Shown here in pieces: positions 1 to 64,000 of a DNA stretch of 64,000 nucleotides (positions within the stretch are counted from its first letter, which is position 1; every line of letters starts with the position of its first letter). The DNA lies in contig JAAXUC010000001.1 in NCBI GenBank assembly GCA_013336225.1, positions 99,949 through 163,948 on the forward strand. The letters run 5' to 3'. The DNA comes from Candidatus Moraniibacteriota bacterium (GTDB lineage: Bacteria > Patescibacteriota > Minisyncoccia > Moranbacterales > GWC2-37-73). The notes under the pieces are model-generated. The model worked only from the letters and a program-made list of their open reading frames with translations, was not told the DNA's origin and made no database searches. The position numbers were made by a program, and so were the translations under genes.

Positions 1-3
1 CTG

Positions 4-2073
4 GTGTTTTGTTGGATGTATTATTCGGTAACTCCGGCCGCAAGTCAGCTGGCCACGCGTAAAATTGATCAAACTTCAATCATCTATGACCGAAGCGGGC
101 AGCATGTTTTGTATGAACTGCACGGAGAGGAAAATCGCAAGATTGTTGCTCATGATGAAATTCCTGAAATGATGCGCAATGCCACCATTGCAACGGAAGA
201 TGCCAATTTCTATTATCATCCCGGAGTGGATCCCTTGGCAATCGCCAGGGCACTAAAAGTTAATTTTCAAAACAATGGCATTCGTCAGGGCGGTTCGACC
301 ATCACTCAGCAACTTGCTCGCAGCGCTTTTCTCACCAAGGATCGCACGCTCAAGCGCAAAGTGCTCGAAGCTGTCTTTGCTTTCAAGATAGAAAGGCATT
401 ATTCTAAGCAAGAAATTTTGGATCAATATTTGAATGAGGTTCCCTATGGGGCAAACACCTATGGCGTGGAAACAGCCACTCAGACATATTTTGGAAAGTC
501 TGCTGAAGATTTAACCTTGGATGAAGCAGCTTTTCTGGCAGCACTTCCCAAGGCTCCGTCGTATTATTCTCCTTATAACACGCATCATGATGCCATTACT
601 GCTCGTCAAAAAGCAATTCTTGGGCGCATGGGCGAGCTTAAATTTGCCAGTAAGGATGAAGTGCGAAACGCTTTGGCAGTGGACACGTTGTCAAAAATAA
701 AACCAAACACTCAGGCCATTATTGCTCCACATTTTGTTTTCTATGTGCTTGAGCAACTTGAAGCAAAATATGGCAAAGAATTTTTGCAGACAGGTGGTCT
801 TAAAATTCATACCACTTTGGATTATGCTATGCAAAAAATCGGCGAAGAGGCGGTGACTGTCGGTGCTCAAAAAAATATTGCGCGCGGAGCAACTAATGCA
901 GCCTTGGTGGCAGTTGACCCCAAGACGGGAGAAATTTTAACCATGGTTGGAAGCAAAGATTATTTCGATCCAACTATTGATGGTCAAGTTAACATTGCAA
1001 CATCTCAACGTCAGCCAGGTTCATCTTTTAAGCCTTTTGCCTATGCGCATGCCTTTGAGCTTGGCTATCAGCCGGAGACGATGATTTTGGATGCCCAGAC
1101 AAATTTTGGTCCCGATGGATCTGGCAGAAGCTATATTCCTAGAAATTATGATGGTAAATTTCATGGTTTGCTTCCAATGCGCTCAACCTTGGCAATGTCA
1201 CTCAATGTGCCAGCCGTGAAAGTTCTGTATTTGGCCAGCATTGATGGCACCTTGGACTTGGCTCATCGCATGGGAATTACCACGCTCAATGATCGAAAGC
1301 GTTATGGCTTGTCTTTGGTTTTGGGTGGCGGCGAAGTGAAATTGCTTGATATGGCTAGTGCCTTTTCGGTTTTTGCAACTGAAGGGTTGCGCAATCCGCT
1401 GGTTTCAGTGCTTAGCTTAAGTGATCACAATGGAAAAATTTATCAGCAGGAACAATTGAGCCCACAAAGGATTATGGATGTGCAAGTTGCTCGCAAAATA
1501 AACTCCATTCTTTCTGATAATGTGGCACGTACTCCAATTTTTGGTGCAAGAAGTCCACTGATATTGGCAGATAGAGTAGTGGCAGCCAAAACTGGCACAA
1601 CTTCAGAATTCCGCGATGCTTGGACGGTGGGATACACGCCTTCATTGGCGGTTGGTGTTTGGGCAGGAAACAATAATAATTATCCCATGAAAGCAGGCGC
1701 CGATGGGGTGTTCGTGGCTGCTCCAATTTGGCATGACTATATGACAAAAGTTTTAACTGGCGAGCCAGTGGAAACATTCATAGCTTATGATACTTATCAA
1801 CAAAAAGATTCAAAAATGGCAGATGTAGGTCCTGCAGCAAACGTGAAAGTAAAAGTCACATATTATAATAATAAAACTGGAAAATTTATTTCCGAAGCAA
1901 AAGCGAGAAAAACAGATCCGAAAAAAATTGATAAAAAAATTGAATATATCCAGATTGATGCCGGAAATTCAAAAGCAATGGCCAATGGCAATGCGGTCAG
2001 TATGGCCTTGCCAAATTCCAATGACCCAATGTATCAAAATTGGATTAACGTGAATAAAGGTGCGCAGAACTGA
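4..2073 (+). CDS. Class A penicillin-binding protein (transglycosylase/transpeptidase, PBP1A-like); 5' end truncated by the window edge
   Basis: Glycosyltransferase motif RQGGSTITQQLARS; transpeptidase motifs SSFKPF (SxxK) and KTGT; size and domain order typical of PBP1A. Confidence 0.85.
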   Translation: MFCWMYYSVTPAASQLATRKIDQTSIIYDRSGQHVLYELHGEENRKIVAHDEIPEMMRNATIATEDANFYYHPGVDPLAIARALKVNFQNNGIRQGGSTITQQLARSAFLTKDRTLKRKVLEAVFAFKIERHYSKQEILDQYLNEVPYGANTYGVETATQTYFGKSAEDLTLDEAAFLAALPKAPSYYSPYNTHHDAITARQKAILGRMGELKFASKDEVRNALAVDTLSKIKPNTQAIIAPHFVFYVLEQLEAKYGKEFLQTGGLKIHTTLDYAMQKIGEEAVTVGAQKNIARGATNAALVAVDPKTGEILTMVGSKDYFDPTIDGQVNIATSQRQPGSSFKPFAYAHAFELGYQPETMILDAQTNFGPDGSGRSYIPRNYDGKFHGLLPMRSTLAMSLNVPAVKVLYLASIDGTLDLAHRMGITTLNDRKRYGLSLVLGGGEVKLLDMASAFSVFATEGLRNPLVSVLSLSDHNGKIYQQEQLSPQRIMDVQVARKINSILSDNVARTPIFGARSPLILADRVVAAKTGTTSEFRDAWTVGYTPSLAVGVWAGNNNNYPMKAGADGVFVAAPIWHDYMTKVLTGEPVETFIAYDTYQQKDSKMADVGPAANVKVKVTYYNNKTGKFISEAKARKTDPKKIDKKIEYIQIDAGNSKAMANGNAVSMALPNSNDPMYQNWINVNKGAQN

Positions 2074-2395
2074 AAATTTTAAAAAAGAAAATCACCTGAG
2101 CGCGTTGCGCTAGGTGATTTTTAATTGGAATTGAGAGCTTATTTTTTTTGAGCATAAGCTGCTTCAACTCGTTTGTGATGCTCCTCGGTGTGCATTCCCT
2201 CGGGAATTGGGGCGAAATGTTTCAACAAGAAAACATCGATCTGGTCTTTTAAGCGGTGTCTCCAATGTTTGCGCATCTTTAGTTTCCTCCTTTGAATTGA
2301 TATTGCAAATATGCATTAAATTTAAACAACTCAGGAAATGATAGTATGGATATTCATAGTTGTCAAAATAAGGCTCTTTATGTTAGTGTCAAAGT

Positions 2396-3172
2396 ATGGA
2401 AATGAAAAAAATAGCGCTAATCTTAGCCATATGTGTCGCTTGCAGCGCAGGTATTTTTTTTGGTGTGCGCAAGCTTGGTCAATCCAAGAAGACAATCAGC
2501 GTGAGCGTGGCTGAATTAAGTCAACAGGCAAGTGGCGTTGATGAGCAGTCTCAGCAAGAGGATATAACAGGAGGGCAGGTAGTGAATAAGGATGTGAATG
2601 CAGAACAAATTGAAAATGTGCCAGCGACACAGGAAGCTGCAATTGAAAAAGAGCAGGAAGTTGTTCCTAAAGAGAAGCAAGTCACGCCTGAAAACAAAAC
2701 AAATTCAACTGGGAAAATTGTCAGCAAGCTTGTTTCCTGGGGATTTGCCAAATCTTCTAACAGAAAGATAGACACAATCATTGTTCATTCTTCATATAAT
2801 TCTCTTGGAGGTGATGAATACAGCCCGGACAAAATAATAGGCATTTATAAGCAATACGAAGTTTCTGCGCATTATCTGATTGGCAGAGATGGCACAGTAT
2901 ATCGCTTGGTTGAAGATGGGAACATTGCTTGGCATGCTGGTGTCAGTAAGGTTCCTGATGGACGCACCAACATCAATGATTTTTCAATTGGAATTGAAAT
3001 GATTAATACCATGGATGGAAAATATACAGAGCAGCAATATGATGCTCTCAATCAACTTATCAAAAGCTTGAAGAGTAAATATGAAATAAAATATATTCTG
3101 GGACACAGTGAAATTGCACCAGGACGAAAGACAGATCCATGGGGAATACAATGGAATAACGTTGATCGCTAG
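2396..3172 (+). CDS. N-acetylmuramoyl-L-alanine amidase (Amidase_2/PGRP, AmpD-like) with N-terminal membrane anchor
   Basis: N-terminal hydrophobic helix, then IVHSS...HYLIGRDGTVYRLVEDGNIAWHAGVS...GIEMIN...GHSEIAPGRKTDP, typical of zinc amidase_2 domains. Confidence 0.7.
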   Translation: MEMKKIALILAICVACSAGIFFGVRKLGQSKKTISVSVAELSQQASGVDEQSQQEDITGGQVVNKDVNAEQIENVPATQEAAIEKEQEVVPKEKQVTPENKTNSTGKIVSKLVSWGFAKSSNRKIDTIIVHSSYNSLGGDEYSPDKIIGIYKQYEVSAHYLIGRDGTVYRLVEDGNIAWHAGVSKVPDGRTNINDFSIGIEMINTMDGKYTEQQYDALNQLIKSLKSKYEIKYILGHSEIAPGRKTDPWGIQWNNVDR

Positions 3173-3353
3173 TATCCTTTAATGTTTGCGGTGTTTTATT
3201 GATTTTTGATTTAAATTTAGCGTCCAAATTTTTAATTTAGAATTTTTAATTTTTAATCAAATCAAAATGTTCTAATGATTAAATTTTGAAACATTGAAAA
3301 TTGAATCGAAATTCGAAATTCATAATTCGAAATTAAAATCTGAATTCAAAAAT

Positions 3354-3629
3354 ATGAAATTAATAATTTCTCTCGATGGTAATGACATAAAACTCACCAT
3401 AAAAGATGGTCGCAAGATTGTTGGCGAATTGGCCTGGACAGATGAATACACTTTGAGCGAAAAACTGTTGCCAAACATTGATGCTTTGCTCAAAAAAAGC
3501 AAAGTTTCCAAAAAGGATGTTGAAAAAGCAACTGCCAAAATCACTAAAACTTCTGGCGTGACCTCTGCCAGAATTGTGCAGACAGTGGTGAAAGCGTGGA
3601 ACGAGGCGCAAAAACTGGACAAGCGCTGA
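3354..3629 (+). CDS. tsaB: Truncated TsaB/YeaZ-like protein (N-terminal domain only); the upstream 60 nt of the tracked ORF is repeat-derived
   Basis: MKLIISLD...LLPNIDALLKKS...ITKTSGVTSARIVQTVVKAWNEA aligns well with the TsaB N-terminus (MRILAIDT...LLPMIDEVL...[21 protein letters not shown]). Real start is taken at the ATG of MKLIISL (3354) because 3294-3353 is an AT-rich GAAATT repeat. Confidence 0.5.
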   Translation: MKLIISLDGNDIKLTIKDGRKIVGELAWTDEYTLSEKLLPNIDALLKKSKVSKKDVEKATAKITKTSGVTSARIVQTVVKAWNEAQKLDKR

Positions 3630-3655
3630 AATTTGTGCTATACTTATAGAGTAAT

Positions 3656-3695
3656 AAAAGGACGGGTGTAATAGCCGCGTCCTTTTTCTTTTTAT
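3656..3695 (+). terminator. Rho-independent terminator after the tsaB-like gene
   Basis: GGACGGGTGTAATAGCCGCGTCC hairpin followed by TTTTTCTTTTT. Confidence 0.6.
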
Positions 3696-3699
3696 ATAA

Positions 3700-3846
3700 A
3701 TGTAAATCCATGTTTTTCTCCCCTCAGATGAGGGGAGATGTCTGAAAGACAGAGGGGTTTTAGCGGAGTTAGCCATTCTCTTCTCTGACCTCTCTGTCTT
3801 GAACACAAGACATCTCTCCTTAACAAAGGAGAGAATGATATTGAAG
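3700..3846 (+). promoter_or_regulatory. Cluster of 4-5 stable hairpins in the 5' region of the 95-aa membrane protein gene (possible cis-regulatory RNA or sRNA)
   Basis: Perfect hairpins CTCCCCTC-agat-GAGGGGAG, GACAGAGG..CCTCTCTGTC (long-range), GTCTTG-aaca-CAAGAC and TCTCTCC-ttaacaaa-GGAGAGA. Confidence 0.3.
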
Positions 3847-3856
3847 AAAACTTCTT

Positions 3857-4144
3857 ATGAAAAAGGAATCAAAAGGCACTGACTGGAAAGATCTTGTGCA
3901 TGGATTTGTGGGAAACATGTTGGCACAATTTGGCGACAATGTTTCCAAGCGCGTGCGTGAGTGGACAACAACTTTCAAGCGCCGGGCAATTGGTGGTGTG
4001 CTGTTGGTATTGGGGCTGACATATTTCTTAACAGGACTTTCTGATTATGTAAATAGTGTGATTGGAAAAAATTATCCAGGATTTGGATATGGAATAGTTG
4101 GAGCTGCGGTTATTTTCATTGGCTACTTACTTAGTAGGAAATAA
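3857..4144 (+). CDS. Hypothetical small membrane protein (2 C-terminal TM helices)
   Basis: Intact ORF with hydrophobic segments; no recognisable family. Confidence 0.45.
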   Translation: MKKESKGTDWKDLVHGFVGNMLAQFGDNVSKRVREWTTTFKRRAIGGVLLVLGLTYFLTGLSDYVNSVIGKNYPGFGYGIVGAAVIFIGYLLSRK

Positions 4145-4176
4145 ATAATAAATTAATTAATTTTAAAAAAAACAAA

Positions 4177-4563
4177 ATGAACAAAAAACAAATCAAAAAG
4201 GTGGTTAACAAGAACATTAAAGTTGCACAAACAAAAGGTAAGGCAATTGTCAAAAAAAGTGTGAAAGTTGCGAATGCAAAAAGCTCTGAATTAAAAGCTA
4301 TGGCTAAAAGTGGTTATAAGCAATTGAAAAAAGACATGAACATCTCTCCTGTTGATGCCAAGAAATTGGAAGCCAAGGCAATCAAGGAATATGAAAAAAT
4401 CAAAAAACAAATGGAAGTGACTGCCAAAAAAGCCGAAACATATATGAAAAAGAATCCAGGGAAAGCTGCTTTGATTTCTGCTGGAATCGGCGCAGCCTTG
4501 GCTGGCGCAGCAGCACTTTTGCTTTCTGGCGGAGATAAGAAACCAGCCAAAAGAAAGAAATAA
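4177..4563 (+). CDS. Hypothetical lysine-rich protein with C-terminal hydrophobic segment
   Basis: ORF with very high Lys content and an AALISAGIGAALAGAAALLL tail; followed by a terminator hairpin. Confidence 0.4.
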   Translation: MNKKQIKKVVNKNIKVAQTKGKAIVKKSVKVANAKSSELKAMAKSGYKQLKKDMNISPVDAKKLEAKAIKEYEKIKKQMEVTAKKAETYMKKNPGKAALISAGIGAALAGAAALLLSGGDKKPAKRKK

Positions 4564-4627
4564 AAAACATTTAAACATCTAAACATGCAAACATCTAAAC
4601 ATGTAAGCATGTAATAAAAAGCAAATT

Positions 4628-4668
4628 TAGAAATTTAAAAGCCTGCTCCGTTTTAACGGTGCAGGCTT
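4628..4668. terminator. Bidirectional terminator hairpin between convergent genes
   Basis: AAAAGCCTGCTCCGTTTTAACGGTGCAGGCTTTTGTTG; T-runs on both strands. Confidence 0.55.
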
Positions 4669-4690
4669 TTGTTGAATTCTTTGTCGTTTG

Positions 4691-4885
4691 TTAGTTGTTT
4701 TGTTTTGATAAGCATGGAAGGCAATATTCTTTGCAGCCAGGCGTGTTGTCAATTGTTGTTTGCGAACACCAGCTGTCGACTTTTGTATGACAGTCTTTGC
4801 ATTCAAAATCGAGATGTTTTTGAGTTTCTCTTTCTGGCCATGGATTTGAACTTGGACGATAAAAATCGTCATAATCATTTCCCAT
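4691..4885 (-). CDS. Small Cys-rich (zinc-ribbon-like) protein downstream of purN
   Basis: 64 aa with CxxC...C and CxxC pairs (CKDCHTKVDSWC...CLPC). Co-oriented with purN, 27 nt after it. Confidence 0.35.
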   Translation of the reverse strand: MGNDYDDFYRPSSNPWPERETQKHLDFECKDCHTKVDSWCSQTTIDNTPGCKEYCLPCLSKQNN

Positions 4886-4911
4886 TGCGAACCTCCTTTA
4901 TTTTTTGCTGG

Positions 4912-5691
4912 TCATTTTTTTTGGAGTATCTGAACAATTCGGCGCTCCTTATTGGGGCCGAGTTTGACTTTGAGACGGCGTTCAATGAAAAGTTGAATGC
5001 ATCTTGTGTAAAGAGCGTACTCTGCCTCGAGTCCACGGTTTTTGAAGGATTCAAAATTATCATTATCTTCACGTGTTAATGCTTTTTGCTTTATTATAGG
5101 TCCAGTATCTGTGCCATAATCAACAAAATGAACTGTAACACCATAAGTCGTGACGCCATAGTTCCAAGCATCTTTGTAGCCATCTGTTCCAGGGAAAGCT
5201 GGCAATAAAGCTGGATGAATGTTGAGTATTCTTGGTTTGAATGGATCTGGTTGAAAGCGATCAAGAAAATATGGAGTGAAAACTTTCATAAATCCAGCCA
5301 GGACAAGAAAATCAACTTTGAATTCTTTCAATTGATTAAGCAGCTTATATTCCGTTGCTGCACGAATGTATAGCATGGTGCGTTTTTTTTCGCAGTCTTT
5401 GAATCCAGTTTTCTGAATCATGTCCAGAAGATTGAAATCAGGAGGAATGTGAAGGCCAATACGTCCAGGACTTGTTCTGTGAAGATTTTGCAATTCATTG
5501 TAGGCAAGAACAAATGTTGGAATTCCAGCATTGTCTGCCCGCTTTAGTCCATAGGCATCGTGCTTATCACTGCCAACACAGACAACTTCACCATCTATTC
5601 CTCCCGCTCTGCATGACTCAATGATGTTTTGCAAATTCGTACCATTTCCTGAAATGAGCACCCCAAGACGTTTTTTTTGATTGATTTTCAT
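4912..5691 (-). CDS. purN: Phosphoribosylglycinamide formyltransferase-like (PurN family formyltransferase) with C-terminal extension
   Basis: LISGNGTNLQNII and NIHPALLPAFPG motifs are diagnostic of PurN-type GAR transformylase; no N-terminal ACT domain, so not PurU. Confidence 0.7.
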   Translation of the reverse strand: MKINQKKRLGVLISGNGTNLQNIIESCRAGGIDGEVVCVGSDKHDAYGLKRADNAGIPTFVLAYNELQNLHRTSPGRIGLHIPPDFNLLDMIQKTGFKDCEKKRTMLYIRAATEYKLLNQLKEFKVDFLVLAGFMKVFTPYFLDRFQPDPFKPRILNIHPALLPAFPGTDGYKDAWNYGVTTYGVTVHFVDYGTDTGPIIKQKALTREDNDNFESFKNRGLEAEYALYTRCIQLFIERRLKVKLGPNKERRIVQILQKK

Positions 5692-6127
5692 TGCATATTC
5701 CTCCTTTTTTGGGTTATTCTGCTGTAAAATAGCAAGTATTTCAATATTTGTAACTTCAGGCTAGCTGCAAGCGTCAGATTAGTCAATGTTCATGTATTTT
5801 GCATTTAGGCCTGAGAAGCTAAAAAGCTAAAGCCTAAGAAGCTGTTCTTGGCTCTCTTGACACTTTTATCAATCTGTGATAACGTTTTAGTATATTCTAG
5901 ATTTAGGAAAGAACTTCTATTTTTTGCATTGTTTTTGGGTGAAAACAGTGCACAAACTTTTTGTCAAATTAAAGCTCGGAAATGCTTTAAAATGGCGCTT
6001 TTTGTCGAAAGTAAAATGACAAAAACACAACTTTAATTAAATAGTCTTAACCAAAAACTCGCTACCGAGCTTTTCTATTCGTAATTAATTTTTACGATGT
6101 CGATAAGAACTGGCGAGAGTTGTTTCT

Positions 6128-9100
6128 ATGGTCAAAGAAAAGAAAGCCCTGAAGGTGAAGGAGACGTATGCCTCAACTTCCTCTCTGTCGAAGAGAAAGT
6201 TTTTCAAAAAACAATTGATGGTGTCATTGCCGAACCTTATTGAAGGTCAAATTGATGCATATCAATGGTTTTTGGATCGAGGATTGCGCGAACTGTTTGA
6301 TGAAATCAATCCAATCAGTGATTTTACTGGAAAAGACTTGGAGCTTTCCCTGACTGACTATTATCTTGACGAACCCAAGACAGACGAGCAAACAGCCAAG
6401 AACAAAAATGTTTCCTATGAAGCGCCTCTTCGAGCAAAGGCGCGCTTAACGATCAAAAAAACTGGTGAAATCAAGGAGCAAGAAATTTATCTGGGAGATT
6501 TTCCAGTGATGACACCTCGCGGAACATTCATCATTAATGGTGTTGAACGTGTGGTTGTTTCTCAGTTGATCCGATCTTCTGGAGTCTTCTTCACCATGGA
6601 ATATTCCAAAGGAAAGAAATTGTTTGGAGCAAAATTGATTCCAAATCGTGGAGCATGGCTTGAGATTGACACTGATTTGTCAGGAGTTTTGAATGTGCGC
6701 ATCGACCGAAAACGAAAAATCCCAGTGACCGCACTTTTGCGTGCCTTCGGAATGGAGAAAAACGAAGAAATTCTGAAAGCTTTTGATGGTTTTGACAATG
6801 GCGAAGTGAAATTCATCGACGAATCACTTGCAAAAGACATCACCAAAAGTCAGGCTGAAGGATATAAGGAAATTTACAAAAGAATTCGTCCAGGCGATTT
6901 GGCTACAGCAGAAAATGCCAAGCAATTGGTGAATGGGATGTTTTTCAACTTTGAAAAATATGATTTCGGCTCAGTTGGACGTTATCGTTTGAATCAACGT
7001 TTGAACATTGAACTTGAAGATAAGGAAGAAAACAGAATTTTGCTAGTTTCTGATTTGCTTTTGATCATCAATGAAATCATTCGTCTTAACAATGATCCAC
7101 ATGCAATTGCTGATGATATCGATCATCTTGGAAACAGACGAGTTAGGGGTGTTGGCGAATTGGTGCAAAACAAACTTCGCATCGGTATGGCTCGCATGGC
7201 TCGCAACATCAAAGATCGCATGAGTACTTGCGACCTTGAAACAGTTGTTCCAGGACAATTGATCAACTCTCGTCCAGTGGCTGCTGCAATCAAAGAATTT
7301 TTCTCAAGTTCACAACTTTCACAATTCATGGATCAAGTGAATCCGTTGGCTGAACTTGAACACAAAAGACGACTCTCAGCGATGGGACCAGGAGGACTTA
7401 CTCGCGAGCGAGCAGGCTTTGAAGTTCGAGATGTGCATCATTCACATTATGGACGTATTTGTCCGATTGAAACTCCTGAAGGTCCAAACATTGGTTTGGT
7501 GGGACATATGGCTTCATATGCTCGCATTAATGATTTTGGATTCTTGGAAACACCATATATCAAGCTGCACAAAGAAGTTCCCAACACTGTGGAAGCTTTG
7601 ACAAACCGAGTTTTGAACGAAGAGGTGGCTGGGGGAAAAATCGGTGAATATATTACTGTTGAATTGGCCAAGAAAATTGCCAAAACTTCAGCTAAAATCA
7701 TTCAAATCAAACCATACATTTCTGATGATATTGAATATGTTAACGCAACCGTTGAAGACAGATGCGTTATTACGCATGCTCGTGTGAACACTGATGAGCA
7801 CCGCAACATTGTGGATGCAACAGTGGAAGCTCGCGTGAAAGGACATCCTGAAATGATTGAAACTGAAAAACTTGATTATATCGATGTTAGTGCTAAGCAA
7901 TGTATCTCAGTTGCAACTTCACTTATTCCTTTCTTGGAGCATGATGATGCCAACCGAGCTTTGATGGGTTCAAACATGCAACGACAAGCTGTGCCTTGTA
8001 TCGTGCCGCAAGCTCCTTTTGTGGGAACTGGTATCGAAGACAAAGCCGCTGGAGATTCTGGACAAGTTGTGCTTGCAATGAACGATGGAGAAGTGGTTGA
8101 AGTTGATGGAGCGCACATTACAGTCAAAGAGCTGGCACCAATCGGAGCAAAGAAAGACAATTTCAAACGAGAATATCGCTTGCAAAGTTTCCAGAAATCA
8201 AATGCCTTCACTTCCATGAGTCAACTTCCACGAGTGGAAAAAGGACAAATGGTGAAGAAAGGTGATCTTTTAGCTGATGGAGCTGCAACCGAAAATGGAG
8301 AATTGGCACTTGGACAAAATCCATTGGTGGCCTTTATTCCATGGGACGGATATAACTTTGAAGATGCGATCATCCTTTCAGAAAGACTTTTGAAAGAAGA
8401 TTGGTATTCTTCTATTCATATTGAAGACTTTTCAATCGACGTGCGCGACACAAAGCTTGGGCCGGAGGTTGTGACTCGCGACATTCCAAACATTGGAGAA
8501 GAAAGACTTAAGAATCTTGATGAAACTGGAATCATCCGCATTGGAGCAGAAGTTTCTTCAGGAGACATTCTTTGTGGAAAAATCACACCGAAAGGTGAAG
8601 GAGATTTGACTCCAGAAGAAAGATTGCTCCGCGCAATCTTTGGTGAAAAATCTAAAGATGTGAAAGATTCATCATTGTATCTTCCACATGGAGAACATGG
8701 AAAAGTTGTGGACATCAAAATTCTTTCACGAGAACAAGGTGACAAACTTTCAACTGGTGTGATCAAGCAGATTCAAGTTTCAGTGGCGCAGCTTCGCAAA
8801 GTTTCCGTGGGAGACAAATTGGCTGGACGACATGGAAACAAAGGTGTGATCTCACGTATCGCTCCTGTTGAAGATATGCCATATCTTCCAGATGGAACTC
8901 CAATCGATGTGATCCTAAATCCATTGGGAGTTATCTCTCGTATGAATATTGGACAGATTTTGGAAACTCATCTTGGATGGGCAGCTATGAAACTTGGTTA
9001 TAAAGCAGCCACTCCAGCGTTGGATGGTATTACTGAAGAAGATATCAAAGGCGAACTTCGCGCAGCTGGACTTCCTGAAAGTGGAAAGATTCGTTTGATT

Positions 9101-9562
9101 GATGGAAAGACTGGAGAATCTTTTGATAACGAAACCACTGTGGGTGTTATGTACATCATGAAACTGAACCATTTGGTTGAAGACAAGTTGCACATGCGAT
9201 CCATAGGACCATACTCACTTATCACGCAGCAACCGCTCGGAGGTAAGGCGCAGTTCGGAGGACAACGTTTCGGAGAAATGGAAGTATGGGCGCTCGAAGG
9301 ATATGGAGCAGCCTACACCTTGCAAGAAATGCTCACAATTAAATCTGATGACGTGCTTGGAAGATCAAAAGCATATGAATCAATCATTAAGGGAGAAAAA
9401 ATCAAAAGTCCAAACATTCCTGCTTCATTCCATGTGCTTGTAAATGAGCTCAAAGGATTATGTCTTGATGTTGAACTGGTTGATTCTAAACTTAAAGAAG
9501 ATGATCATGATGATGAGATCGGTGGATATGACAAGCCGGAAGAAGACGTTGATCAAATTTAA
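6128..9562 (+). CDS. rpoB: DNA-directed RNA polymerase beta subunit
   Basis: 1144 aa. Conserved RpoB blocks: GDKLAGRHGNKGVIS, NIGQILETHLGWAA, MRSIGPYSLITQQPLGGKAQFGGQRFGEMEVWALEGYGAAYTLQEMLT. Confidence 0.97.
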   Translation: MVKEKKALKVKETYASTSSLSKRKFFKKQLMVSLPNLIEGQIDAYQWFLDRGLRELFDEINPISDFTGKDLELSLTDYYLDEPKTDEQTAKNKNVSYEAPLRAKARLTIKKTGEIKEQEIYLGDFPVMTPRGTFIINGVERVVVSQLIRSSGVFFTMEYSKGKKLFGAKLIPNRGAWLEIDTDLSGVLNVRIDRKRKIPVTALLRAFGMEKNEEILKAFDGFDNGEVKFIDESLAKDITKSQAEGYKEIYKRIRPGDLATAENAKQLVNGMFFNFEKYDFGSVGRYRLNQRLNIELEDKEENRILLVSDLLLIINEIIRLNNDPHAIADDIDHLGNRRVRGVGELVQNKLRIGMARMARNIKDRMSTCDLETVVPGQLINSRPVAAAIKEFFSSSQLSQFMDQVNPLAELEHKRRLSAMGPGGLTRERAGFEVRDVHHSHYGRICPIETPEGPNIGLVGHMASYARINDFGFLETPYIKLHKEVPNTVEALTNRVLNEEVAGGKIGEYITVELAKKIAKTSAKIIQIKPYISDDIEYVNATVEDRCVITHARVNTDEHRNIVDATVEARVKGHPEMIETEKLDYIDVSAKQCISVATSLIPFLEHDDANRALMGSNMQRQAVPCIVPQAPFVGTGIEDKAAGDSGQVVLAMNDGEVVEVDGAHITVKELAPIGAKKDNFKREYRLQSFQKSNAFTSMSQLPRVEKGQMVKKGDLLADGAATENGELALGQNPLVAFIPWDGYNFEDAIILSERLLKEDWYSSIHIEDFSIDVRDTKLGPEVVTRDIPNIGEERLKNLDETGIIRIGAEVSSGDILCGKITPKGEGDLTPEERLLRAIFGEKSKDVKDSSLYLPHGEHGKVVDIKILSREQGDKLSTGVIKQIQVSVAQLRKVSVGDKLAGRHGNKGVISRIAPVEDMPYLPDGTPIDVILNPLGVISRMNIGQILETHLGWAAMKLGYKAATPALDGITEEDIKGELRAAGLPESGKIRLIDGKTGESFDNETTVGVMYIMKLNHLVEDKLHMRSIGPYSLITQQPLGGKAQFGGQRFGEMEVWALEGYGAAYTLQEMLTIKSDDVLGRSKAYESIIKGEKIKSPNIPASFHVLVNELKGLCLDVELVDSKLKEDDHDDEIGGYDKPEEDVDQI

Positions 9563-9681
9563 TTAATCTTTTGTAATAAACTTAAAACTTCATACATCCG
9601 ACTGAGCTTAACCCTCACCTGTCACGAGTACGCGACATCCTCTCCCTTTTGGGGAGAGGAGGAAAAAGAAGAAAACATTAT

Positions 9682-12600
9682 ATGGAAAATATTACTAAAG
9701 TGAGCGATTTCAATAGCGTCCGACTTCGATTGGCAAGTCCGGACGCAATCATGAATTGGTCTCACGGTGAAATTACCAAACCAGAAACAATCAATTATCG
9801 CACCCAGCGCTACGAAAAAGATGGTCTTTTTTGCGAAAAAATCTTTGGACCTTCCAAGGATTGGGAATGTTATTGTGGAAAATACAAGCGAATTCGCTAT
9901 AAGGGGATCGTTTGCGACAAGTGCGGAGTCGAAGTGACTCGCTCAATTGTTCGTCGCGAACGCATGGGACACATCAAATTGGCTGTGCCAGTTTCTCATA
10001 TTTGGTTTTTGCGAGGTGTGCCTTCAAAAATTGGCTCAGCTCTTGGGCTTGGAGTGCAAGATCTTGAAAAAGTCATCTATTTTTCAGCTTACATCATCAA
10101 GGAAGTGAACGAAGAAGTTCGCGACCGAGTGATTGAACAATTGGAACAGGAGTATAAGATGAAGCAAAAAGAAATCAAAGGTGGCAAAACTGACAACGAA
10201 CGTGGCGCAGAGGCTATGTTGGATGAACTTCGCGAGCAATATAAAGGTGTTAAAGATGATTTGAAGAACCTTAAGCCGATGCAAATTCTTTCAGAATTGG
10301 AATATTTCAATCTTTCATCTCGCTATGGCCAGGTTTTCTCTGCTGGAATTGGAGCTGAAGCAGTGCGCTCAGTTTTGGAATCAATGGATATTGAGAAAAT
10401 GATCAAATATGTGAAGAAGGAGCTGGAAAATGAAGATACTGCTGACAAGAAAAAGCTTTTCAAGCGCATGAAATTGTTCCAAGGATTCAAAAAAGCTGGT
10501 CTTAAGCTTGAATGGATGCTTCCGACAGCAATTCCAGTCATTCCACCAGATTTGCGACCAATGGTTGCTCTTGATGGAGGACGCTTTGCAACTTCCGATT
10601 TGAATGATCTTTATCGTCGCATCATCAACAGAAACAATCGTTTGAAGAAATTGATTGATCTTGGTGCGCCTGAAGTTATCACTCGAAATGAAAAACGCAT
10701 GCTGCAAGAAGCAGTGGATGCACTTTTCGACAACTCTGCTCGCAAAGGACAATCTTCTGTGGCTGCTTCAACTGGACAACGCAGGCCTTTGCGTTCATTG
10801 GCTGATGCACTTAAAGGAAAGCAAGGACGTTTCCGACAAAACTTGCTTGGAAAACGTGTGGATTATTCAGGACGATCTGTGATTGTGGTTGGACCGCAGC
10901 TTAAACTTCATCAAGCTGGTCTGCCGAAGAAAATGGCTTTGGAATTGTTCAAACCGTTTATCATCAACAAATTGATTGAAAAAGAATTTGCGCACAATGT
11001 TAGAACCGCCGGAAGAATGGTTGATGCTGAAGCGGAAGAAGCATATGAAATCTTGGATGAAATCATTGAACACCACTATGTGCTTTTGAATCGTGCTCCA
11101 ACCTTGCATCGTTTGTCTATTCAAGCTTTCCAACCCGTGTTGATTGAGGGAAAAGCTATTCAAGTTCATCCGATGGTTTGTGCAGCGTTCAATGCTGACT
11201 TCGATGGAGATCAAATGGCTGTGCATGTGCCATTGACTGACCAAGCTCGCGAAGAAAGTGCAAACATCATGCTTTCATCAAAGAACTTGCTCAAGCCTGC
11301 GTCTGGAGAACCGATTGCGGTGCCTTCCAAAGATATCGTGCTCGGAATATATTTCATCACTCACATCAAAGCTGGCGTGAAAGGTGAAGGAAAAATCTTT
11401 GCAACTGAGGAGGAAGCACTTTTGGCTTATCAACTCGGATATATTGCAATCAATGCAAAAATCAAAGTTGACATCGATGGCGCAATCCTGGAAACATCTG
11501 CGGGACGCATCATGCTTAATGACATTTTGCCAACCGAACTTCGTTACATCAATGAAGAAATGACGCAAAAAGAAATCAAGCAATTGGTAGCTAAGATGCT
11601 TCGCATGAAAGGGCAGGAAGACACTGCAGCGTTCATTGATCGCATCAAATCACTTGGATTCAAGATGGCATCACGCTCTGGTATTTCTTGGGGAATGGAC
11701 GATCTTAAACAATCTCCAGTGAAAAAGGAAGCTATGATCAAAGCTGAAGCTGAAGTTTCAACTATCAATGGACAATATGCAATGGGACTTTTGACTGAAG
11801 AAGAAAGAAAAAATCGTGTCATTGAAATTTGGAATCGTACCAAAAACTTTATTGCTGACGATGTGAAAGCATCTTTGGATAAGGAAGGTTCAGTGTATAC
11901 CATGGTTCATTCAAAAGCTCGAGGATCTGAATCAGTGGTGGTGCAGATGATGGGTATGAAAGGACTTGTGGCTGGACCGACTGGAGAAACGATTGAATTG
12001 CCAGTAAAAAGCTCCTTTAAAGAAGGTTTCAATGTGTTGGAATATTTCATTTCAACTCATGGAGCTCGAAAAGGTATGGCTGATACTGCTCTTCGAACTG
12101 CGACTGCTGGATATTTGACTCGTCGTCTTGTGGATGTGTCTCAAGATATCATTGTGCGCGAAGAAGATTGCGGCGATGTTGAAGGAGCATACATGTACAA
12201 AGAAGATTCTGATCGCGTTGGACAAAGCTTTGCAGTGCGTGTGGAAGGACGATATCTTGCAGAAGATGTGATTGATCCAAAAACCAAGAAAGTTATCGTG
12301 AAAGCTGGCGTGATGGCAACCAAGGAAGACGGTTTGGCTGTCGAGGCTGCCAACATTGAGAAAGTCAAGATTCGCAGCGTGGTGACTTGCAAAAGCAAAC
12401 GTGGAATCTGTCGACATTGCTATGGAATTGATCTTGGACGCAGCGAATTGGTTAAGATCGGACAAGCTGTTGGTGTGGTGGCTGCACAAGCTATCGGCGA
12501 GCCAGGAACACAGCTAACTATGCGTACTTTCCATACTGGAGGTGTTGCGGGTGGATCTGATATCACTCAAGGACTTCCACGTGTTGAAGAAATTTTTGAA

Positions 12601-13260
12601 TGTCGTCCACCGAAGGGAGAAGCGATGATTTCAGAAGTTGACGGAAAAATCACTGAAGTGGTGAGCGAAAACAAGAAAACTGTCACTGTGAAGGTTGAAA
12701 CCACTGAGGGAGAAATCGTTGAATATCAAGTTCCAGCTGAATCAACCTTGGTTGTTTCCAAGGGACAACTCATTGGAAAGGGAACACAATTGAATGAAGG
12801 TCACATCGATCTCAAAAAATTGTTTGAAACCATGGGGCAAGAAGCGATTCAACGCTATGTTATTGGTGAGGTTAAGGAAATTTATGCTGCGCAAGGTGAA
12901 CCTCTTCAAGACAAGCATGTTGAAGTCATCATTCGCCAAATGCTTTCTCGTGTGAAAGTTTTGACTGCAGGAGACACTGATCTTTTGCCTGGTGATATCG
13001 TTGAAAAAGATCAATTTGAAGAATCAAACAATGAAGCGATTGCTGCCAAGGAGGAAATTGCAACTGGTGAACAACTCATCATGGGAATCACAAAAGTTGC
13101 GCTTTCAACTGAATCATTCCTTTCAGCTGCATCCTTCCAGGAAACTGCTCGCGTTCTGATTAATGCTGCAGTAACCGGAAAAGATGATCGTTTGCGAGGA
13201 CTCAAAGAAAATGTGATTATCGGACGTCTGATTCCTGCTGGAACTGGATACCGAAAATAG
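9682..13260 (+). CDS. rpoC: DNA-directed RNA polymerase beta' subunit
   Basis: Zn-finger CYCGKYKRIRYKGIVCDKCGVEV and catalytic NADFDGDQMAVHVP. Start taken at ATG 9682 (MENITKV), preceded by GGAGAGGAGG; the tracked ORF starts at an upstream in-frame TTG. Confidence 0.95.
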   Translation: MENITKVSDFNSVRLRLASPDAIMNWSHGEITKPETINYRTQRYEKDGLFCEKIFGPSKDWECYCGKYKRIRYKGIVCDKCGVEVTRSIVRRERMGHIKLAVPVSHIWFLRGVPSKIGSALGLGVQDLEKVIYFSAYIIKEVNEEVRDRVIEQLEQEYKMKQKEIKGGKTDNERGAEAMLDELREQYKGVKDDLKNLKPMQILSELEYFNLSSRYGQVFSAGIGAEAVRSVLESMDIEKMIKYVKKELENEDTADKKKLFKRMKLFQGFKKAGLKLEWMLPTAIPVIPPDLRPMVALDGGRFATSDLNDLYRRIINRNNRLKKLIDLGAPEVITRNEKRMLQEAVDALFDNSARKGQSSVAASTGQRRPLRSLADALKGKQGRFRQNLLGKRVDYSGRSVIVVGPQLKLHQAGLPKKMALELFKPFIINKLIEKEFAHNVRTAGRMVDAEAEEAYEILDEIIEHHYVLLNRAPTLHRLSIQAFQPVLIEGKAIQVHPMVCAAFNADFDGDQMAVHVPLTDQAREESANIMLSSKNLLKPASGEPIAVPSKDIVLGIYFITHIKAGVKGEGKIFATEEEALLAYQLGYIAINAKIKVDIDGAILETSAGRIMLNDILPTELRYINEEMTQKEIKQLVAKMLRMKGQEDTAAFIDRIKSLGFKMASRSGISWGMDDLKQSPVKKEAMIKAEAEVSTINGQYAMGLLTEEERKNRVIEIWNRTKNFIADDVKASLDKEGSVYTMVHSKARGSESVVVQMMGMKGLVAGPTGETIELPVKSSFKEGFNVLEYFISTHGARKGMADTALRTATAGYLTRRLVDVSQDIIVREEDCGDVEGAYMYKEDSDRVGQSFAVRVEGRYLAEDVIDPKTKKVIVKAGVMATKEDGLAVEAANIEKVKIRSVVTCKSKRGICRHCYGIDLGRSELVKIGQAVGVVAAQAIGEPGTQLTMRTFHTGGVAGGSDITQGLPRVEEIFECRPPKGEAMISEVDGKITEVVSENKKTVTVKVETTEGEIVEYQVPAESTLVVSKGQLIGKGTQLNEGHIDLKKLFETMGQEAIQRYVIGEVKEIYAAQGEPLQDKHVEVIIRQMLSRVKVLTAGDTDLLPGDIVEKDQFEESNNEAIAAKEEIATGEQLIMGITKVALSTESFLSAASFQETARVLINAAVTGKDDRLRGLKENVIIGRLIPAGTGYRK

Positions 13261-13307
13261 TAAAAATAGTACAAAACTTTGCTCACTTTTGAGCAGTATG
13301 GAAACAT

Positions 13308-13340
13308 TAAACGTCTCACGAAAGTGAGGCGTTTTTTGTT
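13308..13340 (+). terminator. Terminator after rpoC
   Basis: CGTCTCACGAAAGTGAGGCG hairpin followed by TTTTTTGTTG. Confidence 0.6.
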
Positions 13341-13423
13341 GTCAAAATTTGTCATATCTTAGCCAAAATTAGTGGTTATCCACAGTGTTGTCTTGCAGTG
13401 ATAAAGCATCAGTGTTAGAATAA

Positions 13424-13436
13424 CATTGTTGAGAAA
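13424..13436. promoter_or_regulatory. Candidate operator palindrome TGTTA-gaa-TAACA upstream of lexA
   Basis: Perfect 5+3+5 inverted repeat about 95 nt upstream of the lexA ATG. No matching site found upstream of recA or the uvr genes, so low confidence. Confidence 0.2.
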
Positions 13437-13483
13437 AAAGTTTATGCAAATTTGAAAATAAAAATAATAAAAAAATAATCTGT

Positions 13484-13519
13484 TAATCCATTAATCCTTT
13501 AATTCATTAATTATTAATA
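13484..13519 (+). repeat. Five TTAAT pentamers at 8-nt periodicity directly upstream of the lexA start
   Basis: gTTAATccaTTAATcctTTAATtcaTTAATtaTTAATaaa, ending 10 nt before the ATG. Confidence 0.5.
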
Positions 13520-13529
13520 AAAAAATAAT

Positions 13530-14192
13530 ATGCAACTAACCGCCAAACAAAAAAACATTCTCGAATCAATTCGAGAACTCACCATGCAAAAAGGTGAAAA
13601 ACCAACCAGCTATCGTGTGTGCAAGCATCTTGTTTCGCAAGGAGCAAAGGAGAGCATGAAAAGCGTGATGCAAGTGATTGAATCACTTGAAAAAAAGGAA
13701 CTCATTACACGCGATGACAACAAGAAAATTTATTTGGTGGAAAACGACAGCTATGGCGATGCTCAAAATGTCATGTCCATCCCGCTTTATGGTTTGGCTT
13801 CTTGCGGCGAAGCGTTGGCTTATGCTGATGACAGCAGCACTGATGATTTTTTGCAACTTTCTCGCAGCCTTTTCCATCGCGCTGAGCCGGAAAAACTTTT
13901 TGCAGTCAAAGCGCTTGGAGACTCGATGAACAAAGAGGGAATCGGCGATGGCGATTATGTCATTTTTGAAAAAGCTGAAGGGCAAAGTGATTTTGAGGGA
14001 AAAATTGTGGTGGCCGTGATCAATGGCATGGCAACCATCAAGAGATATAAGAATGTTGGCAAAGGAATCATCGGACTTTTTCCGCATTCCACCAATGAGA
14101 CTCATCATCCAATTTATTTGTCAGAAGTCGACGTGATTTTTGTGGCTGGAATTTTCAAAAAAGTTTTGCCCGTAAAATTTATAAGCTTATAA
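13530..14192 (+). CDS. lexA: LexA-like repressor (HTH + S24 peptidase)
   Basis: N-terminal wHTH; C-terminal S24 catalytic Ser (GDSM) and Lys (IKRYK); Ala-Gly-type cleavage region LASCGEALAY. Confidence 0.8.
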   Translation: MQLTAKQKNILESIRELTMQKGEKPTSYRVCKHLVSQGAKESMKSVMQVIESLEKKELITRDDNKKIYLVENDSYGDAQNVMSIPLYGLASCGEALAYADDSSTDDFLQLSRSLFHRAEPEKLFAVKALGDSMNKEGIGDGDYVIFEKAEGQSDFEGKIVVAVINGMATIKRYKNVGKGIIGLFPHSTNETHHPIYLSEVDVIFVAGIFKKVLPVKFISL

Positions 14193-14326
14193 GACAACAG
14201 TAATCTGTCTTTATCGTCATACGTTTTGTTTTTAGATTATTGAAATAAAAGTAACAGTCATCAGTTAATCGGTCATTAGTCATCAATGTGAGCAAGAAGA
14301 TGATTGATGACAAATGACAGATTGCT

Positions 14327-14644
14327 ATGGATTTATTTATGGACATCATAACCACAATTGAATGTTTGATGATAACGGCAATTGTATTGTATCTGCTTGG
14401 AATTGGAGCGGTGTGGATCTATGAGTTCAAGAAAAGCGCTTTGTATCGTCAGATGAAGCAAGAGTTGGAGCTACTGGAAAGATTTAACCTTAGCAGAGCC
14501 GTAATTCACGCCAAATCCTACAGAATTAATGAAAATTATCGTAAAAATTCCTTGAAATTGGAAAGAGTGCAGCAATTTATTTTAAAAAATGTGTTGTTAA
14601 TAGGCAGTTTTAATCGTTTAGCGTCAGCACCTAATCAAAAGTAA
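14327..14644 (+). CDS. Hypothetical membrane protein
   Basis: 105-aa ORF with one N-terminal TM helix; no family recognised. Confidence 0.35.
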   Translation: MDLFMDIITTIECLMITAIVLYLLGIGAVWIYEFKKSALYRQMKQELELLERFNLSRAVIHAKSYRINENYRKNSLKLERVQQFILKNVLLIGSFNRLASAPNQK

Positions 14645-14858
14645 GAAAACCGAATGGGCTGCCTGATGACAAGCGTGGTACTTTAAAAACAAAATGTGGA
14701 AATAAGCTGACTTATGTGCTAGAATAAGTGTATTATGCTGATTGAATGATGATTTTTTTCCTCATTTAAATGGCTAATTTCCGAGAGGACTGAATAATAA
14801 TTACATTTATTGGTGAGGTTATTTTGAGTAAATCTCAGCTTAATTTTCACTGCTTAAT

Positions 14859-17228
14859 ATGGGAAGAAGAAAAAAACAACAAGAGGAAGTTGAAAAAGAA
14901 GAATCAAAACCTGTTATTCATGGAGATGCGAAACGTTCCGTGGTGGCAATTTTTTTGTTCACTTTGGCTGTATTGTTTATCTTGGGATTTTTGTCTGACA
15001 AGAAAATTGTTGATGCAGGAGCAATAGGAGCACTTTTGAATTCTGTTGCGGGCTGGTTGTTTGGAGTTGGAAAATATATTTCTCCAATCGTACTGATCAT
15101 TGCTGGAATTATTTTGCTTTTTCGCAAAGAGACTTCATTTTATGTTTCAAAGCTTATCGGACTCTCGATTGCTTTTGCCGGTGCACTTGGCTTGATTCAT
15201 ATCCTATTTTATGATCCTGAAAAAATGCTGAAGATTGCACAACAAGGAGAAGGGGGTGGTTTTTTGGGATATGTCTTTGCGTTTATGCTGCTCAAGCTCG
15301 CTGGTAAAATTGGAGGTTCAGTGATTTTGTTTGCGTTATTGTCAATCGGTGTTATCGTGGCTTTCAATTTTTCCTTGGTTGCTGTGATTGAAAAATTCTT
15401 CAGAGAAAAAATCAAACAAGAAGAATCTGAAGAAGATGAAGAGGATCATGAGCAGGAATCAGAACCAGAGGAAGAGGAAGAGGCTGTGCTGGAAGATCCA
15501 ACGGTGGAAGTCGAAAATGTTCAAGAGGAGCTGATTGAAGAGTCAGAACAGGAAGTGGAAAAAGAGGATCGCATGAATGATGTCCTGAAAAAAGCTGCTG
15601 CCTGGATGCCTAAAGGAAAAGGGAATGGCAAATTGGCAGAGACAAAAAAGGATCAGTCTGATCTTGTTTGGAAATTACCGCCGATTGAATTGCTCAATAA
15701 TGAAATTGAAAAAGCTCAAGGTGGAGATGTGCAAAAAAATGCCAAAATAATTCAAGACACCTTGCATAACTTTGGAATTGAAGTTGAATTGGGAGAGATA
15801 AAAACTGGTCCGACTGTCACTCAATATAGTTTCCGTCCTGCAGTCGGGGTGAAATTGAGCAGAATCACCACGCTCAGCAGTGATTTGGCTCTGCGTTTGG
15901 CAGCACGGCAAGTGCGCATTGAAGCACCAATCCCAGGTAAATCATTGGTTGGAATTGAAGTTCCAAACAAAACAAATGCGGTCATCAGATTGCCAGAACT
16001 TTTGCAGGCGTTGGAATTTGAAAACAGAAAATCAAATTTATTGTTAGCTCTGGGCAAAGATGTTAGTGGGAATTACATTTTTGGAGACTTGAAAAAAATG
16101 CCTCACTTATTGATTGCTGGTTCAACTGGTAGTGGAAAGAGTGTTTGCATCAACACCATTTTGCTTTCAATGTTATATCAAAATTCTCCAGACGAATTGA
16201 AGCTCATCCTGGTTGATCCTAAGCGAGTGGAACTCACTCCATATAATGGAATTCCACATTTGCTGACGGATGTGATCGTGGAGAATGGAAAGGTTCTCAG
16301 TGCGCTGAAATGGGCAATTGGTGAAATGGAGCGACGTTATAAACTGTTGCAAGGTGTTGGCTCAAAAGATATCGCTTCTTTCAATAAGAAGGTTGAAGGT
16401 GGCGAGAAGCTTAAAAAAGTTGATACTGAAACCGGTGAGATTACTGAAGAGGAAATCACTAAACTTCCATTTATTGTTATTGTGATTGATGAACTGGCTG
16501 ATTTGATGGCATCACATGGAAAAGAAGTTGAAGGTGTGATCATTCGCTTGGCGCAAATGGCTCGTGCGGTGGGAATTCATTTGATTCTCAGTACGCAAAA
16601 ACCAATCGTCACTGTCATTACAAGTTTGATCAAATCAAACATTCCAACGCGGGTGGCATTTCGAGTTCCATCCTTAATGGATTCACGCACAATTTTGGAT
16701 GCCAGTGGTGCAGAAAAACTCTTGGGAAATGGTGATATGCTCTTCTCTGCTGCAGAAGCTGTTGATCTGCGCAGAGTGCAGGGTGTGTTTGTTTCAGAAG
16801 AGGAAATCAAGAGAGTGGTTGAATTCATTAAGAAACAAAAGTTTGAAAAGATTGAAGATGATCTTGAAGACGAAATTGTTTCAGAGGAAAAAGTTCAAGG
16901 CAATAAAAATGGTGAAGTTAAGACTGTGCAATACAGCGATAGGATTGATTTCGATGCAATCGTGGCTAATGAACAAGAAGACGCGCGCTATGATGAAGCC
17001 AAGCAAGTCGTGATTCAAGCAGGTAAGGCATCTTCATCGCTTTTGCAAAGAAGATTGCGCATTGGATATTCCAGAGCCGCCAGCTTGATTGACATGTTGG
17101 AGGAGCGCGGTATCATTGGCGAAGCAGATGGAGCAAAGCCCAGGGAAATCCTTGTTTCCAGGGATGATCAGCCAGCATATGAGGATCCATCAGCAGATCA
17201 AATAGCGAGAGATAAATGGCAAATGTAA
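14859..17228 (+). CDS. ftsK: DNA translocase FtsK/SpoIIIE
   Basis: N-terminal polytopic membrane domain, acidic linker, Walker A GSTGSGKS, C-terminal gamma (winged-helix) domain LLQRRLRIGYSRAASLIDMLEERGIIG. Confidence 0.9.
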   Translation: MGRRKKQQEEVEKEESKPVIHGDAKRSVVAIFLFTLAVLFILGFLSDKKIVDAGAIGALLNSVAGWLFGVGKYISPIVLIIAGIILLFRKETSFYVSKLIGLSIAFAGALGLIHILFYDPEKMLKIAQQGEGGGFLGYVFAFMLLKLAGKIGGSVILFALLSIGVIVAFNFSLVAVIEKFFREKIKQEESEEDEEDHEQESEPEEEEEAVLEDPTVEVENVQEELIEESEQEVEKEDRMNDVLKKAAAWMPKGKGNGKLAETKKDQSDLVWKLPPIELLNNEIEKAQGGDVQKNAKIIQDTLHNFGIEVELGEIKTGPTVTQYSFRPAVGVKLSRITTLSSDLALRLAARQVRIEAPIPGKSLVGIEVPNKTNAVIRLPELLQALEFENRKSNLLLALGKDVSGNYIFGDLKKMPHLLIAGSTGSGKSVCINTILLSMLYQNSPDELKLILVDPKRVELTPYNGIPHLLTDVIVENGKVLSALKWAIGEMERRYKLLQGVGSKDIASFNKKVEGGEKLKKVDTETGEITEEEITKLPFIVIVIDELADLMASHGKEVEGVIIRLAQMARAVGIHLILSTQKPIVTVITSLIKSNIPTRVAFRVPSLMDSRTILDASGAEKLLGNGDMLFSAAEAVDLRRVQGVFVSEEEIKRVVEFIKKQKFEKIEDDLEDEIVSEEKVQGNKNGEVKTVQYSDRIDFDAIVANEQEDARYDEAKQVVIQAGKASSSLLQRRLRIGYSRAASLIDMLEERGIIGEADGAKPREILVSRDDQPAYEDPSADQIARDKWQM

Positions 17229-17232
17229 TTTC

Positions 17233-18237
17233 ATGGTTCGATTCACCACCAAAAAAATTGATTCATTGACGCTAGGCGAGCGCATGAAAAAACTCAGAGA
17301 TGAGCGCAGACTTAGTCTGAGTGAGGTCTCCAAAGGCACCAAGATTCAGGTGAAATATTTGGAATGCCTTGAAGATGGCGTTTATTTGAAATTGCCTGCC
17401 GATGTATATGTGAAAGGCTTCCTGCGAAGTTATGCTATTTTTATGGGGCTTAATGAACTGGCCCTGATAAAGCAGTTTGAAAGAGAGAAGGGGATTCATA
17501 AAAACATAAAAAAAGTCGCAGACAATGAAGGATCGACTGAGCCAATAAAATTCTCCAGCATCGTGATCACGCCAAAGACGATTATTGTCTCAGCGATCTT
17601 ATTGGTTGTCGTTTCGAGCTTCATCTATCTTTATATGGAAGTGAATAATTTCGTTTCTAAGCCACGCTTAAGCATTAACACGCCAGTTGATGGAACAACC
17701 GTCACTGGAAGCTCAACGCATGTCACAGGCATAGCTGAAAAGGATGCTTTCGTGTTCATTAATGATCAGCCAGTATTGGTCAGTGAAAAAGGCGAGTTCA
17801 GTGAAGATGTTGGATTGAAGTCAGGACTCAATGTCATCAATGTGAAAGCACGCAGTAAATTTGACAAGGAGGATATGAAAGCAGTTTCAGTCAATGCCGT
17901 GTTTGAAGATGATGGTGCCTCTCAAGCAGCAAATGATGTTCCAGCTCAAAATGATTCAGCAGTGGCTCCTGAATCGATAAAATTGGATTTATATGTAAAT
18001 CCAAATCCAACCTGGATGTCAGTTGAGGCTGATGGAAATTTGGTTTATAGCGGAGTGTTGCTTCCACAATCAGTGCAAACATTTAATGCTAAAGAAAAAA
18101 TTAGCATAACTTCTGGAAAAGGCAGTGAAACTTTCATTAAAATAAATGGAAAAGATCTGGGAGTTTTAAGCAGCGATAATGGTGTCGTCAGGGACATTAT
18201 GTACGACGCAAAGGGAAAAGTTGATAGTGCTAAGTAA
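17233..18237 (+). CDS. RodZ-like HTH (XRE) membrane protein
   Basis: N-terminal XRE-type HTH (LGERMKKLRDERRLSLSEVSKGT...VKYLECLEDG) followed by a TM helix and a periplasmic domain, as in RodZ. Confidence 0.5.
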   Translation: MVRFTTKKIDSLTLGERMKKLRDERRLSLSEVSKGTKIQVKYLECLEDGVYLKLPADVYVKGFLRSYAIFMGLNELALIKQFEREKGIHKNIKKVADNEGSTEPIKFSSIVITPKTIIVSAILLVVVSSFIYLYMEVNNFVSKPRLSINTPVDGTTVTGSSTHVTGIAEKDAFVFINDQPVLVSEKGEFSEDVGLKSGLNVINVKARSKFDKEDMKAVSVNAVFEDDGASQAANDVPAQNDSAVAPESIKLDLYVNPNPTWMSVEADGNLVYSGVLLPQSVQTFNAKEKISITSGKGSETFIKINGKDLGVLSSDNGVVRDIMYDAKGKVDSAK

Positions 18238-18393
18238 AAAAGAAAATAACATAAATCGTAAGCACTCTGTGCTTGAAATTAAAATCTAAAAAAGTTGATT
18301 AGTTGCGTAGTTGCTTGGTTGATTAGGAAAAAATAAATTATCTTTTAAATCCTGTTTAACTAAAAAACTAATTAACTATTTAATTAAAAATAT

Positions 18394-19440
18394 ATGGCTT
18401 ACGCAGCAAAAGAAAAAAAGGCTCCAAAAGAAGCGGTGGAGGAAATAAAGAATGCAGGGAAAAAAGAGATTGATAAATTGGTGGAGGACATGCAGGAAAA
18501 GTTTGGGGAAGGGATGCTCATGAAATTGGGAGATGTGAAAAGAGTTGATATTGAGGCAATTCCGACCGGTTCAATTTCGCTGGACATTGCTACTGGAATT
18601 GGTGGCATGCCACGTGGGCGTATTGTGGAAATCTATGGGCCGGAGTCTTCAGGAAAAACCACGCTGACCTTGCACGTGGTGGCCAACGCTCAGAAAATGG
18701 GTGGCACAGCAGCATTTGTGGATGCCGAACATGCGCTTGATCCTGAATATGCCAAGAAAATTGGGGTGGATATTAAGAACTTGTTAGTATCGCAACCTGA
18801 CAACGGCGAGCAGGCACTGGACATTGTGGAGTCGTTGGTTCGCTCAGGAGTGGTGGATGTGGTGGTGGTGGACTCAGTTGCAGCCCTTGTGCCAAAAGCT
18901 GAAATTGAAGGCGAAATGGGCGACCAGCATGTTGGACGTCAAGCACGTCTCATGTCTCAAGCTCTGCGAAAATTGACAGCGATCATTGCACGCTCCAACA
19001 CGACAGTTATTTTCATCAATCAGATTCGCATGAAGATTGGAGTGATGTTTGGCAATCCCGAAACGACCACTGGAGGACAAGCGCTCAAATTTTATTCTTC
19101 AGTGCGTGTGGAAGTTCGGCGCGCTGCGCAAATCAAAAAAGGTGAGGATGTGGTTGGAAATCGCGTGAAAGTTAAGATTGTGAAAAACAAAGTCGCCCCA
19201 CCATTTAAAACTGCTGAATTTGACATCATGTATAACGAAGGAATCTCATTGGCTGGAGACCTCTTGGATGCCGGGGTGAAATTTGAAGTGGTGAAAAAAT
19301 CTGGCAATTCACTTTCATATGGTGAAACTAAATTGGGAGCTGGCAGGGAAAGTGCCAAAGCATTTTTGCGTGAAGACAAGAAAATTGCTGAGAAAATTTT
19401 CAAAGAAATTGCTGAGAAAGCAAAATTGGTCGTGCTGTAA
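18394..19440 (+). CDS. recA: Recombinase RecA
   Basis: [10 protein letters not shown] Walker A; canonical RecA blocks ([38 protein letters not shown]). Confidence 0.97.
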
Positions 19441-19655
19441 TTTGGATGCCATTGAATTTTGTGCAATAATAGAAACATCCGGATCTGGTAGAAATCCCAA
19501 ACTTGACTTTTGTCTAAAAAGGGTGTATACTGTATCTATAGAGATGAGAACCGGGTGATTAATCGCCGCGGTTCTTTTCTTTTAAAAGACAATTTAATAA
19601 CTAATTAACCCATTAATCAATTTTTGCTCGGGGGAGCAAGATAAAACAAAAACGT

Positions 19656-19799
19656 ATGCCAACAAAAACACACAAATGTGTGCATTGCGCAAAAAGAGCT
19701 CACCATGAAGCTCAGCAAGAAGAATTTAATTTCGCAGTGCTGATCGCACTTGTCCCTTTAATGGTCTTCACCTTATTCGGACAAATTGGACTCTTCTAA
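19656..19799 (+). CDS. Possible 47-aa small membrane protein (not in ORF track)
   Basis: ATG...TAA ORF MPTKTHKCVHCAKRAHHEAQQEEFNFAVLIALVPLMVFTLFGQIGLF, with a perfect terminator hairpin immediately downstream. Confidence 0.2.
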   Translation: MPTKTHKCVHCAKRAHHEAQQEEFNFAVLIALVPLMVFTLFGQIGLF

Positions 19800-19805
19800 A
19801 TCCAA

Positions 19806-19840
19806 ATTGAAATCCTACTTTTTTAGTAGGATTTTTTTTG
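19806..19840 (+). terminator. Terminator hairpin (plus strand)
   Basis: AAATCCTACTTTTTTAGTAGGATTTTTTTTG. Confidence 0.55.
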
Positions 19841-19845
19841 TAACA

Positions 19846-19875
19846 AAAAACCATCCTTGCGGATGGTTTTTATGA
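19846..19875 (-). terminator. Terminator for efp (minus strand)
   Basis: AAAAACCATCCGCAAGGATGGTTTTTT on the minus strand, directly after the efp stop. Confidence 0.6.
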
Positions 19876-19896
19876 TTGCGTATTTTTTTCTAAAAG

Positions 19897-20454
19897 CTAT
19901 GCTCTTGAAACGTAGGCGCCTTTTTCAGTGTTGACGATGATTTTGTCTCCTTCATTTACGAAGAGGGGGGTTGTGACTTTCAATCCTGTTTCCAGGGTTA
20001 CAACTTTGTCTCCACCTGATGAAGTGTCGCCTTTGACTCCTGGTGGAGCTTCAACAACTGTCAAGGTCACTTTGATTGGAAGCTCAATGTTTACTGGGAT
20101 TTCATTGAAGTTGAGCACGCTCACTTCAGTTCCTTCCAATAAAAACAGATAAGCATTTCCAATCACATCCTTGGCCAAGGAAAATTGGTCGTAGGTATTC
20201 ATATCCATGAATACGAAACCATCTTGCTCAGCGTAGAGATATTGTGCTTTGGATTTTGACATGTCAGCTTCATCAGCTTTGTCTGATCCGTTGAAAGTTT
20301 TTTCCAACACGCTTCCGTTGAGAAGATTCTTGAGTTTTGTTCGTAGCACTGCGCCAGCTCTTCCAGTCTTGGAATGCTCAGCAGAAAGAACAACATAGGG
20401 AGAACCTTCCCAAAGAATGTTTTTTCCGGCTTTGATATCACTTATTCCTAACAT
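19897..20454 (-). CDS. efp: Elongation factor P
   Basis: 185 aa; three-domain EF-P architecture with the conserved loop region HSKTGRAGAVLRTK and C-terminal OB folds. Confidence 0.8.
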   Translation of the reverse strand: MLGISDIKAGKNILWEGSPYVVLSAEHSKTGRAGAVLRTKLKNLLNGSVLEKTFNGSDKADEADMSKSKAQYLYAEQDGFVFMDMNTYDQFSLAKDVIGNAYLFLLEGTEVSVLNFNEIPVNIELPIKVTLTVVEAPPGVKGDTSSGGDKVVTLETGLKVTTPLFVNEGDKIIVNTEKGAYVSRA

Positions 20455-20717
20455 AATTTTTTTATCGTTATTTTTATTATTGAAGAATATAAATTTTTTT
20501 TTGCGAAATTAAACTCGAGCACTATATTTTTTAACTTCACCCTTCGGGTATATGTTATCCGGACAAAATCATAGATTTTGAAGGATAACTAAAATTTTTC
20601 GTGGTCACGCGAGCCCCGCGCAAGAAACAAAAAATTTTAGAAAAAATATAGGCTCTCAAACAGTAATTTCTTAAAAAAACTATATTCTTCAATTTTGTTT
20701 AGTTGACACGAAGTGGT

Positions 20718-20924
20718 CTACTTAACAACGAAAGGTGCAAGTGCCATCACGCGAGCTCGCTTAATTGCTTGAGAAAGTGTTCGTTGATGCTTTGTGCAAA
20801 TTCCATGTCTCTTTGGTGGGTAGATTTTTCCTTGTGAGTTCATAAATCTGCGAATAAGATAAGCATCTTTGTAGTCGATCTTATCCATTTTTTCATCACA
20901 GAAATAACATTGTTTTCGTTCCAT
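20718..20924 (-). CDS. rpsR: 30S ribosomal protein S18
   Basis: CYFCDEK...IDYKD...LIRRFMNSQGKIYPPKRHGICTKHQRTLSQAIKRARVMALAP matches S18. Confidence 0.9.
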   Translation of the reverse strand: MERKQCYFCDEKMDKIDYKDAYLIRRFMNSQGKIYPPKRHGICTKHQRTLSQAIKRARVMALAPFVVK

Positions 20925-20962
20925 ATTGAATATAAATTGGTTATTATTTACGGTTGCGTTAA

Positions 20963-21463
20963 TTAGAATGGCACATCCTCAAGGCGAACTTCGTCTTGTT
21001 CTTCATCGAGGTTGATGGTTGGAATTTCTTCCATTGGTGCTTGTTGTTGTGGCATTGGTCGGGAAGCAGGAGCTGCGCCCATGGCCATCGGTGCTGGACG
21101 GTTGAAATTGCTGTTTGAATTTGAAGAAGCACCTTGTGCGCGTGAACCCATTTGCATGTTTTCAGCCACGATGTCGGTGGTTTTTCTTTCAACACCATCT
21201 TTGCCAGTGTATGAACGTGTTTCAAGTCTTCCTTCAAAATATGCTTCTTGTCCTTTGGTCAAATATTGTCCAGCAATTTCTGCAAGACGTCCCCAGATCA
21301 CAATGTTGTGAAATTCAGATTTTTCTTGCTTTTGACCAGCTTTGTCATTCCAAGTTCTATTGGTTGCGATTCCAATGGTTGCCACAGTTTGTCCTGATGG
21401 AGTTGTGCGGATTTCAGGATCGCGAGTCAGTCTTCCAATGAGTTGAACTTTGTTAAGATTCAT
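20963..21463 (-). CDS. ssb: Single-stranded DNA-binding protein
   Basis: OB-fold N-terminus (MNLNKVQLIGRLTRDPEIR...), Gly/Pro/Gln-rich linker, acidic C-terminal tip EDVPF. Confidence 0.9.
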   Translation of the reverse strand: MNLNKVQLIGRLTRDPEIRTTPSGQTVATIGIATNRTWNDKAGQKQEKSEFHNIVIWGRLAEIAGQYLTKGQEAYFEGRLETRSYTGKDGVERKTTDIVAENMQMGSRAQGASSNSNSNFNRPAPMAMGAAPASRPMPQQQAPMEEIPTINLDEEQDEVRLEDVPF

Positions 21464-21533
21464 ATTTTTGTTTTGATGCTAAGCCGCGCTACAAGGGCAC
21501 TAGTTTAGCATCGTGAAAATAAATTAAGAAACT

Positions 21534-22094
21534 TTAGATGTTCAAGAGTTCATCAAGTTGCTTGTCGATATTTTTGGATTCTTCTTTGGTTGTTTCAACT
21601 TTTTTAACCACTGGAGCTGCTGCTGCAGGAGCAGTTGGTCGTTGGGTTGGTCGTTGCATCGGACGTGAATTATTGTCGCGTCTTTCAGTTCTTTGTTGTG
21701 GTCGTGGTGCTGGGCGTCCATTGTTGTTGGCTGTTTCCTTGGCTTTTCTTCGATCTTTTGCTCCAAGGTCTGGAAGATCTGGAGTTTTCACAATCATGAA
21801 ACGAAGAACATCATTGTTCAAGTTCAATTTGTTTGTGATAGCTGCGATTCCAAATTCTTTTTCTCCGTTTGCTTCGTCAGCCCAAAAATCAATTTCAGGA
21901 AGTTCAAAACGACGGGTGATGTAGGTTCCTTTGTTTTGGTGCTTGATTTCATAAGCGAGTTTTCTTTTTTCGCTCAATTCTTCTCCAACCATGGTTGCTT
22001 GCTCAAGAGCAAGGATTGCGTTTACTCCTTCTTTAATAGCAGGGAGAGTTGCTTCTTGTCGTTCTCCAACAAGGTAAAACAGTTCGTATTGCAT
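21534..22094 (-). CDS. rpsF: 30S ribosomal protein S6 with extended basic C-terminal tail
   Basis: MQYELFYLVGERQEA...KLAYEIKHQNKGTYI matches S6; operon order rpsF-ssb-rpsR with no rplI downstream. Confidence 0.8.
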   Translation of the reverse strand: MQYELFYLVGERQEATLPAIKEGVNAILALEQATMVGEELSEKRKLAYEIKHQNKGTYITRRFELPEIDFWADEANGEKEFGIAAITNKLNLNNDVLRFMIVKTPDLPDLGAKDRRKAKETANNNGRPAPRPQQRTERRDNNSRPMQRPTQRPTAPAAAAPVVKKVETTKEESKNIDKQLDELLNI

Positions 22095-22108
22095 ACTGTA
22101 ATGTGATG

Positions 22109-22147
22109 CGAATCAACGAATGAAACGCGAATCCACGAATTGCGAAT
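22109..22147 (-). repeat. Five ATTCG pentamers (minus-strand sense) at about 8-nt spacing immediately upstream of the rpsF start
   Basis: Plus strand gCGAATcaaCGAATgaaacgCGAATccaCGAATtgCGAAT at 22109-22147; rpsF ATG is at 22094. Confidence 0.45.
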
Positions 22148-22354
22148 AGACCAAAATAGTACTTATTCGTGATTTGCGGATTGGCATCTATTAGCGGATC
22201 AGCATCGCTTATAAATTAAAAAATCCACCAAACAAGAAAATCCTTGCTTTTAGTGGAGCATTCCAGCCTATCCACTTTTGGCTTAGTGGCGGGCTAGATT
22301 AGGACTTTCTTAGTTGTAGACCAATTATAGCAGGTTTTGGGGATTTGGCAAGGG

Positions 22355-22382
22355 TTGACATCACCAGAAGAAGTGTTAATAT
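22355..22382 (+). promoter_or_regulatory. Sigma70-like promoter for the 22481 gene
   Basis: TTGACA - 16 nt - TAATAT; an AAGGAG Shine-Dalgarno lies 8 nt before the ATG at 22481. Confidence 0.5.
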
Positions 22383-22480
22383 TTATTGTCATTGTTCTTA
22401 TAAAATTTAATGTTTTTATTGGCAGGCGTGATGTCTGCTATCAACAAATGGCGTGAAGCCATTAAAAAGGAGATAATACC

Positions 22481-23110
22481 ATGAAAACACAGGCAGATTT
22501 GAGAAGTGATTTTGTTATGCCAAGAGCAAAAATCAATGGTTTTTTCGATGAATTCCCGTGGTTGCAAAATTTTTATCGTCAATATCAATCAGATCAACAT
22601 AAATTTAATGGGCTTATTGATCAGATTTATGTGTCTGGTGTGGAGCCAGCATTGCTTGAGCAAAGACCTGAATTGCTTGGCTATGACGAGGACGATGATT
22701 ATCTTTGTTGCGAAAAAATTTGGTTACTGGATAAGTTTGGAAGCGTTGTAGCTTTTAAAACTTGGGATCTGGTGTGTGAAAAAAGATTTATCTGGTTTGG
22801 CAAGAAATTTTATCGAAATGTTGATGTTTTGCAAGAGGGTTTGGTTGAGCCAAATGAGTGCGTCAATGATGCTCTTCATAGGCTGCGCGATAGTGCAAAT
22901 GAAGTCTATTTTATTTTGTCATATTTCGATGTAAATAAAGCAGTTATTATTTATAGGCCGCCAAAAGAAATGTCAATAATGAAAGTAATTAAGTATAAGC
23001 GCAAATTGAACCTTGAAAATGCTCGCTTGGAAATTCGAGCTGAGTGCAATGCTATAGATGCTGAATTTATTTCTTCAATGGGTTTTCCTGAGGATTTATT
23101 GACCTATTGA
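22481..23110 (+). CDS. Hypothetical protein (209 aa), no recognisable domain, immediately upstream of uvrB
   Basis: Intact ORF with own promoter, SD and a strong terminator (GGCGGAG...CTCCGCC + T-run at 23131-23180). Confidence 0.5.
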   Translation: MKTQADLRSDFVMPRAKINGFFDEFPWLQNFYRQYQSDQHKFNGLIDQIYVSGVEPALLEQRPELLGYDEDDDYLCCEKIWLLDKFGSVVAFKTWDLVCEKRFIWFGKKFYRNVDVLQEGLVEPNECVNDALHRLRDSANEVYFILSYFDVNKAVIIYRPPKEMSIMKVIKYKRKLNLENARLEIRAECNAIDAEFISSMGFPEDLLTY

Positions 23111-23130
23111 TTTTGGTCGTACTATTTTTT

Positions 23131-23180
23131 GGCGGAGATTTTCTGATAATATCAGATGCTCCGCCTTTTTATTTTTTCTA
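23131..23180 (+). terminator. Terminator with nested palindrome CTGATAATATCAG
   Basis: GGCGGAG-attttCTGATAatATCAGatg-CTCCGCC followed by TTTTTATTTTTT. Confidence 0.6.
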
Positions 23181-23215
23181 GACATTTTTATAATAAAATT
23201 GTAGTATTAATCATT

Positions 23216-25174
23216 ATGAAATTTGAAATCAATTCAAAATATAAACCAGCGGGTGATCAACCTCAAGCAATTGAGGCGCTTATCTATGGGTTGGAACATC
23301 GGGAGAAATTTCAAACTTTGCTGGGTGTGACCGGATCGGGAAAAACTTTCACCATGGCCAATGTGATTGAGCACGTGCAAAAGCCAACTTTGGTGATTGC
23401 GCCAAACAAAACTTTGGCGGCGCAGTTGGTACAAGAGTTTCGAACTTTTTTTCCGAAAAATTCGGTGGAATATTTTGTTTCATATTATGACTATTATCAG
23501 CCAGAAGCTTACATTTCTTCGTCTGATACATATATTGAAAAGGAAGTGCAGATCAATGAGGAGATTGATCGATTGCGTCATGCGGCCACCAGTGGACTGC
23601 TGTCGCGGCGCGATGTGATCATTGTAGCTTCAGTTTCTTGCATCTATGGTTTGGGTTCTCCGGATTATTATCGCGAAGGAACTGCTGAGGTGATTGTGGG
23701 TGAAAAGAAGAATCGCGAAGAGTTGATGAAAGGCATGGTGGACATGCAATATCAGCGCAGCGATGTTTTGGCCCGCGGAAAATTTCGAGTGACGGGCGAC
23801 ACGATTGAGGTGATGACACCGAGCAGGGAAATTGTAACGCGCATTGAACTTGAATATGGAATCGTAAAAAGAATTTATGAATACGATTTTCTGACTGGCG
23901 AAAAATTGGGCGAGCTGGAAAAGACACTCATTTTTCCAGCCAAGCATTTCGTGGTGCCGGAGGAGATCATGCAGGGAGCTTTGAGTGAAATTGAAAAAGA
24001 GGCAGCAGAGCGAGTGAAATATTTCAGGGATAATAATAAGTTGTTGGAGGCGGAAAGAATCGAAAGACGCACTAGGCAAGATTTGGAGATGATGCGCGAA
24101 GTGGGATATTGCAATGGAATTGAAAATTATTCTCGCTATTTGACTGAGCGCGAAGCTGGCGAGCCACCGTACACTTTGGTGGATTATTTCCCGAAAGATT
24201 TCTTGATGATCATCGATGAATCGCATGTGACGATTCCGCAATTGAATGCGATGTATGCCGGAGACCGTTCGCGCAAGAATGCGCTGATTGATAATGGTTT
24301 TCGTTTGCCGAGCGCCTATGACAACAGACCACTGCGATTCCCTGAATTTGAAGAGCGAATCAATCAATTGATTTTCACCACCGCCACCCCGGCTGCCTAT
24401 GAAAAAGAACATTCAAGCTCGGTGGCGCAGCAGATCATTAGGCCAACTGGCTTGCTTGATCCTGAAATTATTATCAAATCCGCCAAGGGCCAAGTGAAAG
24501 ATGTGCTCAGCGAAATTGAAAAAGTTGTGGCCAAAAAAGAGCGAGTGCTGATCACTGCACTGACGAAAAAAATGGCAGAAGATTTGTCAGAATTTTTGAA
24601 AGAACATGGAATACGCTGCGAATATCTGCATTCCGATGTGGACACGCTTGATCGCGTGCTCATTTTGCAGGGACTGCGCAAAGGTGATTTTGATGTGTTG
24701 GTGGGCGTGAATCTACTCCGCGAAGGTTTGGATTTGCCGGAAGTTTCTTTGGTGACAATTTTGGATGCTGATAAAGAAGGCTTTTTGCGCAGTGAAACTT
24801 CGCTCATTCAAACAATTGGACGTGCCGCTCGAAACATCAATGGTCGCGTGATTTTGTATGCCGATAACATCACCGGTTCAATGAAAAGAGCGATTGATGA
24901 AACGAATCGCAGACGAACTCTGCAAGCTGCATATAACAAGAAGCATCATATTACGCCAAAGACGATTGAGAAAAATATTAAATCAATTGTGGATCATGAA
25001 ATTAATCCTGAAGTTCCATTGGATTTTTCCAAATTGGAATCATTGGAAGACATTGCTGGATATATTAAGCAAAAAGAAAAAGAGATGAAAAATGCGGCAC
25101 GCTCAATGGAATTTGAAAAAGCCGCCCTCATTCGCGATGAGATTTCCACGCTGCGGAAATTGCAGCTCAGGTGA
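23216..25174 (+). CDS. uvrB: Excinuclease ABC subunit B
   Basis: [13 protein letters not shown] Walker A, helicase motifs, and the C-terminal UVR domain ([20 protein letters not shown]). Start taken at ATG 23216 ([16 protein letters not shown]). Confidence 0.95.
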
Positions 25175-25204
25175 TGCTGTTGTTTGTGTTATCTTTTTTA
25201 TTCT

Positions 25205-25230
25205 GGATCCCGGATCAAGTCCGGGACGAC
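25205..25230. repeat. Solo copy of the CCGGA-TCAAG-TCCGG hairpin repeat (same family as the argS and ileS-upstream elements)
   Basis: GGATCCCGGATCAAGTCCGGGACGAC, nearly identical to GATTCCGGATCAAGTCCGGAATGAC at 45723-45747. Confidence 0.5.
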
Positions 25231-25442
25231 ATTGCTATGTCGATTTCTTAACGCTCATCACTTACATTTTACCTACGCACTTCGCAATGTGTTCATAAAA
25301 TCCAAAACCCCATTGTATTTTGTATATTGCATTTTGTATGTTGAAGCTAGCCTTGTGCATTTTCAAATAACCCTGTAAAATAGGGCAAGTGTCAGAAAAG
25401 ACATTCTTTTACTAACAAATTAAGTATTAATATAAATATCCT

Positions 25443-26564
25443 ATGGAAAACATGGAGAAAACAGAAGAAAAAGAAATTGTGGAAAATGAAACCGATGTGA
25501 TTGAAGAAAAAACTGAGAAAGCAAAAAGCTCAGCAATGATCGCAGTAGGCAAAGCATTGGAATGTGTCAAGGGAAAAGTTAAATGTCTGAAAGACGGTAC
25601 ATGCAAATGTGATAATAAAAAATGGATTATCTTAGTAGTTGCTATCTTGGTTATTGCTATTAGTGCAAGCTATGGATACAAAGTGTATCGACAAAAAGTT
25701 GATGTTGGATCAGAGGCTGTTAAAGCAAAAGTTGAAAAATTCTTGAGCGAAAATGTGCCACCAACTGCCAAGACTGAAATTAAAGACATCACTGAAGATG
25801 GAAGTTTGTATAAACTTACGGTCGTTGTTGATAAGCAAGAAATTCCAGTATTTGTGACACGCGATGGAAAGAAGCTTATGCAAGCGCAAACAGTGATGGA
25901 ATTGGATAAGGCTCCTGCGGATCCTGCTCAACAAGCACAAGCTCCAGAGGAACAGAAGGAAATTCCAAAAACTGATAAGCCAACAGTTGATTTGTATGTC
26001 ATGTCATTTTGCCCGTATGGAAACAAAGCAGAGGATACCTTGAAGCCAGTGTATGATCTGTTGAAAAATAAAGTTAATTTTAACTTTCATTACATTGTAA
26101 GTACTAGTGGTAGCGATATCAAGTCACTTCATGGACCTAAGGAAGTTACTGAAAATGAAAAAGAAGCTTGCGTGCTGAAAACATATGGCAAGGACAAGTG
26201 GATGGCTATTGTGACATATGTGAACACGAACTGTGGAAGTGATGGTGCTTGCTTCGAGGTTGGTGCAAAAACATTGGCAATCGATCCTGTAAAAGTTAAT
26301 AATTGTGTTACTGCGCAAGGTCTTACTTTGATGCAACAAAATGAGAAAGATTCAAATGCAGCAAACGCAACCGGTTCACCAACGATGACAATTAATGGAG
26401 TTTCAAGTAATGCTGTGTATAAATATGACAATGCTGAGGCTTATAAGCAAGCAATTTGCTCAGGATTTAAAACAGCACCGAAGGAATGTCAAACAACTCT
26501 TACTGATAAGACCGCTACTGGAGAAGCAACGCCAGCCGGTGCTTGCACAACACCTCAACAGTAA
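25443..26564 (+). CDS. Membrane-anchored protein with thioredoxin-fold (DsbA-like) C-terminal domain
   Basis: N-terminal TM helix; the central region TVDLYVMSFCPYGNKAEDTLKPVYDLL...GSPTMTINGV resembles a thioredoxin/DsbA fold with a CPYG active-site-like motif; Cys-rich tail. Confidence 0.4.
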   Translation: MENMEKTEEKEIVENETDVIEEKTEKAKSSAMIAVGKALECVKGKVKCLKDGTCKCDNKKWIILVVAILVIAISASYGYKVYRQKVDVGSEAVKAKVEKFLSENVPPTAKTEIKDITEDGSLYKLTVVVDKQEIPVFVTRDGKKLMQAQTVMELDKAPADPAQQAQAPEEQKEIPKTDKPTVDLYVMSFCPYGNKAEDTLKPVYDLLKNKVNFNFHYIVSTSGSDIKSLHGPKEVTENEKEACVLKTYGKDKWMAIVTYVNTNCGSDGACFEVGAKTLAIDPVKVNNCVTAQGLTLMQQNEKDSNAANATGSPTMTINGVSSNAVYKYDNAEAYKQAICSGFKTAPKECQTTLTDKTATGEATPAGACTTPQQ

Positions 26565-26584
26565 AAATAGATTTTAAATATTTA

Positions 26585-26615
26585 AAAGAGGGGCAATTGA
26601 GCCCCTCTTTTTTTA
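26585..26615 (+). terminator. Terminator after the thioredoxin-like gene
   Basis: AGAGGGGCAATTGAGCCCCTCTTTTTTT. Confidence 0.6.
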
Positions 26616-26685
26616 ATGATTAATAATATGAAAGTGTTTTATTTTGATCATGTTTAATATGCGGTTCTGGGAATAGAAGAAAACC

Positions 26686-26800
26686 GTTTTTGTTTCACCT
26701 GTTTTCTCTCGAGAGCACATTCGCAGCCGAAATTCATGGATGCTCACTCGGACCCCACTGTCGTTCGCTACGGCTTCAAGAGAAAACAGGCTCACAAAAA
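26686..26800 (+). repeat. About 115-nt palindromic element, copy 1 of 4 (conserved core GAGAGCAC..GCAGCCGAAATyyATGGCTGC..CTCACTCGGACC..CGCTACGGCTTCAAGA inside a 24-27 bp outer stem)
   Basis: Near-identical cores at 26686-26800, 52597-52715, 54410-54527 (reverse orientation) and 59271-59388; the outer arms are inverted repeats that differ between copies but stay complementary. Confidence 0.7.
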
Positions 26801-26947
26801 CTATATGTCGAGTATGATCTTATTGGTTGATAAAAATCGGAATGTGTTATATCGTGGATGGAAAGTAATATGATAGTTTGACGTAGTAACTTAAGTACCT
26901 CAAAAGGGGAAGCTTTTTGCGTTTATGAATAAATAATTGAAATTTTT

Positions 26948-29848
26948 ATGGAAAATAATAGGATAATCATCAAAGGTGCGCGAGAGCACAATTTGAAAAA
27001 TATTGATCTAGAGTTGCCCCGAGACAAATTTATTGTCTTTACGGGTCTTTCAGGCTCTGGAAAATCAACTTTGGCGTTTGATACGATTTTTGCCGAAGGG
27101 CAAAGGAGATATTTGGAAAGTTTGTCGAGTTATGCGCGGCAGTTTTTGGGGCAAATGGACAAGCCTGATGTTGACTATATTGAAGGACTTTCACCAGCCA
27201 TTTCGATTGACCAAAAATCAACTTCGCACAATCCGCGCTCAACAGTTGGAACAGTGACGGAGGTGCATGATTATTTGCGACTGCTGTATGCGAAAATTGG
27301 AATTCCTCATTGCAGTGTTTGCAATCGTGAAATTTCCAAGCTTTCCACGGATGAAATTGTGGATAGGATTTTGGAGATGGGAGAAAAAAACAAATCGCAA
27401 GCAATTGAGATTTCTTCGCCGATTGTCAGGGAAAGAAAAGGGGAATATTTAGCACTGCTGGATGAAATGTGGAAGAAGGGATTTTCTGAGGCGCTGGTGA
27501 ATGGAAAACTTATTCGCCTGGAAGATTTTAAGGAAATAAAATTGGAGCGTTACAAAAAGCATAGTATCGATATTATTGTTGATAAAATTGAGGTTAATGA
27601 AGAAAATCTTTCTAGAATTTTTGAAGGAGTGGAGAAAGCGCTGCGACTTTCAAAGGGGATTGTGAAAGTGAAATGCGTGCAAGAAGCTAAGGGTCAAAAG
27701 CTAAAAGCTAAAAGCTCAGACTCATTTGAGGTTGAGCAGATTTTCAATCAGAATTTGTCATGTCCGATTCATGATGTGGAATTTCCTGAAATGGAGCCGC
27801 GACTTTTTTCTTTCAATTCTCCCTATGGCGCTTGCGAAGCTTGTGAAGGCTTGGGGCTTAAAAAGGAAATTGATCCTTTGCGCGTGATGCCAGACTTAAA
27901 CAAAACCATTGGCGAGGGAGGTATCATGCCATGGAGCTTCAAACCGAACAATTATCAAGGCACAGTGCTGAAAGCGGTGGCCGCATATTATAATATTCAA
28001 GACAACAAGCGCCTGCGAGATCTGTCGAAAGATAAGCTGGATATTTTGATGTATGGCACAGAGGATGAGGATTTAATCAAGGTTTCATATCATTTCAAAA
28101 GCGGTAGTGGGCATTATAATGTGCGCTGGAAAGGCGTGGTGGCATGGCTACAGGAAAGATATCGCACCACAACTTCAGATGCTGTGCGCACGGATATTGA
28201 AAAATATATGTCGCAAAAACCTTGCTCTGCTTGCAAAGGTAGTCGCTATAAGAGTGATGTGCTTTTGGTGAGCGTGGGCGAAAAGAATATCTATGAAATT
28301 TCGACGCTGAGTATTTGGCAAGGCATTGATTTTTTCAAGAATTTGAAATTGACACATCGCGAGGATTTGATTGCGGGCAGGATTTTAAAGGAAATCATTG
28401 CGCGCATGGTTTTTTTGAACAATGTTGGTTTGGATTATCTGACTTTGGGCAGAGCAGCTTATTCTCTTTCAGGCGGAGAATCGCAACGCATTCGCTTGGC
28501 TTCGCAAATCGGATCGCAATTGGTGGGCGTGCTGTATATCTTAGATGAACCATCCATTGGACTTCATGCGCGTGATAATGCCAAACTCATTGAAACCCTT
28601 AAGCATCTGCAAAAGATCGGGAACACTTTGATCGTGATCGAGCATGATGAAGAGATGATGCGCGCTGCTGATTGGTTGGTGGATATTGGACCAGGAGCAG
28701 GCAAACATGGCGGCGAAGTGGTGGCTGAAGGCTGTCCTGAGGATGTGATCAATAACCCAAAATCGCTGACTGGAAAATATTTGCGTCATGAACTGGAAAT
28801 TGAGGTTCCAAATTTTCGTAGGCAAATAAAAAGAAAAAGAAGCATCACAGTGCGTGGAGCCAGTGAACATAATCTTAAAAATGTGACAGTGGAATTTCCA
28901 CTAAAAGTTTTCACCTGCGTGACTGGAGTTTCTGGCTCTGGAAAATCAACTTTGGTTGAAGAAACTTTGTATAAAGCGTTGGCCAATAAGTTGCATCGCG
29001 CCCTGGATGTGCCAGCCAGGCATAATGAAATTATCGGCATTGAAAATATCAACAAGGTGATCATGATCGATCAATCTCCAATTGGTCGCACGCCGCGCAG
29101 CAATCCTGCAACATACACAGGATTATTCACGCACATCCGAGAACTTTTTGCGCAAACCAAAGATGCCAAAATGCGCGGCTATGGGCCAGGCAGATTTTCA
29201 TTCAATGTGGCAGGTGGGCGCTGTGACAACTGCAGTGGTGAGGGATATCTTAAAATTGAAATGCAATTCATGCCTGATGTGTATTTGCCATGCGATGTTT
29301 GCAAAAGCAAACGTTACAACAGTGAGACACTGCAAGTTAAATATAAAGGAAAAAATATTTCACAGGTATTGGCCATGACAGTTTCAGAAGGAGTTGAATT
29401 TTTTGGAGCATTTTCCAAGATTCATGAACCGCTGAAAGTCTTGGAAGAAGTTGGCCTTGGCTATATTGAGTTGGGACAAAGTGCCACCACTCTTTCTGGC
29501 GGCGAAGCGCAGCGCATCAAGCTCGCCTCTGAGCTTTCAAGGCGCGCCACTGGTGACACTTTATACATCTTGGATGAACCAACCACTGGACTTCATTTTG
29601 ATGACATTAAAAAATTGTTGGTAGTGCTTAATCGCTTGGTTGATGCTGGAAACACAGTGGTGGTGATTGAGCATAATATGGATGTGATAAAAACAGCTGA
29701 TTGGATTATTGATATGGGGCCAGAAGGTGGCGACGGTGGCGGAAAAGTTGTGGTGACTGGCCCACCAGAGGAAATCATTAAATATTATAAAGAAAGTCAC
29801 ACGGCTAAATATTTGCGACAAGTTTTGAAACCGAAAAGCCTAACTTAA
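26948..29848 (+). CDS. uvrA: Excinuclease ABC subunit A
   Basis: 966 aa; two ABC ATPase modules (GLSGSGKST twice, LSGGE signature twice) and Zn-finger Cys pairs; contains an in-frame AAGCTAAAAGCT repeat (27688-27715). Confidence 0.95.
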
Positions 29849-29926
29849 AAGTTCCTAAAGTTCAAAAAGAAGAAAAGAAAAAAGCCAATACGTTTTTACG
29901 TATTGGCTTTTGTTGGGGCAGCTCGT

Positions 29927-30376
29927 TCAGTTCTTATTTAAAAGAGCTGTTATTTCTGAGCACCTCAAATCCAGTAGAATGTCTGAGAGATGTTCATAGG
30001 CTTCGTTAATAAGTTTGCTTGCAATTAGGATTAATTCAATTTGTGTTTTATTTGCGAGCGTCTTTTTTATTTCCGGCCATTGCTTGATGTGAATGCAAGT
30101 GGATTCAAGTTCTGGATTTCTGACAAGTGCACAACGTTTTCTGACACAATTGCGCACGAGCAGCGCAAAGCTTTTCAAGCGTGTTGGATAGTAGAGGCGA
30201 AAATTGGGATATGACTTTTGAAGGGTCTTTTTTAAATCCCTGATTTGTTCGGTGGCCAAGCTTTCCTTGCAGAGATCAGGCAAATATGTCTCTAGGAATA
30301 GCACGATCTCTTCTAGAAAAAAAATGAGCTGATCTCTTTCAATTGTTGCTACGGACTTGGTTAGAGGTCTCTTCAT
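29927..30376 (-). CDS. Hypothetical protein (149 aa), second gene of a 2-gene cassette between uvrA and uvrC
   Basis: Intact ORF whose start overlaps the stop of the upstream ORF (ATGA); no recognisable motif. Confidence 0.4.
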   Translation of the reverse strand: MKRPLTKSVATIERDQLIFFLEEIVLFLETYLPDLCKESLATEQIRDLKKTLQKSYPNFRLYYPTRLKSFALLVRNCVRKRCALVRNPELESTCIHIKQWPEIKKTLANKTQIELILIASKLINEAYEHLSDILLDLRCSEITALLNKN

Positions 30377-30699
30377 TGCTTTTCCTCCCTCAATAAGCTA
30401 GTTTGAATTTTTATAAAGCCATTCGTTCTTAATAAATTAAAGAGTTTGTGAAAAAGTTCATAGAACGCATCTGCAGTTGAAATATATCCAGATATATCGA
30501 GACGAGCATATTTCCCAAGAATCGTTAACATTTTTGAGGCTTCTTGCGGCGGATCAATGACTGACGGATCTGAATTTTTAAGCTTTGAAATCATTTCTGA
30601 AAGTTCCCTATGATTAGATCCGCAGGCATGAGGAAGCAATAAGGCTTCTTTGACTTCATTCAGATAGTCTTGAGCTTGCTGGGTTAATGTGAAGTGCAT
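30373..30699 (-). CDS. Hypothetical protein (108 aa), first gene of the 2-gene cassette
   Basis: Intact ORF translationally coupled to the 149-aa ORF; no recognisable motif. Confidence 0.4.
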   Translation of the reverse strand: MHFTLTQQAQDYLNEVKEALLLPHACGSNHRELSEMISKLKNSDPSVIDPPQEASKMLTILGKYARLDISGYISTADAFYELFHKLFNLLRTNGFIKIQTSLLREEKQ

Positions 30700-30788
30700 A
30701 TCGCTTCCTCCTTTGCATTTTGGCGCATTCTTATGCTATGTTGTTGTTAAATAGCCATGGTTTATAATTATATTTCCAAATCCCCAGG

Positions 30789-32063
30789 ATGTCAAAAGTA
30801 GCCGAGAAAATCAAGAATTTGCCACTGGCGCCTGGCGTGTATTTTTTTTGTGATTCAAAAGGCAAAATCTTGTATATTGGCAAGGCGACAAACTTAAAAA
30901 CTCGCGTGCAGTCATATTTTCGCAGTGACATTGCGTCCTCGCGAAGTCAGTGGATTGCTCAGATGATTGCGCAAGTGGCAAGCATAGATTTTGAACAAAC
31001 AGACTCAGTTCTTGAGGCTTTGATTTTGGAGAGTAATTTGATCAAGAAACATCAGCCAAAATATAACACCTTGGAAAAGGATGATAAATCTTTTTCATAT
31101 TTCGTAATTACTAAAGAAGATTTTCCAAAATTTTTGATTCTTAGAAAAACCGATATTGATCTTGAAAAGCTAGAAGCTAAAAGTTATAAGCTAAAAGCTA
31201 TCTATGGTCCTTACATTTCCAAGCAGCAGATGCAAACTGCGCTTAAGATTATTCGCAGAATTTTTCCATTTCATAGTGGCAAACAAAAAACTGAAAAAGG
31301 TTGTTTGGATTTTCAAATCAGTCTTTGTCCTGGGCCATATGCTGGGGCAATTTCCAAGATTGATTATAAAAAAAATATTCGTGGGATCGAAATGATTTTG
31401 CAGGGCAAGAAAAAAAGTTTGGTTTCAAAATTGGAAAAAGAGATGTTGTTGCATTCAAAGAAAAACGAATTTGAAAAAGCGGCTATCTTGAGAAATAAGA
31501 TTTTTGCACTTAATCATATTCGCGATGTGGCACTGATGTCGCGAGACTTTGAAGAAAAGTCATTAGTCATCGGTCATCAGTCATTCGGCCTGCGCATTGA
31601 GGCGTATGACATCTCAAACATTTCCGGAGAGCACGCAGTTGGCTCAATGATTGTTTTTGAGAATGGTCAGGCGAATAAAAATCAATATCGAAAATTCAAA
31701 ATTAAAACCGTGGAAGGTTCAAATGATGTGGCAATGATGAAAGAAGTTTTGTCGCGGCGTTTCAATAATGATTGGGCAATGCCAGATTTAATCTTATTGG
31801 ATGGCGGGCTTGGACATTTGAACATGGCAGAGGAATTGTTGCATCAGGAATTGGGATTAGTAGTCGCAATTGTTGGTGTGGCAAAAGGACCAACAAGAAA
31901 GAAGCTTGATCTTAGACGTGATAGCAGGTTGCGAGCAGATATGAATAAACGGATGGAAAATATCTTGGAAAATGAGAATCTCATGAAATCTATCATGGAT
32001 GAAGCGCATCGTTTTGCAATTGGATACCATAGAAAATTGAGAAGTAAGAGCTTCTTGGGATAG
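30789..32063 (+). CDS. uvrC: UvrC-like excinuclease (GIY-YIG + RNase H-like endonuclease domains, lacks C-terminal HhH)
   Basis: GIY-YIG N-terminus (GVYFFCDSKGKILYIGKATNLKTRVQSYF), the UvrC endonuclease block IEAYDISNISGEHAVGSMIVFENGQ. At 424 aa it is shorter than the canonical roughly 600 aa. Contains in-frame AAGCTAAAAGCT and GTCAT repeats. Confidence 0.75.
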   Translation: MSKVAEKIKNLPLAPGVYFFCDSKGKILYIGKATNLKTRVQSYFRSDIASSRSQWIAQMIAQVASIDFEQTDSVLEALILESNLIKKHQPKYNTLEKDDKSFSYFVITKEDFPKFLILRKTDIDLEKLEAKSYKLKAIYGPYISKQQMQTALKIIRRIFPFHSGKQKTEKGCLDFQISLCPGPYAGAISKIDYKKNIRGIEMILQGKKKSLVSKLEKEMLLHSKKNEFEKAAILRNKIFALNHIRDVALMSRDFEEKSLVIGHQSFGLRIEAYDISNISGEHAVGSMIVFENGQANKNQYRKFKIKTVEGSNDVAMMKEVLSRRFNNDWAMPDLILLDGGLGHLNMAEELLHQELGLVVAIVGVAKGPTRKKLDLRRDSRLRADMNKRMENILENENLMKSIMDEAHRFAIGYHRKLRSKSFLG

Positions 32064-32379
32064 CTGAAAGACATTTGAAAACATCGCGTATTATTAGTTG
32101 CAAATCAAGACTGAGATTCGGGAAGATAATCGAAGCTCAGTTTTGTGCAATTGTTTGAATAAAAAAAGCTACATTCTTAGAAAGTGAAAAATGTTTGTTT
32201 TTCGAATATTTTTATGTAAAAAATAGGATCAGCCAATTGGTTGATGCTGTTTTTTTGTTGTGCCTGCATTAATATTGCTCAGGCTTTACTTTCCATTGTT
32301 TTCCTGCTACCATTACCCGCAGTAGAAATTCGAAACATTTTAGATTGATAACGCTAAATACATAATACTTTCCCTCAAT

Positions 32380-35172
32380 ATGGCTTCAAAAAAAATAGCA
32401 TCATCCAATAACAATGAAATCGTAATCAAGGGTGCGCGCGTGAACAATCTTAAGAATATTGATGTGAACATCCCGCGAGATAAATTCGTGGTGATCACTG
32501 GACTTTCAGGCTCAGGAAAATCTTCTTTGGCATTCGATACTATTTACGCGGAAGGCAATCGTCGCTATATGGAGGGACTTTCTTCATACGCTCGCAACTT
32601 TTTGGATCCATCAGTGAAGCCTGACGTGGACAAAATTGAAAATCTTTCGCCGCCAATTTCAATTGATCAAAAAAGTATTTCACGTTCGCCGCGCTCAACG
32701 GTGGGAACATTAACGGAAGTTTATGACTATTTGCGCATCATGTATGCAAAAGTCGGAATTTTGCATTGTCCTGAGTGTGGGACTTCCATGCAAAAAAGAA
32801 GCAATCAAGAAATCTTGGATGAAATTTTGACTTTTTCTCATCACACTCAAATTGCAATCTTGGCAAAGCCGAAAGAAGCTGCGGTTGGCAAGGAGCTTTT
32901 AAAGCACATTGCACAAATGGGATATGCCCGCGTGCGTTTCAATGGAAAAATGTTCACCGTGGCAGAAGCCATGATGCTTGAAGAAAATGAAATTGAAACT
33001 GATGTTGAGATGGTTATTGACCGAGTTATTTTGGACAAGAAAAAACCTGATACAGAAAGAATGTTGGATAGTGTGGAAACTGCCATGAAAATCGGTGGAA
33101 ATTCAATGAAAATTTTGTTCGACAATGTGGAAGAGCGCGGATATAATCAGGATTTCTTTTGCAGTGAGTGTGGAGTGAAAATAAAAGAGGTGACGCCAAG
33201 ACACTTTTCTTTTAATAGTCCTGAAGGAGCATGTGATACTTGCGCTGGTTTGGGTTACACCTTGAAAGTAAATGAGGAATTGATCATCCCTAATAAAAAT
33301 CTCTCTTTAATGGAGGGTGCCATTCAACCCTGGAGCAAATCTGGCGGAAAAATAAACGGGCAAAGTGCCGCGCTTTTGACTTTGAAAAATGTGGCCAAGA
33401 AATATAAATTTTCCATGAATGTACCAGTAAAGAAATTCACTGCGGTGCAACTGGGAATTGTTTTGTATGGCAATGAGGGATTTGAAGGTGTGATTCCTGC
33501 TCTTGAGAAAAAATATCAAGAAACGAAATCTGATTATGTGCGCAGTGAAATTGAAAAATATATGACCGCGCATACTTGTCCGACTTGCGATGGCAAGCGT
33601 CTCAAAAAAGAATTCTTGGCAGTAGAAGTTCAGGGAAAAACAATTGACATGATGGTTTCAATGAGCGTCACGCATTTGCGAGAACTGTTTGAAGATGCTG
33701 AAAATTGGACACAAACTCAGCAAGAAAAAAGCATTGCCAAATCAATTGTGCGAGAAATTTTGCAACGCTTGGGTGCACTGGAAAATGTTGGTTTGGAATA
33801 TTTGAATTTGGGTCGCTCTGCTCAGACAATTTCTGGAGGAGAAGCGCAGCGCATTCGCTTGGCTGCACAACTCAATTCTCAATTGATGGGAATTGTCTAT
33901 GTTTTGGATGAGCCATCAATCGGGCTTCATAGTAGAGATACGGAAAAACTTATCAACACGATTAAGGCCCTGCAGGGCGTTGGAAATTCACTAATTGTGG
34001 TTGAGCATGATGAAAGCATCATCAGAGCTGCTGATTGGATTGTGGATATGGGTCCTGGTGCTGGAGAAGAAGGTGGAATTGTGGTTTTTGAAGGTGACTA
34101 CAAAAAATTAATGAAGTCTAAAAATCTTACCGCTCAGTATATTTCAAAAAAGAAAAAAGTTTCTGACAAGAAAAAAAATCGCACTGGCAGTGGAAAATTT
34201 ATTGAAATTATTGGAGCTGAAGAAAACAACTTGAAAAAAATCGACGTTTCAATTCCATTGGATAAATTTGTGGTTATTTGTGGTGTTTCAGGCAGTGGGA
34301 AATCAACATTAGTAAAGAATATTTTAGCTAAAGCACTATCTCGGCATTTTTATAATACCAAGGATTTGCCAGGCAAGCACACTAAAATCAAAGGATTTGA
34401 ACATGTTAAAAAAGTCATCAGCATCAATCAAAATCCAATCGGACGCACGCCGCGCTCAAATGCTGCAACATATACTGGAGTGTTTTCTCATATTCGCGAC
34501 TTGTTTGCCGGAGTGGAAGAAGCTAAGAATAGGAACTATACTGCCAGCCGCTTCAGTTTCAATATGAAAGGCGGACGCTGCGAAGTTTGTCAGGGAGAAG
34601 GATCAAAAAAAATTGAAATGCATTTGTTGCCTGACATGTATGTGAAATGCGAAGCTTGTGACGGAACCAGGTTTGGCAAGAAAACTTTAGAGATTGAATA
34701 TAAAGGATTTAATGTGGCACAGATTCTGGATATGGATGTGCGTTTGGCACTACGCTTTTTTGCTCGTCACCCACTCATTGCTGAAAAACTTAAGACCATG
34801 GAGGATGTGGGCTTGGGTTATCTCAAGCTTGGACAAAGTGCAACTAATCTTTCTGGTGGAGAGGCGCAGCGCATCAAACTGGCCACCGAGCTTGCACGCA
34901 AATCAACTGGAAACACTTTATATATTCTGGATGAACCAACGGCGGGGCTGCACTTTGATGATATCCGAAAATTGCTTTTAGTTTTAAATGCATTGGTTGA
35001 CAAGGGAAACACGGTGATTGTGGTTGAACACAATCTGGATGTGATTCGCGACGCTGATCATGTCATTGAGCTTGGGCCAGATGGCGGTGAGCTTGGAGGA
35101 CATCTGACTTTCGCTGGCACACCAGACCAATTGAAGAAGGATAAGAAGAGTTGGACGGCAAAATACCTCTAA
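32380..35172 (+). CDS. Second full-length UvrA paralog
   Basis: 930 aa with the same domain order as uvrA at 26948 (GLSGSGKSS, two LSGGE signatures, Zn-finger cysteines), but clearly diverged sequence. Confidence 0.9.
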
Positions 35173-35174
35173 AG

Positions 35175-35300
35175 AGAAATTTTGAATTATGAATTTCGAA
35201 TTTCGAATAAAATCTGAATGATTGAACGTTTAAATCATTAAAAATTGAGAAATTAGAAATTGGTTCAAAATTAAAAATTGGAAATTCAAAATTAAAGAAA
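35175..35300. repeat. AT-rich GAAATT/GAATTT low-complexity repeat block (family also at 3230-3353 and, in-frame, in recG 60420-60560)
   Basis: gaatttcgaatttcgaataaaatctgaat...aaattggaaattcaaaattaaag shares aaaatctgaat and cgaaatt units with the 3230-3353 block. Confidence 0.5.
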
Positions 35301-35753
35301 AAGAAGCATGATGGCTATTGCGGAAAATAATATGTCATTGGCTGCATTTCGCATTGTCCAGGCTCTCTCTGGTGACCCATCAGCAAAGCGACCATGCACG
35401 AATTGATGAAATTGATAGATTTTTTTGAGGAATTTGAAATTAAGCTTCCAATAGAGTACTGTTAATAGGTCAGGAAACATGGAAATGATGGTGCCAGTGA
35501 TCATGGAGATTGAAATTGCTGGAGATATATTTTTGGCATAAATGGCAAGAAGGATTATTGCTCCGCCAATAAAAAGATCCAGGGTTACTTTCCAGGTCGT
35601 ATCTTTGAATGTTGATTGCTTGTTTAAATATTCTCCATGGCGAAAAATGTCCAAAGTATAGTGCAGGGGAATTAAGATGAGAATTTGCATGGCGGGATTG
35701 GACACGTATTTTCCAAGAGCGGCTCCGACGAGAGCGTGAGTGGTAAGAATCAT
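35292..35753 (-). CDS. Putative membrane-bound metal-dependent hydrolase (DUF457/YdjM-like)
   Basis: 153 aa, 4 TM segments, N-terminal MILTTHALVGAAL...H..D pattern resembling YdjM-family proteins; assignment tentative. Confidence 0.35.
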   Translation of the reverse strand: MILTTHALVGAALGKYVSNPAMQILILIPLHYTLDIFRHGEYLNKQSTFKDTTWKVTLDLFIGGAIILLAIYAKNISPAISISMITGTIISMFPDLLTVLYWKLNFKFLKKIYQFHQFVHGRFADGSPERAWTMRNAANDILFSAIAIMLLFL

Positions 35754-35770
35754 ATTGTAAAAATTATTTA

Positions 35771-35838
35771 TTTCTTATTAACGCATTAAAGGATTAACGC
35801 ATTTAAATTCGTTAATTCGTTAATTCGCTAATCCATTA
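35771..35838 (+). repeat. (T)TAAT pentamer array at 8-nt periodicity in the divergent region between the YdjM-like gene and rsmI
   Basis: cATTAAagg ATTAAcgc ATTtAAattcg TTAATtcg TTAATtcgc TAATcca TTAATaATG. Confidence 0.45.
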
Positions 35839-35841
35839 ATA

Positions 35842-36513
35842 ATGAATTCCGGAATTCTATACATAGTTGCCACGCCGATTGGAAATCTTGAAGACATCAC
35901 GCTTCGGGCTCTTCGAATTTTGAAGGAGGTTGATTTGGTGGCTTGCGAGGATACTCGCGTCACCAGAAAACTTCTGAATCATTATAACATAGAAACCAAG
36001 GCAATTGTCTATCATCAGCATACCAAAGACGATAAGATTCAGAAAATCATTGATGAAATTTTGGCTGGCAAAAATGTGGCAGTAGTCACTGATGCTGGCA
36101 CTCCTGGTGTTTCTGACCCGGGGAATATTTTGGTGGCTGAGGCAATCGTAAATAATATTATTGTGCTGCCAATTCCTGGCGCTTCTGCCTTGGCATCAAT
36201 TGTTAGTGTGGCTGGCATTGATATGCAGCAGTTCACATTTTTAGGTTTTCCTCCCCACAAAAAAGGACGAGAAACATATTTCAAAAAAGTGAGTGCCTGC
36301 GAAATTCCGGTGATCTATTATGAATCTCCACATCGCGTGATTAAGAATCTAGAAATGCTGGCAAATTTTTCAACTGGCAAGAAGATCATTCTTGGTCGCG
36401 AGCTGACCAAGATGTTTGAAGAGGTGGTGCGCGGCGACATTTCCGAGGTGTTGGAATATTTTGTCAAAAATCCTTCGAAAGTGAAGGGGGAGTTTGTGAT
36501 CGTGGCGTGTTGA
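35842..36513 (+). CDS. rsmI: 16S rRNA (cytidine1402-2'-O)-methyltransferase RsmI
   Basis: Tetrapyrrole-methylase fold with LYIVATPIGNLEDITLRALRIL...LVACEDTR...VTDAGTPGVSDPG. Confidence 0.8.
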   Translation: MNSGILYIVATPIGNLEDITLRALRILKEVDLVACEDTRVTRKLLNHYNIETKAIVYHQHTKDDKIQKIIDEILAGKNVAVVTDAGTPGVSDPGNILVAEAIVNNIIVLPIPGASALASIVSVAGIDMQQFTFLGFPPHKKGRETYFKKVSACEIPVIYYESPHRVIKNLEMLANFSTGKKIILGRELTKMFEEVVRGDISEVLEYFVKNPSKVKGEFVIVAC

Positions 36514-36610
36514 TATGATGTGAACGAAAAAAAGAATTTCATGAAATTCTTTTTTTTGCTATTTGTGATATAATAATTAATATGAGTTGCTAATCTATTT
36601 TAAAATAAAT

Positions 36611-36982
36611 ATGGAACAAAAAAACAAAAAAATGTTGCTGCTCGTGGTTGTGCTGGTGATTTTATTGATCTCGGTGTTTGTCATTGCATTTATGATAATG
36701 AATGACAGAAAAAATCCAAAACAAGTTGAACAGACACAAAAACAAGAACAAGTCGTGGTTCAAACAGCTGATGAAAAAATGAAAAGTGATCTTGCCGAGC
36801 TTGAAAAACTTCGCAAGCAGCAAGAATCAACTCAATCCCAAACAGATGCTGACAAGGTTGTTGAAGATCAATTGAAACAATTGGAAGATCTTCGCAAGCA
36901 AGCAGCTCCTGTGCCAGTTGAAATCAATCAACCACAAGTTCAAGATCAGCTTAAACAATTGGAGGCATTGCGAGCTAAATAA
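36611..36982 (+). CDS. Hypothetical membrane-anchored coiled-coil protein with DQLKQLEDLRKQ repeats
   Basis: ATG at 36611 (tracked ORF starts at an upstream in-frame TTG); TM helix then three QLKQLExLR repeats. Confidence 0.4.
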   Translation: MEQKNKKMLLLVVVLVILLISVFVIAFMIMNDRKNPKQVEQTQKQEQVVVQTADEKMKSDLAELEKLRKQQESTQSQTDADKVVEDQLKQLEDLRKQAAPVPVEINQPQVQDQLKQLEALRAK

Positions 36983-37007
36983 TATTTTTTAATAAAAATA
37001 AAAAACA

Positions 37008-37754
37008 ATGAAATCAACAAAAGTTTCCGCTCAAGGCGGATCCGCCTTGAGCGGAAAAGAAAAAATAAAAAAAATCACATATTGGGCGGGTGTTTCCGCA
37101 ATTGGAATTGTGGTGGGCTTTTCACTGCAATTCACCAAGGCCTGGACTGAACCAACTGCTCCTGCACCAGGTGGAAATGTGGGCGCACCGATAACCACAG
37201 GCCTTCTTGATCAAGTTAAGAATGGCGGCTTGGCAGTTTCCAATGGAATCGTGACTTCATTTTTAGGTGTGAATGGAAACGTCACATTTTCTGGGGTTGG
37301 AAATGGGATGGTGTTTCCAGATGGAACAAAGCAGACAACTGCTGCAGCAGCACAAGCTGGTGACAATTTGGGGAATCACACTGCAACTGCACCTCTTAAT
37401 ATGAACGGAAAATCAATCAATGGTGTTGATGTTGTTAGTGCTACAACTTTGAATGCAACTCAAATGACAATTAATTACAACGGTAAAATTTTGGCTTCAC
37501 AATTAGTCAATATTAATGGGAGTGAGGATGTTTATAGCACATCGGTGGAAATGAGCTGGGCACTTGGCAATACCACTTCTGATACTTGTAATGGAGATTT
37601 TACTACTAATTACGGATGTGCACTTTCTGATAATAAGACATGTATTGACACAAGCACAACGTATGTTCTTGTGAAAGGAGAGCCTTCTCCTAGATATTGG
37701 AGAAGAAACATTACTTGTAAGGTTGCAACGGCTCTTAATTTTGTTCAGCAATAA
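37008..37754 (+). CDS. Secreted/surface protein, paralog family A (conserved N-terminal anchor and C-terminal Cys-rich module, variable middle)
   Basis: Shares WAGVSAIGIVVGFSLQFTKAWTEPT...GNVGAPI...VSNGIVTS...FPDGTKQTTAA and the C-terminal TCNGD...C...TC pattern with the 40084 gene. Confidence 0.5.
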   Translation: MKSTKVSAQGGSALSGKEKIKKITYWAGVSAIGIVVGFSLQFTKAWTEPTAPAPGGNVGAPITTGLLDQVKNGGLAVSNGIVTSFLGVNGNVTFSGVGNGMVFPDGTKQTTAAAAQAGDNLGNHTATAPLNMNGKSINGVDVVSATTLNATQMTINYNGKILASQLVNINGSEDVYSTSVEMSWALGNTTSDTCNGDFTTNYGCALSDNKTCIDTSTTYVLVKGEPSPRYWRRNITCKVATALNFVQQ

Positions 37755-37767
37755 ATTTTAAATAGAT

Positions 37768-38268
37768 ATGAAAAAAATAAACTTAGTTATCATCGCTGCA
37801 ATTGTTTCAATCGTTTTTTTGATTCTGGTGTTTTTACTTGGAATGAAATATGGTACTCAGCAAATGCAGGGTCAGTTGGCAGTTATTTCAGGACAACAAC
37901 AATTGTGTTCTCAGGATAGGAGTGCGCAAAATGAGCCTGTCAACAATAGCATGGTGAGACTGTCTGTTGTTGGTGTTTCAAATGGTTATATTGAGGCTGA
38001 TGTTATTGTGAACAAGAATCCTGATCCCAGCAAGGCTGTGAAGTTGCGAATGAAAAATTCTGAGAATGATAGTGTTGAAAAAGTTTTTCTGGCTGAGGAG
38101 AACACTCCAGGAAATGAAGAACAGGGCGTTATAAACACGACCATGCGAAAAGTTTCATTTGGCGACATCGTTGCTGGCGATCTCATCTACATACCAAGAG
38201 TTGAATATAAAGTTGGAGTCTCAGAATTGATGGTCTCGAACATAATCATAGATAATATTTTCAAATGA
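37768..38268 (+). CDS. Hypothetical membrane-anchored protein
   Basis: 166 aa, single N-terminal TM helix. Confidence 0.4.
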   Translation: MKKINLVIIAAIVSIVFLILVFLLGMKYGTQQMQGQLAVISGQQQLCSQDRSAQNEPVNNSMVRLSVVGVSNGYIEADVIVNKNPDPSKAVKLRMKNSENDSVEKVFLAEENTPGNEEQGVINTTMRKVSFGDIVAGDLIYIPRVEYKVGVSELMVSNIIIDNIFK

Positions 38269-40001
38269 AAATATCGGAATTATCCATGATAAAGCGTTTT
38301 TCAAAACTGCACATAATATATTTCATTTCCTTTCTGACTGCTTTTTGCAGTTTGGTTTATGAATTGCAATATTCACAACTCCTTTCCGTGCTGTATGGAA
38401 ATTCCGTGCTCAGATATTCATTGACCATCGGAATATATCTTTTTTCTTTGGGGCTAGGTTCACTTTCTTTCCGTCTTTTTGCAGGGATTGAAAATGCAAA
38501 AACACTTTGGATTTCGCAAATGGCGCTTGCCATCATTGGCCCGATTGGAATTGTGGGAATTGTTTGGTTTGACGGCTTGTTGTTTGAGCTTTTTCAATTG
38601 AAAGCTCAAAGTTTTGCTCTTTTTGTGGCGCATGTCCCGATTGTTCTGACCGGCGTGCTGGCTGGAATTCAAATCCCACTGCTTTCTGTCATTGGAAATT
38701 CCATCAAAAAGCGAACTGACATGTTCGTGGAGGTTCTGGGTGTGGATTATTTTGGAAGCTTGGTTGGCGCAGTTTTATATGGACTATTTTTATATCCAAG
38801 AGTTGGGCTTATTAAGACTGCATTCTTGATTGGATTGATAAATGTTCTCCTGGCATTGTCTTGCGTTGTTTTTTTGAAAAATAGAAAAATATTTTACTTC
38901 GTGATAGTCTCATTGCTTGTTATTTTTTCGGTTTTGAATTTTAAAGGTGCTGAAATTGAAAAATCCATCATGCGTCTGTATTTAACTGTTTCAATTGAGA
39001 AGGAGTTTGCGATTAAAAACGAGCATTTATTGACAATGATGAAACAAGATGGAGTGGTAAATGCGTCGCTAAATATTCCAAGGGAAAAAATAGAGGTGGA
39101 TACGCATTTCAACACTTCATATCAAGAGGTCACTAAATATTTCATAGACAGGGGTGATGGAAGCAGTGATGAATGCTTGAAGCTTTCAAATCACACCAAT
39201 ATGTGCGACAGTTGGGCAAACATATATCACGAGGCACTGGTGAATGTTCCAGTGTCTTTTTTGAAAAGACAGGATGAGCCGTATGAAGTTCTGCTGTTAG
39301 GTGGCGGGAGTCTTTTGCCGGTAAGGAACTTGCTCAATTACAATGTCAATATTGACCAAGTTGATATTGATTCACAATTTGTTGATTATGCTAAAACTGA
39401 CCCATATTTTTCAAAATACCATCAAAATGCCTATTTGGATGCGCGTTGGCATATTTTTTATGAAGATGCGTACACATTTTTGAAACATAATCAAAAGAAG
39501 TATGATTTAGTGGTGATGACGCTGCCTGGCTTTGGAAGTGACAAATTGATTCACTTGGGATCTGTTGAATTCTTTGATTTTTTGAGCAGATCAATGACAG
39601 ATGATGGTCTGATGGTCACTTGGGAATATGGAAAAATTAATAAGGATGATTATCCGCAATATCAAAATTCCGAAGTTAATGACAAGCATTTGAAAGTTCT
39701 CTTTAAGGACATGCTGGAGGGTGGACTGAAATCATATACGATGTTCTATGCTTTTGGAAAACCAATGCAAATAGGCGGGTTGAAGATTGATGATGGTGCA
39801 GTTTCTCCATATGACACTTTTTATTTGTTTAGCAAGAGGTATGAAAATGTTCAGCCCGACTTTGATGCAAGTCAGTATATGCAAAAAAACAAAAAATATT
39901 ATGAAAACATGCAGTGGCACAGCTTGGAAGATCTTGATTTGTCTGAAGTGAGAGCCAGTCATATTTTTGCTCCAAATTATGATATTATGACCGCATTTTA
40001 A
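38265..40001 (+). CDS. Polytopic membrane domain fused to a spermidine-synthase-like (aminopropyltransferase fold) domain
   Basis: About 7 N-terminal TM helices; C-terminal VLLLGGGSLLPVRNLL...VDIDSQFVDYA...YDLVVMTLPGFGSDKL matches the SpeE/PABS fold. Confidence 0.55.
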   Translation: MKISELSMIKRFSKLHIIYFISFLTAFCSLVYELQYSQLLSVLYGNSVLRYSLTIGIYLFSLGLGSLSFRLFAGIENAKTLWISQMALAIIGPIGIVGIVWFDGLLFELFQLKAQSFALFVAHVPIVLTGVLAGIQIPLLSVIGNSIKKRTDMFVEVLGVDYFGSLVGAVLYGLFLYPRVGLIKTAFLIGLINVLLALSCVVFLKNRKIFYFVIVSLLVIFSVLNFKGAEIEKSIMRLYLTVSIEKEFAIKNEHLLTMMKQDGVVNASLNIPREKIEVDTHFNTSYQEVTKYFIDRGDGSSDECLKLSNHTNMCDSWANIYHEALVNVPVSFLKRQDEPYEVLLLGGGSLLPVRNLLNYNVNIDQVDIDSQFVDYAKTDPYFSKYHQNAYLDARWHIFYEDAYTFLKHNQKKYDLVVMTLPGFGSDKLIHLGSVEFFDFLSRSMTDDGLMVTWEYGKINKDDYPQYQNSEVNDKHLKVLFKDMLEGGLKSYTMFYAFGKPMQIGGLKIDDGAVSPYDTFYLFSKRYENVQPDFDASQYMQKNKKYYENMQWHSLEDLDLSEVRASHIFAPNYDIMTAF

Positions 40002-40083
40002 TTTTTTGTACAACTATGAAAAATGTTGTAAAATATTAGTAAGAATATTTCTCAGTTAAAAACTTGGTAATAAATAATAAATA

Positions 40084-40671
40084 ATGAATCTTAAATCAAC
40101 CAACATGAAAACAAAACTAAAGGAAGCAATCTATTGGGTGGGGGTTTCCGCAATTGGAATCGTAATCGGCTTCTCACTGCAATTCACCAAAGCTTGGTCT
40201 GAGCCAACAACTTCTGCTCCAAATGGAAACGTGGGCGCACCAATTAACACCAGCATCATTGATCAAGTCAAAAGCGGAGGAATGGTGGTATCTAATGGAA
40301 TTGTAACTTCAGTTCTCGGAGCCACCAAGATAACGGCTGGCACTGGAGGAGTCGCTTTTCCAGACGGAACAGTTCAAACCACTGCTTCTGCCCCAAGTCT
40401 TGGTGTATGTAATAAATCATACGTAAATGGATCGGAGGATAAATATTCCTCATGGATCGGTGTACGTTTCTGGGCACCTACTTTTACATGGACAGGGACG
40501 CGTTTGGATACTTGCAATGGTGATGTTGGCAATGCATACACCTGTAGTTTGACGGAGACGCGAACATGCAATGATGTCCAAGGATTCACTTATTACAAAG
40601 ATTATTGGAGGAGTTATAATTATCGGACTGTTACATGCGTGAAGCAATATGTTTGCAGTTACACAGAGTGA
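40084..40671 (+). CDS. Secreted/surface protein, paralog family A (second copy)
   Basis: IYWVGVSAIGIVIGFSLQFTKAWSEPT...GNVGAPI...VSNGIVTS...FPDGTVQTTAS and C-terminal DTCNGD..YTC..TRTC..C..C. Confidence 0.5.
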   Translation: MNLKSTNMKTKLKEAIYWVGVSAIGIVIGFSLQFTKAWSEPTTSAPNGNVGAPINTSIIDQVKSGGMVVSNGIVTSVLGATKITAGTGGVAFPDGTVQTTASAPSLGVCNKSYVNGSEDKYSSWIGVRFWAPTFTWTGTRLDTCNGDVGNAYTCSLTETRTCNDVQGFTYYKDYWRSYNYRTVTCVKQYVCSYTE

Positions 40672-40720
40672 TCATTTCTTTTCACGCTAAATTATAATCA
40701 TCAGTAGTGAGAAACATATT

Positions 40721-41401
40721 ATGGAAAACAAAAATATGACACAAAAACAAATATTTATTTTCGGAGCCATTGTTGGCATGATTGGAACGATTATCATTAT
40801 TGGATTTGGGATATATACATATGTCATGCGTGGAGGCAATCAGGAGATTTCACAACAAAGAGAAGTTGTGAAAAGTGAAAATGAGGTTTCTGCTTCAAAA
40901 CAAGAAGAAAGTGACTATGCCAAATCTGATGAAGAACTTGCCTTGAATGTTGCACGCAAGAACGCATCCTTGATTAATGATGCATATCTCACTGCTAACA
41001 TGGCTCATTGCGATTCTTTTTCAGGCGAAGAGTCTTTAAAGCAAACATGCATCGATGGTGTCTTATTTGCGCAATCAGTCAAGGATGATTCCGTAGCTGT
41101 TTGTGAAAAAATTGCAAACATTGAAACTAGAAATGATTGCGAAGAATTTTTCTGGAATTCTGTGTCACAAAAAAAGGGAAAGAAGGAGCTTTGTTTGAAT
41201 ATTTCAACAGAAGAGGGAAGAGTTTTTTGCAATAATAATTTTCAGTTTAAAAAAGAATTTCTTCTCAATCCGGCATTGTTTGATTGTGCCGCCTTTTCTG
41301 ATGATCAGATGAAGTCTGATTGTGTTGCTTTTAAAGCAGATCAAAAAAATTGCGAACTTTTTGTATCAACAGTATTTAAAGAGCATTGCCTTTCTGAGTA
41401 A
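40721..41401 (+). CDS. Hypothetical membrane-anchored Cys-rich protein
   Basis: 226 aa, N-terminal TM helix, numerous regularly spaced cysteines. Confidence 0.4.
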   Translation: MENKNMTQKQIFIFGAIVGMIGTIIIIGFGIYTYVMRGGNQEISQQREVVKSENEVSASKQEESDYAKSDEELALNVARKNASLINDAYLTANMAHCDSFSGEESLKQTCIDGVLFAQSVKDDSVAVCEKIANIETRNDCEEFFWNSVSQKKGKKELCLNISTEEGRVFCNNNFQFKKEFLLNPALFDCAAFSDDQMKSDCVAFKADQKNCELFVSTVFKEHCLSE

Positions 41402-41486
41402 ATGGATAAAAATATTGTAAAATATTGGTAAGAATATTTCTCAGTTAAAAATTTAGAAATAAATAATAAATTTTCAATCAACCAAT

Positions 41487-42506
41487 ATGCAAACAAAAAA
41501 ACAAAATTTAATTAAATTTGGGGCGACAATTGTGGTTTTTTGTGCGGTTTTTGCTGCGGCAAGCGCCACCAGGGCTGGCATTGGCAGCAGTGTCACTGGT
41601 TGGCTCTGGGGCGGAAGTGATGATGGCGCTGGAAATTCAAGTGGCGTGGGCTGGATCAGTATGAATGACACCAACTTGGGAACAGGTGCAACATATGGTG
41701 TTAATGTTCCACTTACTGATGGTGATCTGGTTGGCTCTGGTTGGAGTGAGAATCTTGGATATCTTGCCTTTGACAATTCTGGTGGATATCTTAATGGATG
41801 TCCTGATGGAAACTGCATAGCCAAGCGCGTGGGTAGCTCCTTGCAAGGCTGGGCAAGATTTGTGGAAATTGCCCAGGCTAGCGCAGTTGGAAATTCAGGT
41901 GGATGGCTGGGTTGGATAAAATTGAGCGGTGTTGATCAAGGCGGTTCAGCTTATGGTGTGACGATTGAAAGCGATGGCAAATTAAATGGCAGTGCTTGGT
42001 CAGATGAGCTTGGTTGGATTAAATTTCAAGGTGTGACAACAGGCGCTACTCCCGCTGCCTATGGCGCTGTCATGCCAGCTTTGCCAAATGTTGCACTGAC
42101 TGCAATTCCTGGGATAATAAATGTTGATACTAATCCAAATTGGTCAACATCTGGCGTACCTATAGTTTTAACATGGAGCGGTGTGACCAATGCAACAACC
42201 TGCACAAAAAGTTGGGATGTTGCCAATCCAATTCCGGCAGCAAATGGAACAGAAACGGTTTCACAAAATACACAACTAGTGACCTATAGTATTACTTGCA
42301 CTGGTCCTGGTGGGTCAAAAACTGCAACAGCAATGCCTGTTTATTCTGCTTGTTATGCAAAAGAATGCGCTGTCGGCAAGTGTGTTCCATCAGGAACGCC
42401 TACTCCTGCAATGAGTTCTGCAACATGCACACCACTTAACACATGTTCAATTGACAATGATTGTAAGGCTAGAGAAGTTACTGATTGGAAAGAAGTGGCA
42501 CCTTGA
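41487..42506 (+). CDS. Secreted repeat protein (GxxWSxxLGWIxF repeats)
   Basis: Signal peptide; repeats GSGWSENLGYLAFD / GGWLGWIKLSG / GSAWSDELGWIKFQG; Cys-rich C-terminus. Confidence 0.4.
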   Translation: MQTKKQNLIKFGATIVVFCAVFAAASATRAGIGSSVTGWLWGGSDDGAGNSSGVGWISMNDTNLGTGATYGVNVPLTDGDLVGSGWSENLGYLAFDNSGGYLNGCPDGNCIAKRVGSSLQGWARFVEIAQASAVGNSGGWLGWIKLSGVDQGGSAYGVTIESDGKLNGSAWSDELGWIKFQGVTTGATPAAYGAVMPALPNVALTAIPGIINVDTNPNWSTSGVPIVLTWSGVTNATTCTKSWDVANPIPAANGTETVSQNTQLVTYSITCTGPGGSKTATAMPVYSACYAKECAVGKCVPSGTPTPAMSSATCTPLNTCSIDNDCKAREVTDWKEVAP

Positions 42507-42560
42507 TGAGTTTATAAAGTTAAAAAGTTTATCAAGTTCATAAAGTAATTTGATACATAG

Positions 42561-42617
42561 AAAATCCCGCGAAAGCGGGATTTTCTATTGCCCAAAAGCA
42601 TTTTATGTGGGTATAAT
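42561..42617 (+). promoter_or_regulatory. Terminator hairpin followed by the argS promoter (TTGCCC-17-TATAAT), with the -10 box only 6 nt from the ATG (leaderless-type)
   Basis: AAAATCCCGCGAAAGCGGGATTTTC hairpin; TTGCCC aaaagcattttatgtgg GTATAAT gaagat ATG. Confidence 0.45.
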
Positions 42618-42623
42618 GAAGAT

Positions 42624-44288
42624 ATGAAAGAATCAATTCAAAAACTTATATCCAAAGCTGTTTTAGCGGCAAAAAAGGCTCATTCTTGGGCTGATTTTGA
42701 GATGCCAGAAATAACAGTGGATTATCCCAAGAGTGAACAATTTGGCGATTATACGACCAACATTGCCCTTATTTTGGCTAAAAAAGCTGGGAAAAGCCCG
42801 ATGGAAACGGCAAATTATCTCAAAGAGATTATTTGTCATCCTGAACTTGTTTCAGGATCCCGCAAGGTTACTAATGGCGAGCAAAGCACAGAGATCCTGA
42901 AACAAGTTCAGGATGACATGGCGGGGATTTTTGAAAAAATTGAAGTGGCGGCGCCGGGATATTTGAATTTCCATCTTTCCCAGCAATATTTGCAAGATTT
43001 GACGAAAAAAATCAATATTGAAAAAAACAGTTTTGGAAATTCGCAGATTGGAAAAGATGTTAAAATCAATAATGAATTTATTTCCGCCAATCCGACTGGG
43101 CCGCTGCATCTTGGAAATGGTCGCGGTGGATTTTATGGCGACTCACTTACGAGGGTTTTTAGAAAAGCTGGATTTGAAGTTACTAATGAATATTATGTGA
43201 ATGATGCTGGCGGACAAGTTGAAAAACTTGGACACAGTGTGCTTAAAGATGAGGAAGCTGCCTACATAGGAGAATATATCGATGACTTGAATGTGAAATA
43301 TGCAGAGCTTGGCGATGTGCGAAAAGTTGGTCAACTGGCGGCCAAGGAAGTTTTGGAAAATATCATCAAGAAAACTGCCAAGGAAAAAATGCAGATTGTT
43401 TTTGACGTGTGGATGAGCGAACAAAAATTGAGCGATGATGGATATGATCAGCGTGCAATTGAAATGCTCAAAGAAAAAAAAATGACCTATGAATCAGAAG
43501 GAGCACTGTGGCTGCGAACAACTGATTTTGGCGATGATAAAGACAGGGTGCTGATCAAGAAAGACGGTAAAAATGCCTATATGGCTGGCGATTGTGGATA
43601 TATGCTGAATAAGATTGAAAGAGGCTATTCTCGCTTGGTGATGGGGCTGGGAGCTGATCATCACGGTTATGTTTCGCGGCTGAAGGCAGTGGCTTTGGCG
43701 CTTGGTTTTGCAGGAGATTTTCGAATCATCATTTCTCAGATGGTGCGGTTGGTGAAAGATGGAAAGGAAGCTCGCATGAGCAAACGCGCTGGCAACGTAA
43801 TTAATTTGGATGATCTGATTGATGAGATTGGGCATGATGTGACTAGATTTTTCTTCTTGATGTATTCTCCGGACACGCACATGAATTTTGATTTAGGATT
43901 GGCAAAAGAACGCAGCGCCAAGAATCCAGTTTTCTATGTGCAATATGCGCATGCACGCATTTGCAGTATCCTGGAAAAAGCTGAGCATGGAACAGAAAAT
44001 GCAAAACTCGAATTATTGGTTCATGAAAAAGAATTGAGCTTAATCAGGGAGCTCAACAAATTTCCAGAATTGATTGAAACAATTGCTGAAAATTATGAAG
44101 TGCATAAACTGCCACAATATGCCATGAAATTGGCTGACAAATTCCATTCTTTTTATGATGCTTGTCGGGTGATTGACGAAGAAAATCCGCAGCTGACAAA
44201 TGCTAGACTTTTCTTGATAAATGCTGTTAGAATAGTGCTAGCTGAGACCCTGGGCCTTATTGGGGTGGATGCGCCAGAAAAAATGTAA
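42624..44288 (+). CDS. argS: Arginyl-tRNA synthetase
   Basis: N-terminal Arg_tRNA_synt_N domain, a HIGH-like region (ANPTGPLHLGNGRGG), a KMSKS-like block (RMSKRAG), and the anticodon-binding DALR domain. Carries an in-frame 83-bp palindromic insertion at 42835-42917. Confidence 0.9.
   Translation: MKESIQKLISKAVLAAKKAHSWADFEMPEITVDYPKSEQFGDYTTNIALILAKKAGKSPMETANYLKEIICHPELVSGSRKVTNGEQSTEILKQVQDDMAGIFEKIEVAAPGYLNFHLSQQYLQDLTKKINIEKNSFGNSQIGKDVKINNEFISANPTGPLHLGNGRGGFYGDSLTRVFRKAGFEVTNEYYVNDAGGQVEKLGHSVLKDEEAAYIGEYIDDLNVKYAELGDVRKVGQLAAKEVLENIIKKTAKEKMQIVFDVWMSEQKLSDDGYDQRAIEMLKEKKMTYESEGALWLRTTDFGDDKDRVLIKKDGKNAYMAGDCGYMLNKIERGYSRLVMGLGADHHGYVSRLKAVALALGFAGDFRIIISQMVRLVKDGKEARMSKRAGNVINLDDLIDEIGHDVTRFFFLMYSPDTHMNFDLGLAKERSAKNPVFYVQYAHARICSILEKAEHGTENAKLELLVHEKELSLIRELNKFPELIETIAENYEVHKLPQYAMKLADKFHSFYDACRVIDEENPQLTNARLFLINAVRIVLAETLGLIGVDAPEKM
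42835..42917 (+). mobile_element. 83-bp miniature palindromic element with perfect 25-bp terminal inverted repeats, inserted in-frame in argS
   Basis: GTCATCCTGAACTTGTTTCAGGATC at 42835-42859 and its exact reverse complement at 42893-42917 flank a 33-bp spacer. Each arm is itself a hairpin (CCTGAA-cttgt-TTCAGG). It corresponds to an extra roughly 28 aa relative to canonical ArgS. Confidence 0.75.
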
Positions 44289-44459
44289 GCGCTGCTGTAG
44301 CGCTTGAAATTCCGTCGCTCACCACAAATGAAAGCAAGCTTTCGCTTGTGGATTCACTAGGAATTATAAATAATGCGAGCTTTTAGCTTTTAGTCGTTAG
44401 CTTATTAGGTAGATCCTAAAAGCTATAAGCTAATGAAGCTATAAGCTGGTTAAAATCAT

Positions 44460-45623
44460 ATGAAAATTGGAATTGATGCCCGCTCAATCTTGAACCCTGA
44501 AAAAGGAGATGCAATTGGGGTGGGGCACTATACTTACCAATTGATCAGGCATTTGCTTAAAATCGATAAGGAGAATGAATATGTCATCTTCTTTGATTTT
44601 CGGGTGCGCGAAAAAGATGTGAAGAAATTTGCGGGTGAAAATGTGAAAATAAAATTCTATCCCTATTCTGATTACAAGAAATATTTGCCAGGAGCATATA
44701 GTGAAATTTTGGGAACAGCGACATTGCAAAAAGAAAACTTGGATGTACTGCATTCAACTTCAGCTTTCAATCGCATTCCAATGGGTTACAATGGGAAAAC
44801 GATGGTGACCTTTCATGATATGTCGATGTTTAGCATCCCACAATATTTGTCAGCTGTGAAAAGAACCAAGAATAAAGCAGTGGCACGTTTGATGGCAAAA
44901 AAAGCTGACAAGATTGTGGCAGTTTCGCAGTCGATCAAAGATGATTTGGAAAAGTTTATCGGACAAGCTGCTGAAAAAACACAAGTTGTGTATAGCGGTT
45001 TGGACAAAAGATTTTTCGATGAATCTGAAATGACTGATGGAAAAGTGCTTGGAAAACATGACATTACCAAGAAATACATTCTTTTTCTGGGAACACTTGA
45101 ACCTTCAAAAAACATCGCACGCTTATTGGAGGCCTTTTCAAAATTCAAAGCTGCGCAAAAACAGAAAAATGCTGGCAAATTTGAATATCAATTGGTTTTG
45201 GCTGGAAAGCGTGGTTGGCTTTCACAAGAATATCTGCAAATCATCAGGGATTTTGGTTTGACGAAAGACGTGGTCTTTACAGGCTATGTGATTGGAGATG
45301 AATTGGTGCCACTTTTCCATGGAGCTGAATTTTTTGTGATGCCATCTCTATATGAAGGATTTGGCATGACAGTGCTGGAAGCTTTTGCAACCAGGACTCC
45401 AGCTATTGTTTCAAATGTTGCTTCGTTGCCAGAAATTGTGGGTGATGCAGCTTTGATGGTCAACCCAGTTGACACTTTGCAACTTGCTGAAGCCATCGGT
45501 AAATTTGCAGTAGATAAGTCTCTTCGGGATGAATATGTTGCAAAGGGAATTGAGCAAGCCAGGAAATTCAATTGGGATAAGACTGCACAGGAAACATTAG
45601 AGATTTACAAAAGTTTCAAATAG
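44460..45623 (+). CDS. Glycosyltransferase family 4 (GT1/GT4 fold)
   Basis: C-terminal EGFGMTVLEAFATRTPAIVSNVASLPEIVGDAA motif typical of GT4 retaining glycosyltransferases. Confidence 0.7.
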   Translation: MKIGIDARSILNPEKGDAIGVGHYTYQLIRHLLKIDKENEYVIFFDFRVREKDVKKFAGENVKIKFYPYSDYKKYLPGAYSEILGTATLQKENLDVLHSTSAFNRIPMGYNGKTMVTFHDMSMFSIPQYLSAVKRTKNKAVARLMAKKADKIVAVSQSIKDDLEKFIGQAAEKTQVVYSGLDKRFFDESEMTDGKVLGKHDITKKYILFLGTLEPSKNIARLLEAFSKFKAAQKQKNAGKFEYQLVLAGKRGWLSQEYLQIIRDFGLTKDVVFTGYVIGDELVPLFHGAEFFVMPSLYEGFGMTVLEAFATRTPAIVSNVASLPEIVGDAALMVNPVDTLQLAEAIGKFAVDKSLRDEYVAKGIEQARKFNWDKTAQETLEIYKSFK

Positions 45624-45691
45624 GAATAAGATAGGAATATAAAAGCATTGAAGGAGTCATCACTCCTGAGCTGCGAAAAGAAACGACTGCT

Positions 45692-45747
45692 GTCGTCCTG
45701 AACTTGTTTCAGGATCTACGTAGATTCCGGATCAAGTCCGGAATGAC
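45692..45747. repeat. 56-bp near-perfect palindrome related to the argS element (left arm GTCGTCCTGAACTTGTTTCAGGATC, centre TACGTA, right arm GATTCCGGATCAAGTCCGGAATGAC)
   Basis: Left arm differs from the argS copy at 1 position. The right arm carries several substitutions that preserve the hairpin (CCGGA-tcaag-TCCGG). Confidence 0.6.
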
Positions 45748-45874
45748 ATGCAATCAGAGTAGAATTCGTCGGGTAAGCCCGTTATAGCCAAAAAACAAGG
45801 GTAGAATGTATAATGTAGAATGTATGACGTATGAAAATACATAATACATAATACTAAATACATGATACTGAAGC

Positions 45875-45888
45875 AAGGTGGTACCACG
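45875..45888 (+). promoter_or_regulatory. T-box-like conserved sequence AAGGTGGTACCACG about 60 nt upstream of ileS (candidate T-box leader)
   Basis: 12 of 14 matches to the T-box consensus AGGGUGGNACCGCG; the UGGU would pair with the ACCA end of a tRNA with discriminator A (tRNA-Ile). Confidence 0.25.
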
Positions 45889-45949
45889 TTTTACGACGTC
45901 CTTATGCATTTATTTGCATGGGGATTTTATTTTATAATTTTAAAAATAT

Positions 45950-48862
45950 ATGAGTTTTAAAAAAGTTGATCCAAAACAATCACTGCCGAGAATGGAAGAA
46001 GAAGTGCTGAAATTTTGGAATGAGGAAAAGATATTTGAAAAATCTTTGGAAATCAGGAAAGGTGCTCAAGAATACACTTTTTATGATGGTCCGCCGTTTG
46101 CCACGGGAACTCCGCATTATGGCCATTTGGTCGGCTCAACCATGAAAGATGTTGTTCCGCGCTATTGGACGATGCGTGGTTTTCACGTGGAGCGCAAGTG
46201 GGGCTGGGATTGTCATGGACTTCCAATTGAAAATATTGTGGAAAAAGAATTGGGCAGCAAAGCGAAAAGTGAAATTGAAAAACTTGGAGTGGAAAAATTC
46301 AATGAGCTTTGTCGCTCAAAAGTTTTGGAATATGTGGATGTCTGGAAAGTGGTGATCAATCGCATGGGTCGCTGGGCTGACATGGACAATGCTTACAAAA
46401 CCATGGATTTGCCATATATGGAATCAGTGTGGTGGGTTTTTAAGGAGCTTTGGAGCAAGGGGCTTATATATGAAGGTTATCGTTCAATGCATATTTGTCC
46501 GCGCTGTGAAACCACCCTTTCTCAACAAGAGGTCAGTGAAGGTTATTTAGACATCAAGGATTTGTCAGTCATTGCAAAATTTGAATTACTGGAAGAGCCT
46601 GGCACTTTCGTGTTGGCTTGGACCACCACTCCATGGACGCTCATTGGAAATGTGGCTTTGGCTGTAAATCCCGCAATTGACTATGCCTATGTGGAAATGG
46701 TTAACATTCAGGATGATGGAAGTTTCAAGGAGGAAATTTTCGTGGTGGCTAAAGACAGAGTGGAGAGCTTATTTAAAGATAAGAATGTTGAGATTGTGCG
46801 CGAAATTTCAGGTGCGGAGTTGCTTGGAAAGAAGTATAAACCGGTTTTTGACTATTATGCTAAGACTGAGACTGAAAATTTTGCCAATGGATGGAAGATT
46901 GTGGGTGGAGATTTTGTGGGAGCTGAAGATGGCACGGGAATTGTGCACATTGCTCCAGCTTTTGGAGAAGACGATTTGAAACTTGGACAGGAACATGAGT
47001 TGCCCTTCGTGCAACATGTTGGAATGGATGGAGTGATTAAGAAAGAGGCAGGTGAATTTGCCGGTCTTAGTGTGAAGCCGATTGGCGACCACACCACTAC
47101 CGATGTGGAAATAATCAAATATTTGGCTAAAAATAAAACTCTTTTTGCTAAGGAGAAATATGAACACAGCTATCCTCATTGTTGGAGATGCGACACACCA
47201 CTCATCAACTACGCGACGAGTTCTTGGTTTGTGAAAGTCGCTCAAATAAAATCAAGCGCCATTGATTTAGCAAAAGAAATAAAGTGGTCTCCTGAAAACA
47301 TTAAGGAGGGACGTTTTGGAAAGTGGTTGGAAGATGCGCGCGATTGGTCAATTTCACGTCAACGTTTTTGGGCTTCAGTCATTCCGATCTGGCGTTGTGA
47401 GTGCGGGGAAACAAAAGTTTTCGGCTCAGTGGCTGAATTGGAATCTGTTAGCGGAGAAAAAATCACCGATCTGCATAAACATTTTGTTGATAGAATCGTG
47501 CTTAAGTGTGAGGCTTGCGGGCAAGCTATGCATCGCGTGCCTGATGTTTTGGACACCTGGTTTGATTCTGGTTCAATGCCATATGCGCAGCAGCATTATC
47601 CTTTTGAAAACAACGAAAAATTCGATCAGAATTTTCCAGCTGAATTTATTGCGGAGGGTGTGGATCAAACGCGCGCTTGGTTCTATTATCTGCATGTCAT
47701 TGCCACGGCCATCAAACAATCTCCGGCTTTTAAAAATGTGATTGTAAATGGTATCGTGCTAGCCGAGGACGGAAAGAAGATGGCTAAGAAGCTTAAGAAT
47801 TATCCAGATCCAATGCTGATGTTTGATAAATATGGCGCTGACACAATCAGGCTGTATTTGATGGGCTCACCAGTGGTAGCTGCGCAGAATTTGAATTTTT
47901 CTGAAAAAGATGTGGCAGAAATCATGCGAGGCATGATGCGTATGCTTTGGAATTCATATTCATTTTTCGTGCTGTATGCCAATATTGATAAGTGGGAGCA
48001 CCGGGATTTCTTCAAACATTCAACAGCCACAAATTTGCTGGATCGCTGGATTCTCTCGGAACTTAACACTTTGATAATCTCAGTGCATGACGGTATGGAG
48101 AATTATGAGATCCATCGCGCGGTCAGAGCCTTTCCAAAATTCATTGATGATCTTTCTAATTGGTATGTGCGGCGTTCTCGCAAGCGTTTTTGGAAAAGTG
48201 AAAATGATGTCGATAAAAATGAAGCGTATGCCACCTTGCATCATGTATTAGTGAATCTGTCTAAAATGATGGCTCCGTTTGCGCCGTTTATGGCGGAGGA
48301 AATTTTCAGGAATTTGACCGGCAAGGAGTCTGTGCATTTGGAGGAGCTGCCAACCGGCGATAATCATCACGTGGATGAGTTCTTGAATGATGAAATGAGA
48401 AGAGTGCGTGAAATTGTGACGGAAGGTTTACAGCTGCGCGCTCAAGCCAAAATTAAAGTTCGCCAGCCACTGGCCAGTGTGACCATTAAAGGCGTGTTTG
48501 CTGATGAGCTTGTGGAAATCATCAAGGAAGAACTAAATGTGAAAAGTGTGGCAATCGATGCTGAGCAAATTGAAAAAGTTTTGCTCGATACAGTTGTCAC
48601 GCAGGAGCTTGCTGAAGAGGGCGTGGCGCGCGAGATCATCAGACACATTCAAGAGATGCGCAAGGAAGCTGGCTACGAAGTTGACAATAGAATAAAAATA
48701 TGCTATAATAGACAATCAAGCGTCTTTGAAAAATTTGGCGAACTTATTGCCAAAGAAACCTTGGCTGACAGCCTTGTGAAAGGCTTGATGGATGATGCTG
48801 ATCTGACAAAAGAAATTGAGCTTGATGAAGGAAAAAATGCAATAGCCATCAAAAAGCAGTAA
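45950..48862 (+). CDS. ileS: Isoleucyl-tRNA synthetase (eukaryote-like type 2)
   Basis: PPFATGTPHYGHLV (HIGH region of the type-2 IleS form), KMAKKL (KMSKS), CP1 editing domain, 970 aa. Confidence 0.9.
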   Translation: MSFKKVDPKQSLPRMEEEVLKFWNEEKIFEKSLEIRKGAQEYTFYDGPPFATGTPHYGHLVGSTMKDVVPRYWTMRGFHVERKWGWDCHGLPIENIVEKELGSKAKSEIEKLGVEKFNELCRSKVLEYVDVWKVVINRMGRWADMDNAYKTMDLPYMESVWWVFKELWSKGLIYEGYRSMHICPRCETTLSQQEVSEGYLDIKDLSVIAKFELLEEPGTFVLAWTTTPWTLIGNVALAVNPAIDYAYVEMVNIQDDGSFKEEIFVVAKDRVESLFKDKNVEIVREISGAELLGKKYKPVFDYYAKTETENFANGWKIVGGDFVGAEDGTGIVHIAPAFGEDDLKLGQEHELPFVQHVGMDGVIKKEAGEFAGLSVKPIGDHTTTDVEIIKYLAKNKTLFAKEKYEHSYPHCWRCDTPLINYATSSWFVKVAQIKSSAIDLAKEIKWSPENIKEGRFGKWLEDARDWSISRQRFWASVIPIWRCECGETKVFGSVAELESVSGEKITDLHKHFVDRIVLKCEACGQAMHRVPDVLDTWFDSGSMPYAQQHYPFENNEKFDQNFPAEFIAEGVDQTRAWFYYLHVIATAIKQSPAFKNVIVNGIVLAEDGKKMAKKLKNYPDPMLMFDKYGADTIRLYLMGSPVVAAQNLNFSEKDVAEIMRGMMRMLWNSYSFFVLYANIDKWEHRDFFKHSTATNLLDRWILSELNTLIISVHDGMENYEIHRAVRAFPKFIDDLSNWYVRRSRKRFWKSENDVDKNEAYATLHHVLVNLSKMMAPFAPFMAEEIFRNLTGKESVHLEELPTGDNHHVDEFLNDEMRRVREIVTEGLQLRAQAKIKVRQPLASVTIKGVFADELVEIIKEELNVKSVAIDAEQIEKVLLDTVVTQELAEEGVAREIIRHIQEMRKEAGYEVDNRIKICYNRQSSVFEKFGELIAKETLADSLVKGLMDDADLTKEIELDEGKNAIAIKKQ

Positions 48863-49012
48863 GCTTTAATAGCTATGTAGGTTGATGTTGACTTATTTGG
48901 GACTGGTGGTATGCTTTAGATAAGAAAGCATCAGTTCTTTACATGAGGACGTTCAACGATAGTGGTTCACACTAACCATGCCTGAAAATGAGTCAGGAGA
49001 AGGAGGCTTATC

Positions 49013-49255
49013 ATGGGAAAAACAGTTGGTTTGTCTTTGGCCAGGATAGGACTTTTATTTGTCGCAGTTATCATCACTATTGCACTTATTGCACTGTATG
49101 TGGCGACAGCAATCTGGATTTGGCAATATGCCGTTGGTCATCCAGTTTTGCTTGAAGCTGCTGGACGTGTTCTGTTGGCAATAACTTTTGTCATCTTGTT
49201 ATGCAGCATTTTGCCAGGAACATCCTCCGGGCGTCGCTATTACATCCCAGGTTAA
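49013..49255 (+). CDS. Hypothetical small membrane protein (2 TM helices)
   Basis: 80-aa ORF with a GGAGG SD (AGAAGGAGGCTTATCATG). Confidence 0.4.
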   Translation: MGKTVGLSLARIGLLFVAVIITIALIALYVATAIWIWQYAVGHPVLLEAAGRVLLAITFVILLCSILPGTSSGRRYYIPG

Positions 49256-49298
49256 AAAACTCAGCCGTTGCATTGCATATGCAGCGGCTTTTTATTAT

Positions 49299-49421
49299 CG
49301 AACGTAGTGAGCGAAATGATTTGTCAGCAGACAAAATCATTTCCGTCCGCCAGCTGGCGGAGAGTGATGATAACAAATTGGTTTAATACCTTGCGGCTTG
49401 CCCCGGGGTTAATACCTGTTT
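49299..49421 (+). repeat. About 120-bp repeat element, copy a (13-bp stem hairpin GAAATGATTTGTC-agcag-GACAAAATCATTTC and GGTTTAATACC units), immediately upstream of recO
   Basis: Shares GAGCGAAATGATTTGTCAGCAGACAAaaTCATTTCCG and GGTTTAATACCT with 50272-50400; a diverged reverse-oriented relative lies at 62575-62640. Confidence 0.6.
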
Positions 49422-49450
49422 ATTATTTACAGACCGCGTATAATGGATAT

Positions 49451-50170
49451 ATGGAATATAGATATACGGGAATCATCTTAAATAAGCGCAATGTGGGCGA
49501 AACTGACAGGATTTATACGATCTATACCCTTGAGGGTGGAAAAGTCAGGTCGCTGGCCAAAGGAGTGCGAAAATCACAGGCCAAACTGGCAGCCTCCTTG
49601 GAAAACATCACCTTGACTGACATCACAATCATCAAGAGCAGAGGACTGGGAAAAATCACTGGTTCAATTGTGGAAAACAATTTTTCCGAGCTCAAAAAGG
49701 ATTGCGATGCATTATTGGAAACATTTGCCGGATTGAGTATTTTTGAAAAATTGGTTGATTTTGAAAATCCTGATGCAAAAGTTTTTTCGTTGCTCAAGAA
49801 TTATCTGGAAGTGGTTGATTTTATTGCGCGCAGTGGAAATGTTGAAAAGCAGTTACTACTAAGACTTGGTTTTGTGGTGAAGCTTTTGGATCTGCTGGGT
49901 TATTCCATGGAAGTTGATCATTGTGTTGCTTGCGGAAAAAAGATTTCCGAAAAATTTCCTTGTTTCAGCTCGCAACATGGTGGAGCGCTTTGTGAAGATT
50001 GCGCCAAGGACAATGCCCAATGTTCATTGTCGGTGCGCGTCAATGTCATCAAGATGTTACGCTTGTTTTTGAAAAATAATCTGCAAGCTCTGATCAAGAT
50101 TAAGGCGACTCAGGAGGATTGTGACAGTGTACGCTTGGTGGTGGATGATTTTGTGAGATGGAACAGTTAA
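49451..50170 (+). CDS. recO: DNA repair protein RecO
   Basis: N-terminal OB fold (GIILNKRNVGETDRIYTIYTLEGGKV), C-terminal Zn-binding CVACGK...CEDC. A TATAAT box sits 6 nt upstream of the ATG. Confidence 0.75.
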   Translation: MEYRYTGIILNKRNVGETDRIYTIYTLEGGKVRSLAKGVRKSQAKLAASLENITLTDITIIKSRGLGKITGSIVENNFSELKKDCDALLETFAGLSIFEKLVDFENPDAKVFSLLKNYLEVVDFIARSGNVEKQLLLRLGFVVKLLDLLGYSMEVDHCVACGKKISEKFPCFSSQHGGALCEDCAKDNAQCSLSVRVNVIKMLRLFLKNNLQALIKIKATQEDCDSVRLVVDDFVRWNS

Positions 50171-50271
50171 AAAAACTCAAATCCAAAATCTAAATGTCAA
50201 ATAAATTACTTAAATCCAAATGTGTTAATCATCCCATTTGGATTTTTGTTATTAGGATTTTATTATCTAGC

Positions 50272-50400
50272 AAAACGAGCGAAATGATTTGTCAGCAGAC
50301 AATCATTTCCGAGTGAGTGACGATACCAAAAGGTTTAATACCTCGAGGCTTGCCTCGTGAGCCCAAAGGGTCCAGGGCTTGCCCTGGGGTATTAATACCC
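50272..50400 (+). repeat. About 120-bp repeat element, copy b (direct repeat of 49299-49421), upstream of the 50515 gene; includes CTTG-loop hairpins CGAGG-cttg-CCTCG and CCAGGG-cttg-CCCTGG
   Basis: Sequence identity with copy a over the hairpin core; see copy a. Confidence 0.6.
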
Positions 50401-50514
50401 TTTTATTTGACATTTGGTATTGAGATTTTTGATTTTGCTTGTTTTTTGTTTTAACAATACTGCATTTTGTGGTACAATATTATTGAACATAAAAATAATA
50501 TAGAAATAAAATAT

Positions 50515-52428
50515 ATGCCGCTCAATAATCTTAATCGGGAATTGTATAGTCAGCGTGAAAATGAAATTTCAAGTCGAAAGCATGAGCAGAGTGCTTATGA
50601 TCCGATGATTAATAATGCAAATGGATCTGTCAGTCCTTTTGATGAGCAGCAGCGCTGGAATCAGCCTCAAAAAGGTCTTTCTCCTGAGCAAAAAAAGAAA
50701 TTATGGATTGGCATTTCAATTTTCTTGTTTGTTGCACTTGTGATTGGAGGAATATTTTTCTATCAATGGTGGGCTAAAAATGCTTTTCATCAGGATCGTG
50801 TCAGCATTTCTTTTGAAGGTCCACTTTCAGCTGATAGCACGCAGCCAACAAAATATATCATTCACTACACTAATAACAATCGTGTGACTCTTAATAATGC
50901 TGAAATTCAACTCAGTTATCCCGAAAATTTTCAACCAACTGAGAATTTGAATTTGAAATATTTAAGTCCCTCTGCGAGCAAGATGTTTATTGGAGATGTG
51001 AAGCCCATGGCAAGCGGGCAAGTTGAATTGAATGGAGTCTTTTATGCTCCTAAAGATTATCCGGTTTATTTACGCGGCGAAATTCATTTCATTCCTTCTA
51101 ATGGAACGGAGGAACTTTTTATGGATAAGCAAATTGCGATCAATATAACGGCGGCACCAGTCGTGCTAAGCGTGGTCGCACCACAACAAGCAGTCAGTGG
51201 AGATGGATTGGAATATGTGGTCGATTACAAAAATCTTGATCAAAAACGCATCAGTGACGTGCAAATTCGTATTGATTTTCCCCAGGGATTTGAAATGAGT
51301 TCTGCCACACCTAGGCCATCAGAAAAAGAGTCTTATTGGTATATCGGAAACCTGGAGCCAAATCAAGGCGGAAAAATAAGCATTACTGGGAAAATTAAAG
51401 GCAGTAGCAATGAAGGCAAAAATATCATTGTTTCTCTTGGTCATATTGGTGGAGATAATCAGTTTGTGGTTTTCAATAAACAAGAATTGGCGACGCGCAT
51501 TGTTTCTCCTGTCTTGACCGTGGCACAAAAATTGGATGGCAAAGACACTGGAGTGGCCAGTGCTGGCGAGCTTTTGAAATATACGGTGACATATCAAAAC
51601 ACGGGAACAATCGGGCTTCGCGATGCCATTGTCACAGCAGAAATCAAGGGTAATGTTTTGGATTTTTCCAAAATAAGCGTGCAAAACGGCTCATATGACA
51701 GCGCAAAAAATAGCATCATCTGGAAAGCTTCGGATGTTCCAGCATTGGCCAATATAAATCCTGGTGCTGGCGGCAGCGTGCAATTCAGCATTCCAGTGAA
51801 AGCGGTTATTCCAGTTGAAAGCAAGCTTGATAAGAATTTCGCCATTTCTTCAATTGCAAAGATTGACAGCCCTGACATTCCCACGCCCCTTGATTCCAAT
51901 AAGATAATTGGCAGTAATAAGCTTGAAGTGAGGCTTGCTTCAAAAGTTCTCTTTGAAACGAAGGGATATTATACGGAAGAAAAAATTAAGAATTCTGGAC
52001 CGATTCCTTTGGAATCAGGCAAAGAGACGACATTTACACTGCATTGGCAAATCACTAATGTCTCCAATGATCTCACTGAAGCTTTGGTTGTTTCAGCATT
52101 GCCGTCTGGAGTGCGTTTCACTAATAAAATTTATCCATCCAATGAGAAGATTTCATATAATGAAAGAACAAACCAGCTTATTTGGAATGCTGGTGATGTC
52201 CCTGCAGGCGCTGGTGTGCTTGTGCCGCCGCGTGAAGTTATTTTTCAGGTAGGTGTCACTCCGCAAACAAATCAAGTTGGAAACATGCTGGATTTGCTTA
52301 ATAAATCCATTCTCACTGCCAAGGATGATTTTGTGGGACAAGGTGTAACACTGGATGGTGGAGCTAAAAACACAACTCTATATGAAGATCCTGCTATTGG
52401 ATATACTAATGGCAAAGTGGCTAAGTAA
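50515..52428 (+). CDS. Hypothetical membrane-anchored protein with large extracytoplasmic beta-rich repeat domains
   Basis: Long ORF (start at 50467 or 50515), one TM helix, repeated NxGTxxLRDAxVTAEI-like segments; family not recognised with confidence. Confidence 0.4.
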   Translation: MPLNNLNRELYSQRENEISSRKHEQSAYDPMINNANGSVSPFDEQQRWNQPQKGLSPEQKKKLWIGISIFLFVALVIGGIFFYQWWAKNAFHQDRVSISFEGPLSADSTQPTKYIIHYTNNNRVTLNNAEIQLSYPENFQPTENLNLKYLSPSASKMFIGDVKPMASGQVELNGVFYAPKDYPVYLRGEIHFIPSNGTEELFMDKQIAINITAAPVVLSVVAPQQAVSGDGLEYVVDYKNLDQKRISDVQIRIDFPQGFEMSSATPRPSEKESYWYIGNLEPNQGGKISITGKIKGSSNEGKNIIVSLGHIGGDNQFVVFNKQELATRIVSPVLTVAQKLDGKDTGVASAGELLKYTVTYQNTGTIGLRDAIVTAEIKGNVLDFSKISVQNGSYDSAKNSIIWKASDVPALANINPGAGGSVQFSIPVKAVIPVESKLDKNFAISSIAKIDSPDIPTPLDSNKIIGSNKLEVRLASKVLFETKGYYTEEKIKNSGPIPLESGKETTFTLHWQITNVSNDLTEALVVSALPSGVRFTNKIYPSNEKISYNERTNQLIWNAGDVPAGAGVLVPPREVIFQVGVTPQTNQVGNMLDLLNKSILTAKDDFVGQGVTLDGGAKNTTLYEDPAIGYTNGKVAK

Positions 52429-52444
52429 AAAAACAGAACAGCTG

Positions 52445-52510
52445 TCGGTCATTAGTCATCCGTCATCAAAAAATTCATCAAGCCTTTGAGGCGCGATGAC
52501 AGATGACGGA
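52445..52510 (+). terminator. Long GTCAT-repeat hairpin after the 50515 gene
   Basis: GTCGGTCATTAGTCATCCGTCATC ... GATGACAGATGACGGATGAC inverted repeat. The GTCAT-repeat family also occurs at 14265-14320 and in-frame in uvrC at 31558-31590. Confidence 0.45.
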
Positions 52511-52596
52511 TGACTTTTAATTATACGAATTAATATATTTATTCATAACAAGTATGGAATCATACGCAATATATGGTTTTGAAAAAGGTAAGTAAT

Positions 52597-52715
52597 GTTT
52601 TTGATTTGCCTATTTCCTCTTGAGAGCACGCTTCGCAGCCGAAATCTATGGCTGCTCACTCGGACCTCGCTGTCGCTCGCTACGGCTTCAAGAGAAAATA
52701 GGCAAATCAAAAACC
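52597..52715 (+). repeat. About 115-nt palindromic element, copy 2 (outer stem sequence differs from copy 1 but remains complementary)
   Basis: GTTTTTGATTTGCCTATTTCCTCTTGA...core...TCAAGAGAAAATAGGCAAATCAAAAAC. Confidence 0.7.
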
Positions 52716-52764
52716 ACATATTGCGCTTGATCCTAAGTATGCTGGACTTAATTGAAATTTGGTT

Positions 52765-52770
52765 TATAAT
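52765..52770 (+). promoter_or_regulatory. TATAAT -10 box 8 nt upstream of the tgt ATG (leaderless-type promoter)
   Basis: GGTTTATAATgggacgatATG. Confidence 0.4.
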
Positions 52771-52778
52771 GGGACGAT

Positions 52779-53897
52779 ATGTTTACATTGATTTCACAGC
52801 AACAAAAGAAGCGCATTGGATTGCTTAAAACTAAAAACGGTGTAATTAATACGCCGTTTTTCATGCCGATTGCAACTAAGGGCGCGGTAAAAAATGTTTC
52901 TCCTGAAGATTTGCTGGCTTTGGGCGCGGAAATTGTGCTGGGAAACACTTATCATCTTTGGCTCAGGCCAGGAGATGATCTTATTGCGCGGGCAGGTGGA
53001 CTCCATAAATTCATGCATTGGAGTGGACCAATTTTGACTGATTCTGGTGGTTATCAAGTTTTTTCACTTGGCGCGCGAGCCAAAGAAAAATATGGGACCA
53101 ATGGCGTCAAACTTAGTGAGCAAGGAGTTGATTTTGCTGATCCCTTAAATGGCAGCCGACATTTCATGTCGCCGGAAAAATCAATTGACATTCAACTTAA
53201 TCTTGGTTCTGACATGATCATGGTGCTGGATGAATGTCCGCCATATCCATGCTCACACAGTGCTGCCAAAAAATCACTGGAACTCACCACGCGTTGGGCT
53301 GCTCGCTGCCTGACTTATTTTCAAGAAAAAACCAAGCATCTTTCCAGGGAAAACCGTCCCTTGCTTTTCGCGATTGTGCAGGGAAGTGTCTATGAAGATT
53401 TGCGAAAAGAATCAGCCAAGCAATTGACTGCCATGGATTTCGATGGTTTTGCAATTGGCGGTGTGGCAGTGGGCGAACCTAGAAAACATCTCTATGAAAT
53501 TTTGCAGTGGGTGGTGCCCTTTTTGCCTGCTGACAAACCGCGCTATTTGATGGGACTTGGAAAACCTGAAGAATTAGTGGCAGCTGTTGAGGCTGGAATG
53601 GATATGTTTGATTGTGTCATTCCCACGAGAGAAGGTAGGCACGGAAGACTTTTTGTTTGGAAAGAGGGGAACAATTTGAGTGGAGATTTTTATGAAACAA
53701 TAAATATCAATAATGAACAATTCAGGGAAGACTTCACACCGATAGACTCAAATTGTGATTGCTATGCTTGCAAAAACTTCACCAAAGCTTATCTCAATCA
53801 TTTGCTCAGAACAAATGAGCCATTCTTTCTGAAGCTTGCTTCAGTGCATAATTTGAATTTCTATCTGAAATTGATGAAATTGCTCGGCGAAAAATGA
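52779..53897 (+). CDS. tgt: Queuine tRNA-ribosyltransferase
   Basis: GVINTPFFMPIATKGAVK, LGNTYHL, DSGGYQ, and Zn site CDCYAC...H. Confidence 0.9.
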   Translation: MFTLISQQQKKRIGLLKTKNGVINTPFFMPIATKGAVKNVSPEDLLALGAEIVLGNTYHLWLRPGDDLIARAGGLHKFMHWSGPILTDSGGYQVFSLGARAKEKYGTNGVKLSEQGVDFADPLNGSRHFMSPEKSIDIQLNLGSDMIMVLDECPPYPCSHSAAKKSLELTTRWAARCLTYFQEKTKHLSRENRPLLFAIVQGSVYEDLRKESAKQLTAMDFDGFAIGGVAVGEPRKHLYEILQWVVPFLPADKPRYLMGLGKPEELVAAVEAGMDMFDCVIPTREGRHGRLFVWKEGNNLSGDFYETININNEQFREDFTPIDSNCDCYACKNFTKAYLNHLLRTNEPFFLKLASVHNLNFYLKLMKLLGEK

Positions 53898-54000
53898 AAG
53901 AAAATCAAATAGCAATACGTATCATATCAATAGGTGCGTAAAATTATAAAAAGCGGAAATTTTTTAGGCTCAGGCCTATTGCATATTTCTAACAAATGAC

Positions 54001-54321
54001 ATGGCAAAAAAAGAAAAAAAAGTCATAAAACAATCAACTGAAGCTGGTAAGCAGTTTTTGGAAGTGAGCAAGTTTTTCAAGATTGTGGCTGATGAAAATC
54101 GCTTGAAGATCTTGGTTTTATTGGAAGGCAGCAGCATGAATGTCACCGACATTCATAGTAAATTGAAGCTTCCGCAAAATCTGACTTCACATCACATTTC
54201 TAAGTTGAAAACTTTGGATCTTCTGCTGGAAAAACGCGAAGGGACTTTCAGGAATTACAGCGTTAATACTAAGAAGCTCAAGGAATACAATAAAATGTGT
54301 AAAGAGCTGTTTAAGATCTAG
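54001..54321 (+). CDS. ArsR/SmtB-family transcriptional regulator
   Basis: ENRLKILVLL...MNVTDIHSKLKLPQNLTSHHISKLKTLDLL wHTH. Confidence 0.7.
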   Translation: MAKKEKKVIKQSTEAGKQFLEVSKFFKIVADENRLKILVLLEGSSMNVTDIHSKLKLPQNLTSHHISKLKTLDLLLEKREGTFRNYSVNTKKLKEYNKMCKELFKI

Positions 54322-54347
54322 TATTTTTAGTTGCAATTGCATTTGAA

Positions 54348-54379
54348 AAAGCCCAGCGCAAGCTGCGGCTTTTTTTGAT
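54348..54379 (+). terminator. Terminator after the ArsR-like gene
   Basis: AAAAAGCCCAGCGCAAGCTGCGGCTTTTTTTG. Confidence 0.6.
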
Positions 54380-54409
54380 TATGTATAATACTGGATCATG
54401 TGCAATATT

Positions 54410-54527
54410 TTTTTTGTTTCACCTGTTTTTTCTTGAAGCCGTAGCGAACGACAGTGAGGTCCGAGTGAGCAGCCATGAATTTCGGCTGCGAAACGTGCTC
54501 TCAAGAGAAAACAGGTGAAACAAAAAA
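54410..54527 (-). repeat. About 115-nt palindromic element, copy 3 (reverse orientation)
   Basis: Reverse complement matches the copy 1/2 core (GAGAGCACGTTTCGCAGCCGAAATTCATGGCTGCTCACTCGGACCTCACTGTCGTTCGCTACGGCTTCAAGA). Confidence 0.7.
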
Positions 54528-54777
54528 ATCCTTCTTTTGCTCCTGGAATATTATATTGCGAGTGACCCACAATACCTGGTTCTTCTGATTTACTCATCTC
54601 CTTTTTTGGCACATTTTTGACTGAAAATCATAGTCAAAAAACTTACTCGCTCTCGCTGCGTAGGTCCTAAAAAGAAAATAAGCAAATCAGAAGGCATCAA
54701 TCTTGCTTTAAGTGTATTTGCAAAAAAAGCTTATTTTAGGTATTATTGATTCATAAGTCTTATGGATATTACATCTT

Positions 54778-55902
54778 ATGAATTCTAAGAAACGCATTTT
54801 TTCAGGAGTACAGCCAAGCGGCAATTTGCATATTGGCAATTATTTGGGAGCGATTGCAAACTGGGTTAAATTGCAGGATGAATTTGATTCCATTTTTTGT
54901 GTGGTGGATATGCATGCCATCACCGTGCAGCAAGATCCTGAAGAATTGAGAAAAAAAACCATTGAAATTGCCAAGATATATTTGGCAGCGGGAATTGATC
55001 CAAAAAAATCATCCATCTTTATTCAATCGCAAGTGAGTGAGCATGCAGAACTTTGTTGGATTTTAAATACAATTGTGAAAAATGGTGAGTTGGCAAAAAT
55101 GACACAGTTCAAAGTTAAAACTGGAATTTTCGATGAATTATCAGAGAGTGAGTCTTCTAAGGAGGTAAAGGAGAAAGCAAATGAAATTGGCGGTGTTGAA
55201 TCGGAAAAAAATGCAAAATATGCCGCGTTTCAATTAGCAAAAAAGATATTCGAAATATACAAAAAAGAATTTAATGATGCTGGTACTGGGCTTTTTGACT
55301 ATCCAGTTTTGATGGCGGCTGATATTTTGCTGTATGGAACTGATGTGGTGCCAGTGGGTGAAGATCAGAAACAACATGTGGAATTGGCGCGTGATTTAGC
55401 CAAAAGATTTAATCAAAAATTTGGTGAGACATTTGTTGTGCCAGAGTCGCGCATCAAAAAAGAAGGGATGCGTGTGATGGGCTTGGATAATCCTGAAAAG
55501 AAGATGAGCAAATCCGCTGAGTCTGTTTATAATCGCATTGAGCTGTTGGATAGCGCTGAAATAATCCGCAAGAAAATCAAAAAGGCTGTGACTGATTCTG
55601 GCTCAGAAATTGTGTATAGCGATGAAAAGCCGGCCTTGAAAAATCTGATCAATATCTATGCAGCATTTTCAGAAAAAACCCCTAAGGAAATTGAAAGCAT
55701 ATATGCCGGCAAAGGTTATGGAGATTTTAAGACTGATTTGGCTGAGATTATCGTGGGATTTTTGACTCCCTTTCAAGAAAGATATGCTGCAATTTCAGAC
55801 CAGGAGGTGTTGGAGATTCTTCGCGCTGGAAAAGAAAAAGTTCAAACACTTGCAAAGGCGAAGCTTGATGAGGTTAAAACAAAAATTGGTTTTATCGTCT
55901 AG
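54778..55902 (+). CDS. trpS: Tryptophanyl-tRNA synthetase (with about 45-aa Lys/Glu-rich insertion)
   Basis: PSGNLHIGNYLG (HIGH) and KMSKS; the insertion lies between FKVKTG and GLFDYPVLMAADIL. Confidence 0.9.
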   Translation: MNSKKRIFSGVQPSGNLHIGNYLGAIANWVKLQDEFDSIFCVVDMHAITVQQDPEELRKKTIEIAKIYLAAGIDPKKSSIFIQSQVSEHAELCWILNTIVKNGELAKMTQFKVKTGIFDELSESESSKEVKEKANEIGGVESEKNAKYAAFQLAKKIFEIYKKEFNDAGTGLFDYPVLMAADILLYGTDVVPVGEDQKQHVELARDLAKRFNQKFGETFVVPESRIKKEGMRVMGLDNPEKKMSKSAESVYNRIELLDSAEIIRKKIKKAVTDSGSEIVYSDEKPALKNLINIYAAFSEKTPKEIESIYAGKGYGDFKTDLAEIIVGFLTPFQERYAAISDQEVLEILRAGKEKVQTLAKAKLDEVKTKIGFIV

Positions 55903-56097
55903 CCATTAAATATGTGCTGAATTGCACTATTTGTATTAAGTCGTAAAAAGTTATATAATATATAGTATAATAGTCCTGAGTGATACTCTTGTCATGCAGT
56001 TGTTTGTTTGAAAATAAATAAAATAAAATTTCGAATACTTGTTTTAATTTCAGTTGGTTTAGACGCTCATAAAAATAAAAATAGACACCATAGCAAT

Positions 56098-56496
56098 ATG
56101 ACCACTAACGAAAATAAAAAAAAGATTATACTTGCCGTTGATGATGACGCTGATTTGTTGGAACTAAATGTCATCGCTCTTTCCGCAAAAGGTTTTGAGG
56201 TGCTGGAAGCGGGGAATGGTAAGGAAGCGATGGAATGGTTGGACAGAAAAGGGGATGAAATTGAATTGATATTGCTAGACATTGTCATGCCAATCATGGA
56301 TGGTTTTGAGGTGCTCGAAAAAATACAGAAAAGTGAAAAATATCGAAAAATTCCAGTGATCGTGGCTTCAAATCTGGAAAGCGATGCTGACAGGCAGGCA
56401 GCCTTTGCCTTGGGAGCTAAAGATTTTTTTGAAAAAGTCAAAATGAATCCAAGTAGTGTCGCTGAAAAGATTAAGGAAATAATTGAAAAAAAATAA
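56098..56496 (+). CDS. Orphan response-regulator receiver domain (CheY-like)
   Basis: ILAVDDD...LILLDIVMPIMDGFEVL...VIVASN receiver motifs. Start taken at ATG 56098 (MTTNENKKKIIL); the tracked ORF starts upstream at 56008. Confidence 0.6.
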   Translation: MTTNENKKKIILAVDDDADLLELNVIALSAKGFEVLEAGNGKEAMEWLDRKGDEIELILLDIVMPIMDGFEVLEKIQKSEKYRKIPVIVASNLESDADRQAAFALGAKDFFEKVKMNPSSVAEKIKEIIEKK

Positions 56497-56511
56497 TCAT
56501 TATCTAGCGAA

Positions 56512-57600
56512 ATGAAGAAATTACTTAAAAAATTGTCATGTTGTCTTCCGCCAGTGTTGCTGGATTATTTTGAATGGCTTTTTGCTGATGCGGCCGAAAA
56601 TCAATTGAGAATCACAAAGGCAAACAAAAACAAATTTCGTTCATACACCCAGCTGAAAAGACATCAAAAGAAACTCAAATTTTATGTGGGCGGTTTTTTC
56701 TTGGTGCTGATTTCCTTATTTATGGGCTTGATTATTGGGCCAATCATATCTCCCGCCCCAATTCCTCCTGAGTTGTACATTCCAAATGGAAGAGGTGATA
56801 TTTTGCTGGGAAATATTTCCAAGAATCAAGTGACGATGATTTTCAAGACCTTGGATAGCGCCAATAATAATGAACCACTTGCCACTAAAGCTGTGGTGGA
56901 AGTTTACAATGATGAGAATTACACGAAATTGGTACGCAGAACAACTGAGGATGATTATGCTATTACGCATATTATCCCGGTAGATTCTTTGCAAGAAGGA
57001 AATCTTTATTATATTCGCATTGTCGCCAGACATGATGCAATAACTGGTAGTCAGACCAAGGTTGTTTCTTCTTGGGGCGACGGACGAGATCCGATACGCG
57101 TTTACACAACAGGTGAGATTGCTCAAAGCTGCATCCCAGTTAAGCAAGCTGAGTCTCCGCCAATTGCGAGTGACGAGATTGATGCGGTTAAAATTTCAGA
57201 TGTCATGAATGAATCTCAAAATCAAAATGCAATTGTCGCTAATAATAGTTTGCAAATTTCAAATGTGATGAATGAAAGTTATTTGCAACCAAAAAACAAA
57301 ATTCAGACAATAATTTCTTGGAACACAAACAAGCCAGCCACGACAGTGTTGCTATATGAGGAGACTGCTTCAAGAGAAAAAATTGAAATTATCATCAATA
57401 ATCAATTGCAGGATAAGCATGCGGCAATTTTAACCACCTTGAAAGCTGGAACTGCATATTTGTTTAGTGTGAAATCAGTTGATAAGGACGGCAAGACTGT
57501 GATTTCAGAGCAATATTCATTGCGCACTCCAAAGCCTCAGTCAACGATTAGTGAAAAAATCAAGGAAAGTTTCAAGTCAATCTTCAAGAAACAAAAATAA
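56512..57600 (+). CDS. Hypothetical membrane-anchored protein
   Basis: 362-aa ORF, N-terminal TM helix, internal duplicated SDVMNES / SNVMNES segment. Confidence 0.4.
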   Translation: MKKLLKKLSCCLPPVLLDYFEWLFADAAENQLRITKANKNKFRSYTQLKRHQKKLKFYVGGFFLVLISLFMGLIIGPIISPAPIPPELYIPNGRGDILLGNISKNQVTMIFKTLDSANNNEPLATKAVVEVYNDENYTKLVRRTTEDDYAITHIIPVDSLQEGNLYYIRIVARHDAITGSQTKVVSSWGDGRDPIRVYTTGEIAQSCIPVKQAESPPIASDEIDAVKISDVMNESQNQNAIVANNSLQISNVMNESYLQPKNKIQTIISWNTNKPATTVLLYEETASREKIEIIINNQLQDKHAAILTTLKAGTAYLFSVKSVDKDGKTVISEQYSLRTPKPQSTISEKIKESFKSIFKKQK

Positions 57601-57709
57601 TCATTACAACAAGTCTTTCAACAAAAACTCCAGAATGATTCTGGAGTTTTTGTTTTAAGTATTTCTATTGCCATGTGCAATATATAATTCTTTATGTTAA
57701 GTTTTTTTG

Positions 57710-59092
57710 CTACCCACGGATGATGGCCAGCAGCTCATCTCGTTTTTCCTCCATCAATTTATTATTTTTTGCTTCTACATTTAGTCGTATGAGTGGTTCA
57801 GTGTTTGAGCCTCGCACATTGAATCTCCAATTGTTCAAGTCATTAGTAGTGTCGATAAAATCAAGAGAGACGCCATCTTGCAGATCGCTTTTGGATGACT
57901 GTGCGATGTATTTGAATCTTATTTTCTCAATGACTGCTGAAACGTCAGCAACTTCATTATTGATTTCTCCACTGACATGATAAGTGTCCCAAAACATTTC
58001 CTGAATGATTTGAGAAAAAGGTTTTTCCTGCTTGGAAAGGAATTCCAAGATCATCACAAGTGGTATCATGCCACAATCACAGAAAAAATAATCACGGAAA
58101 TAATAATGCGCACTCATTTCACCTCCAAAAACAGCATTCTCTTGGCGCATACGCTCCTTGATGAAAGCGTGTCCTGCTTTGGTTGGCACATTGGTTCCTC
58201 CATTTTGACTGGCGATATCTTCAATTGCCCAGGTTAGGCGAGTGTCATGCAGAATTTTTTCGCCGTTTTTTCTGTCCAGAAAAATCTTGGCCAGCAGCGC
58301 TGTGATGAAATAACCCTCAATGAATTCCCCCTTTTCGGTGAAGAAGAAGCAGCGATCAGCATCGGCATCCCAAGCAACTCCAAAATCAGCGCCTGTTTCC
58401 ACCACTAGTTTGGAAATTTCTTCCCGATTGGTCGGGATGAGCGGATCTGGTCTGCCCTTGGGAAAATTTCCATCCGGTTCGTAATTTATTTTTACTATAT
58501 CAAGCTTGGTTCCTTCGAGAATTTTTGTCAGGGCGCGTCCACCGACTCCGAAATTGGGATTGGCCACGATTTTGAATTTTTTGAATTTGGAAAAGTCCGC
58601 AAAGGATTGAATTTTTTCGGCGTAATCGTTGAGGATATCTTTTTTCTCAACCAAGCTTTCATTGATTTCGCCATCCAGCACAACCGGATCGACGTCCAAG
58701 GCGAACGCCATATCGCGGATGTCGTAGATTCCGGTGTCGCCGGAAATCGGCTTGGACTGTTCACGCACGATCTTCATGCCATTGTATTCTCCTGGATTGT
58801 GTGAGGCAGTCAAGGTTATTCCTCCAGCATAACCATAATTGGCCACAGAGAAATATAACATGTCAGTTGAAATTTCTCCCACATCAATGACTCTGATTCC
58901 CTGATCGGTGATGGCCTTGATGGCTGCTTTTTTCAGGGCAGGTGAGGAAAGGCGAACGTCGCAGCCGACAACCAATTCTGTCGGTTTGAGAAATTGGCAC
59001 AAGGAAGTGGCAATCTTGTAGACATCAAGCTCATTGATCTCGGTGGGATAAATTCCGCGGATGTCATAAGCTTTGAAAATATTTTTATTCAT
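57710..59092 (-). CDS. Phosphomannomutase/phosphoglucomutase (alpha-D-phosphohexomutase)
   Basis: Active-site TASHNPGEYNGMKI and metal-binding DADADR. Confidence 0.8.
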   Translation of the reverse strand: MNKNIFKAYDIRGIYPTEINELDVYKIATSLCQFLKPTELVVGCDVRLSSPALKKAAIKAITDQGIRVIDVGEISTDMLYFSVANYGYAGGITLTASHNPGEYNGMKIVREQSKPISGDTGIYDIRDMAFALDVDPVVLDGEINESLVEKKDILNDYAEKIQSFADFSKFKKFKIVANPNFGVGGRALTKILEGTKLDIVKINYEPDGNFPKGRPDPLIPTNREEISKLVVETGADFGVAWDADADRCFFFTEKGEFIEGYFITALLAKIFLDRKNGEKILHDTRLTWAIEDIASQNGGTNVPTKAGHAFIKERMRQENAVFGGEMSAHYYFRDYFFCDCGMIPLVMILEFLSKQEKPFSQIIQEMFWDTYHVSGEINNEVADVSAVIEKIRFKYIAQSSKSDLQDGVSLDFIDTTNDLNNWRFNVRGSNTEPLIRLNVEAKNNKLMEEKRDELLAIIRG

Positions 59093-59270
59093 ATAGTCTT
59101 CTTTTAATTCTAAAGTCTAATTCTTAAGGTCTAAAACAAGTCTAAATTCTAATTTATAATTTTACACTTTAGATTTTTAAAGTTAGTCTTTAGATTTATG
59201 GTTTTTATTGGCAAATAAGATACTTGTGTATTATAACCTTTTTTGTTTTTTGCCTCAAGCGCAATGTGCG

Positions 59271-59388
59271 ATTTTTGTTTCACCTGCTTTCTCTTGAGAG
59301 CACGCTTCACAGCTGAAATCTATGGCTGTTCGCTCGGACCTCGCTGTCGCTCGCTACGGCTTCAAGAAAAAACAGGCGAAACAAAAAT
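59271..59388 (+). repeat. About 115-nt palindromic element, copy 4 (carries a compensatory double change in the internal hairpin: GCAGCC/GGCTGC to ACAGCT/GGCTGT)
   Basis: ATTTTTGTTTCACCTGCTTTCTCTTGAGAGCACGCTTCACAGCTGAAATCTATGGCTGTTCGCTCGGACC...CGCTACGGCTTCAAGAAAAAACAGGCGAAACAAAAATG. Confidence 0.7.
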
Positions 59389-59399
59389 GCTTCTTTCTT

Positions 59400-61604
59400 T
59401 TATTCAAGATGGATGTTAGCTTGAAATTTTCCAAGTTCTTTTTGCAGGAGAGGAAAGTTGCCAAGGTCGGGACTATCAAGCAAGGTTTGCTCGGCGTAGT
59501 CATGGGCAATTTCAATCAATTTTGCATTTGCCAGGTGCTCCATGGCGATGTCTGGCAACCCTGATTGCCTGGTGCCCAGGAATTCTCCTGGTCCTCGTAG
59601 TGCAAGATCTTCTTCAGCAATCTTGAAACCGTTGGAAGTTTTTTCCATCGCCCCCAGGCGCGATTTAGCTTTGGTGGTTTTGCTGCCAGTGAACAAGAAG
59701 CAATAGGATTGCTTGTCGGAGCGACCGACGCGCCCACGAAATTGATGTAATTGCGAAAGACCGAAACGTTCAGCATCTTCAATGATGATAATGGTGGCAT
59801 TGGGAATGTCGATGCCAACTTCCACCACTGAGGTTGCAACCAAAATGTCATATTTTTTATCTTTGAAATCCTGCATCACTTTTTCCTTTTCGGTCGATTT
59901 CAAACGACCATGCAAAAGTCCAAGACTGAGTTTTGGGAAAATCTCACGGGACAAATGTTCATGTTCTTGGGTTGCAGCTTTGAGTTCAGTGAGTTTTTCT
60001 GATTCTTCTACTAGCGGAAAAATGATGAAAGCCTGATGACCACTGGCGATTTCTTTTTCAACAAAATCATAAATTTCTTTGCGTTTGCTGTGAGTGATGA
60101 TTTCAGTGACGATGGACTTTCTGTTTTTTGGCATTTCATCCAGTACAGACAAATCAAGATTTCCAAAATATGCCAAGGTCAAAGTGCGGGGAATGGGAGT
60201 GGCTGTCATGGTCAAGAAATGAGGAATTTTACCTGGCAGTCCGTCATTGATTTTGGAAATTTGCTGCTGCAAATATGCGCGTTGAGCGACGCCAAAACGA
60301 TGTTGTTCATCCACAATCACCAACGCCAAATTTTTGAATTTAACAGCCTCTTGAATGATGGCATGGGTGCCGATAATTATATCAATATTGCCATTGCGCA
60401 GTTCAGCTATTAATTGTTCTTTAGACAACTTATTATTTTTTATGGATTGTAATTTTGAATTTTTAATTTCTAATTTCGATTGAATTTTTAATGTTTTAAT
60501 TTTTAAACATTCATCATTCTGATTTGACTCAAAATTCAAAATTGGAAATTCAAAATTATTAATAAGCTTGTATGCATTTGTCAGCAGTCCAATGTTTATG
60601 TCATATGAGGCGAATATCTTGCAGATACTCTCATAATGCTGGCGAGCCAAAACTTCTGTGGGAGCCATGATCGACACTTGAAATCCAGCTTTGATGGCAT
60701 TCAGGCTTGCGATGGCAGCCACGATTGTTTTGCCGCTGCCCACATCTCCATTTAAAAGGCGATTCATTGGCAGTGGCTTTTCCAGATCTTTCAAGATTTG
60801 AAAAGCAGCTTTGCGCTGAGCATCGGTCAGGGTGAAGGGGAGATCGGAAACAAATTTTTTGATGAGTTCTTCATTAAAGTGCATGGAGACAGCATTTTGT
60901 TTGTCCCAAGAGATTTTCACTTTTTGAGTTGCGAGTTGCACTAAAAATATTTGCTGGAAAGCAAAACGTTTTTGAGCCAGTTCAAATTCTTGCAGTGTTT
61001 TGGGAAAATGCAAGGATTTCACTGCTTCAGACAGCTTGGGCAGATGCAGGCCTTTGAGAATGTTTTCAGGCAGTGGATCAATCAGTGCGTCGGCATATTT
61101 GATCAGGTTCTGCATTTGCCAGCGAATCCATTTGGAAGTGAGACCTTCGGTTTCGGGATAGATTGGCACCAGGCGCCCAGTGTTGGTGGGAGTGCGCGAA
61201 GAAAGTTCCCAAGCTGGACTTCCAAAAAAAAGACCATTTCGATCCTCGGAAACTTTGCCAGAGAGACGCACGCCCTTGCTGACAGTCAGTGAGTCGCTAA
61301 TATATGGCTGATTGAACCACACGGCGCGCACAGTGCCAGTTTCATCGCTGACAAAACATTCCGTGATCATCATTTTCTTTTTCCAAGTGCGCACCATTTT
61401 GCTTTGAGAAATTTCGCCCATCACGGTTGCTGCTTCTCCTGCTTGTAAATCAGCAATTTCAATCCTTTCGGAATAATCTTCATAGCGAAAAGGGAAGTGC
61501 AGCAAAAAATCCTCCACCGTTTCCAGGTTGAGTTTTTTCAAAATTGGCGCATATCTAAGGCCGATGCGCGGAATTTTTTCCAGCTTTATTTTCAAATAAT
61601 CCAT
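59400..61604 (-). CDS. recG: ATP-dependent DNA helicase RecG (with about 45-aa insertion encoded by an AT-rich GAAATT-type repeat)
   Basis: Wedge/OB N-terminus, helicase motifs GDVGSGKT and DEQHRFGV, TRG motif region. Insertion INNFEFPILNFESNQ...LEIKNSKLQSIKNN at DNA 60420-60560 matches the intergenic repeat family at 3230-3353 and 35175-35300. Confidence 0.9.
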   Translation of the reverse strand: MDYLKIKLEKIPRIGLRYAPILKKLNLETVEDFLLHFPFRYEDYSERIEIADLQAGEAATVMGEISQSKMVRTWKKKMMITECFVSDETGTVRAVWFNQPYISDSLTVSKGVRLSGKVSEDRNGLFFGSPAWELSSRTPTNTGRLVPIYPETEGLTSKWIRWQMQNLIKYADALIDPLPENILKGLHLPKLSEAVKSLHFPKTLQEFELAQKRFAFQQIFLVQLATQKVKISWDKQNAVSMHFNEELIKKFVSDLPFTLTDAQRKAAFQILKDLEKPLPMNRLLNGDVGSGKTIVAAIASLNAIKAGFQVSIMAPTEVLARQHYESICKIFASYDINIGLLTNAYKLINNFEFPILNFESNQNDECLKIKTLKIQSKLEIKNSKLQSIKNNKLSKEQLIAELRNGNIDIIIGTHAIIQEAVKFKNLALVIVDEQHRFGVAQRAYLQQQISKINDGLPGKIPHFLTMTATPIPRTLTLAYFGNLDLSVLDEMPKNRKSIVTEIITHSKRKEIYDFVEKEIASGHQAFIIFPLVEESEKLTELKAATQEHEHLSREIFPKLSLGLLHGRLKSTEKEKVMQDFKDKKYDILVATSVVEVGIDIPNATIIIIEDAERFGLSQLHQFRGRVGRSDKQSYCFLFTGSKTTKAKSRLGAMEKTSNGFKIAEEDLALRGPGEFLGTRQSGLPDIAMEHLANAKLIEIAHDYAEQTLLDSPDLGNFPLLQKELGKFQANIHLE

Positions 61605-61712
61605 GACTTAAGTATAGCCCATTGTATATATCACATCTAGTGATAATTCAAGCAAGAAAAAAGCCGCTCACATATGTTATGTGAGCAGCTAAAATTTTAA
61701 GCTGGAATATAT

Positions 61713-62354
61713 CTAGCTCAGTGTTGATTTCCCACAGGCCATTCCGGCATGCGCAAATTTTTTCATAAACTCGCGCATGATTAATGACTTGGCCTCATTA
61801 ATTGGAATTCCTTCCATGAGGCTTGTGACGATCGCGTACTGTTCGCTTTCAGCAAAAGCCGCAATCCTAACCTTCATAGGCAATGTGTCAGAATTATGAC
61901 TAATTGACACTAGTGCATGAATACCTAGCCTCTCAACTTCTTCCAGGTCAGCAGCAAAGATTGTAACTTTGGCGCCATCATATTGTCTGACATTGAGATT
62001 AGCCATGATTTGTAGGTGTTCCGGCAGGAGGTCCTTAAAGATACTGCTCGACTCAAAGGACCCCCAAGTTATTTTTTCTTCGTCCACCTCTTTTTTTGCC
62101 AGCTGGAGTTTTTCTTCGCAGCTGTCGGAGCAAGTTGTCCTTAGGAAATGGTCGATGTTATCCACAAACAGTGGCATCGCGCCGTTACATGTTTCGCATG
62201 TGCAACCATTGCCGCTTTTGATGCGAGCCCGAATTGCGGCATACTTATCTTTGACGCAAGTGAACCCTGCGCCTCTGGATAGTAGAGTTTCTCCCATCCG
62301 AATAGCTCTTTTGCTGAGAGCTACTTTTACTGCTTGATCTGACTTTTTGGACAT
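61713..62354 (-). CDS. Hypothetical Cys-containing protein (213 aa)
   Basis: Intact ORF with a CTCETCNG cluster; no recognisable family. Confidence 0.4.
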   Translation of the reverse strand: MSKKSDQAVKVALSKRAIRMGETLLSRGAGFTCVKDKYAAIRARIKSGNGCTCETCNGAMPLFVDNIDHFLRTTCSDSCEEKLQLAKKEVDEEKITWGSFESSSIFKDLLPEHLQIMANLNVRQYDGAKVTIFAADLEEVERLGIHALVSISHNSDTLPMKVRIAAFAESEQYAIVTSLMEGIPINEAKSLIMREFMKKFAHAGMACGKSTLS

Positions 62355-62688
62355 AGTGTCCTCCTTTGGGTTTTTTATGTGGCAAATGCCACTGGGTAAA
62401 TGTTAAATAACTACGATATTATATTCTAGCACCTTTTAAACAAAAAGTCAAGCAAAATTAATGCATGACTTTTCGTTGATATTTCTTTGTGCGGCCGGCA
62501 GCCTGCCTGCCGGCAGGCAGGGAATCGGCCTCGACTAATTTTTTGCCGTCGCAAAAAATTGTCTGGCCACCGTCTCGCCCTTTTGTCTGCTGACAAAAGT
62601 GGCTCCGACGTCCGATTCCTGACGTGAGTGAAATCATTCACTCACTCCCAGCACACAAATAAACCCACCTTTCGGTGGGTTCTTCTTG

Positions 62689-62761
62689 TGTGCTAGGCAG
62701 GAATCGGACCTGCGACCTTCTGGACCGCAACCAGACGCTCTATCCACTGAGCTACAAGCAC
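62689..62761 (-). tRNA. tRNA-Arg (anticodon GCG)
   Basis: Hand-folded cloverleaf: acceptor GTGCTTG/CTAGCAC (one U-U), D arm GCTC-AGTGGATA-GAGC, anticodon arm TCTGG-TTGCGGT-CCAGA, T arm GCAGG-TCCGATT-CCTGC, discriminator A, no encoded CCA. Confidence 0.7.
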
Positions 62762-62982
62762 GTCGTCGTTAACACTCTTCCTTGAAACCTTGCGGTTTCA
62801 ATACTTCCACTCCGGGGAAACTTCCGTTTTCCCGACCCCTTTCCCATTTGAACTTTGCAAGTTCAAGCATCTCCATCTCCATTCAAATCACTCAAAGGTC
62901 AGTATACAATATACAGTAAAAAAAGTAAATACTTAGTGATGAATGCTTGTTGAATTTTGAATATTGAATTTTGGATGTTGTT

Positions 62983-63579
62983 TTAAATATGCAAAACCCT
63001 TTCAATGGCATCAATAAGTCCTGGATCCTGTTTAATTTCAGGGATGTCATGAATCAGGAATTCTCGTATTTTGACTGGATCTTCATCGCGAAGGGGAATG
63101 TGAACAAATGGCAACATGGATGCTTTGGTGTGCAGGCTGATGGTTTTGGTGTGCGGCGGATCATAGAAAATCCAAAAAGAATTGATGTTTTCAAAAAGAT
63201 ACATTTCTTTGTCAGCAATGATGCCCTTAGTTGTGATGGAGAAAGTGATCACGCGAGGATCTTTTTGTAGATAGATATATCCTACAATGCCAAGCAAAAT
63301 GAAGGTGATGGCCATGATGGGACCATTGGTATAGAGAGCATAGATCACCATTAGGACGATGAAAATGGCAAAAATTAAATACCAACGGGCACTTTTTTCA
63401 TAGACTTCAAATTCCGGCGCTTTCCATTGATGCAAAATTTTGCCGGTCTGCGAACTTTCTTTGTGCGCAGCATCATGCTCATGGCTGGCGATTGCTTCTT
63501 GGTGTTGCTCGCTTGCAACTGGCCTTGGTGGCGCAGCATGCTGCTGAGTGGCAAGCGCTTTTTTTAGATCAAATGACAT
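62983..63579 (-). CDS. Hypothetical membrane protein (2 TM helices, His-rich N-terminus)
   Basis: 198-aa ORF; no family recognised. Confidence 0.4.
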   Translation of the reverse strand: MSFDLKKALATQQHAAPPRPVASEQHQEAIASHEHDAAHKESSQTGKILHQWKAPEFEVYEKSARWYLIFAIFIVLMVIYALYTNGPIMAITFILLGIVGYIYLQKDPRVITFSITTKGIIADKEMYLFENINSFWIFYDPPHTKTISLHTKASMLPFVHIPLRDEDPVKIREFLIHDIPEIKQDPGLIDAIERVLHI

Positions 63580-63798
63580 AATATGTATATGTGAGTTTAA
63601 AATTCTCCTAGCTTGATTCTAGCATATTTACAAATACGTTCAAAATATAAAAAACAACCGCCATATGGTAGTTGTTTTTCATTTGAGGAAGCGAAGAGAT
63701 TCCTTCTCGCTCCGACTCGAAGTCTGGGCGCTACACACAGAATGCTCGTATTCCTCGCATTCGACTCGCGCCCTTCGAATCTCTCTATTTTAAATTTG

Positions 63799-63883
63799 AG
63801 GAAGCGAAGAGATTCGAACTCTTGATGGGTCGCCCCATGACAGTTTTCAAGACTGTTGCCTTCAACCGCTCGGCCACGCTTCC
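63799..63883 (-). tRNA. tRNA-Ser (anticodon UGA), class II with long variable arm
   Basis: Acceptor GGAAGCG/CGCTTCC, D arm GCC-GAGCGGTTGAA-GGC, anticodon arm ACAGT-CTTGAAA-ACTGT, variable hairpin ATGGG-GCGA-CCCAT, T arm AAGAG-TTCGAAT-CTCTT. Confidence 0.75.
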
Positions 63884-64000
63884 TTACTCATTTTCTTCGA
63901 AAAGGGCATAGCGCGTCATTTGCTCGTCGTCACTCGCTAATTCCTTGTCCGCGGTGGCGCCAAATGCTCATCCGCATTTGTCGGCGTTCGCTGCGAAATT

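Follow-up and report, generated by a model that had tools for sequence, protein, structure and literature searches.

The palindrome of about 115 nt that recurs at four sites in the window (the whole 64,000-nt stretch of DNA analysed here) is the distal, inner hairpin of a longer mobile DNA unit that carries no gene. The full unit measures 161-203 bp (12 composite copies), and probably represents a new family of foldback-type MITEs, which are non-autonomous and would be moved in trans by an 8-bp-cutting DDE transposase. We favor this reading because the units have terminal inverted repeats (TIRs), are flanked by a target duplication of fixed length, can be nested and truncated, and are dispersed between genes. 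They are also noncoding and short, well below the limit of about 300-500 bp for MITEs, and they are present in one genome and absent from the corresponding spacers of its relatives. A reading made from the letters of the window only (the sequence-only reading) had offered "structured RNA or MITE". The second term is supported, albeit with other boundaries, as the palindrome is the interior of the 161-203-bp unit, whereas the first term is not established.

Architecture of the element and its copies in the window

A 39-nt core pattern matched the window at 26743, 52655, 54431 (minus strand) and 59329 with no more than three mismatches, whereas zero matches were expected. These are the sites of the four copies listed in the sequence-only reading, here called c1 to c4. 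The mean column identity in an alignment of the four is 82%, and the folding energies of all copies are far below those of shuffled sequences (z of -4.3 to -8.3). As had been stated, all copies are intergenic and each lies beneath a mechanical ORF. The long stem said to enclose the core is found in copies 2-4, where arms of 27-28 nt separated by 64 nt are 89-96% complementary, whereas that of copy 1 is partly broken. The swap reported for the hairpin of copy 4, ACAGCT/GGCTGT in place of GCAGCC/GGCTGC, was confirmed.

The description of copy 2 requires correction. Its arm had been called completely different, yet the actual difference is five of the 15 quoted positions, four of which are compensated. 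Nor is its complementarity perfect: the 3' arm that was quoted, GGAAATAGGCAAATC, is absent from the window, the true reading is GAAAATAGGCAAATC, and one C.A mismatch is left. Two further copies, one decayed and the other partial, have the same arm variant (AAATCA) as copy 2, so that the variant is a trait of a subfamily. Both were found by a covariance-model search of the kind suggested in the sequence-only reading, with a model built from the four copies. The decayed fifth copy (c5) has its match at 54579-54696, next to copy 3. The partial sixth copy is on a short-read contig from the same organism, at the contig end (L021 1-50), which falls ~2.2 kb to the left of the window. The density is at least six copies in ~66 kb.

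The ends originally given for the element are those of the inner hairpin only, and the unit reaches 30-45 bp further on each side. The outermost layer is an imperfect terminal inverted repeat of ~20 bp that starts with GG and has the consensus GGRTCAT.CGCAAT.T.TGG (GGATCAAGCGCAATATGTGG in the window, GGGTCATGCGCAATTTATGGTT in relatives). It is followed by a spacer of 15-25 nt present on one side only, then by the 27-bp inner inverted repeat and, at the center, by a G+C-rich core of ~64 nt that contains a small conserved hairpin. The outer layer appears in the window as a 16-nt motif, ATATTGCGCTTGATCC, located immediately 3' of copies 1-3, with its reverse complement ~20 nt 5' of the copies. 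Elsewhere in the window this motif has a single match, with three mismatches, at 18728, which is apparently due to chance. The outer motifs pair in c1-c3 and thereby lengthen the hairpin. Both ends of c1-c3, and of the majority of JGI copies, carry the outer repeat, which is imperfect (for example, each end of c2 matches the consensus at 16 of 20 positions). The homologues in JGI contigs have the same order of layers: outer inverted repeat, one-sided spacer, 27-bp inner repeat and core. Outer repeats were found only beside inner modules; a lone partial match at 57671-57689 has no partner.

The first full element, c1, occupies 26646-26819 on the minus strand (174 bp), the strand given being the better-folding one, called R. 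It consists of the outer repeat GATCATACTCGACAT / TTAAACATGATC, a spacer and an inner module at 26684-26804. Its flanking repeats are weak, with five of seven positions matching between CCAATAA (26820-26826) and AAAATAA (26639-26645). Element c2 (52557-52733, minus strand, 177 bp) has the TIR GGATCAAGCGCAATATG / ATATATTGCGTATGATTC, a spacer at 52575-52594 and an inner module at 52595-52716, and scores 131.5 bits with covariance model R2. Its target-site duplication, CATACTTG (52549-52556, R strand) and CATACTTA (52734-52741), matches at seven of eight positions. The small inner hairpin, P2, is at 52635-52655 in this copy and reads GCAGCC-GAAATCTAT-GGCTGC on the plus strand; its stem covaries in the family and its loop sequence is conserved.

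Element c3 (54393-54568, plus strand, 176 bp) has the TIR GGATCATGTGCAATA / ATATTGCGAGTGACCC, an inner module at 54408-54529 and a spacer at 54530-54552, and its flanking repeats, ATAATACT (54385-54392) and ACAATACC (54569-54576), match at six of eight positions. The adjoining c5 (54577-54730, minus strand) is an old, AT-drifted copy that scores 43.8 bits with R1 and 92.8 bits with R2. Its inner module (54579-54696, GC 0.36) is followed by a spacer and a degenerate outer repeat that extends to ~54730, the boundaries of the outer parts being read by eye. The c5 outer repeat was split by insertion of c3 and its other half is at 54376-54384. The core of c5 is inverted relative to its outer frame when compared with c1-c3. 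Element c4 (59252-59390, minus strand) is truncated. Its inner module (59269-59390) directly abuts a single outer TIR, CACATTGCGCTTGAGGC (59252-59268), and it has neither a spacer nor a recognizable second TIR. It starts 9 nt past the recG stop codon. The possibility that c4 supplies the stop codon or C-terminus of recG was rejected, as the alignment of RecG with its orthologue in locus L047 runs to the very end of the C-terminus.

Target duplications, relatives and known systems

The sequence-only reading had proposed a search for target-site duplications, and direct repeats of ~8 bp were indeed found, not at the ends of the 115-nt palindrome, but outside the outer TIRs. These repeats are A+T-rich and directly adjoin the outer repeat. 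With boundary shifts of up to 2 nt allowed, the best 8-mer match between the two flanks of the same copy averaged 6.83 of 8 positions in the 12 composite copies. Mismatched flank pairs averaged 4.78 of 8, with a maximum of 7 in 132 pairs, and none of 20,000 permutations reached the observed mean. Five copies have a perfect 8-bp match, those of loci L032 (CAAAATTA), L034, L036, L037 (CAATTAAT) and L042 (AAAAATTT), whereas the repeats are weak or absent in c1, L027, L028 and the L047 copy.

Nesting and truncation are also seen. Element c3 together with its duplication lies inside the outer repeat of c5, and removal of c3 restores a recognizable, AT-drifted repeat (by eye). In addition to the truncated c4, the L035 copy appears to be truncated. 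Short-read contigs from the same organism end inside copies, which is the expected behavior of a dispersed repeat. Syntenic spacers of relatives lack the element, these relatives being too diverged for the exact empty site to be aligned. The DUF11-tgt spacer is 350 nt here compared with 44-180 nt in relatives, where the covariance model found no match in L023-L025, nor at that spacer in L045 and L047. Likewise, 307 nt separate pgm and recG here, compared with 131 nt in L047, where the spacer is element-free.

Pfam scans of 28 window ORFs detected no transposase or recombinase, in agreement with the earlier remark that no transposase is nearby, and in a search of the window and of ~320 kb of related loci no autonomous IS bounded by these ends turned up. 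The putative DDE-type transposase, which would make 8-bp staggered cuts, is presumably encoded elsewhere in the genome, outside the window.

The family is present in several uncultured groundwater Moranbacteria genomes. A pattern consisting of the two arms with a free interior matched 19 loci in JGI metagenome contigs, ~12 of them distinct. Covariance model R2 recovered all of these loci plus a third subfamily with other arms and the L047 variant. The arm-only pattern and the model together put the number of distinct homologues in metagenome contigs of other Moranbacteria at ~15. The diverged subfamilies (L035 9653-9775, L027 2534-2648, L037 2814-2939 and L047 2746-2868) differ from the window subfamily in their arms (TTTCGAAACATTTC..., GCTATCC/GGATAGC) and in the P2 stem, which is longer (UUUUGGAU/AUCCAAAA). 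They also contain another small hairpin, AGUCG-GCGACAG-CGACU or GAUAC-GGGA-GUAUC, which has no counterpart in the window subfamily. The strict core pattern found nothing in 185,579 species genomes, a looser core pattern found nothing in the JGI metagenomes, and viral contigs contained no copies. An 18-base core pattern gave 19 matches in G+C-rich genomes, all of which were due to chance, and none of which scored with the model. The element may move between co-occurring Moranbacteria.

When the translated element was compared with 5.8 billion proteins, the sole match was the window's own annotated ORF. The spurious ORF over copy 3 appears among deposited sequences as hypothetical protein HGA36_00725, annotated on a 165,923-nt contig of a Candidatus Moranbacteria MAG. 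A peptide gene was considered and rejected: the reading frame shifts between the window and JGI copies while the nucleotides are conserved (partly by eye).

Correia elements (CREE/NEMIS) of Neisseria, ERIC/IRU of enterobacteria and RUP of Streptococcus pneumoniae are the classical bacterial MITEs, and their copies can donate promoter hexamers. Like these, the Moranbacteria element is in the range of 100-200 bp, lacks an ORF, has TIRs, occurs as dispersed intergenic copies and folds into a long hairpin. It differs from them in its unrelated repeat sequences, its two-layer inverted repeat (outer 20 bp plus inner 27 bp), an interior that is more conserved than the ends, and its CPR host. Moreover, the IS630-like Correia and RUP elements duplicate TA, whereas the Moranbacteria element duplicates ~8 bp of A+T-rich sequence such as CAATTAAT or AAAAATTT.

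Promoter-hexamer donation of the Correia type has a single candidate here, at c4. A promoter-like site at 59230-59258 on the minus strand (TTGAGG-17 nt-TATAAT, 10 of 12 matches) has its -35 hexamer in the c4 outer TIR and faces a phosphoglucomutase-family gene (57710-59092, minus strand). Thus, the c4 TIR and the TATAAT could possibly form a hybrid promoter to which the element donates the -35 box. The syntenic, element-free L047 locus has TTGAAC-17-TATAAT (by eye).

Target duplications of ~8 bp are made by the ISL3, IS1595 and IS256 families. The GG start and GCAA motif of the TIR loosely resemble what we take to be IS6-type ends. The IS6 family generates 8-bp direct repeats, includes two known MITEs and has short (14 bp), generally perfect terminal repeats (PMC7986276). 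The Moranbacteria element shares the 8-bp duplication with IS6. However, its TIRs are imperfect and ~20 bp long, and the search for an autonomous IS described above gave no parent.

The window genes are housekeeping and DNA repair genes: rpoBC-sized ORFs, lexA, ftsK, recA, uvrABC, ssb, recG, tgt and aminoacyl-tRNA synthetase genes. Two UvrA-sized paralogues (26948-29848 and 32380-35172) are separated by 2.5 kb that includes a uvrC-like gene. They have uvrB upstream and sit in a repair cluster (lexA, ftsK, recA, ssb, recG and recO).

Several other repeats were observed in this gene setting. A perfect 26-bp inverted repeat, TGTCATCCTGAACTTGTTTCAGGATC ... GATCCTGAAACAAGTTCAGGATGACA, at 42834-42918 is inside the arginyl-tRNA synthetase (ArgRS) ORF (42588-44288) and is translated in frame (CHPELVSGS...EILKQVQDD). 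In the syntenic ArgRS of the relative L025, this position is taken by a segment of the same length but of unrelated sequence (CHYGLDPESS...LDSRFHGND). By analogy with the Rickettsia palindromic elements, this site looks like a hotspot of in-frame palindromic-element insertions. A third copy of the ArgRS palindrome arm, plus a second palindrome, is found in the spacer before IleRS (45691-45748). A second intergenic repeat family, A+T-rich and composed of AATTTCGAATTTCGAAT-like units in direct and inverted orientation, is present at 3204-3338, 35178-35302 and 60436-60560. A 72-nt direct repeat (40019-40090 and 41408-41479, 89% identical) is immediately upstream of two neighboring ORFs of unknown function, 40084-40671 and 41487-42506, and is probably a shared promoter or leader. 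Finally, ORFs 37008-37754 and 40084-40671 share a 212-nt stretch that is 75% identical.

Conservation of the inner module and orientation of the core

Among the JGI copies, the inner modules share 97% identity on average, whereas the 40 nt on either side of them (the outer repeat and spacer, to which some adjoining DNA is added when the copy is shorter) share 54-61%, compared with 49% for shuffled 40-mers. Between genomes whose tgt genes are only 72% identical (at the nucleotide level, third positions being near saturation), the inner modules are 94-99% identical, with 99% in a comparison of two such genomes. Two orthologous insertion pairs, each from different populations, gave 98.1% identity in the inner module, 82-87% in the outer parts and 75-93% in the flanks. 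The differences within these pairs number 4 of 212 positions in the inner module and 24 of 151 in the outer parts (Fisher p = 9e-7). Neutral decay after insertion does not predict that the inner module is better conserved than the outer parts, and the conservation pattern is the reverse of that of a textbook MITE. Ectopic gene conversion among near-identical inner modules may homogenize old copies. A more radical view is that the inner module of 115-120 nt has a function as a single-strand structure, be it RNA or a hairpin of DNA, which machinery of the cell or of the element recognizes and which is kept near-invariant at dozens of sites. In its favor are an identity of 98-99% across Moranbacteria genomes in which synonymous sites of housekeeping genes are saturated, a conservation above that of the transposon ends at orthologous loci, and the repeated flipping of the core within the frame. 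We hold this to be a speculative and rather unlikely proposal.

The core is found in both orientations within collinear outer frames. This was seen in the window lineage and in the JGI lineage, at different loci, whereas the orthologous pairs L032/L033 and L029/L030 are concordant in core orientation. When the core is flipped, the terminal nucleotides of the arms stay with the frame (by eye), and therefore the arrangement fits inversion within the arms rather than insertion. Such flips would arise through recombination or template switching between the 27-bp arms.

The presence of both orientations in the two lineages could also be read as an inverton, in which a recombinase would act on the 27-bp arms and flip the core, thereby regulating neighboring genes. 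We consider this very improbable, as the two orthologous pairs come from different populations and yet have the same orientation, the 64-bp core contains no promoter-like site, and no recombinase is encoded in the window. Moreover, the arms covary, unlike a protein-binding site, which would be conserved in sequence, and the 8-bp duplications and nesting indicate transposition.

Pairing, strand and biological meaning

The sequence-only reading had argued that the stems covary, a claim borne out by the present data and strengthened by the homologues from other genomes. In an analysis of 20 sequences, paired cells amounted to 86% versus 79% in shuffles. Changes on both sides were found in 18 of 33 pairs, compared with 11.6 +/- 1.8 in shuffles (0/500) and 4-9 in controls with slid partners. 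In P2, all six pairs change on both sides: besides GCAGCC, the stem can be GCAATC/GATTGC, TTGGCC/GGCCAA, TTGACT/AGTCAA or TTTTGGAT/ATCCAAAA. The P2 loop is conserved (AUAGAUUUC-like on the reverse strand) and the stem is GCAGCC, GCAAUC, UUGGCC, UUGACU or UUUUGGAU according to subfamily. The partner always matches and therefore the pairing is under constraint. The stem covariation is genuine, and two single-stranded motifs, CGACAG and GCGUGC, are invariant.

From the distribution of these changes, which are mostly between subfamilies, the covariation points to selection on propagating lineages. In the foldback MITE reading, the inner hairpin would stay paired through compensatory change if only lineages with an intact foldback keep propagating, the hairpin acting as a cis element for mobilization on single-stranded or cruciform DNA. 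This step is less certain than the transposition step.

The inference from covariation to an RNA is not established. A comparison with Rfam, as the sequence-only reading had proposed, gave no family match. Nothing relevant was found at E values up to 10 over 52400-54700, and only two tRNAs reach threshold in the entire window. The best sub-threshold matches are generic long hairpins (Phe_leader at 36 bits versus a cut-off of 55, and plant and animal miRNA precursors). Hence, the element resembles Rfam structured RNAs in its covarying helices and conserved loop motifs, and differs from them in that no family reaches the gathering threshold. No conserved promoter or 3' U-tract is attached to the element. 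In front of c1, c2 and c3 the preceding gene ends in a canonical hairpin-plus-U terminator, and the next gene begins beyond the element. The copies sit after an intrinsic terminator and before the following promoter, and because of the terminators no transcription of c1-c3 is expected. From the sequence, an RNA role of the element is possible but unsupported. A hammerhead ribozyme, the criterion for which is a CUGANGA ... GAAA core around stem II, was examined and rejected. The reverse strand reads CCGAGUGAG-stem-CGAAGC, in which U4 is replaced and there is one extra base (by eye), no hammerhead model matched at E values up to 10, and neither c5 nor the JGI copies conserve the motif.

The same setting bears on whether the element is a REP-type transcription terminator or an mRNA-stabilizing hairpin and is selected as such. 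The hairpins are long, stable, intergenic and close to gene ends, as this explanation would have it. However, a T-run precedes the stem and an A-run follows it on both strands, which leaves no 3' U-tract, and the genes upstream of c1, c2 and c3 already have canonical terminators before the element. We find such a role scarcely credible.

The strand evidence is mixed. In the 27-bp stem, non-Watson-Crick columns are G.U on the reverse strand (C.A on the strand used in the sequence-only reading) in seven cases versus one. Two wobble cases in P2 favor the opposite strand, and the overall count of 8 versus 4 columns is not significant (p = 0.39). As support for an RNA, the G.U-versus-C.A test is at most suggestive, is contradicted in the inner hairpin and is given no weight here. 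The reverse strand folds better in every window copy. Where the flanking genes are co-directional, the better-folding strand is antisense to them at 12 independent sites versus 3 (window plus L026-L044), or 13 versus 3 (p = 0.02) when one orthologous duplicate is included, the overall p value being about 0.02-0.035. This orientation bias could be due to replication direction or to selection against the stronger hairpin in read-through mRNA.

These data allow an assessment of the proposal that the inner module is a host-level structured RNA, either a multicopy sRNA or a cis-acting mRNA element, which was spread or captured by the MITE and is under purifying selection. Such an RNA would account for an inner module that outlasts its own outer ends and flanks at orthologous sites, and that persists between diverged genomes. 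It would also account for the six covarying P2 pairs, the conserved loop, the invariant CGACAG and GCGUGC motifs, and the 7 versus 1 G.U columns on the strand that folds better. Against it stand the lack of an Rfam match and of a conserved promoter or terminator, together with the location of c1-c3 beyond terminators. The better-folding strand is antisense to co-directional genes (12 versus 3), the P2 wobbles favor the opposite strand (overall, 8 versus 4 columns, p = 0.39), and with at least six copies in ~66 kb the element is as dense as repeats typically are, unlike RNA genes. In addition, the second small core hairpin is not conserved in the window subfamily (by eye). On balance, we regard a host-level RNA as unlikely.

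A further alternative is that the inner module is a separate and younger element. REPINs, which Bertels and Rainey reportedly described in 2011, consist of two inverted repeats around a spacer and are mobilized by RAYT transposases. The hallmarks of REP-RAYT systems are the lack of a target duplication, a Y1 (RAYT) gene in the genome and REP hairpins of the 5' GTAG type. Like REPINs, the Moranbacteria element has a long hairpin, compensatory pairing, extragenic copies and unusual persistence across genomes. Unlike REPINs, which are Y1-dependent and lack TIRs, target duplications and an outer frame, it has 8-bp duplications, and no Y1_Tnp domain was found in the window ORFs. In this alternative, a REPIN or IS200-IS605-type element, a single-stranded DNA mover that makes no duplication, would have targeted the centers of old MITE frames in either orientation. 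Its appeal lies in the young, homogeneous inner modules within diverged outer frames, in the occurrence of both relative orientations in each lineage, and in the lack of a direct repeat around the inner module. The better folding of one strand and the gene-direction bias (p about 0.02-0.035), which is hence probably a replication-direction bias, are also accommodated, and the architecture of two inverted 27-nt repeats around a spacer resembles that of REPINs.

Against this alternative, in ~320 kb of sequence no empty outer frame or stand-alone outer-repeat pair was found, nor was any inner module found away from a frame, and each spacer motif adjoins an inner module. In flipped copies the last nucleotides of the arms remain part of the frame (by eye), the orthologous pairs are concordant, and the window has no Y1 or RAYT gene. 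We consider a REPIN-like inner element quite improbable.

The CPR/Patescibacteria have densely packed genomes of ~1 Mb that are usually described as poor in mobile DNA. A literature search on MITEs in CPR and on intergenic hairpin repeats of Moranbacteria found no MITE family described for the group. The foldback MITE family of Moranbacteria is previously undescribed; it is an ordinary kind of element with an odd pattern of conservation. In practical terms, the family breaks short-read assemblies at each copy and seeds spurious "hypothetical proteins" in deposited MAGs. If the inner module were indeed a functional single-strand structure, the family would be a structured element dispersed by a MITE, and its role in the ultra-small genomes of CPR bacteria would be at host level or akin to homing. 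The conserved interior with diverging ends and the recurrent inversion of the core are features that simple MITE decay does not predict. The copies therefore provide a natural test set for asking whether a foldback can be a unit of selection, whether gene conversion homogenizes such elements, or whether a structured RNA is hitch-hiking on them.

What the first reader, a model, noticed from the sequence alone, without database searches (positions are those of the whole stretch)
42835..42917. Perfect-TIR 83-bp palindromic element inserted in-frame inside argS
Two exact 25-bp inverted repeats (GTCATCCTGAACTTGTTTCAGGATC and its reverse complement) flank a 33-bp spacer, and the ArgS reading frame continues straight through them. 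Compared with canonical ArgS (E. coli has only DLNGI between the LAEQVLTHL-like and KVEIAGPGF-like blocks), this copy has about 28 extra residues, CHPELVSGSRKVTNGEQSTEILKQVQDDMAGIF, that coincide with the element. Each arm is itself a hairpin. Close relatives sit in intergenic DNA at 45692-45747 and 25205-25230. This resembles Rickettsia palindromic elements, which insert in-frame into protein genes, but the sequence family looks different and the host is CPR-like. The proposal is a miniature mobile palindromic element that is tolerated inside an essential aminoacyl-tRNA synthetase.
Basis: partly seen in the sequence, partly recalled or inferred. Interest (0 to 1): 0.8.

Follow-up and report, generated by a model that had tools for sequence, protein, structure and literature searches.

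The report
Known hairpin repeat inside argS
An 85-bp pair of inverted hairpin repeats sits in-frame inside the arginyl-tRNA synthetase gene of a Moranbacteria (CPR) genome; it is real and adds about 28 residues, but it belongs to an already described, pan-bacterial repeat class (CGTC-tagged REPs, the hairpins bound by Ssn GIY-YIG nucleases), so it is a new example and not a new kind of element.

Summary
Window 42834-42918 is a perfect 26-nt inverted repeat with a 33-nt spacer, read through in-frame by a genuine argS. The nearest orthologs (75-79% identity) lack it. Each arm is TGTC + 8-bp stem (ATCCTGAA/TTCAGGAT) + 5-nt loop + short tail. That is the published definition of a CGTC-2 REP, arranged here as a tags-outward (HH) homodimer (Di Nocera 2013, PMC3733652). 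The same superfamily includes Rickettsia RPE-4 and RPE-6 and is already known to sit in-frame in genes, including tRNA synthetases. The exact 23-mer occurs across many phyla. I found that the identical unit flanks small GIY-YIG nuclease genes on both sides (51 of 80 loci, against about 0.02% expected). That reproduces the published Ssn/NTS association (Chenal 2025, PMC11893778). The closest named nucleases are from CPR genomes. What is new: a CPR host; this ArgS loop carries inserts in 35 of 120 orthologs, from at least five hairpin-repeat families; a second copy sits inside a stem of the ileS T-box leader; and this subfamily fails the published SRM search motif. Mobility is inferred from presence/absence between relatives and is not demonstrated. 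No Ssn gene lies in the 142 kb of Moranbacteria DNA examined. Verdict: real, but a new member of a known kind, of modest interest.

The parts
42624..44288 (+). argS (arginine--tRNA ligase), 554 aa, the host gene; 100% identical to a protein annotated in a Candidatus Moranbacteria MAG
   Evidence: ORF; Pfam N-terminal, catalytic and DALR domains; PDB ArgRS hits; P0001 100% identity; AF2 pLDDT 91.4 and ArgRS fold
42834..42918 (.). Whole element: tags-outward (HH) homodimer of two CGTC-2-type REP units, 85 bp, translated as residues ~71-99 (CHPELVSGSRKVTNGEQSTEILKQVQDDM)
   Evidence: Perfect 26-nt inverted repeat; absent from the nearest orthologs; folds as a 26-bp duplex
42834..42861 (+). Left REP unit: tag TGTC (42834-42837), stem ATCCTGAA (42838-42845), loop CTTGT (42846-42850), stem TTCAGGAT (42851-42858), tail CCC (42859-42861); read as CHPELVSGS
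   Evidence: Sequence; hairpin I7; matches the CGTC-2 definition read; a Sulfurovum CGTC-2 unit encodes RHSELVSGS
42860..42892 (.). 33-nt spacer between the two inverted-repeat arms (it overlaps the 3-nt tails of both units). The first part, together with the preceding C at 42859 (CCCGCAAGGTTAC), is homologous to the spacer of the ortholog insert in L001
   Evidence: 33 nt is typical (median tags-outward spacer 32, IQR 20.5-44.5)
42890..42918 (-). Right REP unit, the same sequence on the minus strand (tag TGTC, stem-loop ATCCTGAACTTGTTTCAGGAT, tail CTC); read on the plus strand as ILKQVQDD
45691..45748 (.). Second copy: tags-outward heterodimer (left TGTC|GTCCTGAA CTTGT TTCAGGAT, right unit stem ATTCCGGA/TCCGGAAT, 8-nt palindromic spacer CTACGTAG) inserted in the ileS T-box leader
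   Evidence: relatives L002 and L004 have only a tiny hairpin at this position
45639..45906 (+). ileS T-box leader (below the Rfam gathering score) that hosts the second copy in the apical part of an internal stem
   Evidence: Rfam T-box 47.3 bits, E = 1.6e-9 in the window; 64.1 bits, E = 1e-13 in the empty-site relative L002
25204..25231 (-). Single CGTC-type unit (TGTC|GTCCCGGA CTTGA TCCGGGAT|CCA) about 30 nt downstream of the uvrB-like ORF that ends at 25174
   Evidence: ORF list

Best explanation
The 85-bp feature is a tags-outward (HH) homodimer of CGTC-2-type repetitive palindromic (REP) units. This is the hairpin-repeat class also described as NTS or Ssn-related motifs. It landed in, or was copied into, the loop between the last helix and the last strand of the ArgS N-terminal domain. 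It survives there because, in this register, both units lie in a stop-free reading frame and the net gain is 28 codons. The protein therefore carries a tolerated excursion instead of being broken.

Shown: the anatomy (tag, 8-bp stem, 5-nt loop, tail, tags-outward dimer); absence of the insert from the nearest orthologs; DNA-level identity of the unit across divergent argS genes; further copies in non-coding DNA of the same window; and the fact that the identical unit brackets small GIY-YIG (Ssn-type) nuclease genes, whose closest named relatives are from CPR genomes.

From the literature: Ssn proteins bind such hairpins only as single-stranded DNA and cut a few nucleotides upstream of the tag.

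Inferred: in a tags-outward dimer each strand carries one correctly oriented unit at its 5' side. An Ssn-type nuclease would then nick just outside the dimer on either strand whenever the DNA is single-stranded, for example during replication. That would allow excision and reinsertion or copying of the dimer, by analogy with IS200/IS605 and RAYT-REPIN systems. The ArgS loop appears as a hotspot mainly because it tolerates extra residues, so insertions there are not purged.
For: Anatomy: against the definitions read. Peptide match to a listed CGTC-2 intragenic unit (RHSELVSGS). Insert absent in P0003-P0008 and most other orthologs. Inserts at the same loop in 35 of 120 orthologs, all of which are hairpin repeats in the eight insert-bearing genes read at the DNA level (window, P0002, P0009, P0021, P0026, P0033, P0069, P0074), from at least 5 families and scattered on the ArgS tree. 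Unit 25/25 identical in L127 and L128 argS against 69-71% gene identity. Exact 23-mer in at least 120 genome stretches from many phyla, 16 of them Patescibacteria including a Moraniibacteriota MAG. Tags-outward pairs dominate (63 HH, 15 TT, 17 tandem), median spacer 32. Only frames CHPELVSGS, VILNLFQD and ILKQVQDD are stop-free, and the 13 of 145 units read through by long ORFs use CHPELVSGS or ILKQVQDD (with one other frame, GPETSSGRQ, at L008). Ssn association: units within 150 nt on both sides of 51 of 80 GIY-YIG loci, tags outward (51/58 upstream, 57/62 downstream), against a background of 0.084 units/kb; the argS arm is one of the two most common flanking units (15 instances, tied with ATGCTGAACTTGTTTCAGCAT). 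GIY-YIG Pfam match. CPR origin of the named relatives. Published Ssn biochemistry and NTS-ssnA-NTS architecture. Fold preserved around a lower-confidence insert.
Against: Transposition by Ssn has never been demonstrated. The 2025 paper shows ssDNA cleavage and an effect on natural transformation, and only hypothesises an IS-like origin. The window's units do not match the published SRM search motif. No Ssn-like gene was found in the window plus 78 kb of related Moranbacteria loci, though that is only about a tenth of a genome. The window and L001 inserts are both exactly 85 nt and share the left arm and left spacer, which suggests one older insertion. In that case the perfect 26/26 arm complementarity in the window needs a homogenising process (arm-to-arm conversion or replacement) that I have not shown. 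The neighbour-joining tree used to argue for multiple gains is rough. Whether the segment is actually translated, and whether the mRNA duplex is processed, is untested.
Confidence: 0.75

Rival explanations
1. The repeats are no longer mobile and were never moved by Ssn. In this reading the units are old, domesticated genome furniture, for example recognition sites for an ssDNA restriction or transformation-control nuclease as in Neisseria. They spread and stay similar by recombination, gene conversion or template switching between copies, and the argS copy is an old relic.
For: The only demonstrated Ssn function is ssDNA cleavage that modulates transformation. Di Nocera et al. found no dedicated transposase for CGTC REPs. 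The window and L001 inserts have the same length and share their left half, consistent with an older shared insertion. No Ssn gene was found in 142 kb of Moranbacteria DNA.
Against: Presence/absence differs between genomes whose ArgS proteins are 75-79% identical, at two independent sites (argS and the T-box leader). At least five unrelated repeat families occupy the same loop in different lineages. The nuclease gene sits inside a tags-outward dimer with IS-like architecture. Many Ssn genes lie on very short contigs, as multi-copy sequences do.
Confidence: 0.25
2. It is a REPIN in the strict sense: a REP doublet mobilised in trans by a RAYT (REP-associated HUH tyrosine transposase).
For: The architecture is the same: two inverted REP units with a short spacer, an unpaired tag next to the hairpin, and no target-site duplication.
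Against: The tag is TGTC/CGTC, not GTAG. RAYT genes are reported not to be flanked by CGTC units. No Y1 transposase lies in the window, and no recurrent transposase appears near units in 120 loci. The unit flanks GIY-YIG genes instead.
Confidence: 0.07
3. It is a classical MITE whose 26-bp arms are terminal inverted repeats bound by a DDE transposase.
For: Perfect terminal inverted repeats and small size.
Against: There is no target-site duplication (flanks ...GATTATT | ... | TGGCGGG). Single units occur alone (25204-25231; P0069). The two arms of a dimer can be different units. Spacers vary freely between copies. No DDE transposase is seen.
Confidence: 0.04
4. The segment is a lineage-specific protein insertion kept for an ArgS function, and its palindromic DNA is incidental. 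Alternatively, it is an assembly artefact.
For: The insert is in-frame in an essential gene and AF2 predicts some helix in it. The protein is recorded from a single contig.
Against: The nearest relatives lack it. The same DNA unit occurs in non-coding DNA and across phyla. Identity is at the DNA level, 25/25 against 69-71% background. Equivalent inserts occur in many independent assemblies, for example P0021, which the collection index lists in 62 blocks and of which 24 carrying contigs were read.
Confidence: 0.03

Closest known systems
CGTC-tagged REPs, family CGTC-2 (Di Nocera, De Gregorio & Rocco 2013, BMC Genomics 14:522, PMC3733652)
   Same: An unpaired 4-nt tag (the TGTC variant is explicitly listed), an 8-bp stem beginning A-T, a 5-nt loop, a short tail, predominantly tags-outward (HH) dimers with 20-100 nt spacers, occasional intragenic in-frame copies encoding 20-30 residues, tRNA synthetase genes among the hosts, and no RAYT association. 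A listed CGTC-2 unit encodes RHSELVSGS; the unit here encodes CHPELVSGS.
   Different: The host phylum (Patescibacteria) is not among the five phyla listed in 2013. The tails are CCC and CTC, not the CCA consensus. The argS copy is a perfect homodimer, whereas heterodimers predominate in CGTC-2 (10 of 63 tags-outward pairs were homodimers in my sample).
NTS / Ssn-related motifs and Ssn GIY-YIG ssDNA nucleases (Chenal et al. 2025, Nat Commun 16:2388, PMC11893778)
   Same: An oriented hairpin repeat with a conserved GTC-containing upstream tag that brackets small single-domain GIY-YIG genes on both sides. I reproduced that arrangement for the exact argS arm.
   Different: The window's units fail the published degenerate SRM pattern. 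They are an AT-richer subfamily with a CTTGT/CTTGA loop. No ssn gene was seen in the DNA available for this lineage. NTS are reported to be rarely intragenic (2% in N. meningitidis).
Rickettsia palindromic elements (RPE), especially RPE-4 and RPE-6
   Same: Palindromic repeats inserted in-frame into housekeeping protein genes and tolerated. RPE-4 and RPE-6 are classed as CGTC-4 and CGTC-1 REPs, the same superfamily.
   Different: A different family within the superfamily (8-bp stem and 5-nt loop with different stem and loop sequences), and a different host (a free-living or epibiotic CPR bacterium, not an obligate intracellular alphaproteobacterium). RPE-1 is a longer, unrelated element.
REPINs and RAYTs (Bertels & Rainey 2011)
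   Same: Works alike on paper: two inverted REP hairpins with a spacer form the mobilisable unit, and the cognate single-copy nuclease or transposase gene is itself flanked by the repeats.
   Different: GTAG tag versus TGTC/CGTC. The partner there is a HUH tyrosine transposase, here a GIY-YIG nuclease. REPIN sequences are lineage-specific, whereas this 23-mer is identical across phyla.

Membership tests
CGTC-tagged REP, family CGTC-2 (PMC3733652) | Unpaired terminal tag CGTC (TGTC or CCTC variants allowed) at one end of the hairpin | tested here: met
   All five units in the window carry TGTC immediately 5' of the stem; definition read
CGTC-tagged REP, family CGTC-2 (PMC3733652) | 8-bp stem with complementary A-T in the first and second positions | tested here: met
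   ATCCTGAA/TTCAGGAT in both argS units; ATTCCGGA/TCCGGAAT in the right unit of the T-box copy. Two units start G-T (GTCCTGAA, GTCCCGGA), which is a wobble at the first pair
CGTC-tagged REP, family CGTC-2 (PMC3733652) | 5-nt loop (distinguishes family 2 from family 1, which has a 4-nt loop) | tested here: met
   CTTGT or CTTGA in all five units
CGTC-tagged REP, family CGTC-2 (PMC3733652) | 3-nt unpaired tail, consensus CCA | tested here: inconclusive
   Tails are CCC and CTC (argS), CTA and CTA (T-box copy) and CCA (single unit at 25204). A tail is present, but the consensus is matched only once
CGTC-tagged REP, family CGTC-2 (PMC3733652) | Mostly tags-outward (HH) dimers with spacers of about 20-100 nt | tested here: met
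   The argS copy has tags outward and a 33-nt spacer. Across 120 loci: 63 HH, 15 TT, 17 tandem, median HH spacer 32. HH definition read
CGTC-tagged REP, family CGTC-2 (PMC3733652) | Dispersed multi-copy family within the genome | tested here: inconclusive
   Five units at three loci in 64 kb. The rest of the roughly 1-Mb genome is not available
Ssn-related motif (SRM/NTS) (PMC11893778) | Matches the degenerate search sequence HGTCWYN(0-2)YYVSBRHN(0-5)WNVSBRGN(0-2)RNCYNB | tested here: not met
   None of the five units matches and there are 0 matches in the window; the canonical NTS control does match
Ssn-related motif (SRM/NTS) (PMC11893778) | Flanks genes for small single-domain GIY-YIG (cd10448-type) proteins on both sides | tested here: met
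   For the identical unit in other contigs: 58 of 80 upstream, 62 of 80 downstream, 51 of 80 on both sides, tags outward, against an expected 0.013 per flank; Pfam GIY-YIG. Not shown for this genome
Ssn-related motif (SRM/NTS) (PMC11893778) | A cognate ssn gene is present in the same genome | tested here: inconclusive
   No tblastn hit at E below 0.01 in the window plus 78 kb of Moranbacteria loci. The closest named Ssn relatives are from other CPR lineages, Levybacteria and Microgenomates
Ssn-related motif (SRM/NTS) (PMC11893778) | Bound as ssDNA and cleaved a few nucleotides upstream of the tag by the cognate Ssn | not testable with these tools
   Needs biochemistry; published for Neisseria and Wolbachia homologs only
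Rickettsia palindromic elements (RPE) | Palindromic repeat inserted in-frame in protein-coding genes, absent from orthologs | tested here: met
Rickettsia palindromic elements (RPE) | Sequence membership in a named RPE family (RPE-1 to RPE-8) | not tested
   No RPE sequences were compared here. By the literature, RPE-4 is CGTC-4 (9-bp stem) and RPE-6 is CGTC-1 (4-nt loop), so an 8-bp stem with a 5-nt loop places this unit in neither
REPIN / RAYT system | GTAG tag next to the hairpin | tested here: not met
   The tag is TGTC
REPIN / RAYT system | A RAYT (Y1 HUH transposase) gene flanked by the repeats | tested here: inconclusive
   No transposase among the window's ORFs. None recurs near units in 120 loci. 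The literature reports none flanked by CGTC units
Classical MITE | Terminal inverted repeats plus a target-site duplication | tested here: not met
   No direct repeat flanks the argS element or the tags-outward dimers listed

The most novel reading that the evidence does not exclude
In Patescibacteria, the Ssn-associated hairpin dimers are currently active mobile elements, and the ArgS N-domain loop is a targeted insertion site and not merely a tolerant one. The empty site in the nearest relatives reads AGTCATCAGTCATCGG, which contains the tag-plus-stem start GTCATC twice. That could act as a tag mimic that attracts an Ssn nick. If so, this locus would be a natural, repeatedly hit reporter for the still undemonstrated transposition activity of a 90-100-aa GIY-YIG nuclease, and a route by which small genomes acquire new peptide segments in essential proteins.
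Probability: 0.12. Interest if true: 0.65.

Novelty: new member of a known kind. Interest (0 to 1): 0.35.

Why it matters
The finding extends a known phenomenon, palindromic REP units surviving in-frame inside housekeeping genes, to the reduced genomes of CPR bacteria. One loop of an essential aminoacyl-tRNA synthetase has been hit or retained repeatedly by at least five different hairpin-repeat families, and a structured RNA leader (the ileS T-box) has absorbed the same element in a stem. The work also shows that the published SRM search pattern misses a very widespread AT-richer subfamily, even though that subfamily is bracketed to Ssn-type nuclease genes just as strongly. There is a practical consequence as well. 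These units generate recurrent pseudo-conserved peptides (CHPELVSGS, ILKQVQDD, VILNLFQD) that can mislead annotation and alignment of CPR proteins.

Tried and rejected
- Rfam: at gathering thresholds only two tRNAs matched. A permissive scan of the element gave only generic long-hairpin (miRNA-precursor-like) hits below threshold, so no RNA family applies.
- Literature search for the literal DNA and peptide strings found nothing.
- I tried to fetch E. coli rayT as a tblastn probe from NC_000913 250-258 kb, but the gene is not in that stretch. I dropped this and clustered ORFs instead.
- All-against-all clustering of 1,294 ORFs from 120 unit-bearing loci found no recurrent transposase. The intervals between long-spacer tags-outward pairs hold ordinary genes.
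- The small GIY-YIG ORF enclosed by units in L121 looked like a new discovery, but it is the published Ssn/NTS association. I keep it as independent confirmation and not as a novelty.
- I considered that the shared peptide in other ArgS orthologs might be protein-level conservation. I rejected this on DNA identity.
- MITE and RAYT-REPIN readings were considered and rejected on tag, target-site duplication and flanking-gene evidence.
- A viral-contig scan found the unit on 29 contigs. That is too few, and too ambiguous (prophage or host flanks), to argue for phage-borne spread.
Full report
**1. What is in the sequence**

Window 42834-42918 holds a perfect inverted repeat. The two arms are 26 nt each (TGTCATCCTGAACTTGTTTCAGGATC and its reverse complement) and are separated by 33 nt. 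Each arm is itself a hairpin, with an 8-bp stem ATCCTGAA/TTCAGGAT and a 5-nt loop (I7 and I8). A search for the 25-mer with up to 3 mismatches finds three sites, against none in 100 shuffles. As a single strand the region folds into a 26-bp duplex. The RNA minimum free energy is -51.9 kcal/mol (z = -8.7) and the DNA value is -30.1 kcal/mol (z = -10.3).

The ORF 42624-44288 runs straight through the element. It is a genuine arginyl-tRNA synthetase:
- Pfam finds the N-terminal, catalytic and DALR domains, and the N-domain match breaks off at residue 76, where the element starts.
- Solved ArgRS structures match with E down to 1.4e-81.
- The protein is 100% identical to one annotated in a Candidatus Moranbacteria MAG.

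**2. It is an insertion relative to orthologs**

I aligned 120 Moranbacteria-type ArgS sequences. Most are 526-546 aa long and have only 6-11 residues at this loop. That includes the nearest relatives, P0003-P0008, at 75-79% identity. At the DNA level the syntenic locus L002 reads ...ATCAGTCATCAGTCATCGGAAAATGGC... where the window has the 85-bp element.

The AF2 model is confident overall (pLDDT 91.4, pTM 0.91). Residues ~72-99 form a lower-confidence excursion (block means 75, 61 and 78) between helix 59-71 and strand 103-109, and both of those remain well formed. The model superposes on ArgRS crystal structures with TM about 0.76.

**3. Other copies, and covariation**

The window has five units of the same design:
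- the two in argS;
- a dimer at 45691-45748, whose left unit differs by one base and whose right unit has the stem ATTCCGGA/TCCGGAAT;
- a single unit at 25204-25231, with stem GTCCCGGA/TCCGGGAT, about 30 nt downstream of uvrB.

The stems differ by compensatory changes, while the TGTC tag and the CTTGT/CTTGA loop are kept.

The 45691-45748 dimer lies inside the ileS T-box leader. Rfam T-box scores 47 bits (E = 1.6e-9) in the window and 64 bits in the relative L002, both below the gathering score. The dimer replaces the tip of an internal stem, which in relatives is a tiny hairpin. An extra hairpin is likely to be harmless at that position.

**4. The same ArgS loop is a hotspot**

Thirty-five of the 120 orthologs carry at least 6 extra residues at this loop. 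I read the DNA of eight insert-bearing genes, counting the window and the P0002 ortholog (L001), and every insert is a hairpin repeat.

| Ortholog | Insert at the loop |
|---|---|
| P0002 | An 85-nt dimer at the same codon as the window; homologous left unit and left spacer; right unit of the TCCGGA type |
| P0033 | The same CGTC-2 unit (25/25 identical), about six codons further downstream, with a decayed partner |
| P0069 | A single unit |
| P0009, P0021 | TGTC...GACA dimers with other stems |
| P0026, P0074 | Unrelated G+C-rich hairpin repeats |

On a rough neighbour-joining tree the insert-bearing sequences are scattered among empty ones. This implies several independent gains or losses and at least five repeat families.

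Two further ArgS sites also collect repeat-like inserts: after residues ~22-28 and after residue 455.

Outside the insert, argS DNA identity to the window is 69-80%, yet the unit is 25/25 identical in L127 and L128. The recurring peptide therefore reflects DNA-element identity and not protein conservation.

**5. The unit is pan-bacterial**

The hits include Sphingomonadales and other Alphaproteobacteria, Bacteroidota, Treponema, Gammaproteobacteria, Campylobacterota, Elusimicrobia, Firmicutes and Melainabacteria. Sixteen are Patescibacteria loci, one of them a Moraniibacteriota MAG.

The common architecture is two units with tags pointing outward and a variable spacer. Adjacent pairs split into 63 tags-outward, 15 tags-inward and 17 tandem. 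The median tags-outward spacer is 32 nt, and only 10 of 63 are homodimers.

About 9% of exact units (13 of 145) are read through by long ORFs, in several phyla. Twelve of the 13 use CHPELVSGS or ILKQVQDD; one, at L008, is spanned in another frame (GPETSSGRQ). Read directly from the sequence, CHPELVSGS and VILNLFQD are stop-free on one strand and ILKQVQDD on the other. The remaining frames hit TGA.

**6. Comparison with what is known**

Di Nocera et al. 2013 (PMC3733652) defined CGTC-tagged REPs by these features:
- an unpaired CGTC tag, with TGTC or CCTC as variants;
- an 8- or 9-bp stem starting A-T;
- a 4- or 5-nt loop;
- a 3-nt tail of roughly CCA;
- mostly HH dimers, meaning tags outside, with 20-100 nt spacers;
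- intragenic copies that encode 20-30 residues, including copies in tRNA synthetase genes;
- no associated transposase.

Family CGTC-2 has an 8-bp stem and a 5-nt loop, which is exactly the window's unit. The paper's supplement lists a Sulfurovum CGTC-2 unit encoding RHSELVSGS. Rickettsia RPE-6 and RPE-4 are CGTC-1 and CGTC-4. The element is therefore a member of an already described class, and it belongs to the same superfamily as those two RPEs.

**7. The partner nuclease**

I looked for a mobilising enzyme. There is no transposase in the window, and none recurs near units in 120 loci.

One locus, L121, had a 97-aa GIY-YIG ORF enclosed exactly by a tags-outward pair. I fetched 80 metagenomic loci encoding relatives of that ORF and counted flanking units.

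| Measure | Result |
|---|---|
| Unit within 150 nt upstream | 58 of 80 loci |
| Unit within 150 nt downstream | 62 of 80 loci |
| Unit on both sides | 51 of 80 loci |
| Nearest upstream unit on the + strand | 51 of 58 |
| Nearest downstream unit on the - strand | 57 of 62 |
| Median gap to the ORF | 24 nt upstream, 18 nt downstream |
| Background density | 0.084 units/kb (expected 0.013 per flank) |

The argS arm, ATCCTGAACTTGTTTCAGGAT, is one of the two most common flanking units (15 instances, tied with ATGCTGAACTTGTTTCAGCAT).

This association is already published. Chenal et al. 2025 (PMC11893778) showed that such proteins (Ssn, cd10448) are site-specific single-stranded DNA nucleases. They bind NTS/SRM hairpins and cut a few nucleotides upstream of the tag. 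NTS-ssnA-NTS resembles an insertion sequence, but transposition was only hypothesised.

I can add two points:
- The window's units fail the published SRM pattern, so this AT-richer subfamily would have been missed by that search.
- The closest named relatives of the nuclease flanked by this unit are from CPR genomes, Levybacteria and Microgenomates.

No ssn gene lies in the 142 kb of Moranbacteria DNA I hold.

**8. How it most likely works**

*Shown:* the anatomy, the insertion status, the DNA-level identity, and the bracketing of Ssn genes.

*From the literature:* strand- and orientation-specific ssDNA cleavage just upstream of the tag.

*Inferred:* in a tags-outward dimer each strand presents one correctly oriented unit at its 5' side. 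An Ssn-type enzyme would then nick immediately outside the dimer on either strand when the DNA is single-stranded. That would allow excision and reinsertion or copying, as in IS200/IS605 or RAYT-REPIN systems. The argS copy persists because the register leaves both units in open frames, the net gain is 28 codons, and the loop tolerates extra residues.

The main rival (confidence about 0.25) is that the repeats are domesticated recognition sites that spread by recombination, with the argS copy an older relic. The equal length (85 nt) and shared left half of the window and L001 inserts point that way. If that is right, the perfect arm complementarity would need arm-to-arm homogenisation.

**9. 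Verdict**

However, the element is a new member of a known kind. The additions are modest: a CPR host, a multi-family hotspot in one ArgS loop, a copy inside a T-box stem, and a subfamily outside the published SRM motif. Interest 0.35.

Noticed in passing
window 52597-52714, 54409-54528, 54582-54693, 59271-59388: A second, unrelated repeat family: elements of about 118 nt with 27-28-nt terminal inverted repeats (TTTTTGATTTGCCTATTTCCTCTTGA...) and a 64-nt core (56 nt in the more divergent 54582 copy). There are four intergenic copies, and one has its core inverted relative to the others. It looks MITE-like. A spurious 77-aa ORF (52595-52828) is read from one copy.
   Followed up: partly
window 45639-45906 (especially 45650-45675): The ileS T-box leader scores below the Rfam gathering threshold because Stem I is reduced to a short hairpin (GGAGU-CAUCA-CUCC) whose loop contains the Ile codon AUC. 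This resembles the 'ultrashort Stem I' ileS T-boxes that I recall from Actinobacteria. Relatives L002 and L004 share the design.
   Followed up: partly
window 37024-37057: A perfect 34-bp palindrome (TTTCCGCTCAAGGCGGA|TCCGCCTTGAGCGGAAA) lies at the 5' end of ORF 37008-37754, where it would encode VSAQGGSALSGK. The paralogous ORF 40084-40671 lacks it. This may be another in-frame or start-proximal palindromic insertion.
   Followed up: no
window 49336-49371; L001 about 8240-8260: The palindrome ATCATTTCCGTCCGCCAGCTGGCGGAGAGTGATGAT sits in the annotated N-terminus of the recO ORF, where the Pfam RecO_N match only starts at residue 46, so the palindrome is probably upstream of the true start. The same TCCGCCAGCTGGCGGA core appears inside the T-box leader of relative L001.
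   Followed up: no
ArgS orthologs, alignment positions after window residues ~22-28 and 455 (P0026, P0035, P0102, P0104, P0116; P0033, P0036, P0058): Two further in-frame insertion hotspots in ArgS. The first holds one to three copies of 7-aa units (PASSADK, PAFPADK, KATTGKPDFA). The second holds 38-40-aa segments (...CEGVITRSN...ILAMT) that look like dimers of another GTCAT-type hairpin.
   Followed up: partly
window 26948-29848 and 32380-35172; 30789-32063: There are two uvrA-like genes (966 and 930 aa) within 8 kb, separated by two unknown ORFs and a short uvrC (424 aa; GIY-YIG, UVR and RNase H-like domains, but no C-terminal HhH region).
   Followed up: no
L211-L239 (IMG/VR contigs): The exact 23-mer unit occurs on 29 viral or proviral contig stretches, a few with 2-3 copies. 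I did not check whether these are phage genomes proper or host flanks.
   Followed up: no
P0121-P0240 (Ssn-like proteins): Many of these 86-100-aa GIY-YIG genes are recorded only on contigs of 0.5-2 kb. That is what one expects if the REP-ssn-REP unit is multi-copy and breaks assemblies.
   Followed up: no
L001 5001-6719 (P0002), residues ~29-40: The closest insert-bearing ortholog has an additional 12-aa in-frame insertion (ARNASRIEAGGP) near the N-terminus that the window's ArgS lacks.
   Followed up: no
L121 (CAZPZA010000093.1): This 3.7-kb contig is binned as 'uncultured Gammaproteobacteria', but it carries an Ssn gene 94% identical to one on a pilin-rich, low-GC, CPR-like contig (L131), and the nearest named relatives are Levybacteria. 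It is probably mis-binned.
   Followed up: partly

Follow-up and report, generated by a model that had tools for sequence, protein, structure and literature searches.

The hairpin lying just upstream of tgt in this Candidatus Moranbacteria (CPR/Patescibacteria) MAG is probably one copy of a new, lineage-restricted MITE-like element, and not a tgt leader. The window, by which we mean the whole 64-kb stretch of DNA analysed, is housekeeping chromosome (rpoB/C, ftsK, recA, uvrABC with two uvrA paralogs, argS, ileS, recO, tgt, trpS and recG); its RecG is identical to NCBI NTW26844.1, and transposase, integrase and reverse transcriptase genes were all absent from the 64 kb. At least six copies of the repeat, here termed family A, occur in about 70 kb, five of them in the window (c1 to c5) and a partial sixth outside it (c6), which is roughly one copy per 11 kb. 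The family shows the attributes by which MITEs are recognised, namely a length below 500 bp, no coding capacity, terminal inverted repeats, dispersed copies, and filled versus empty sites. It would thus be a non-autonomous, non-coding repeat of about 175 nt that has spread through the intergenic regions of one genome, moved in trans by a transposase presumably encoded elsewhere in that genome. A partner IS or transposase with matching ends was not found in the 64 kb and its small flanks.

The copy at tgt (c2) contains a 118-nt inner hairpin at window positions 52597–52714 with a 27-bp terminal stem, laid out as GTTTTTGATTTGCCTATTTCCTCTTGA - 64-nt core - TCAAGAGAAAATAGGCAAATCAAAAAC, in which the 27-nt left arm (52597–52623) is the partner of the 27-nt right arm (52688–52714). 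Perfect pairing of this outer stem, as claimed in the earlier note, is a slight overstatement of a close match: 26 of the 27 pairs are Watson-Crick, and one is a C·A on the + strand, the strand on which that note had read the element (a G·U on the − strand). Inside the stem is a smaller hairpin, P2 (GCAGCC / 9-nt loop GAAATCTAT / GGCTGC, 52635–52655), followed by a conserved unpaired core, AGCGAGCGACAGCGAGGTCCGAGTGA (52656–52681), which is purine-rich on the − strand and occupies invariant columns of the alignment. Two motifs of this region, GTAGCGAGCGA (52673–52683, comprising core sequence and the adjacent GT of 52682–52683) and TCCGAGTGAG (52655–52664), are also present in a second repeat family, B, described below. 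A partner IS would be expected to have ends matching GGATCAT.CGCAATAT or GTTTTTG..TTTCTCTTGA. On either strand, the inner hairpin has a T-run at its start and CAAAAAC at its end. The fold energy of c2 on the + strand was −51.7 kcal/mol, compared with −26.4 kcal/mol for shuffles (z = −8.3).

Several familiar identities for such a hairpin were considered and rejected. Six-frame translations of four copies (c1 to c4) share no intact frame, with stops and a 1-nt indel in c1; a small protein gene had been a candidate on the basis of an ORF across three copies, but the frames are inconsistent. An intrinsic terminator would require a U-tract after the GC-rich hairpin, which is missing, and a terminator scan returned none at the element. 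For a bidirectional terminator the order of the T- and A-runs is wrong, and for an integron attC site the ends misfit RYYYAAC/GTTRRRY and the neighbours are housekeeping genes. Scanning the window with Rfam 15 at gathering thresholds recovered two tRNAs and nothing else, and relaxing the cutoff to E ≤ 10 over 52500–52800 gave just spurious miRNA-precursor hairpin matches, far under thresholds; Rfam signal for hammerhead, twister and other ribozymes, and for a preQ1 riboswitch, was absent.

We assessed how the family is distributed with a covariance model built from four copies (c1 to c4), which these copies matched at 117–144 bits (E 1e-27 to 1e-34). The earlier note had recognised c2 as the second copy of a repeat family, and rightly so: 52597–52714, which scores 139.7 bits on the − strand (antisense to tgt), can be aligned over its full length with copy 1 (26686–26801) and with two more full copies that the note had not listed, at 54410–54527 (reverse strand) and 59272–59387. 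A 24-nt core pattern has three matches in the window versus 0.00 expected, and the 27-bp inverted repeat is confined there to family A copies. With its outer arms (see below), c1 spans 26646–26819 on the − strand (117 bits), between a GILT-like gene and uvrA, and c3 spans 54393–54568 on the + strand (144.1 bits), downstream of arsR, and is the sole copy in the opposite genomic orientation. Copy c4 (59252–59399, − strand, 138.3 bits) begins immediately behind the stop codon of recG. With filters off, the model also detected c5 (54581–54693, − strand, 43.7 bits, E 1e-8), a diverged member that forms a subfamily of its own at about 60% identity; it has no outer frame, but its architecture is that of the other copies throughout, with a c2-type stem. 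Copies c3 and c5 face each other head-to-head, 53 nt apart, which suggests a hot spot for insertion where synteny breaks after arsR.

The sixth copy, c6, is partial (3′ half) and lies at the very edge of a Logan contig (L008:1–45, about 2.2 kb to the left of the window). Its hairpin part is followed by spacer and an outer arm, and about 12 nt separate the end of that arm from the stop codon of a T2SSE gene that runs convergently. Logan contigs were from sample SRR11449212, the same as the source of the MAG. Short-read contigs of this sample (e.g. L002) end within family A copies, as expected because the family is a dispersed repeat. Overall, the copies adjoin unrelated genes in both orientations (uvrA, tgt, arsR/trpS, recG/PGM and the T2SSE gene).

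Other repeated sequences were also observed in the window. A third repeat family, intergenic and AT-rich (AATTTTGAATT.TGAATTTCGAATTTCGAAT...), has copies at 3227–3337, 35178–35296 and 60451–60560 with 74–91% identity. An excision-repair cluster at 23156–35172 comprises uvrB, the GILT-like gene, uvrA, uvrC and a diverged second uvrA; the two uvrA paralogs (26948–29848 and 32380–35172) are about 72% identical in stretches, and c1 lies just upstream of the first. Within argS there is an 84-nt near-perfect palindrome at 42835–42918, in frame, with 25-nt arms GTCATCCTGAACTTGTTTCAGGATC / GATCCTGAAACAAGTTCAGGATGAC. Relatives align poorly over this stretch, and a blastn match to the relative's contig L005 skips 42806–42926; it may represent a palindromic element inserted in frame, as is known from Rickettsia.

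The repeated unit of family A is larger than the 118-nt hairpin. A second, outer inverted repeat of 16–20 bp encloses the hairpin in c1, c2 and c3, and its arm, read outward from the hairpin, follows ATATTGCG..TGATCC. The composites so formed are of near-constant length (174 nt in c1, 178 nt in c2 and 176 nt in c3, or about 175 nt). That of c2 occupies 52556–52733, with the left outer arm GGAATCATACGCAATATATGG at 52556–52576 and its partner, the right outer arm CACATATTGCGCTTGATCC, at 52715–52733. Between outer arm and hairpin is a purine-rich spacer of 20–25 nt on one side (20 nt in c2, at 52577–52596) and a gap of 2–4 nt on the other. Similarity of the outer flanks reached P < 0.002 in three pairwise comparisons. 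Copy c4 has a single outer arm (59252–59271) and a 12-nt spacer (59388–59399).

Direct repeats of 5–7 bp, short and imperfect, flank the complete composites: TTATT in c1, AAGTATG in c2 and AATAC in c3. In c2 the left repeat (52550–52556) shares one base, the first, with the outer arm; the right repeat lies at 52735–52741. Set against comparable AT-rich sequence of the window, the summed length of the flanking repeats has a joint P of about 0.007 for the three composites. The repeats suggest target-site duplications, which is what they would be under the MITE-like reading; they are also alike (GTATG/GTATT/TTATT), and this could be target preference or chance.

Comparison of orthologous loci separates filled from empty sites. 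The gene order recO - DUF11 protein - tgt - arsR is kept in four relatives, which are different species and not strains (Tgt 80–88% identical), and their DUF11-tgt spacers measure about 84, 65, 45 and 44 nt (L003–L006) versus 350 nt here and contain just a promoter, with no element. At the c4 site the recG-PGM spacer is 54 nt in L009/L010 versus 307 nt here, again between species, the relative's RecG being of equal length (734 aa) and 83% identical. We therefore regard c2 as an insertion and not a tgt control element, because the orthologous spacers are short and element-free. The possibility that the c4 insertion supplied the last recG codons was discarded, as the relative on L009 has the same C-terminal codons. 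Beside c4, the recG-PGM spacer at 59093–59250 also holds an AT-rich stretch of about 100 nt in which TCTAAAG/TTAGA motifs recur, and this stretch is missing from the 54-nt spacer of L009.

Family A appeared restricted to this lineage in every collection searched. The covariance model had zero matches over about 95 kb of the relatives. An exact pattern of the most conserved 23 nt gave one chance match among GTDB representative genomes, in a GC-rich Rhodopila coding region, and exact scans with two different core patterns gave 0 matches in JGI metagenomes. Exact-pattern scanning of viral contigs likewise gave 0 matches, and no plasmid or phage matched the element in blastn. Translations of the element were concatenated and searched against a 5.8-billion-protein database for spurious ORFs on other copies; this recovered nothing. 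No report of repeat families of this kind was found in the literature on CPR/Patescibacteria.

We examined whether the stems covary using pair counts from a hand alignment of five copies (c1 to c5) over a 39-pair structure, consisting of the 27-bp P1, a 6-bp extension with one bulge and the 6-bp inner hairpin P2. Pairing was retained in 95.9% of cells, compared with 42–54% in slid controls, and both sides had changed in 15 of the 39 pairs, a number reached by 0 of 500 shuffles. The earlier observation that the outer stem of c2 differs from that of copy 1 was borne out: four positions per arm differ, and all four pairs are compensated (T-A>A-T, C-G>T-A, A-T>G-C and G-C>A-T, relative to c1, c3 and c4). 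The strongest covariation signal, however, is not in c2 as had been proposed, but in c5, where five of six P2 pairs are replaced on both sides (the stem being swapped for TTGACT/AGTCAA) and the 9-nt loop is kept unchanged (GAAAATCAT). Covariation in this alignment shows a conserved hairpin; by itself it does not prove an RNA, because the copies had been aligned by hand and because conversion between the arms of a DNA palindrome can give the appearance of compensated changes.

The imperfections of the stems are unevenly divided between the strands. Non-Watson-Crick cells of transition type are G·U in 14 cases on the strand opposite to that of the earlier note and in two cases on the strand it had read (9 versus 2 by distinct columns), and column 12/107 runs through the series A-U, G·U, G-C. 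It is on this opposite strand, too, that each of the five copies folds more stably, with a gap of 3.6–16.6 kcal/mol under RNA parameters and smaller gaps in the same direction under DNA parameters. For c2, RNA energies were −58.5 kcal/mol on the − strand versus −51.7 kcal/mol on the + strand for the inner hairpin, and −80.8 kcal/mol on the favoured strand versus −67.9 kcal/mol for the composite. GC skew is positive across the window, and deamination of an exposed + strand would be expected to produce the opposite pattern. Given the one-strand G·U asymmetry and the same-strand stability of all copies, we conclude that the hairpin is in all likelihood constrained as a single-stranded form of one strand, either RNA or ssDNA, which for c2 is antisense to tgt. 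Stem changes would then pass through G·U/G·T intermediates on that strand, and propagation of the element, or a co-opted role, would rely on the strand-specific single-stranded hairpin. A DDE element that moves by cut-and-paste as double-stranded DNA would not be expected to show this one-strand G·U pattern. Conservation of the core above the inverted repeats is also the reverse of that in a typical MITE or REPIN and counts against the MITE-like reading; in this respect the element looks more like a functional RNA or protein-binding module.

These features raise the alternative that family A is a structured RNA family used by the host on the strand opposite to that of the earlier note, as 3′-UTR stabilisers or processing sites or as small antisense RNAs, with the core and 9-nt loop as binding sites and the stem as a scaffold or RNase III substrate. 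It would accommodate the near-invariant core with compensated stem variation, the energy gap between strands, the failure of deamination on the G-rich + strand to predict the G·U bias, and the column 12/107 series, which is a classic progression of RNA intermediates. Copies c3, c4 and c6 are moreover sense-oriented in the 3′ regions of arsR, recG and the T2SSE gene, just downstream of each. However, c1, c2 and c5 would need promoters antisense to uvrA, tgt and trpS, and none is predicted near c2. Neither a U-tract nor a known functional signature nor an Rfam family accompanies the hairpin, and absence of family A from the relatives and collections searched would be unusual for a useful RNA. 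The strand asymmetry is itself ambiguous, since G·T is the best-tolerated mismatch in ssDNA hairpins too and the asymmetry holds with DNA parameters. We therefore consider a host-used RNA unlikely, although it is compatible with a mobile origin.

Selection of a one-strand hairpin could also arise from REPIN-like ssDNA-hairpin transposition by an HUH/Y1 transposase (IS200/IS605- or RAYT-type), for which the strand-specific stability bias under DNA parameters would be expected. Five of the six copies share one genomic orientation, and a GTAG tetranucleotide stands at the junction on the favoured strand of c1 to c4. However, GTAG is not kept in c5 (CTAC) or c6 (ATAG), and in most copies it is the leading-strand template that favours the hairpin, instead of the lagging-strand template, which is the exposed one. 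Y1 transposases are not known to produce flanking direct repeats, and such repeats are present here. There is likewise no RAYT or TnpA gene in the window, the arms are not short palindromic REPs, and it is the spacer, not the ends, that is best conserved. The overall form nevertheless fits published descriptions of REPINs, with inverted ends and a spacer, a hairpin of about 110 nt and compensatory changes (PMC3116915). On balance, this route of transposition is doubtful.

Repeat family B bears on a broader proposal. It is a structured repeat of about 150 nt with copies at 50258–50408 and 49289–49405 and, in a species-level relative, at L003:4270–4419. The L003 copy is 92.7% identical to 50258–50408, compared with about 75–77% for coding DNA, and sits at a different locus, downstream of arsR; family A, unlike family B, was not found in other genomes or collections examined. 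The structure of family B consists of a GAAATGATTTGTC/GACAATCATTTC hairpin and two GCTTGC-loop hairpins, and it had no match in Rfam. With the favoured strand of family A it shares GTAG(C/T)GAGCGA and TCCGAGTGAG, in the same order, and it is similarly intergenic, highly structured and missing from the orthologous site in a relative; it differs in having another fold and no long terminal inverted repeat. Conceivably, then, families A and B together represent an undescribed strand-specific, structured, self-propagating RNA/ssDNA element of CPR, in which the conserved purine-rich module GTAGCGAGCGA ... TCCGAGTGAG is read by a dedicated protein, the hairpin evolves via G·U intermediates and the core flips between inverted repeats. 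We hold this to be a long shot. If true, it would be something other than a decayed IS, such as a small-RNA gene that is mobile, or an element that an unknown enzyme copies by way of a single-stranded intermediate.

The orientation of the hairpin within its frame is not constant. The spacer is on the same side in c1 to c3 and on the opposite side in c4 and c6, and the hairpin is thus flipped relative to the frame in two of the five framed copies; no frame without a hairpin occurs within the window. Under the MITE-like reading, the central hairpin would either invert between its own 27-bp arms or insert either way into the outer element, and either process would leave c4 and c6 flipped. The same two orientations, together with the long and nearly perfect inverted repeats, could be taken for an inverton, in which a site-specific recombinase flips the 64-bp core between the 27-bp inverted repeats and so switches expression of neighbouring genes. 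We regard this as very improbable: the core has no promoter-like sequence, the invertible segment would be very short, the neighbours are housekeeping and not surface or phase-variable genes, and the window encodes no recombinase. The centre of a palindrome can in any case be expected to flip through ordinary recombination between the arms.

The arrangement at tgt itself (ORF 52779–53897, PF01702, E 1e-140) also bears on the role of c2. The best sigma-70-like site, TGGACT-16-TATAAT (52743–52770, + strand), is predicted to be the tgt promoter; it falls between the element and the ATG, 8 nt short of the latter, and the promoter-to-ATG distance is similarly short in the relatives. Its −10 box (TATAAT, 52765–52770) is 50 nt from the hairpin, and not about 60 nt as had been estimated. 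Further upstream, after the DUF11 gene and outside the repeat, is a terminator-like compound hairpin (52453–52515, + strand) that is a weak hairpin match to the covariance model. It contains a repeated heptamer-like unit, AGTCATCCGTCATC, and is missing from the relatives' DUF11-tgt spacer; tandem units like AGTCATCCGTCATC are also seen within uvrC (AGTCATTAGTCATCGGTCATC, 31558–31578).

The earlier note had implied a structured RNA in the orientation of tgt that transcription of the gene might traverse, and this part of it is not supported, in view of the downstream promoter, the terminator-like hairpin on the upstream side, the relatives' element-free tgt, the copies at unrelated genes in both orientations, and stem imperfections that read as C·A on the tgt-sense strand but as G·U on the antisense one (14 versus 2 cells). 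A cis-regulatory tgt leader, such as a riboswitch or attenuator of queuosine metabolism transcribed in sense with tgt, would explain a highly structured element just upstream of the gene on the same strand as copy 1, but it is scarcely tenable given the promoter position, the same element beside five unrelated genes, the four relatives whose tgt has no leader, the lack of any preQ1 or other riboswitch match even at E ≤ 10, the C·A mismatches on the sense strand and a stem followed by no U-tract. More generally, a tgt-specific regulatory role is very unlikely because the promoter is downstream, Rfam detected no riboswitch, and copies stand beside unrelated genes in both orientations. The effect of c2 on tgt is probably small, with upstream sequence moved about 180 nt further from an intact promoter, and c2 should not be annotated as a tgt or queuosine regulatory element.

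Seen as a MITE-like element, family A indicates that even a small, streamlined CPR/Patescibacteria genome leaves room for a selfish or co-opted element to expand. A dispersed hairpin repeat of this kind also causes short-read assemblies of the organism to fragment. In addition, the family lends itself to asking at which level, DNA, ssDNA or RNA, bacterial ‘MITEs’ are under constraint, and makes a compact test case because the core is conserved above the stems, wobble pairs fall on one strand only and the hairpin can flip relative to its frame.

Among known elements, REPINs have two inverted ends around a spacer, a hairpin of about 110 nt and compensatory changes (PMC3116915). Family A resembles them in its spacer of about 60–70 nt, in forming a hairpin in ssDNA or mRNA, and in being non-autonomous and confined to one lineage (PMC3116915). 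However, REPINs have invariant 16-mer ends over short palindromic REPs and a variable spacer (PMC3116915), whereas in family A the spacer is conserved and the arms covary, so that the invariant ends and less conserved spacer which typify REPINs are not seen here. No RAYT gene was seen in the window, and possible target duplications are present, which further sets family A apart.

The nearest comparison is with prokaryotic MITEs, which are shorter than 500 bp, carry terminal inverted repeats of up to about 30 bp, have direct repeats in young copies, and show AT-rich intergenic targets and very stable stem-loop transcripts (PMC10969869). Like Coxiella QMITE2, Neisseria Correia, pneumococcal RUP and enterobacterial ERIC elements, family A is about 120–180 nt long with terminal inverted repeats of 20–30 bp and no ORF (PMC10969869). 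Its copies are intergenic in either orientation at AT-rich sites with possible direct repeats of 5–9 bp, the predicted hairpin is very stable, and presence or absence varies among related genomes, all as in MITEs (PMC10969869). Family A differs from them in having no sequence similarity to any and no known partner IS. It is further distinguished by a GC-rich core conserved above the inverted repeats, by strand-specific G·U imperfections, by a double inverted repeat whose inner part occurs in both orientations, and by its small-genome CPR host.

Follow-up and report, generated by a model that had tools for sequence, protein, structure and literature searches.

Between pmm, a phosphomannomutase-type gene (57710-59092, minus strand), and recG (59400-61604, minus strand), positions 59271-59388 of the window (the 64-kb stretch of DNA analysed here) hold a 118-nt palindromic core that lies on the start side of pmm and on the stop-codon side of recG. 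The sequence-only reading had described it as copy 4 of an element of about 115 nt between a phosphohexomutase gene and recG, and both the sequence and the neighbouring genes agree with this description. The element's plus strand is here the window plus strand, and the core scores 137.8 bits with a covariance model. The arms of its outer stem, P1 (59271-59297 and 59362-59388; ATTTTTGTTTCACCTGCTTTCTCTTGA / TCAAGAAAAAACAGGCGAAACAAAAAT), are 27 nt each, 89% complementary and separated by 64 nt, a more G+C-rich, non-palindromic stretch. Within that stretch are the hairpins P2 (ACAGCT-GAAATCTAT-GGCTGT, 59309..59329) and P3 (GC-TGTC-GC, 59343..59350), the latter with a loop that reads GACA on the complementary strand.

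A terminal-repeat-like sequence, GCCTCAAGCGCAATGTGCGA (59252..59270), adjoins the left arm of copy 4 without a spacer and is similar to the right terminal repeat of copy 2 when that repeat is read as its reverse complement. On the recG side a counterpart of this repeat is absent, and the core lies only 11 nt from the recG stop codon. Because a terminal repeat is present on one side alone, we read copy 4 as a truncated unit. The missing end could be imagined to overlap recG or to supply its C-terminus. This was ruled out, since the recG of a related locus (L187), which has no element there, has the identical ...TTATTCAAGATG ending, and the tail is therefore native. A promoter-like site, TTGAGG-17-TATAAT, lies beside copy 4 on the minus strand, and its first hexamer is the end of the copy 4 terminal repeat.

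As had been claimed, the P2 stem reads ACAGCT/GGCTGT in copy 4 and GCAGCC/GGCTGC in copies 2 and 3. The compensated change from G-C to A-T is at the outer pair of this hairpin, while the loop-closing C-G pair has become T.G, a wobble valid on the plus strand alone that corresponds to an A.C mismatch on the minus strand. The three mismatches reported for the outer stem are likewise present (A/C, C/A and C/A on the plus strand, hence G.U on the minus strand). Copy 4 is a mosaic, its core being nearest to copy 2 (60/64) and its arms to copy 3 (25/27 each). It carries five private substitutions, every one at a predicted paired position. Two of these make up the compensated P2 pair; on the complementary strand, a third converts a U.G in the junction helix to C-G, another converts a U-A in P1 to U.G, and the last removes the loop-closing pair of P2, which is kept as T.G on the plus strand. 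Pairing is kept for four of the five on either strand, and the substitutions are ordinary within-family drift under a pairing constraint.

Copies, complete unit and occupied slots

Five copies of the imperfect palindrome, each of about 116 nt, occur in the window, all of them intergenic; a 24-nt arm pattern matched there five times, with 0 matches expected. The copies have housekeeping genes as neighbours, namely uvrA, tgt, an arsR-family regulator gene, trpS, pmm and recG. The window Tgt is most similar, with up to 88% identity, to proteins of uncultured Candidatus Moranbacteria (Parcubacteria, Candidate Phyla Radiation). The copies are 82-89% identical and score 112-144 bits with the covariance model, copy 5 being the diverged one. 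Missing from the earlier list, copy 5 was spotted as an inverted repeat and then scored 45.7 bits, or 107 bits after its inclusion in the model.

Copy 1 is a 174-bp full unit on the plus strand (26646..26819; core 26686-26801) with terminal repeats GATCATGTTTAATATGCGG and CTATATGTCGAGTATGATC. Copy 2, also on the plus strand, spans 52549..52741 when its target-site duplications, CAAGTATG (52549-52556) and TAAGTATG (52734-52741), are counted; its full unit is at 52557-52733 and its core at 52597-52714. It lies directly upstream of a tgt promoter-like site, TGGACT-16-TATAAT (52743-52770), which starts right after the second duplication. Copy 3 is on the minus strand (54385..54576 with its duplications, ATAATACT at 54385-54392 and ACAATACC at 54569-54576); the full unit, 54393-54568, is inverted and has its core at 54409-54528. 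The diverged core of copy 5 (54582..54693, plus strand) has 28-nt arms, a P2 of TTTTTGACT-GAAAATCAT-AGTCAAAAA and a P3 of GC-TCTC-GC. Its left terminal repeat, GATTATGT (54377-54384) plus ATAATACT plus TGGTT (54577-54581), is split by copy 3, and its right terminal repeat is tentatively placed at 54710-54721.

When the flanks in the alignments were widened, copies 1, 2 and 3 proved to share further sequence on either side of the palindrome, and this outer part again forms an inverted repeat. On the left, GATCATACGCAATATATGG(TTYT) is separated from the core by some 20 nt of purine-rich spacer, and on the right CCATATATTGCGYWTGATC adjoins the core. The outer repeats GATCATACGCAATATATGG / CCATATATTGCGTATGATC are present in copies 1, 2 and 3 and in units at three related loci: L022 (full unit, 9625-9822), L102 (full unit, 15517-15688) and L187 (about 2690-2925). 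One end was also found in a cut copy at L021. A complete unit measures 172-198 bp and consists of a terminal inverted repeat of about 20 bp, a spacer of 20-35 nt, the core of about 116 nt, a spacer of 0-38 nt and the second terminal repeat. Complementarity is absent from the spacers between terminal repeats and core.

Direct target duplications of 8 bp flank four of five full-length copies. The flanking 8-mers agree at 7/8 positions for copy 2 (CAAGTATG / TAAGTATG), L022 (GACATATG / GGCATATG) and L102 (TGATTGTT / TGATTATT), at 6/8 for copy 3 (GGTATTGT / AGTATTAT) and, in decayed form, at 4/8 for copy 1. For 8-mers 190 nt apart in the window, the background probability of at least 7/8 is about 0.001 and that of at least 6/8 is 0.007, so that three duplications of 7/8 and one of 6/8 are beyond chance, even with some freedom in the placement of the ends. 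The duplicated target sites are AT-rich. Further, the copy 3 unit is nested in the left outer repeat of the copy 5 unit: removal in silico of copy 3 with one duplication leaves GATTATGTATAATACTTGGTTCT joined to copy 5, which is identical to the left repeat of copy 1 at 18 of 23 positions. Given the flanking 8-bp direct repeats and this nested insertion, we conclude that the unit was inserted as a block. That the core is a smaller independent element nested in an outer one found no support, direct repeats around the core itself being absent. The terminal repeat is one that we take to resemble the ends of the IS6 family (GGTTCTGTTGCAAAGT, 8-bp duplication). Some features run counter to a mobile reading: copy 1 and the L187 unit have no clear target duplication at their flanks, and copy 4 has a single terminal repeat.

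Further members were sought with a covariance model (R2) built from six copies, in about 1.3 Mb of Moranbacteria tgt neighbourhoods. This search recovered members at L102 (66.7 bits), L187 (63.2 bits), L021 (35.5 bits; 3993-4114, between a T-box terminator and the ileS start) and L099 (30.1 bits), as well as a very diverged element at L018 (23 bits). MAFFT displaced the outer P1 columns of the later members by one position, so that a third model would have brought no gain over R2. The L021 contig ends within an element, as expected of a repeat, which would break assemblies. The order of a DUF7619-family gene followed by tgt is conserved in all Moranbacteria loci examined. The spacer between these genes is 44-130 nt in L016, L017, L018, L019, L021 and L027. 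It reaches 350 nt in the window and about 450 nt in L022, which are the sole carriers of an element there. The slot is empty even in L016 and L017, whose Tgt is 88% identical to that of the window. Likewise, the spacer between pmm and recG is 131 nt in L187, where it is empty, and 307 nt in the window. On the other side, the slot upstream of tgt is filled both in the window and in the more distant L022, and L018, L099 and L021 each have an element between folD and leuS, related to one another but clearly distinct. The filling of the same slots in distant relatives could reflect long vertical retention instead of recent mobility. The family thus combines insertion signatures with either long persistence or repeated use of the same slots.

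Paired substitutions and strand preference in the predicted core fold

As a single strand, the core is predicted to form a three-way junction, with a stem P1 of 25-27 bp and two hairpins, P2 (loop of 9-12 nt) and P3 (loop of 4 nt, or 6 nt in one member). On the element plus strand the order is P1 5′ arm, (G)GCAC, P2, ..CTC.., P3, GGCY and P1 3′ arm. The predicted folds of the copies are very stable (z-scores of -4 to -8.6), with values for copy 4 of -4.1 on the plus strand and -7.4 on the minus strand. The fold is kept in 10 members from six genomes despite largely different stem sequences. Clearly distinct stem sequences number six for P2 and seven for P3, and nearly all are fully complementary. 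For P2 they include GCAGCC/GGCTGC, ACAGCT/GGCTGT, TTTTTGACT/AGTCAAAAA, GTCCTTGACC/GGTCAAGGAC, TTGGCT/AGCTAA, CTTTTGGAT/ATCCAAAAG and CTTTTGGAAA/TTTTCAAAAG, around loops of the form GARATYYAT or AAATACTYA-like, and for P3 they include GC/GC, AC/GT, AATTAC/GTAATT, TTGATTGC/GCAATCAA, GATAC/GTATC and AGAAAC/GTTTCT, always with a C-G pair closing a short loop.

Evolution of the stems in pairs, which the sequence-only reading had called evident, is real, and the wider set of members shows it much more strongly than copy 4 does by itself. In an alignment of six sequences, 19 of 38 pairs are changed on both sides and 92% of cells are paired; controls in which the partners were slid gave about 50% paired cells and 2-4 such double-sided pairs. 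With nine sequences, double-sided changes are found at 20 of 34 pairs, including all seven pairs of P2, and 87.8% of cells are paired, compared with 47-57% when partners are slid; none of 500 column shuffles reached the observed values. These counts are not probabilities, as the sequences are related by descent, a relatedness that the slid controls keep. The figure for paired cells is flattered because the structure was partly derived from the same sequences, which affects the counts of double-sided changes less. Even so, the slid controls fall far below the observed values.

The strand of the fold had been left open by the sequence-only reading. For copy 4 alone that judgment stands; across the family, the evidence leans to the complement of the element plus strand, which for copy 4 is the strand complementary to window plus. 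Read on that strand, P1 contains 19 G.U cells and 0 A.C cells, and a U.G pair occupies one of two adjacent P1 columns in eight of nine members. Units from three genomes (L022, L102 and L187) share the same two P1 wobble positions, left CCTATTTCC versus right GAAAACAGG, even though their P2 and P3 stems are entirely different. The P3 loops on this strand are GACA in five members, GAGA in two, and GGGA, GAAA and GAAATA, that is, G..A or GNRA-type, and its folding energy is the lower one in 10 of 10 members, by 0.9-16 kcal/mol. In the other direction, three non-Watson-Crick transitions in P2 (in copy 4, L102 and a copy at L021, L021a) give wobbles on the plus strand only; these are three scattered events, whereas the P1 wobble pattern is recurrent. 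Since G.T pairs and G..A loops are stable in single-stranded DNA too, the strand evidence fits RNA and DNA alike. A point against a role at the RNA level is that in 10 of 12 copies, or roughly seven of nine independent sites, the favoured strand runs antisense to the genes on either side. It is the sense strand for copies 3 and 4, in the latter case of both recG and pmm.

Nature of the element

MITEs are defined as non-coding elements of <500 bp with terminal inverted repeats of about 4-30 bp and flanking direct repeats that fade with age (PMC10969869). The units described here are 172-198 bp long and non-coding, and a small protein was ruled out as their product: open frames differ among copies and meet stop codons in others. 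They end in terminal inverted repeats, of which copy 4 retains one, and their direct repeats range from 7/8 in three copies through 6/8 to the 4/8 of copy 1. They are dispersed, with five intergenic copies in 64 kb at AT-rich targets, and the corresponding slots are empty in L016-L019, L027 and L187. What defines a MITE is its small size, its terminal inverted repeats with target-site duplications outside them, and insertion of one unit in another. We therefore class the family as MITE-like, and copy 4 is probably a truncated member of a non-coding, non-autonomous transposable family of Candidatus Moranbacteria with a proposed constraint on its fold at the RNA level.

We propose that a transposase acting in trans, with cuts staggered by 8 bp, would mobilise the units, as the duplications, terminal repeats, nesting and empty slots suggest. 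Only copies whose transcript or single-stranded form keeps the fold would then persist, and the selected form would most likely be the strand complementary to window plus. On that strand, copy 4 would lie in the 3′ untranslated region of recG, where a 27-bp RNA duplex might act as an RNase III-type processing or stability signal, by analogy with the Correia, ERIC and bcr1 repeats.

Searches for a mobilising partner, and for the element itself in wider collections, were negative. Pfam and NCBIfam models identified no transposase in the window, and about 1.3 Mb of related loci yielded neither a transposase nor an autonomous element bounded by such repeats. When 185,579 species genomes were scanned for exact occurrences of a 20-base core motif, the 15 matches all proved to be chance occurrences in coding sequence of high-GC genomes; a longer core motif had no match in an exact scan of metagenome and viral contigs, and 80 viral matches to a terminal-repeat motif had neither an inverted partner nor a core nearby and are attributed to chance. 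The copy 2 unit had no BLAST match in phage and plasmid collections. ORFs overlying the elements are absent from the protein collection searched, which also does not contain the window RecG, and a query that joined the six-frame translations of six copies found no match among proteins, although low-complexity words crowded the candidates and probably made this a poor design.

Two other classes of palindromic repeat were rejected. REP/REPIN sequences, mobilised by RAYTs, are palindromes of 20-40 nt with a GTAG head, usually arranged as inverted pairs and without target duplication. The unit here measures about 175 bp, ends in outer terminal repeats, is flanked by 8-bp duplications and has no conserved 5′ GTAG. 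Integron attC sites carry R″/L″...L′/R′ boxes with a GTTRRRY crossover and occur in cassette arrays with intI nearby. The ends here are GTTTTTG/CAAAAAC instead of GTTRRRY, the window has no integrase and the copies are dispersed among housekeeping genes (uvrA, tgt, trpS, recG).

The core might alternatively be a free-standing structured small-RNA gene or cis-regulatory RNA with paralogous copies, transcribed from the complement of window plus, its flanking inverted repeats being incidental or else belonging to an extended closing stem. Such an RNA would fit the strong covariation seen in three helices, as well as the semi-conserved loops (GARATYYAT, and G..A tetraloops closed by C-G), the U.G pairs at fixed positions, the better folding of one strand in 10 of 10 members and the occupation of the same slot in different genomes. 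However, the 8-bp direct repeats and the nesting speak for insertion as a block, and the spacers between terminal repeats and core, being non-complementary, offer no longer stem. Orientation relative to neighbouring genes also varies, with the copy in the ileS 5′ leader (L021) in the opposite sense, and no promoter-like or terminator-like site is associated with the copies: we found no convincing promoter within the unit, and the idea of a self-contained promoter in the terminal repeats is unsupported, as they hold weak -10-like strings only. Rfam 15 at gathering thresholds reported two tRNAs alone in the window and left the element unmatched; even at E<=10, copies 2, 3 and 5 returned only sub-threshold matches to models of generic long hairpins, namely miRNA precursors and a Phe leader. 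We consider a free-standing RNA unlikely. Paired evolution, as the sequence-only reading had it, is borne out, but what was read as an element of about 115 nt forms only the core of a larger MITE-like unit; with the core sitting between terminal repeats and 8-bp duplications, covariation alone does not imply a free-standing RNA gene. An improbable though related idea is that the three-way-junction core is a new functional RNA spread by a transposon in ultra-small CPR bacteria. Such an RNA could, for example, be trans-acting, self-processing or a partner of the transposase, beyond a tolerated hairpin. The features that bear on this reading are the invariant GUGC junction motif, the P3 capped as C-(G..A)-G, the fixed U.G in P1 and the semi-conserved 9-nt P2 loop.

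Pairing could also be kept at the DNA level, by template switching in quasi-palindromes that copies one arm onto the other, in which case the element would be selfish or junk DNA without an RNA function. The 23-nt arms of the L018 element are perfectly complementary while those of its orthologous neighbour in L099 are imperfect, and the mosaic of copy 4, with a copy 2-like core and copy 3-like arms, implies sequence exchange between copies. Template switching yields perfect complements, however, and leaves unexplained the 19:0 ratio of one-strand wobbles, their persistence at two columns shared by L022, L102 and L187, in which P2 and P3 were wholly rewritten, and the conserved unpaired motifs (GCAC and the loop sequences) and G..A-type loops. 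We regard it as quite improbable as the source of the pairing. Less probable still, to the point of being very doubtful, is that the hairpin is the transcription terminator of recG and the other copies are convergent terminators. Copy 4 does begin 11 nt past the recG stop codon, with a folding energy of -58 kcal/mol for the recG-sense strand. The stems, though, are preceded by T5 and followed by A5, the reverse of the layout that an intrinsic terminator requires, with no T-run (U-run in the transcript) after the stem on either strand, and a terminator scan found terminator-like sites at no copy. Moreover, 82-89% identity and shared terminal repeats mark the copies as homologous and not convergent, and the gene upstream of copy 2 has a terminator-like hairpin of its own, beyond which copy 2 is located. 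Among these explanations we favour the MITE-like element with a structured core, on a sample of 10 members from 6 genomes that are related by descent.

CPR genomes are about 1 Mb in size and are usually thought to be poor in mobile DNA, and a limited literature search found no description of MITE-type repeats in CPR bacteria. The family shows that small genomes of the CPR type carry several small repeat families, and such repeats break metagenome assemblies, adjoin promoters and nest in one another. It is an unusually clean case of a mobile repeat with an internal fold conserved by covariation across genomes, and the selected strand and molecule (RNA or single-stranded DNA) are made testable by strand-specific transcriptomes from groundwater, for example of the Rifle series from which L021, L022, L102 and L187 come. 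Annotators should take from it that a repeated hairpin with covariation is not, by that alone, an RNA gene.

Comparison with known bacterial repeats

ERIC/IRU sequences of Enterobacteriaceae resemble the present element in being intergenic imperfect palindromes, of about 127 bp in the case of ERIC (PMC3184786). ERIC is co-transcribed with genes and affects mRNA decay (PMC3184786), with processing by RNase E (PMC10969869, PMC3184786). It differs from the Moranbacteria element in that its ends are flanked by TA, it is a single palindrome without an outer repeat pair and its sequence is unrelated. Selection on RNA pairing has reportedly been proposed for ERIC, by Wilson and Sharp in 2006.

Correia elements (CREE/NEMIS) of Neisseria, of about 104-157 bp with 26-bp inverted arms, are like the core described here and are also intergenic and found in either orientation; when co-transcribed, their long duplex is cut by RNase III (PMC10969869). 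In Correia elements TA is duplicated and the inverted arms are the transposon ends (PMC3184786). By contrast, the 27-bp arms of the Moranbacteria element are internal, its true ends are the outer repeat pair and its duplication is 8 bp; neither an IHF site nor a promoter was identified in it.

QMITE2 of Coxiella burnetii is almost the same in layout: its direct repeats measure 7-9 bp, its terminal repeats 23-29 bp and its core 113-145 bp, and its transcript is predicted to fold very stably (PMC10969869). Its host belongs to a different phylum, and its sequence appears dissimilar, as the Rfam and BLAST collections gave no match to the Moranbacteria element. We know of no report of covariation across species for QMITE2.

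Such compensation has been described in bcr1 of the Bacillus cereus group, a MITE-like repeat of about 155 bp in which base-pair compensatory changes keep a cruciform-like structure at the RNA level (PMC3184786). Like the Moranbacteria element, bcr1 is a small, non-coding, dispersed repeat with flanking direct repeats and a distribution that is not conserved between related strains (PMC3184786). The direct repeats of bcr1 are 5 bp and those of the Moranbacteria element 8 bp, the sequences and host phyla are unrelated, and the Moranbacteria fold, as predicted from sequence, is a three-way junction set within separate terminal repeats. The Moranbacteria element is nearest to QMITE2 in layout and to bcr1 in behaviour, and a mobile repeat whose fold is kept by covariation is a tidy but precedented case among bacterial repeats.

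Promoter-like sites and hairpins around copies 2, 3 and 4

Directed at pmm is a promoter-like site on the minus strand (TTGAGG-17-TATAAT, 59230-59258), whose first hexamer, TTGAGG, is the end of the terminal repeat of copy 4, the member of the MITE-like repeat lying between pmm and recG. This site may be a hybrid promoter that was made by the insertion of copy 4. The spacers that precede pmm and tgt in different genomes each contain multiple occurrences of short AT-rich motifs, TCTAAA.. and ATGATTC/ATAATTC (window 59100-59200; Moranbacteria loci L187, 16110-16160, and L022, 9880-9950).

Copies 2 and 3 of the MITE-like repeat (52598-54528) lie in opposite orientations and flank tgt and arsR in a layout resembling a composite transposon. 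Since both genes occupy the same place in relatives without the elements, this bracketing is probably a coincidence. The tgt start codon falls 6-8 nt past a TATAAT box, with a conserved TGGACT ahead of the box, in the window (52765-52781) and in the related loci L017, L018, L021 and L027. The arrangement suggests that tgt mRNA would be leaderless in these Moranbacteria. The DUF7619-family gene is followed by a terminator-like hairpin with repeated GTCAT/GTCAC units (52446-52516; GTCATTAGTCATCCGTCATC...GATGACAGATGACGGATGAC), and a similar hairpin is found at the same place in the related locus L020 (~9830-9890).

A second repeat family and gene-sized direct repeats

A second repeat family of ~150 nt, here called family B, is unrelated to the family of copies 1-5. 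Its copies are at 50171-50436 and 49290-49395 in the window and at 4268-4420 in L016, an 88% relative, and the full copy has a 35-nt inverted repeat at either end (50171-50205; 50402-50436). The L016 copy sits directly downstream of arsR, in the spacer that holds copies 3 and 5 in the window.

Two UvrA-like genes (26948-29848 and 32380-35172; repeats D1, D4 and D5) are separated by 2.5 kb and share ~72% DNA identity over the reported stretches. Further gene-sized direct repeats, 37056-37267 with 40108-40319 and 40019-40090 with 41408-41479, suggest more local paralogues.

Palindromes in argS and upstream of ileS

Within the arginyl-tRNA synthetase gene argS (42588-44288) we found a perfect 26-nt inverted repeat (42834-42918; arm TGTCATCCTGAACTTGTTTCAGGATC, 33 nt, then its reverse complement). 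It lies in frame and gives ~23-27 extra residues (..PELVSGSRKVTNGEQSTEILKQVQDDM..), which are missing from the L099 and L102 orthologues; at this very spot L018 argS has an insertion of comparable length that differs from the one in the window. A related palindrome (TGTCGTCCTGAACTTGTTTCAGGATC...GGATCAAGTCCGGAATGACA) occupies 45691-45748 in the spacer upstream of ileS. After it comes a T-box-like motif, AAGGTGGTACCACG (~45875-45888), for which Rfam gave no T-box call at the gathering score. The argS repeat resembles an in-frame insertion of a palindromic element into a housekeeping gene, as is likewise the case for the Rickettsia palindromic elements.
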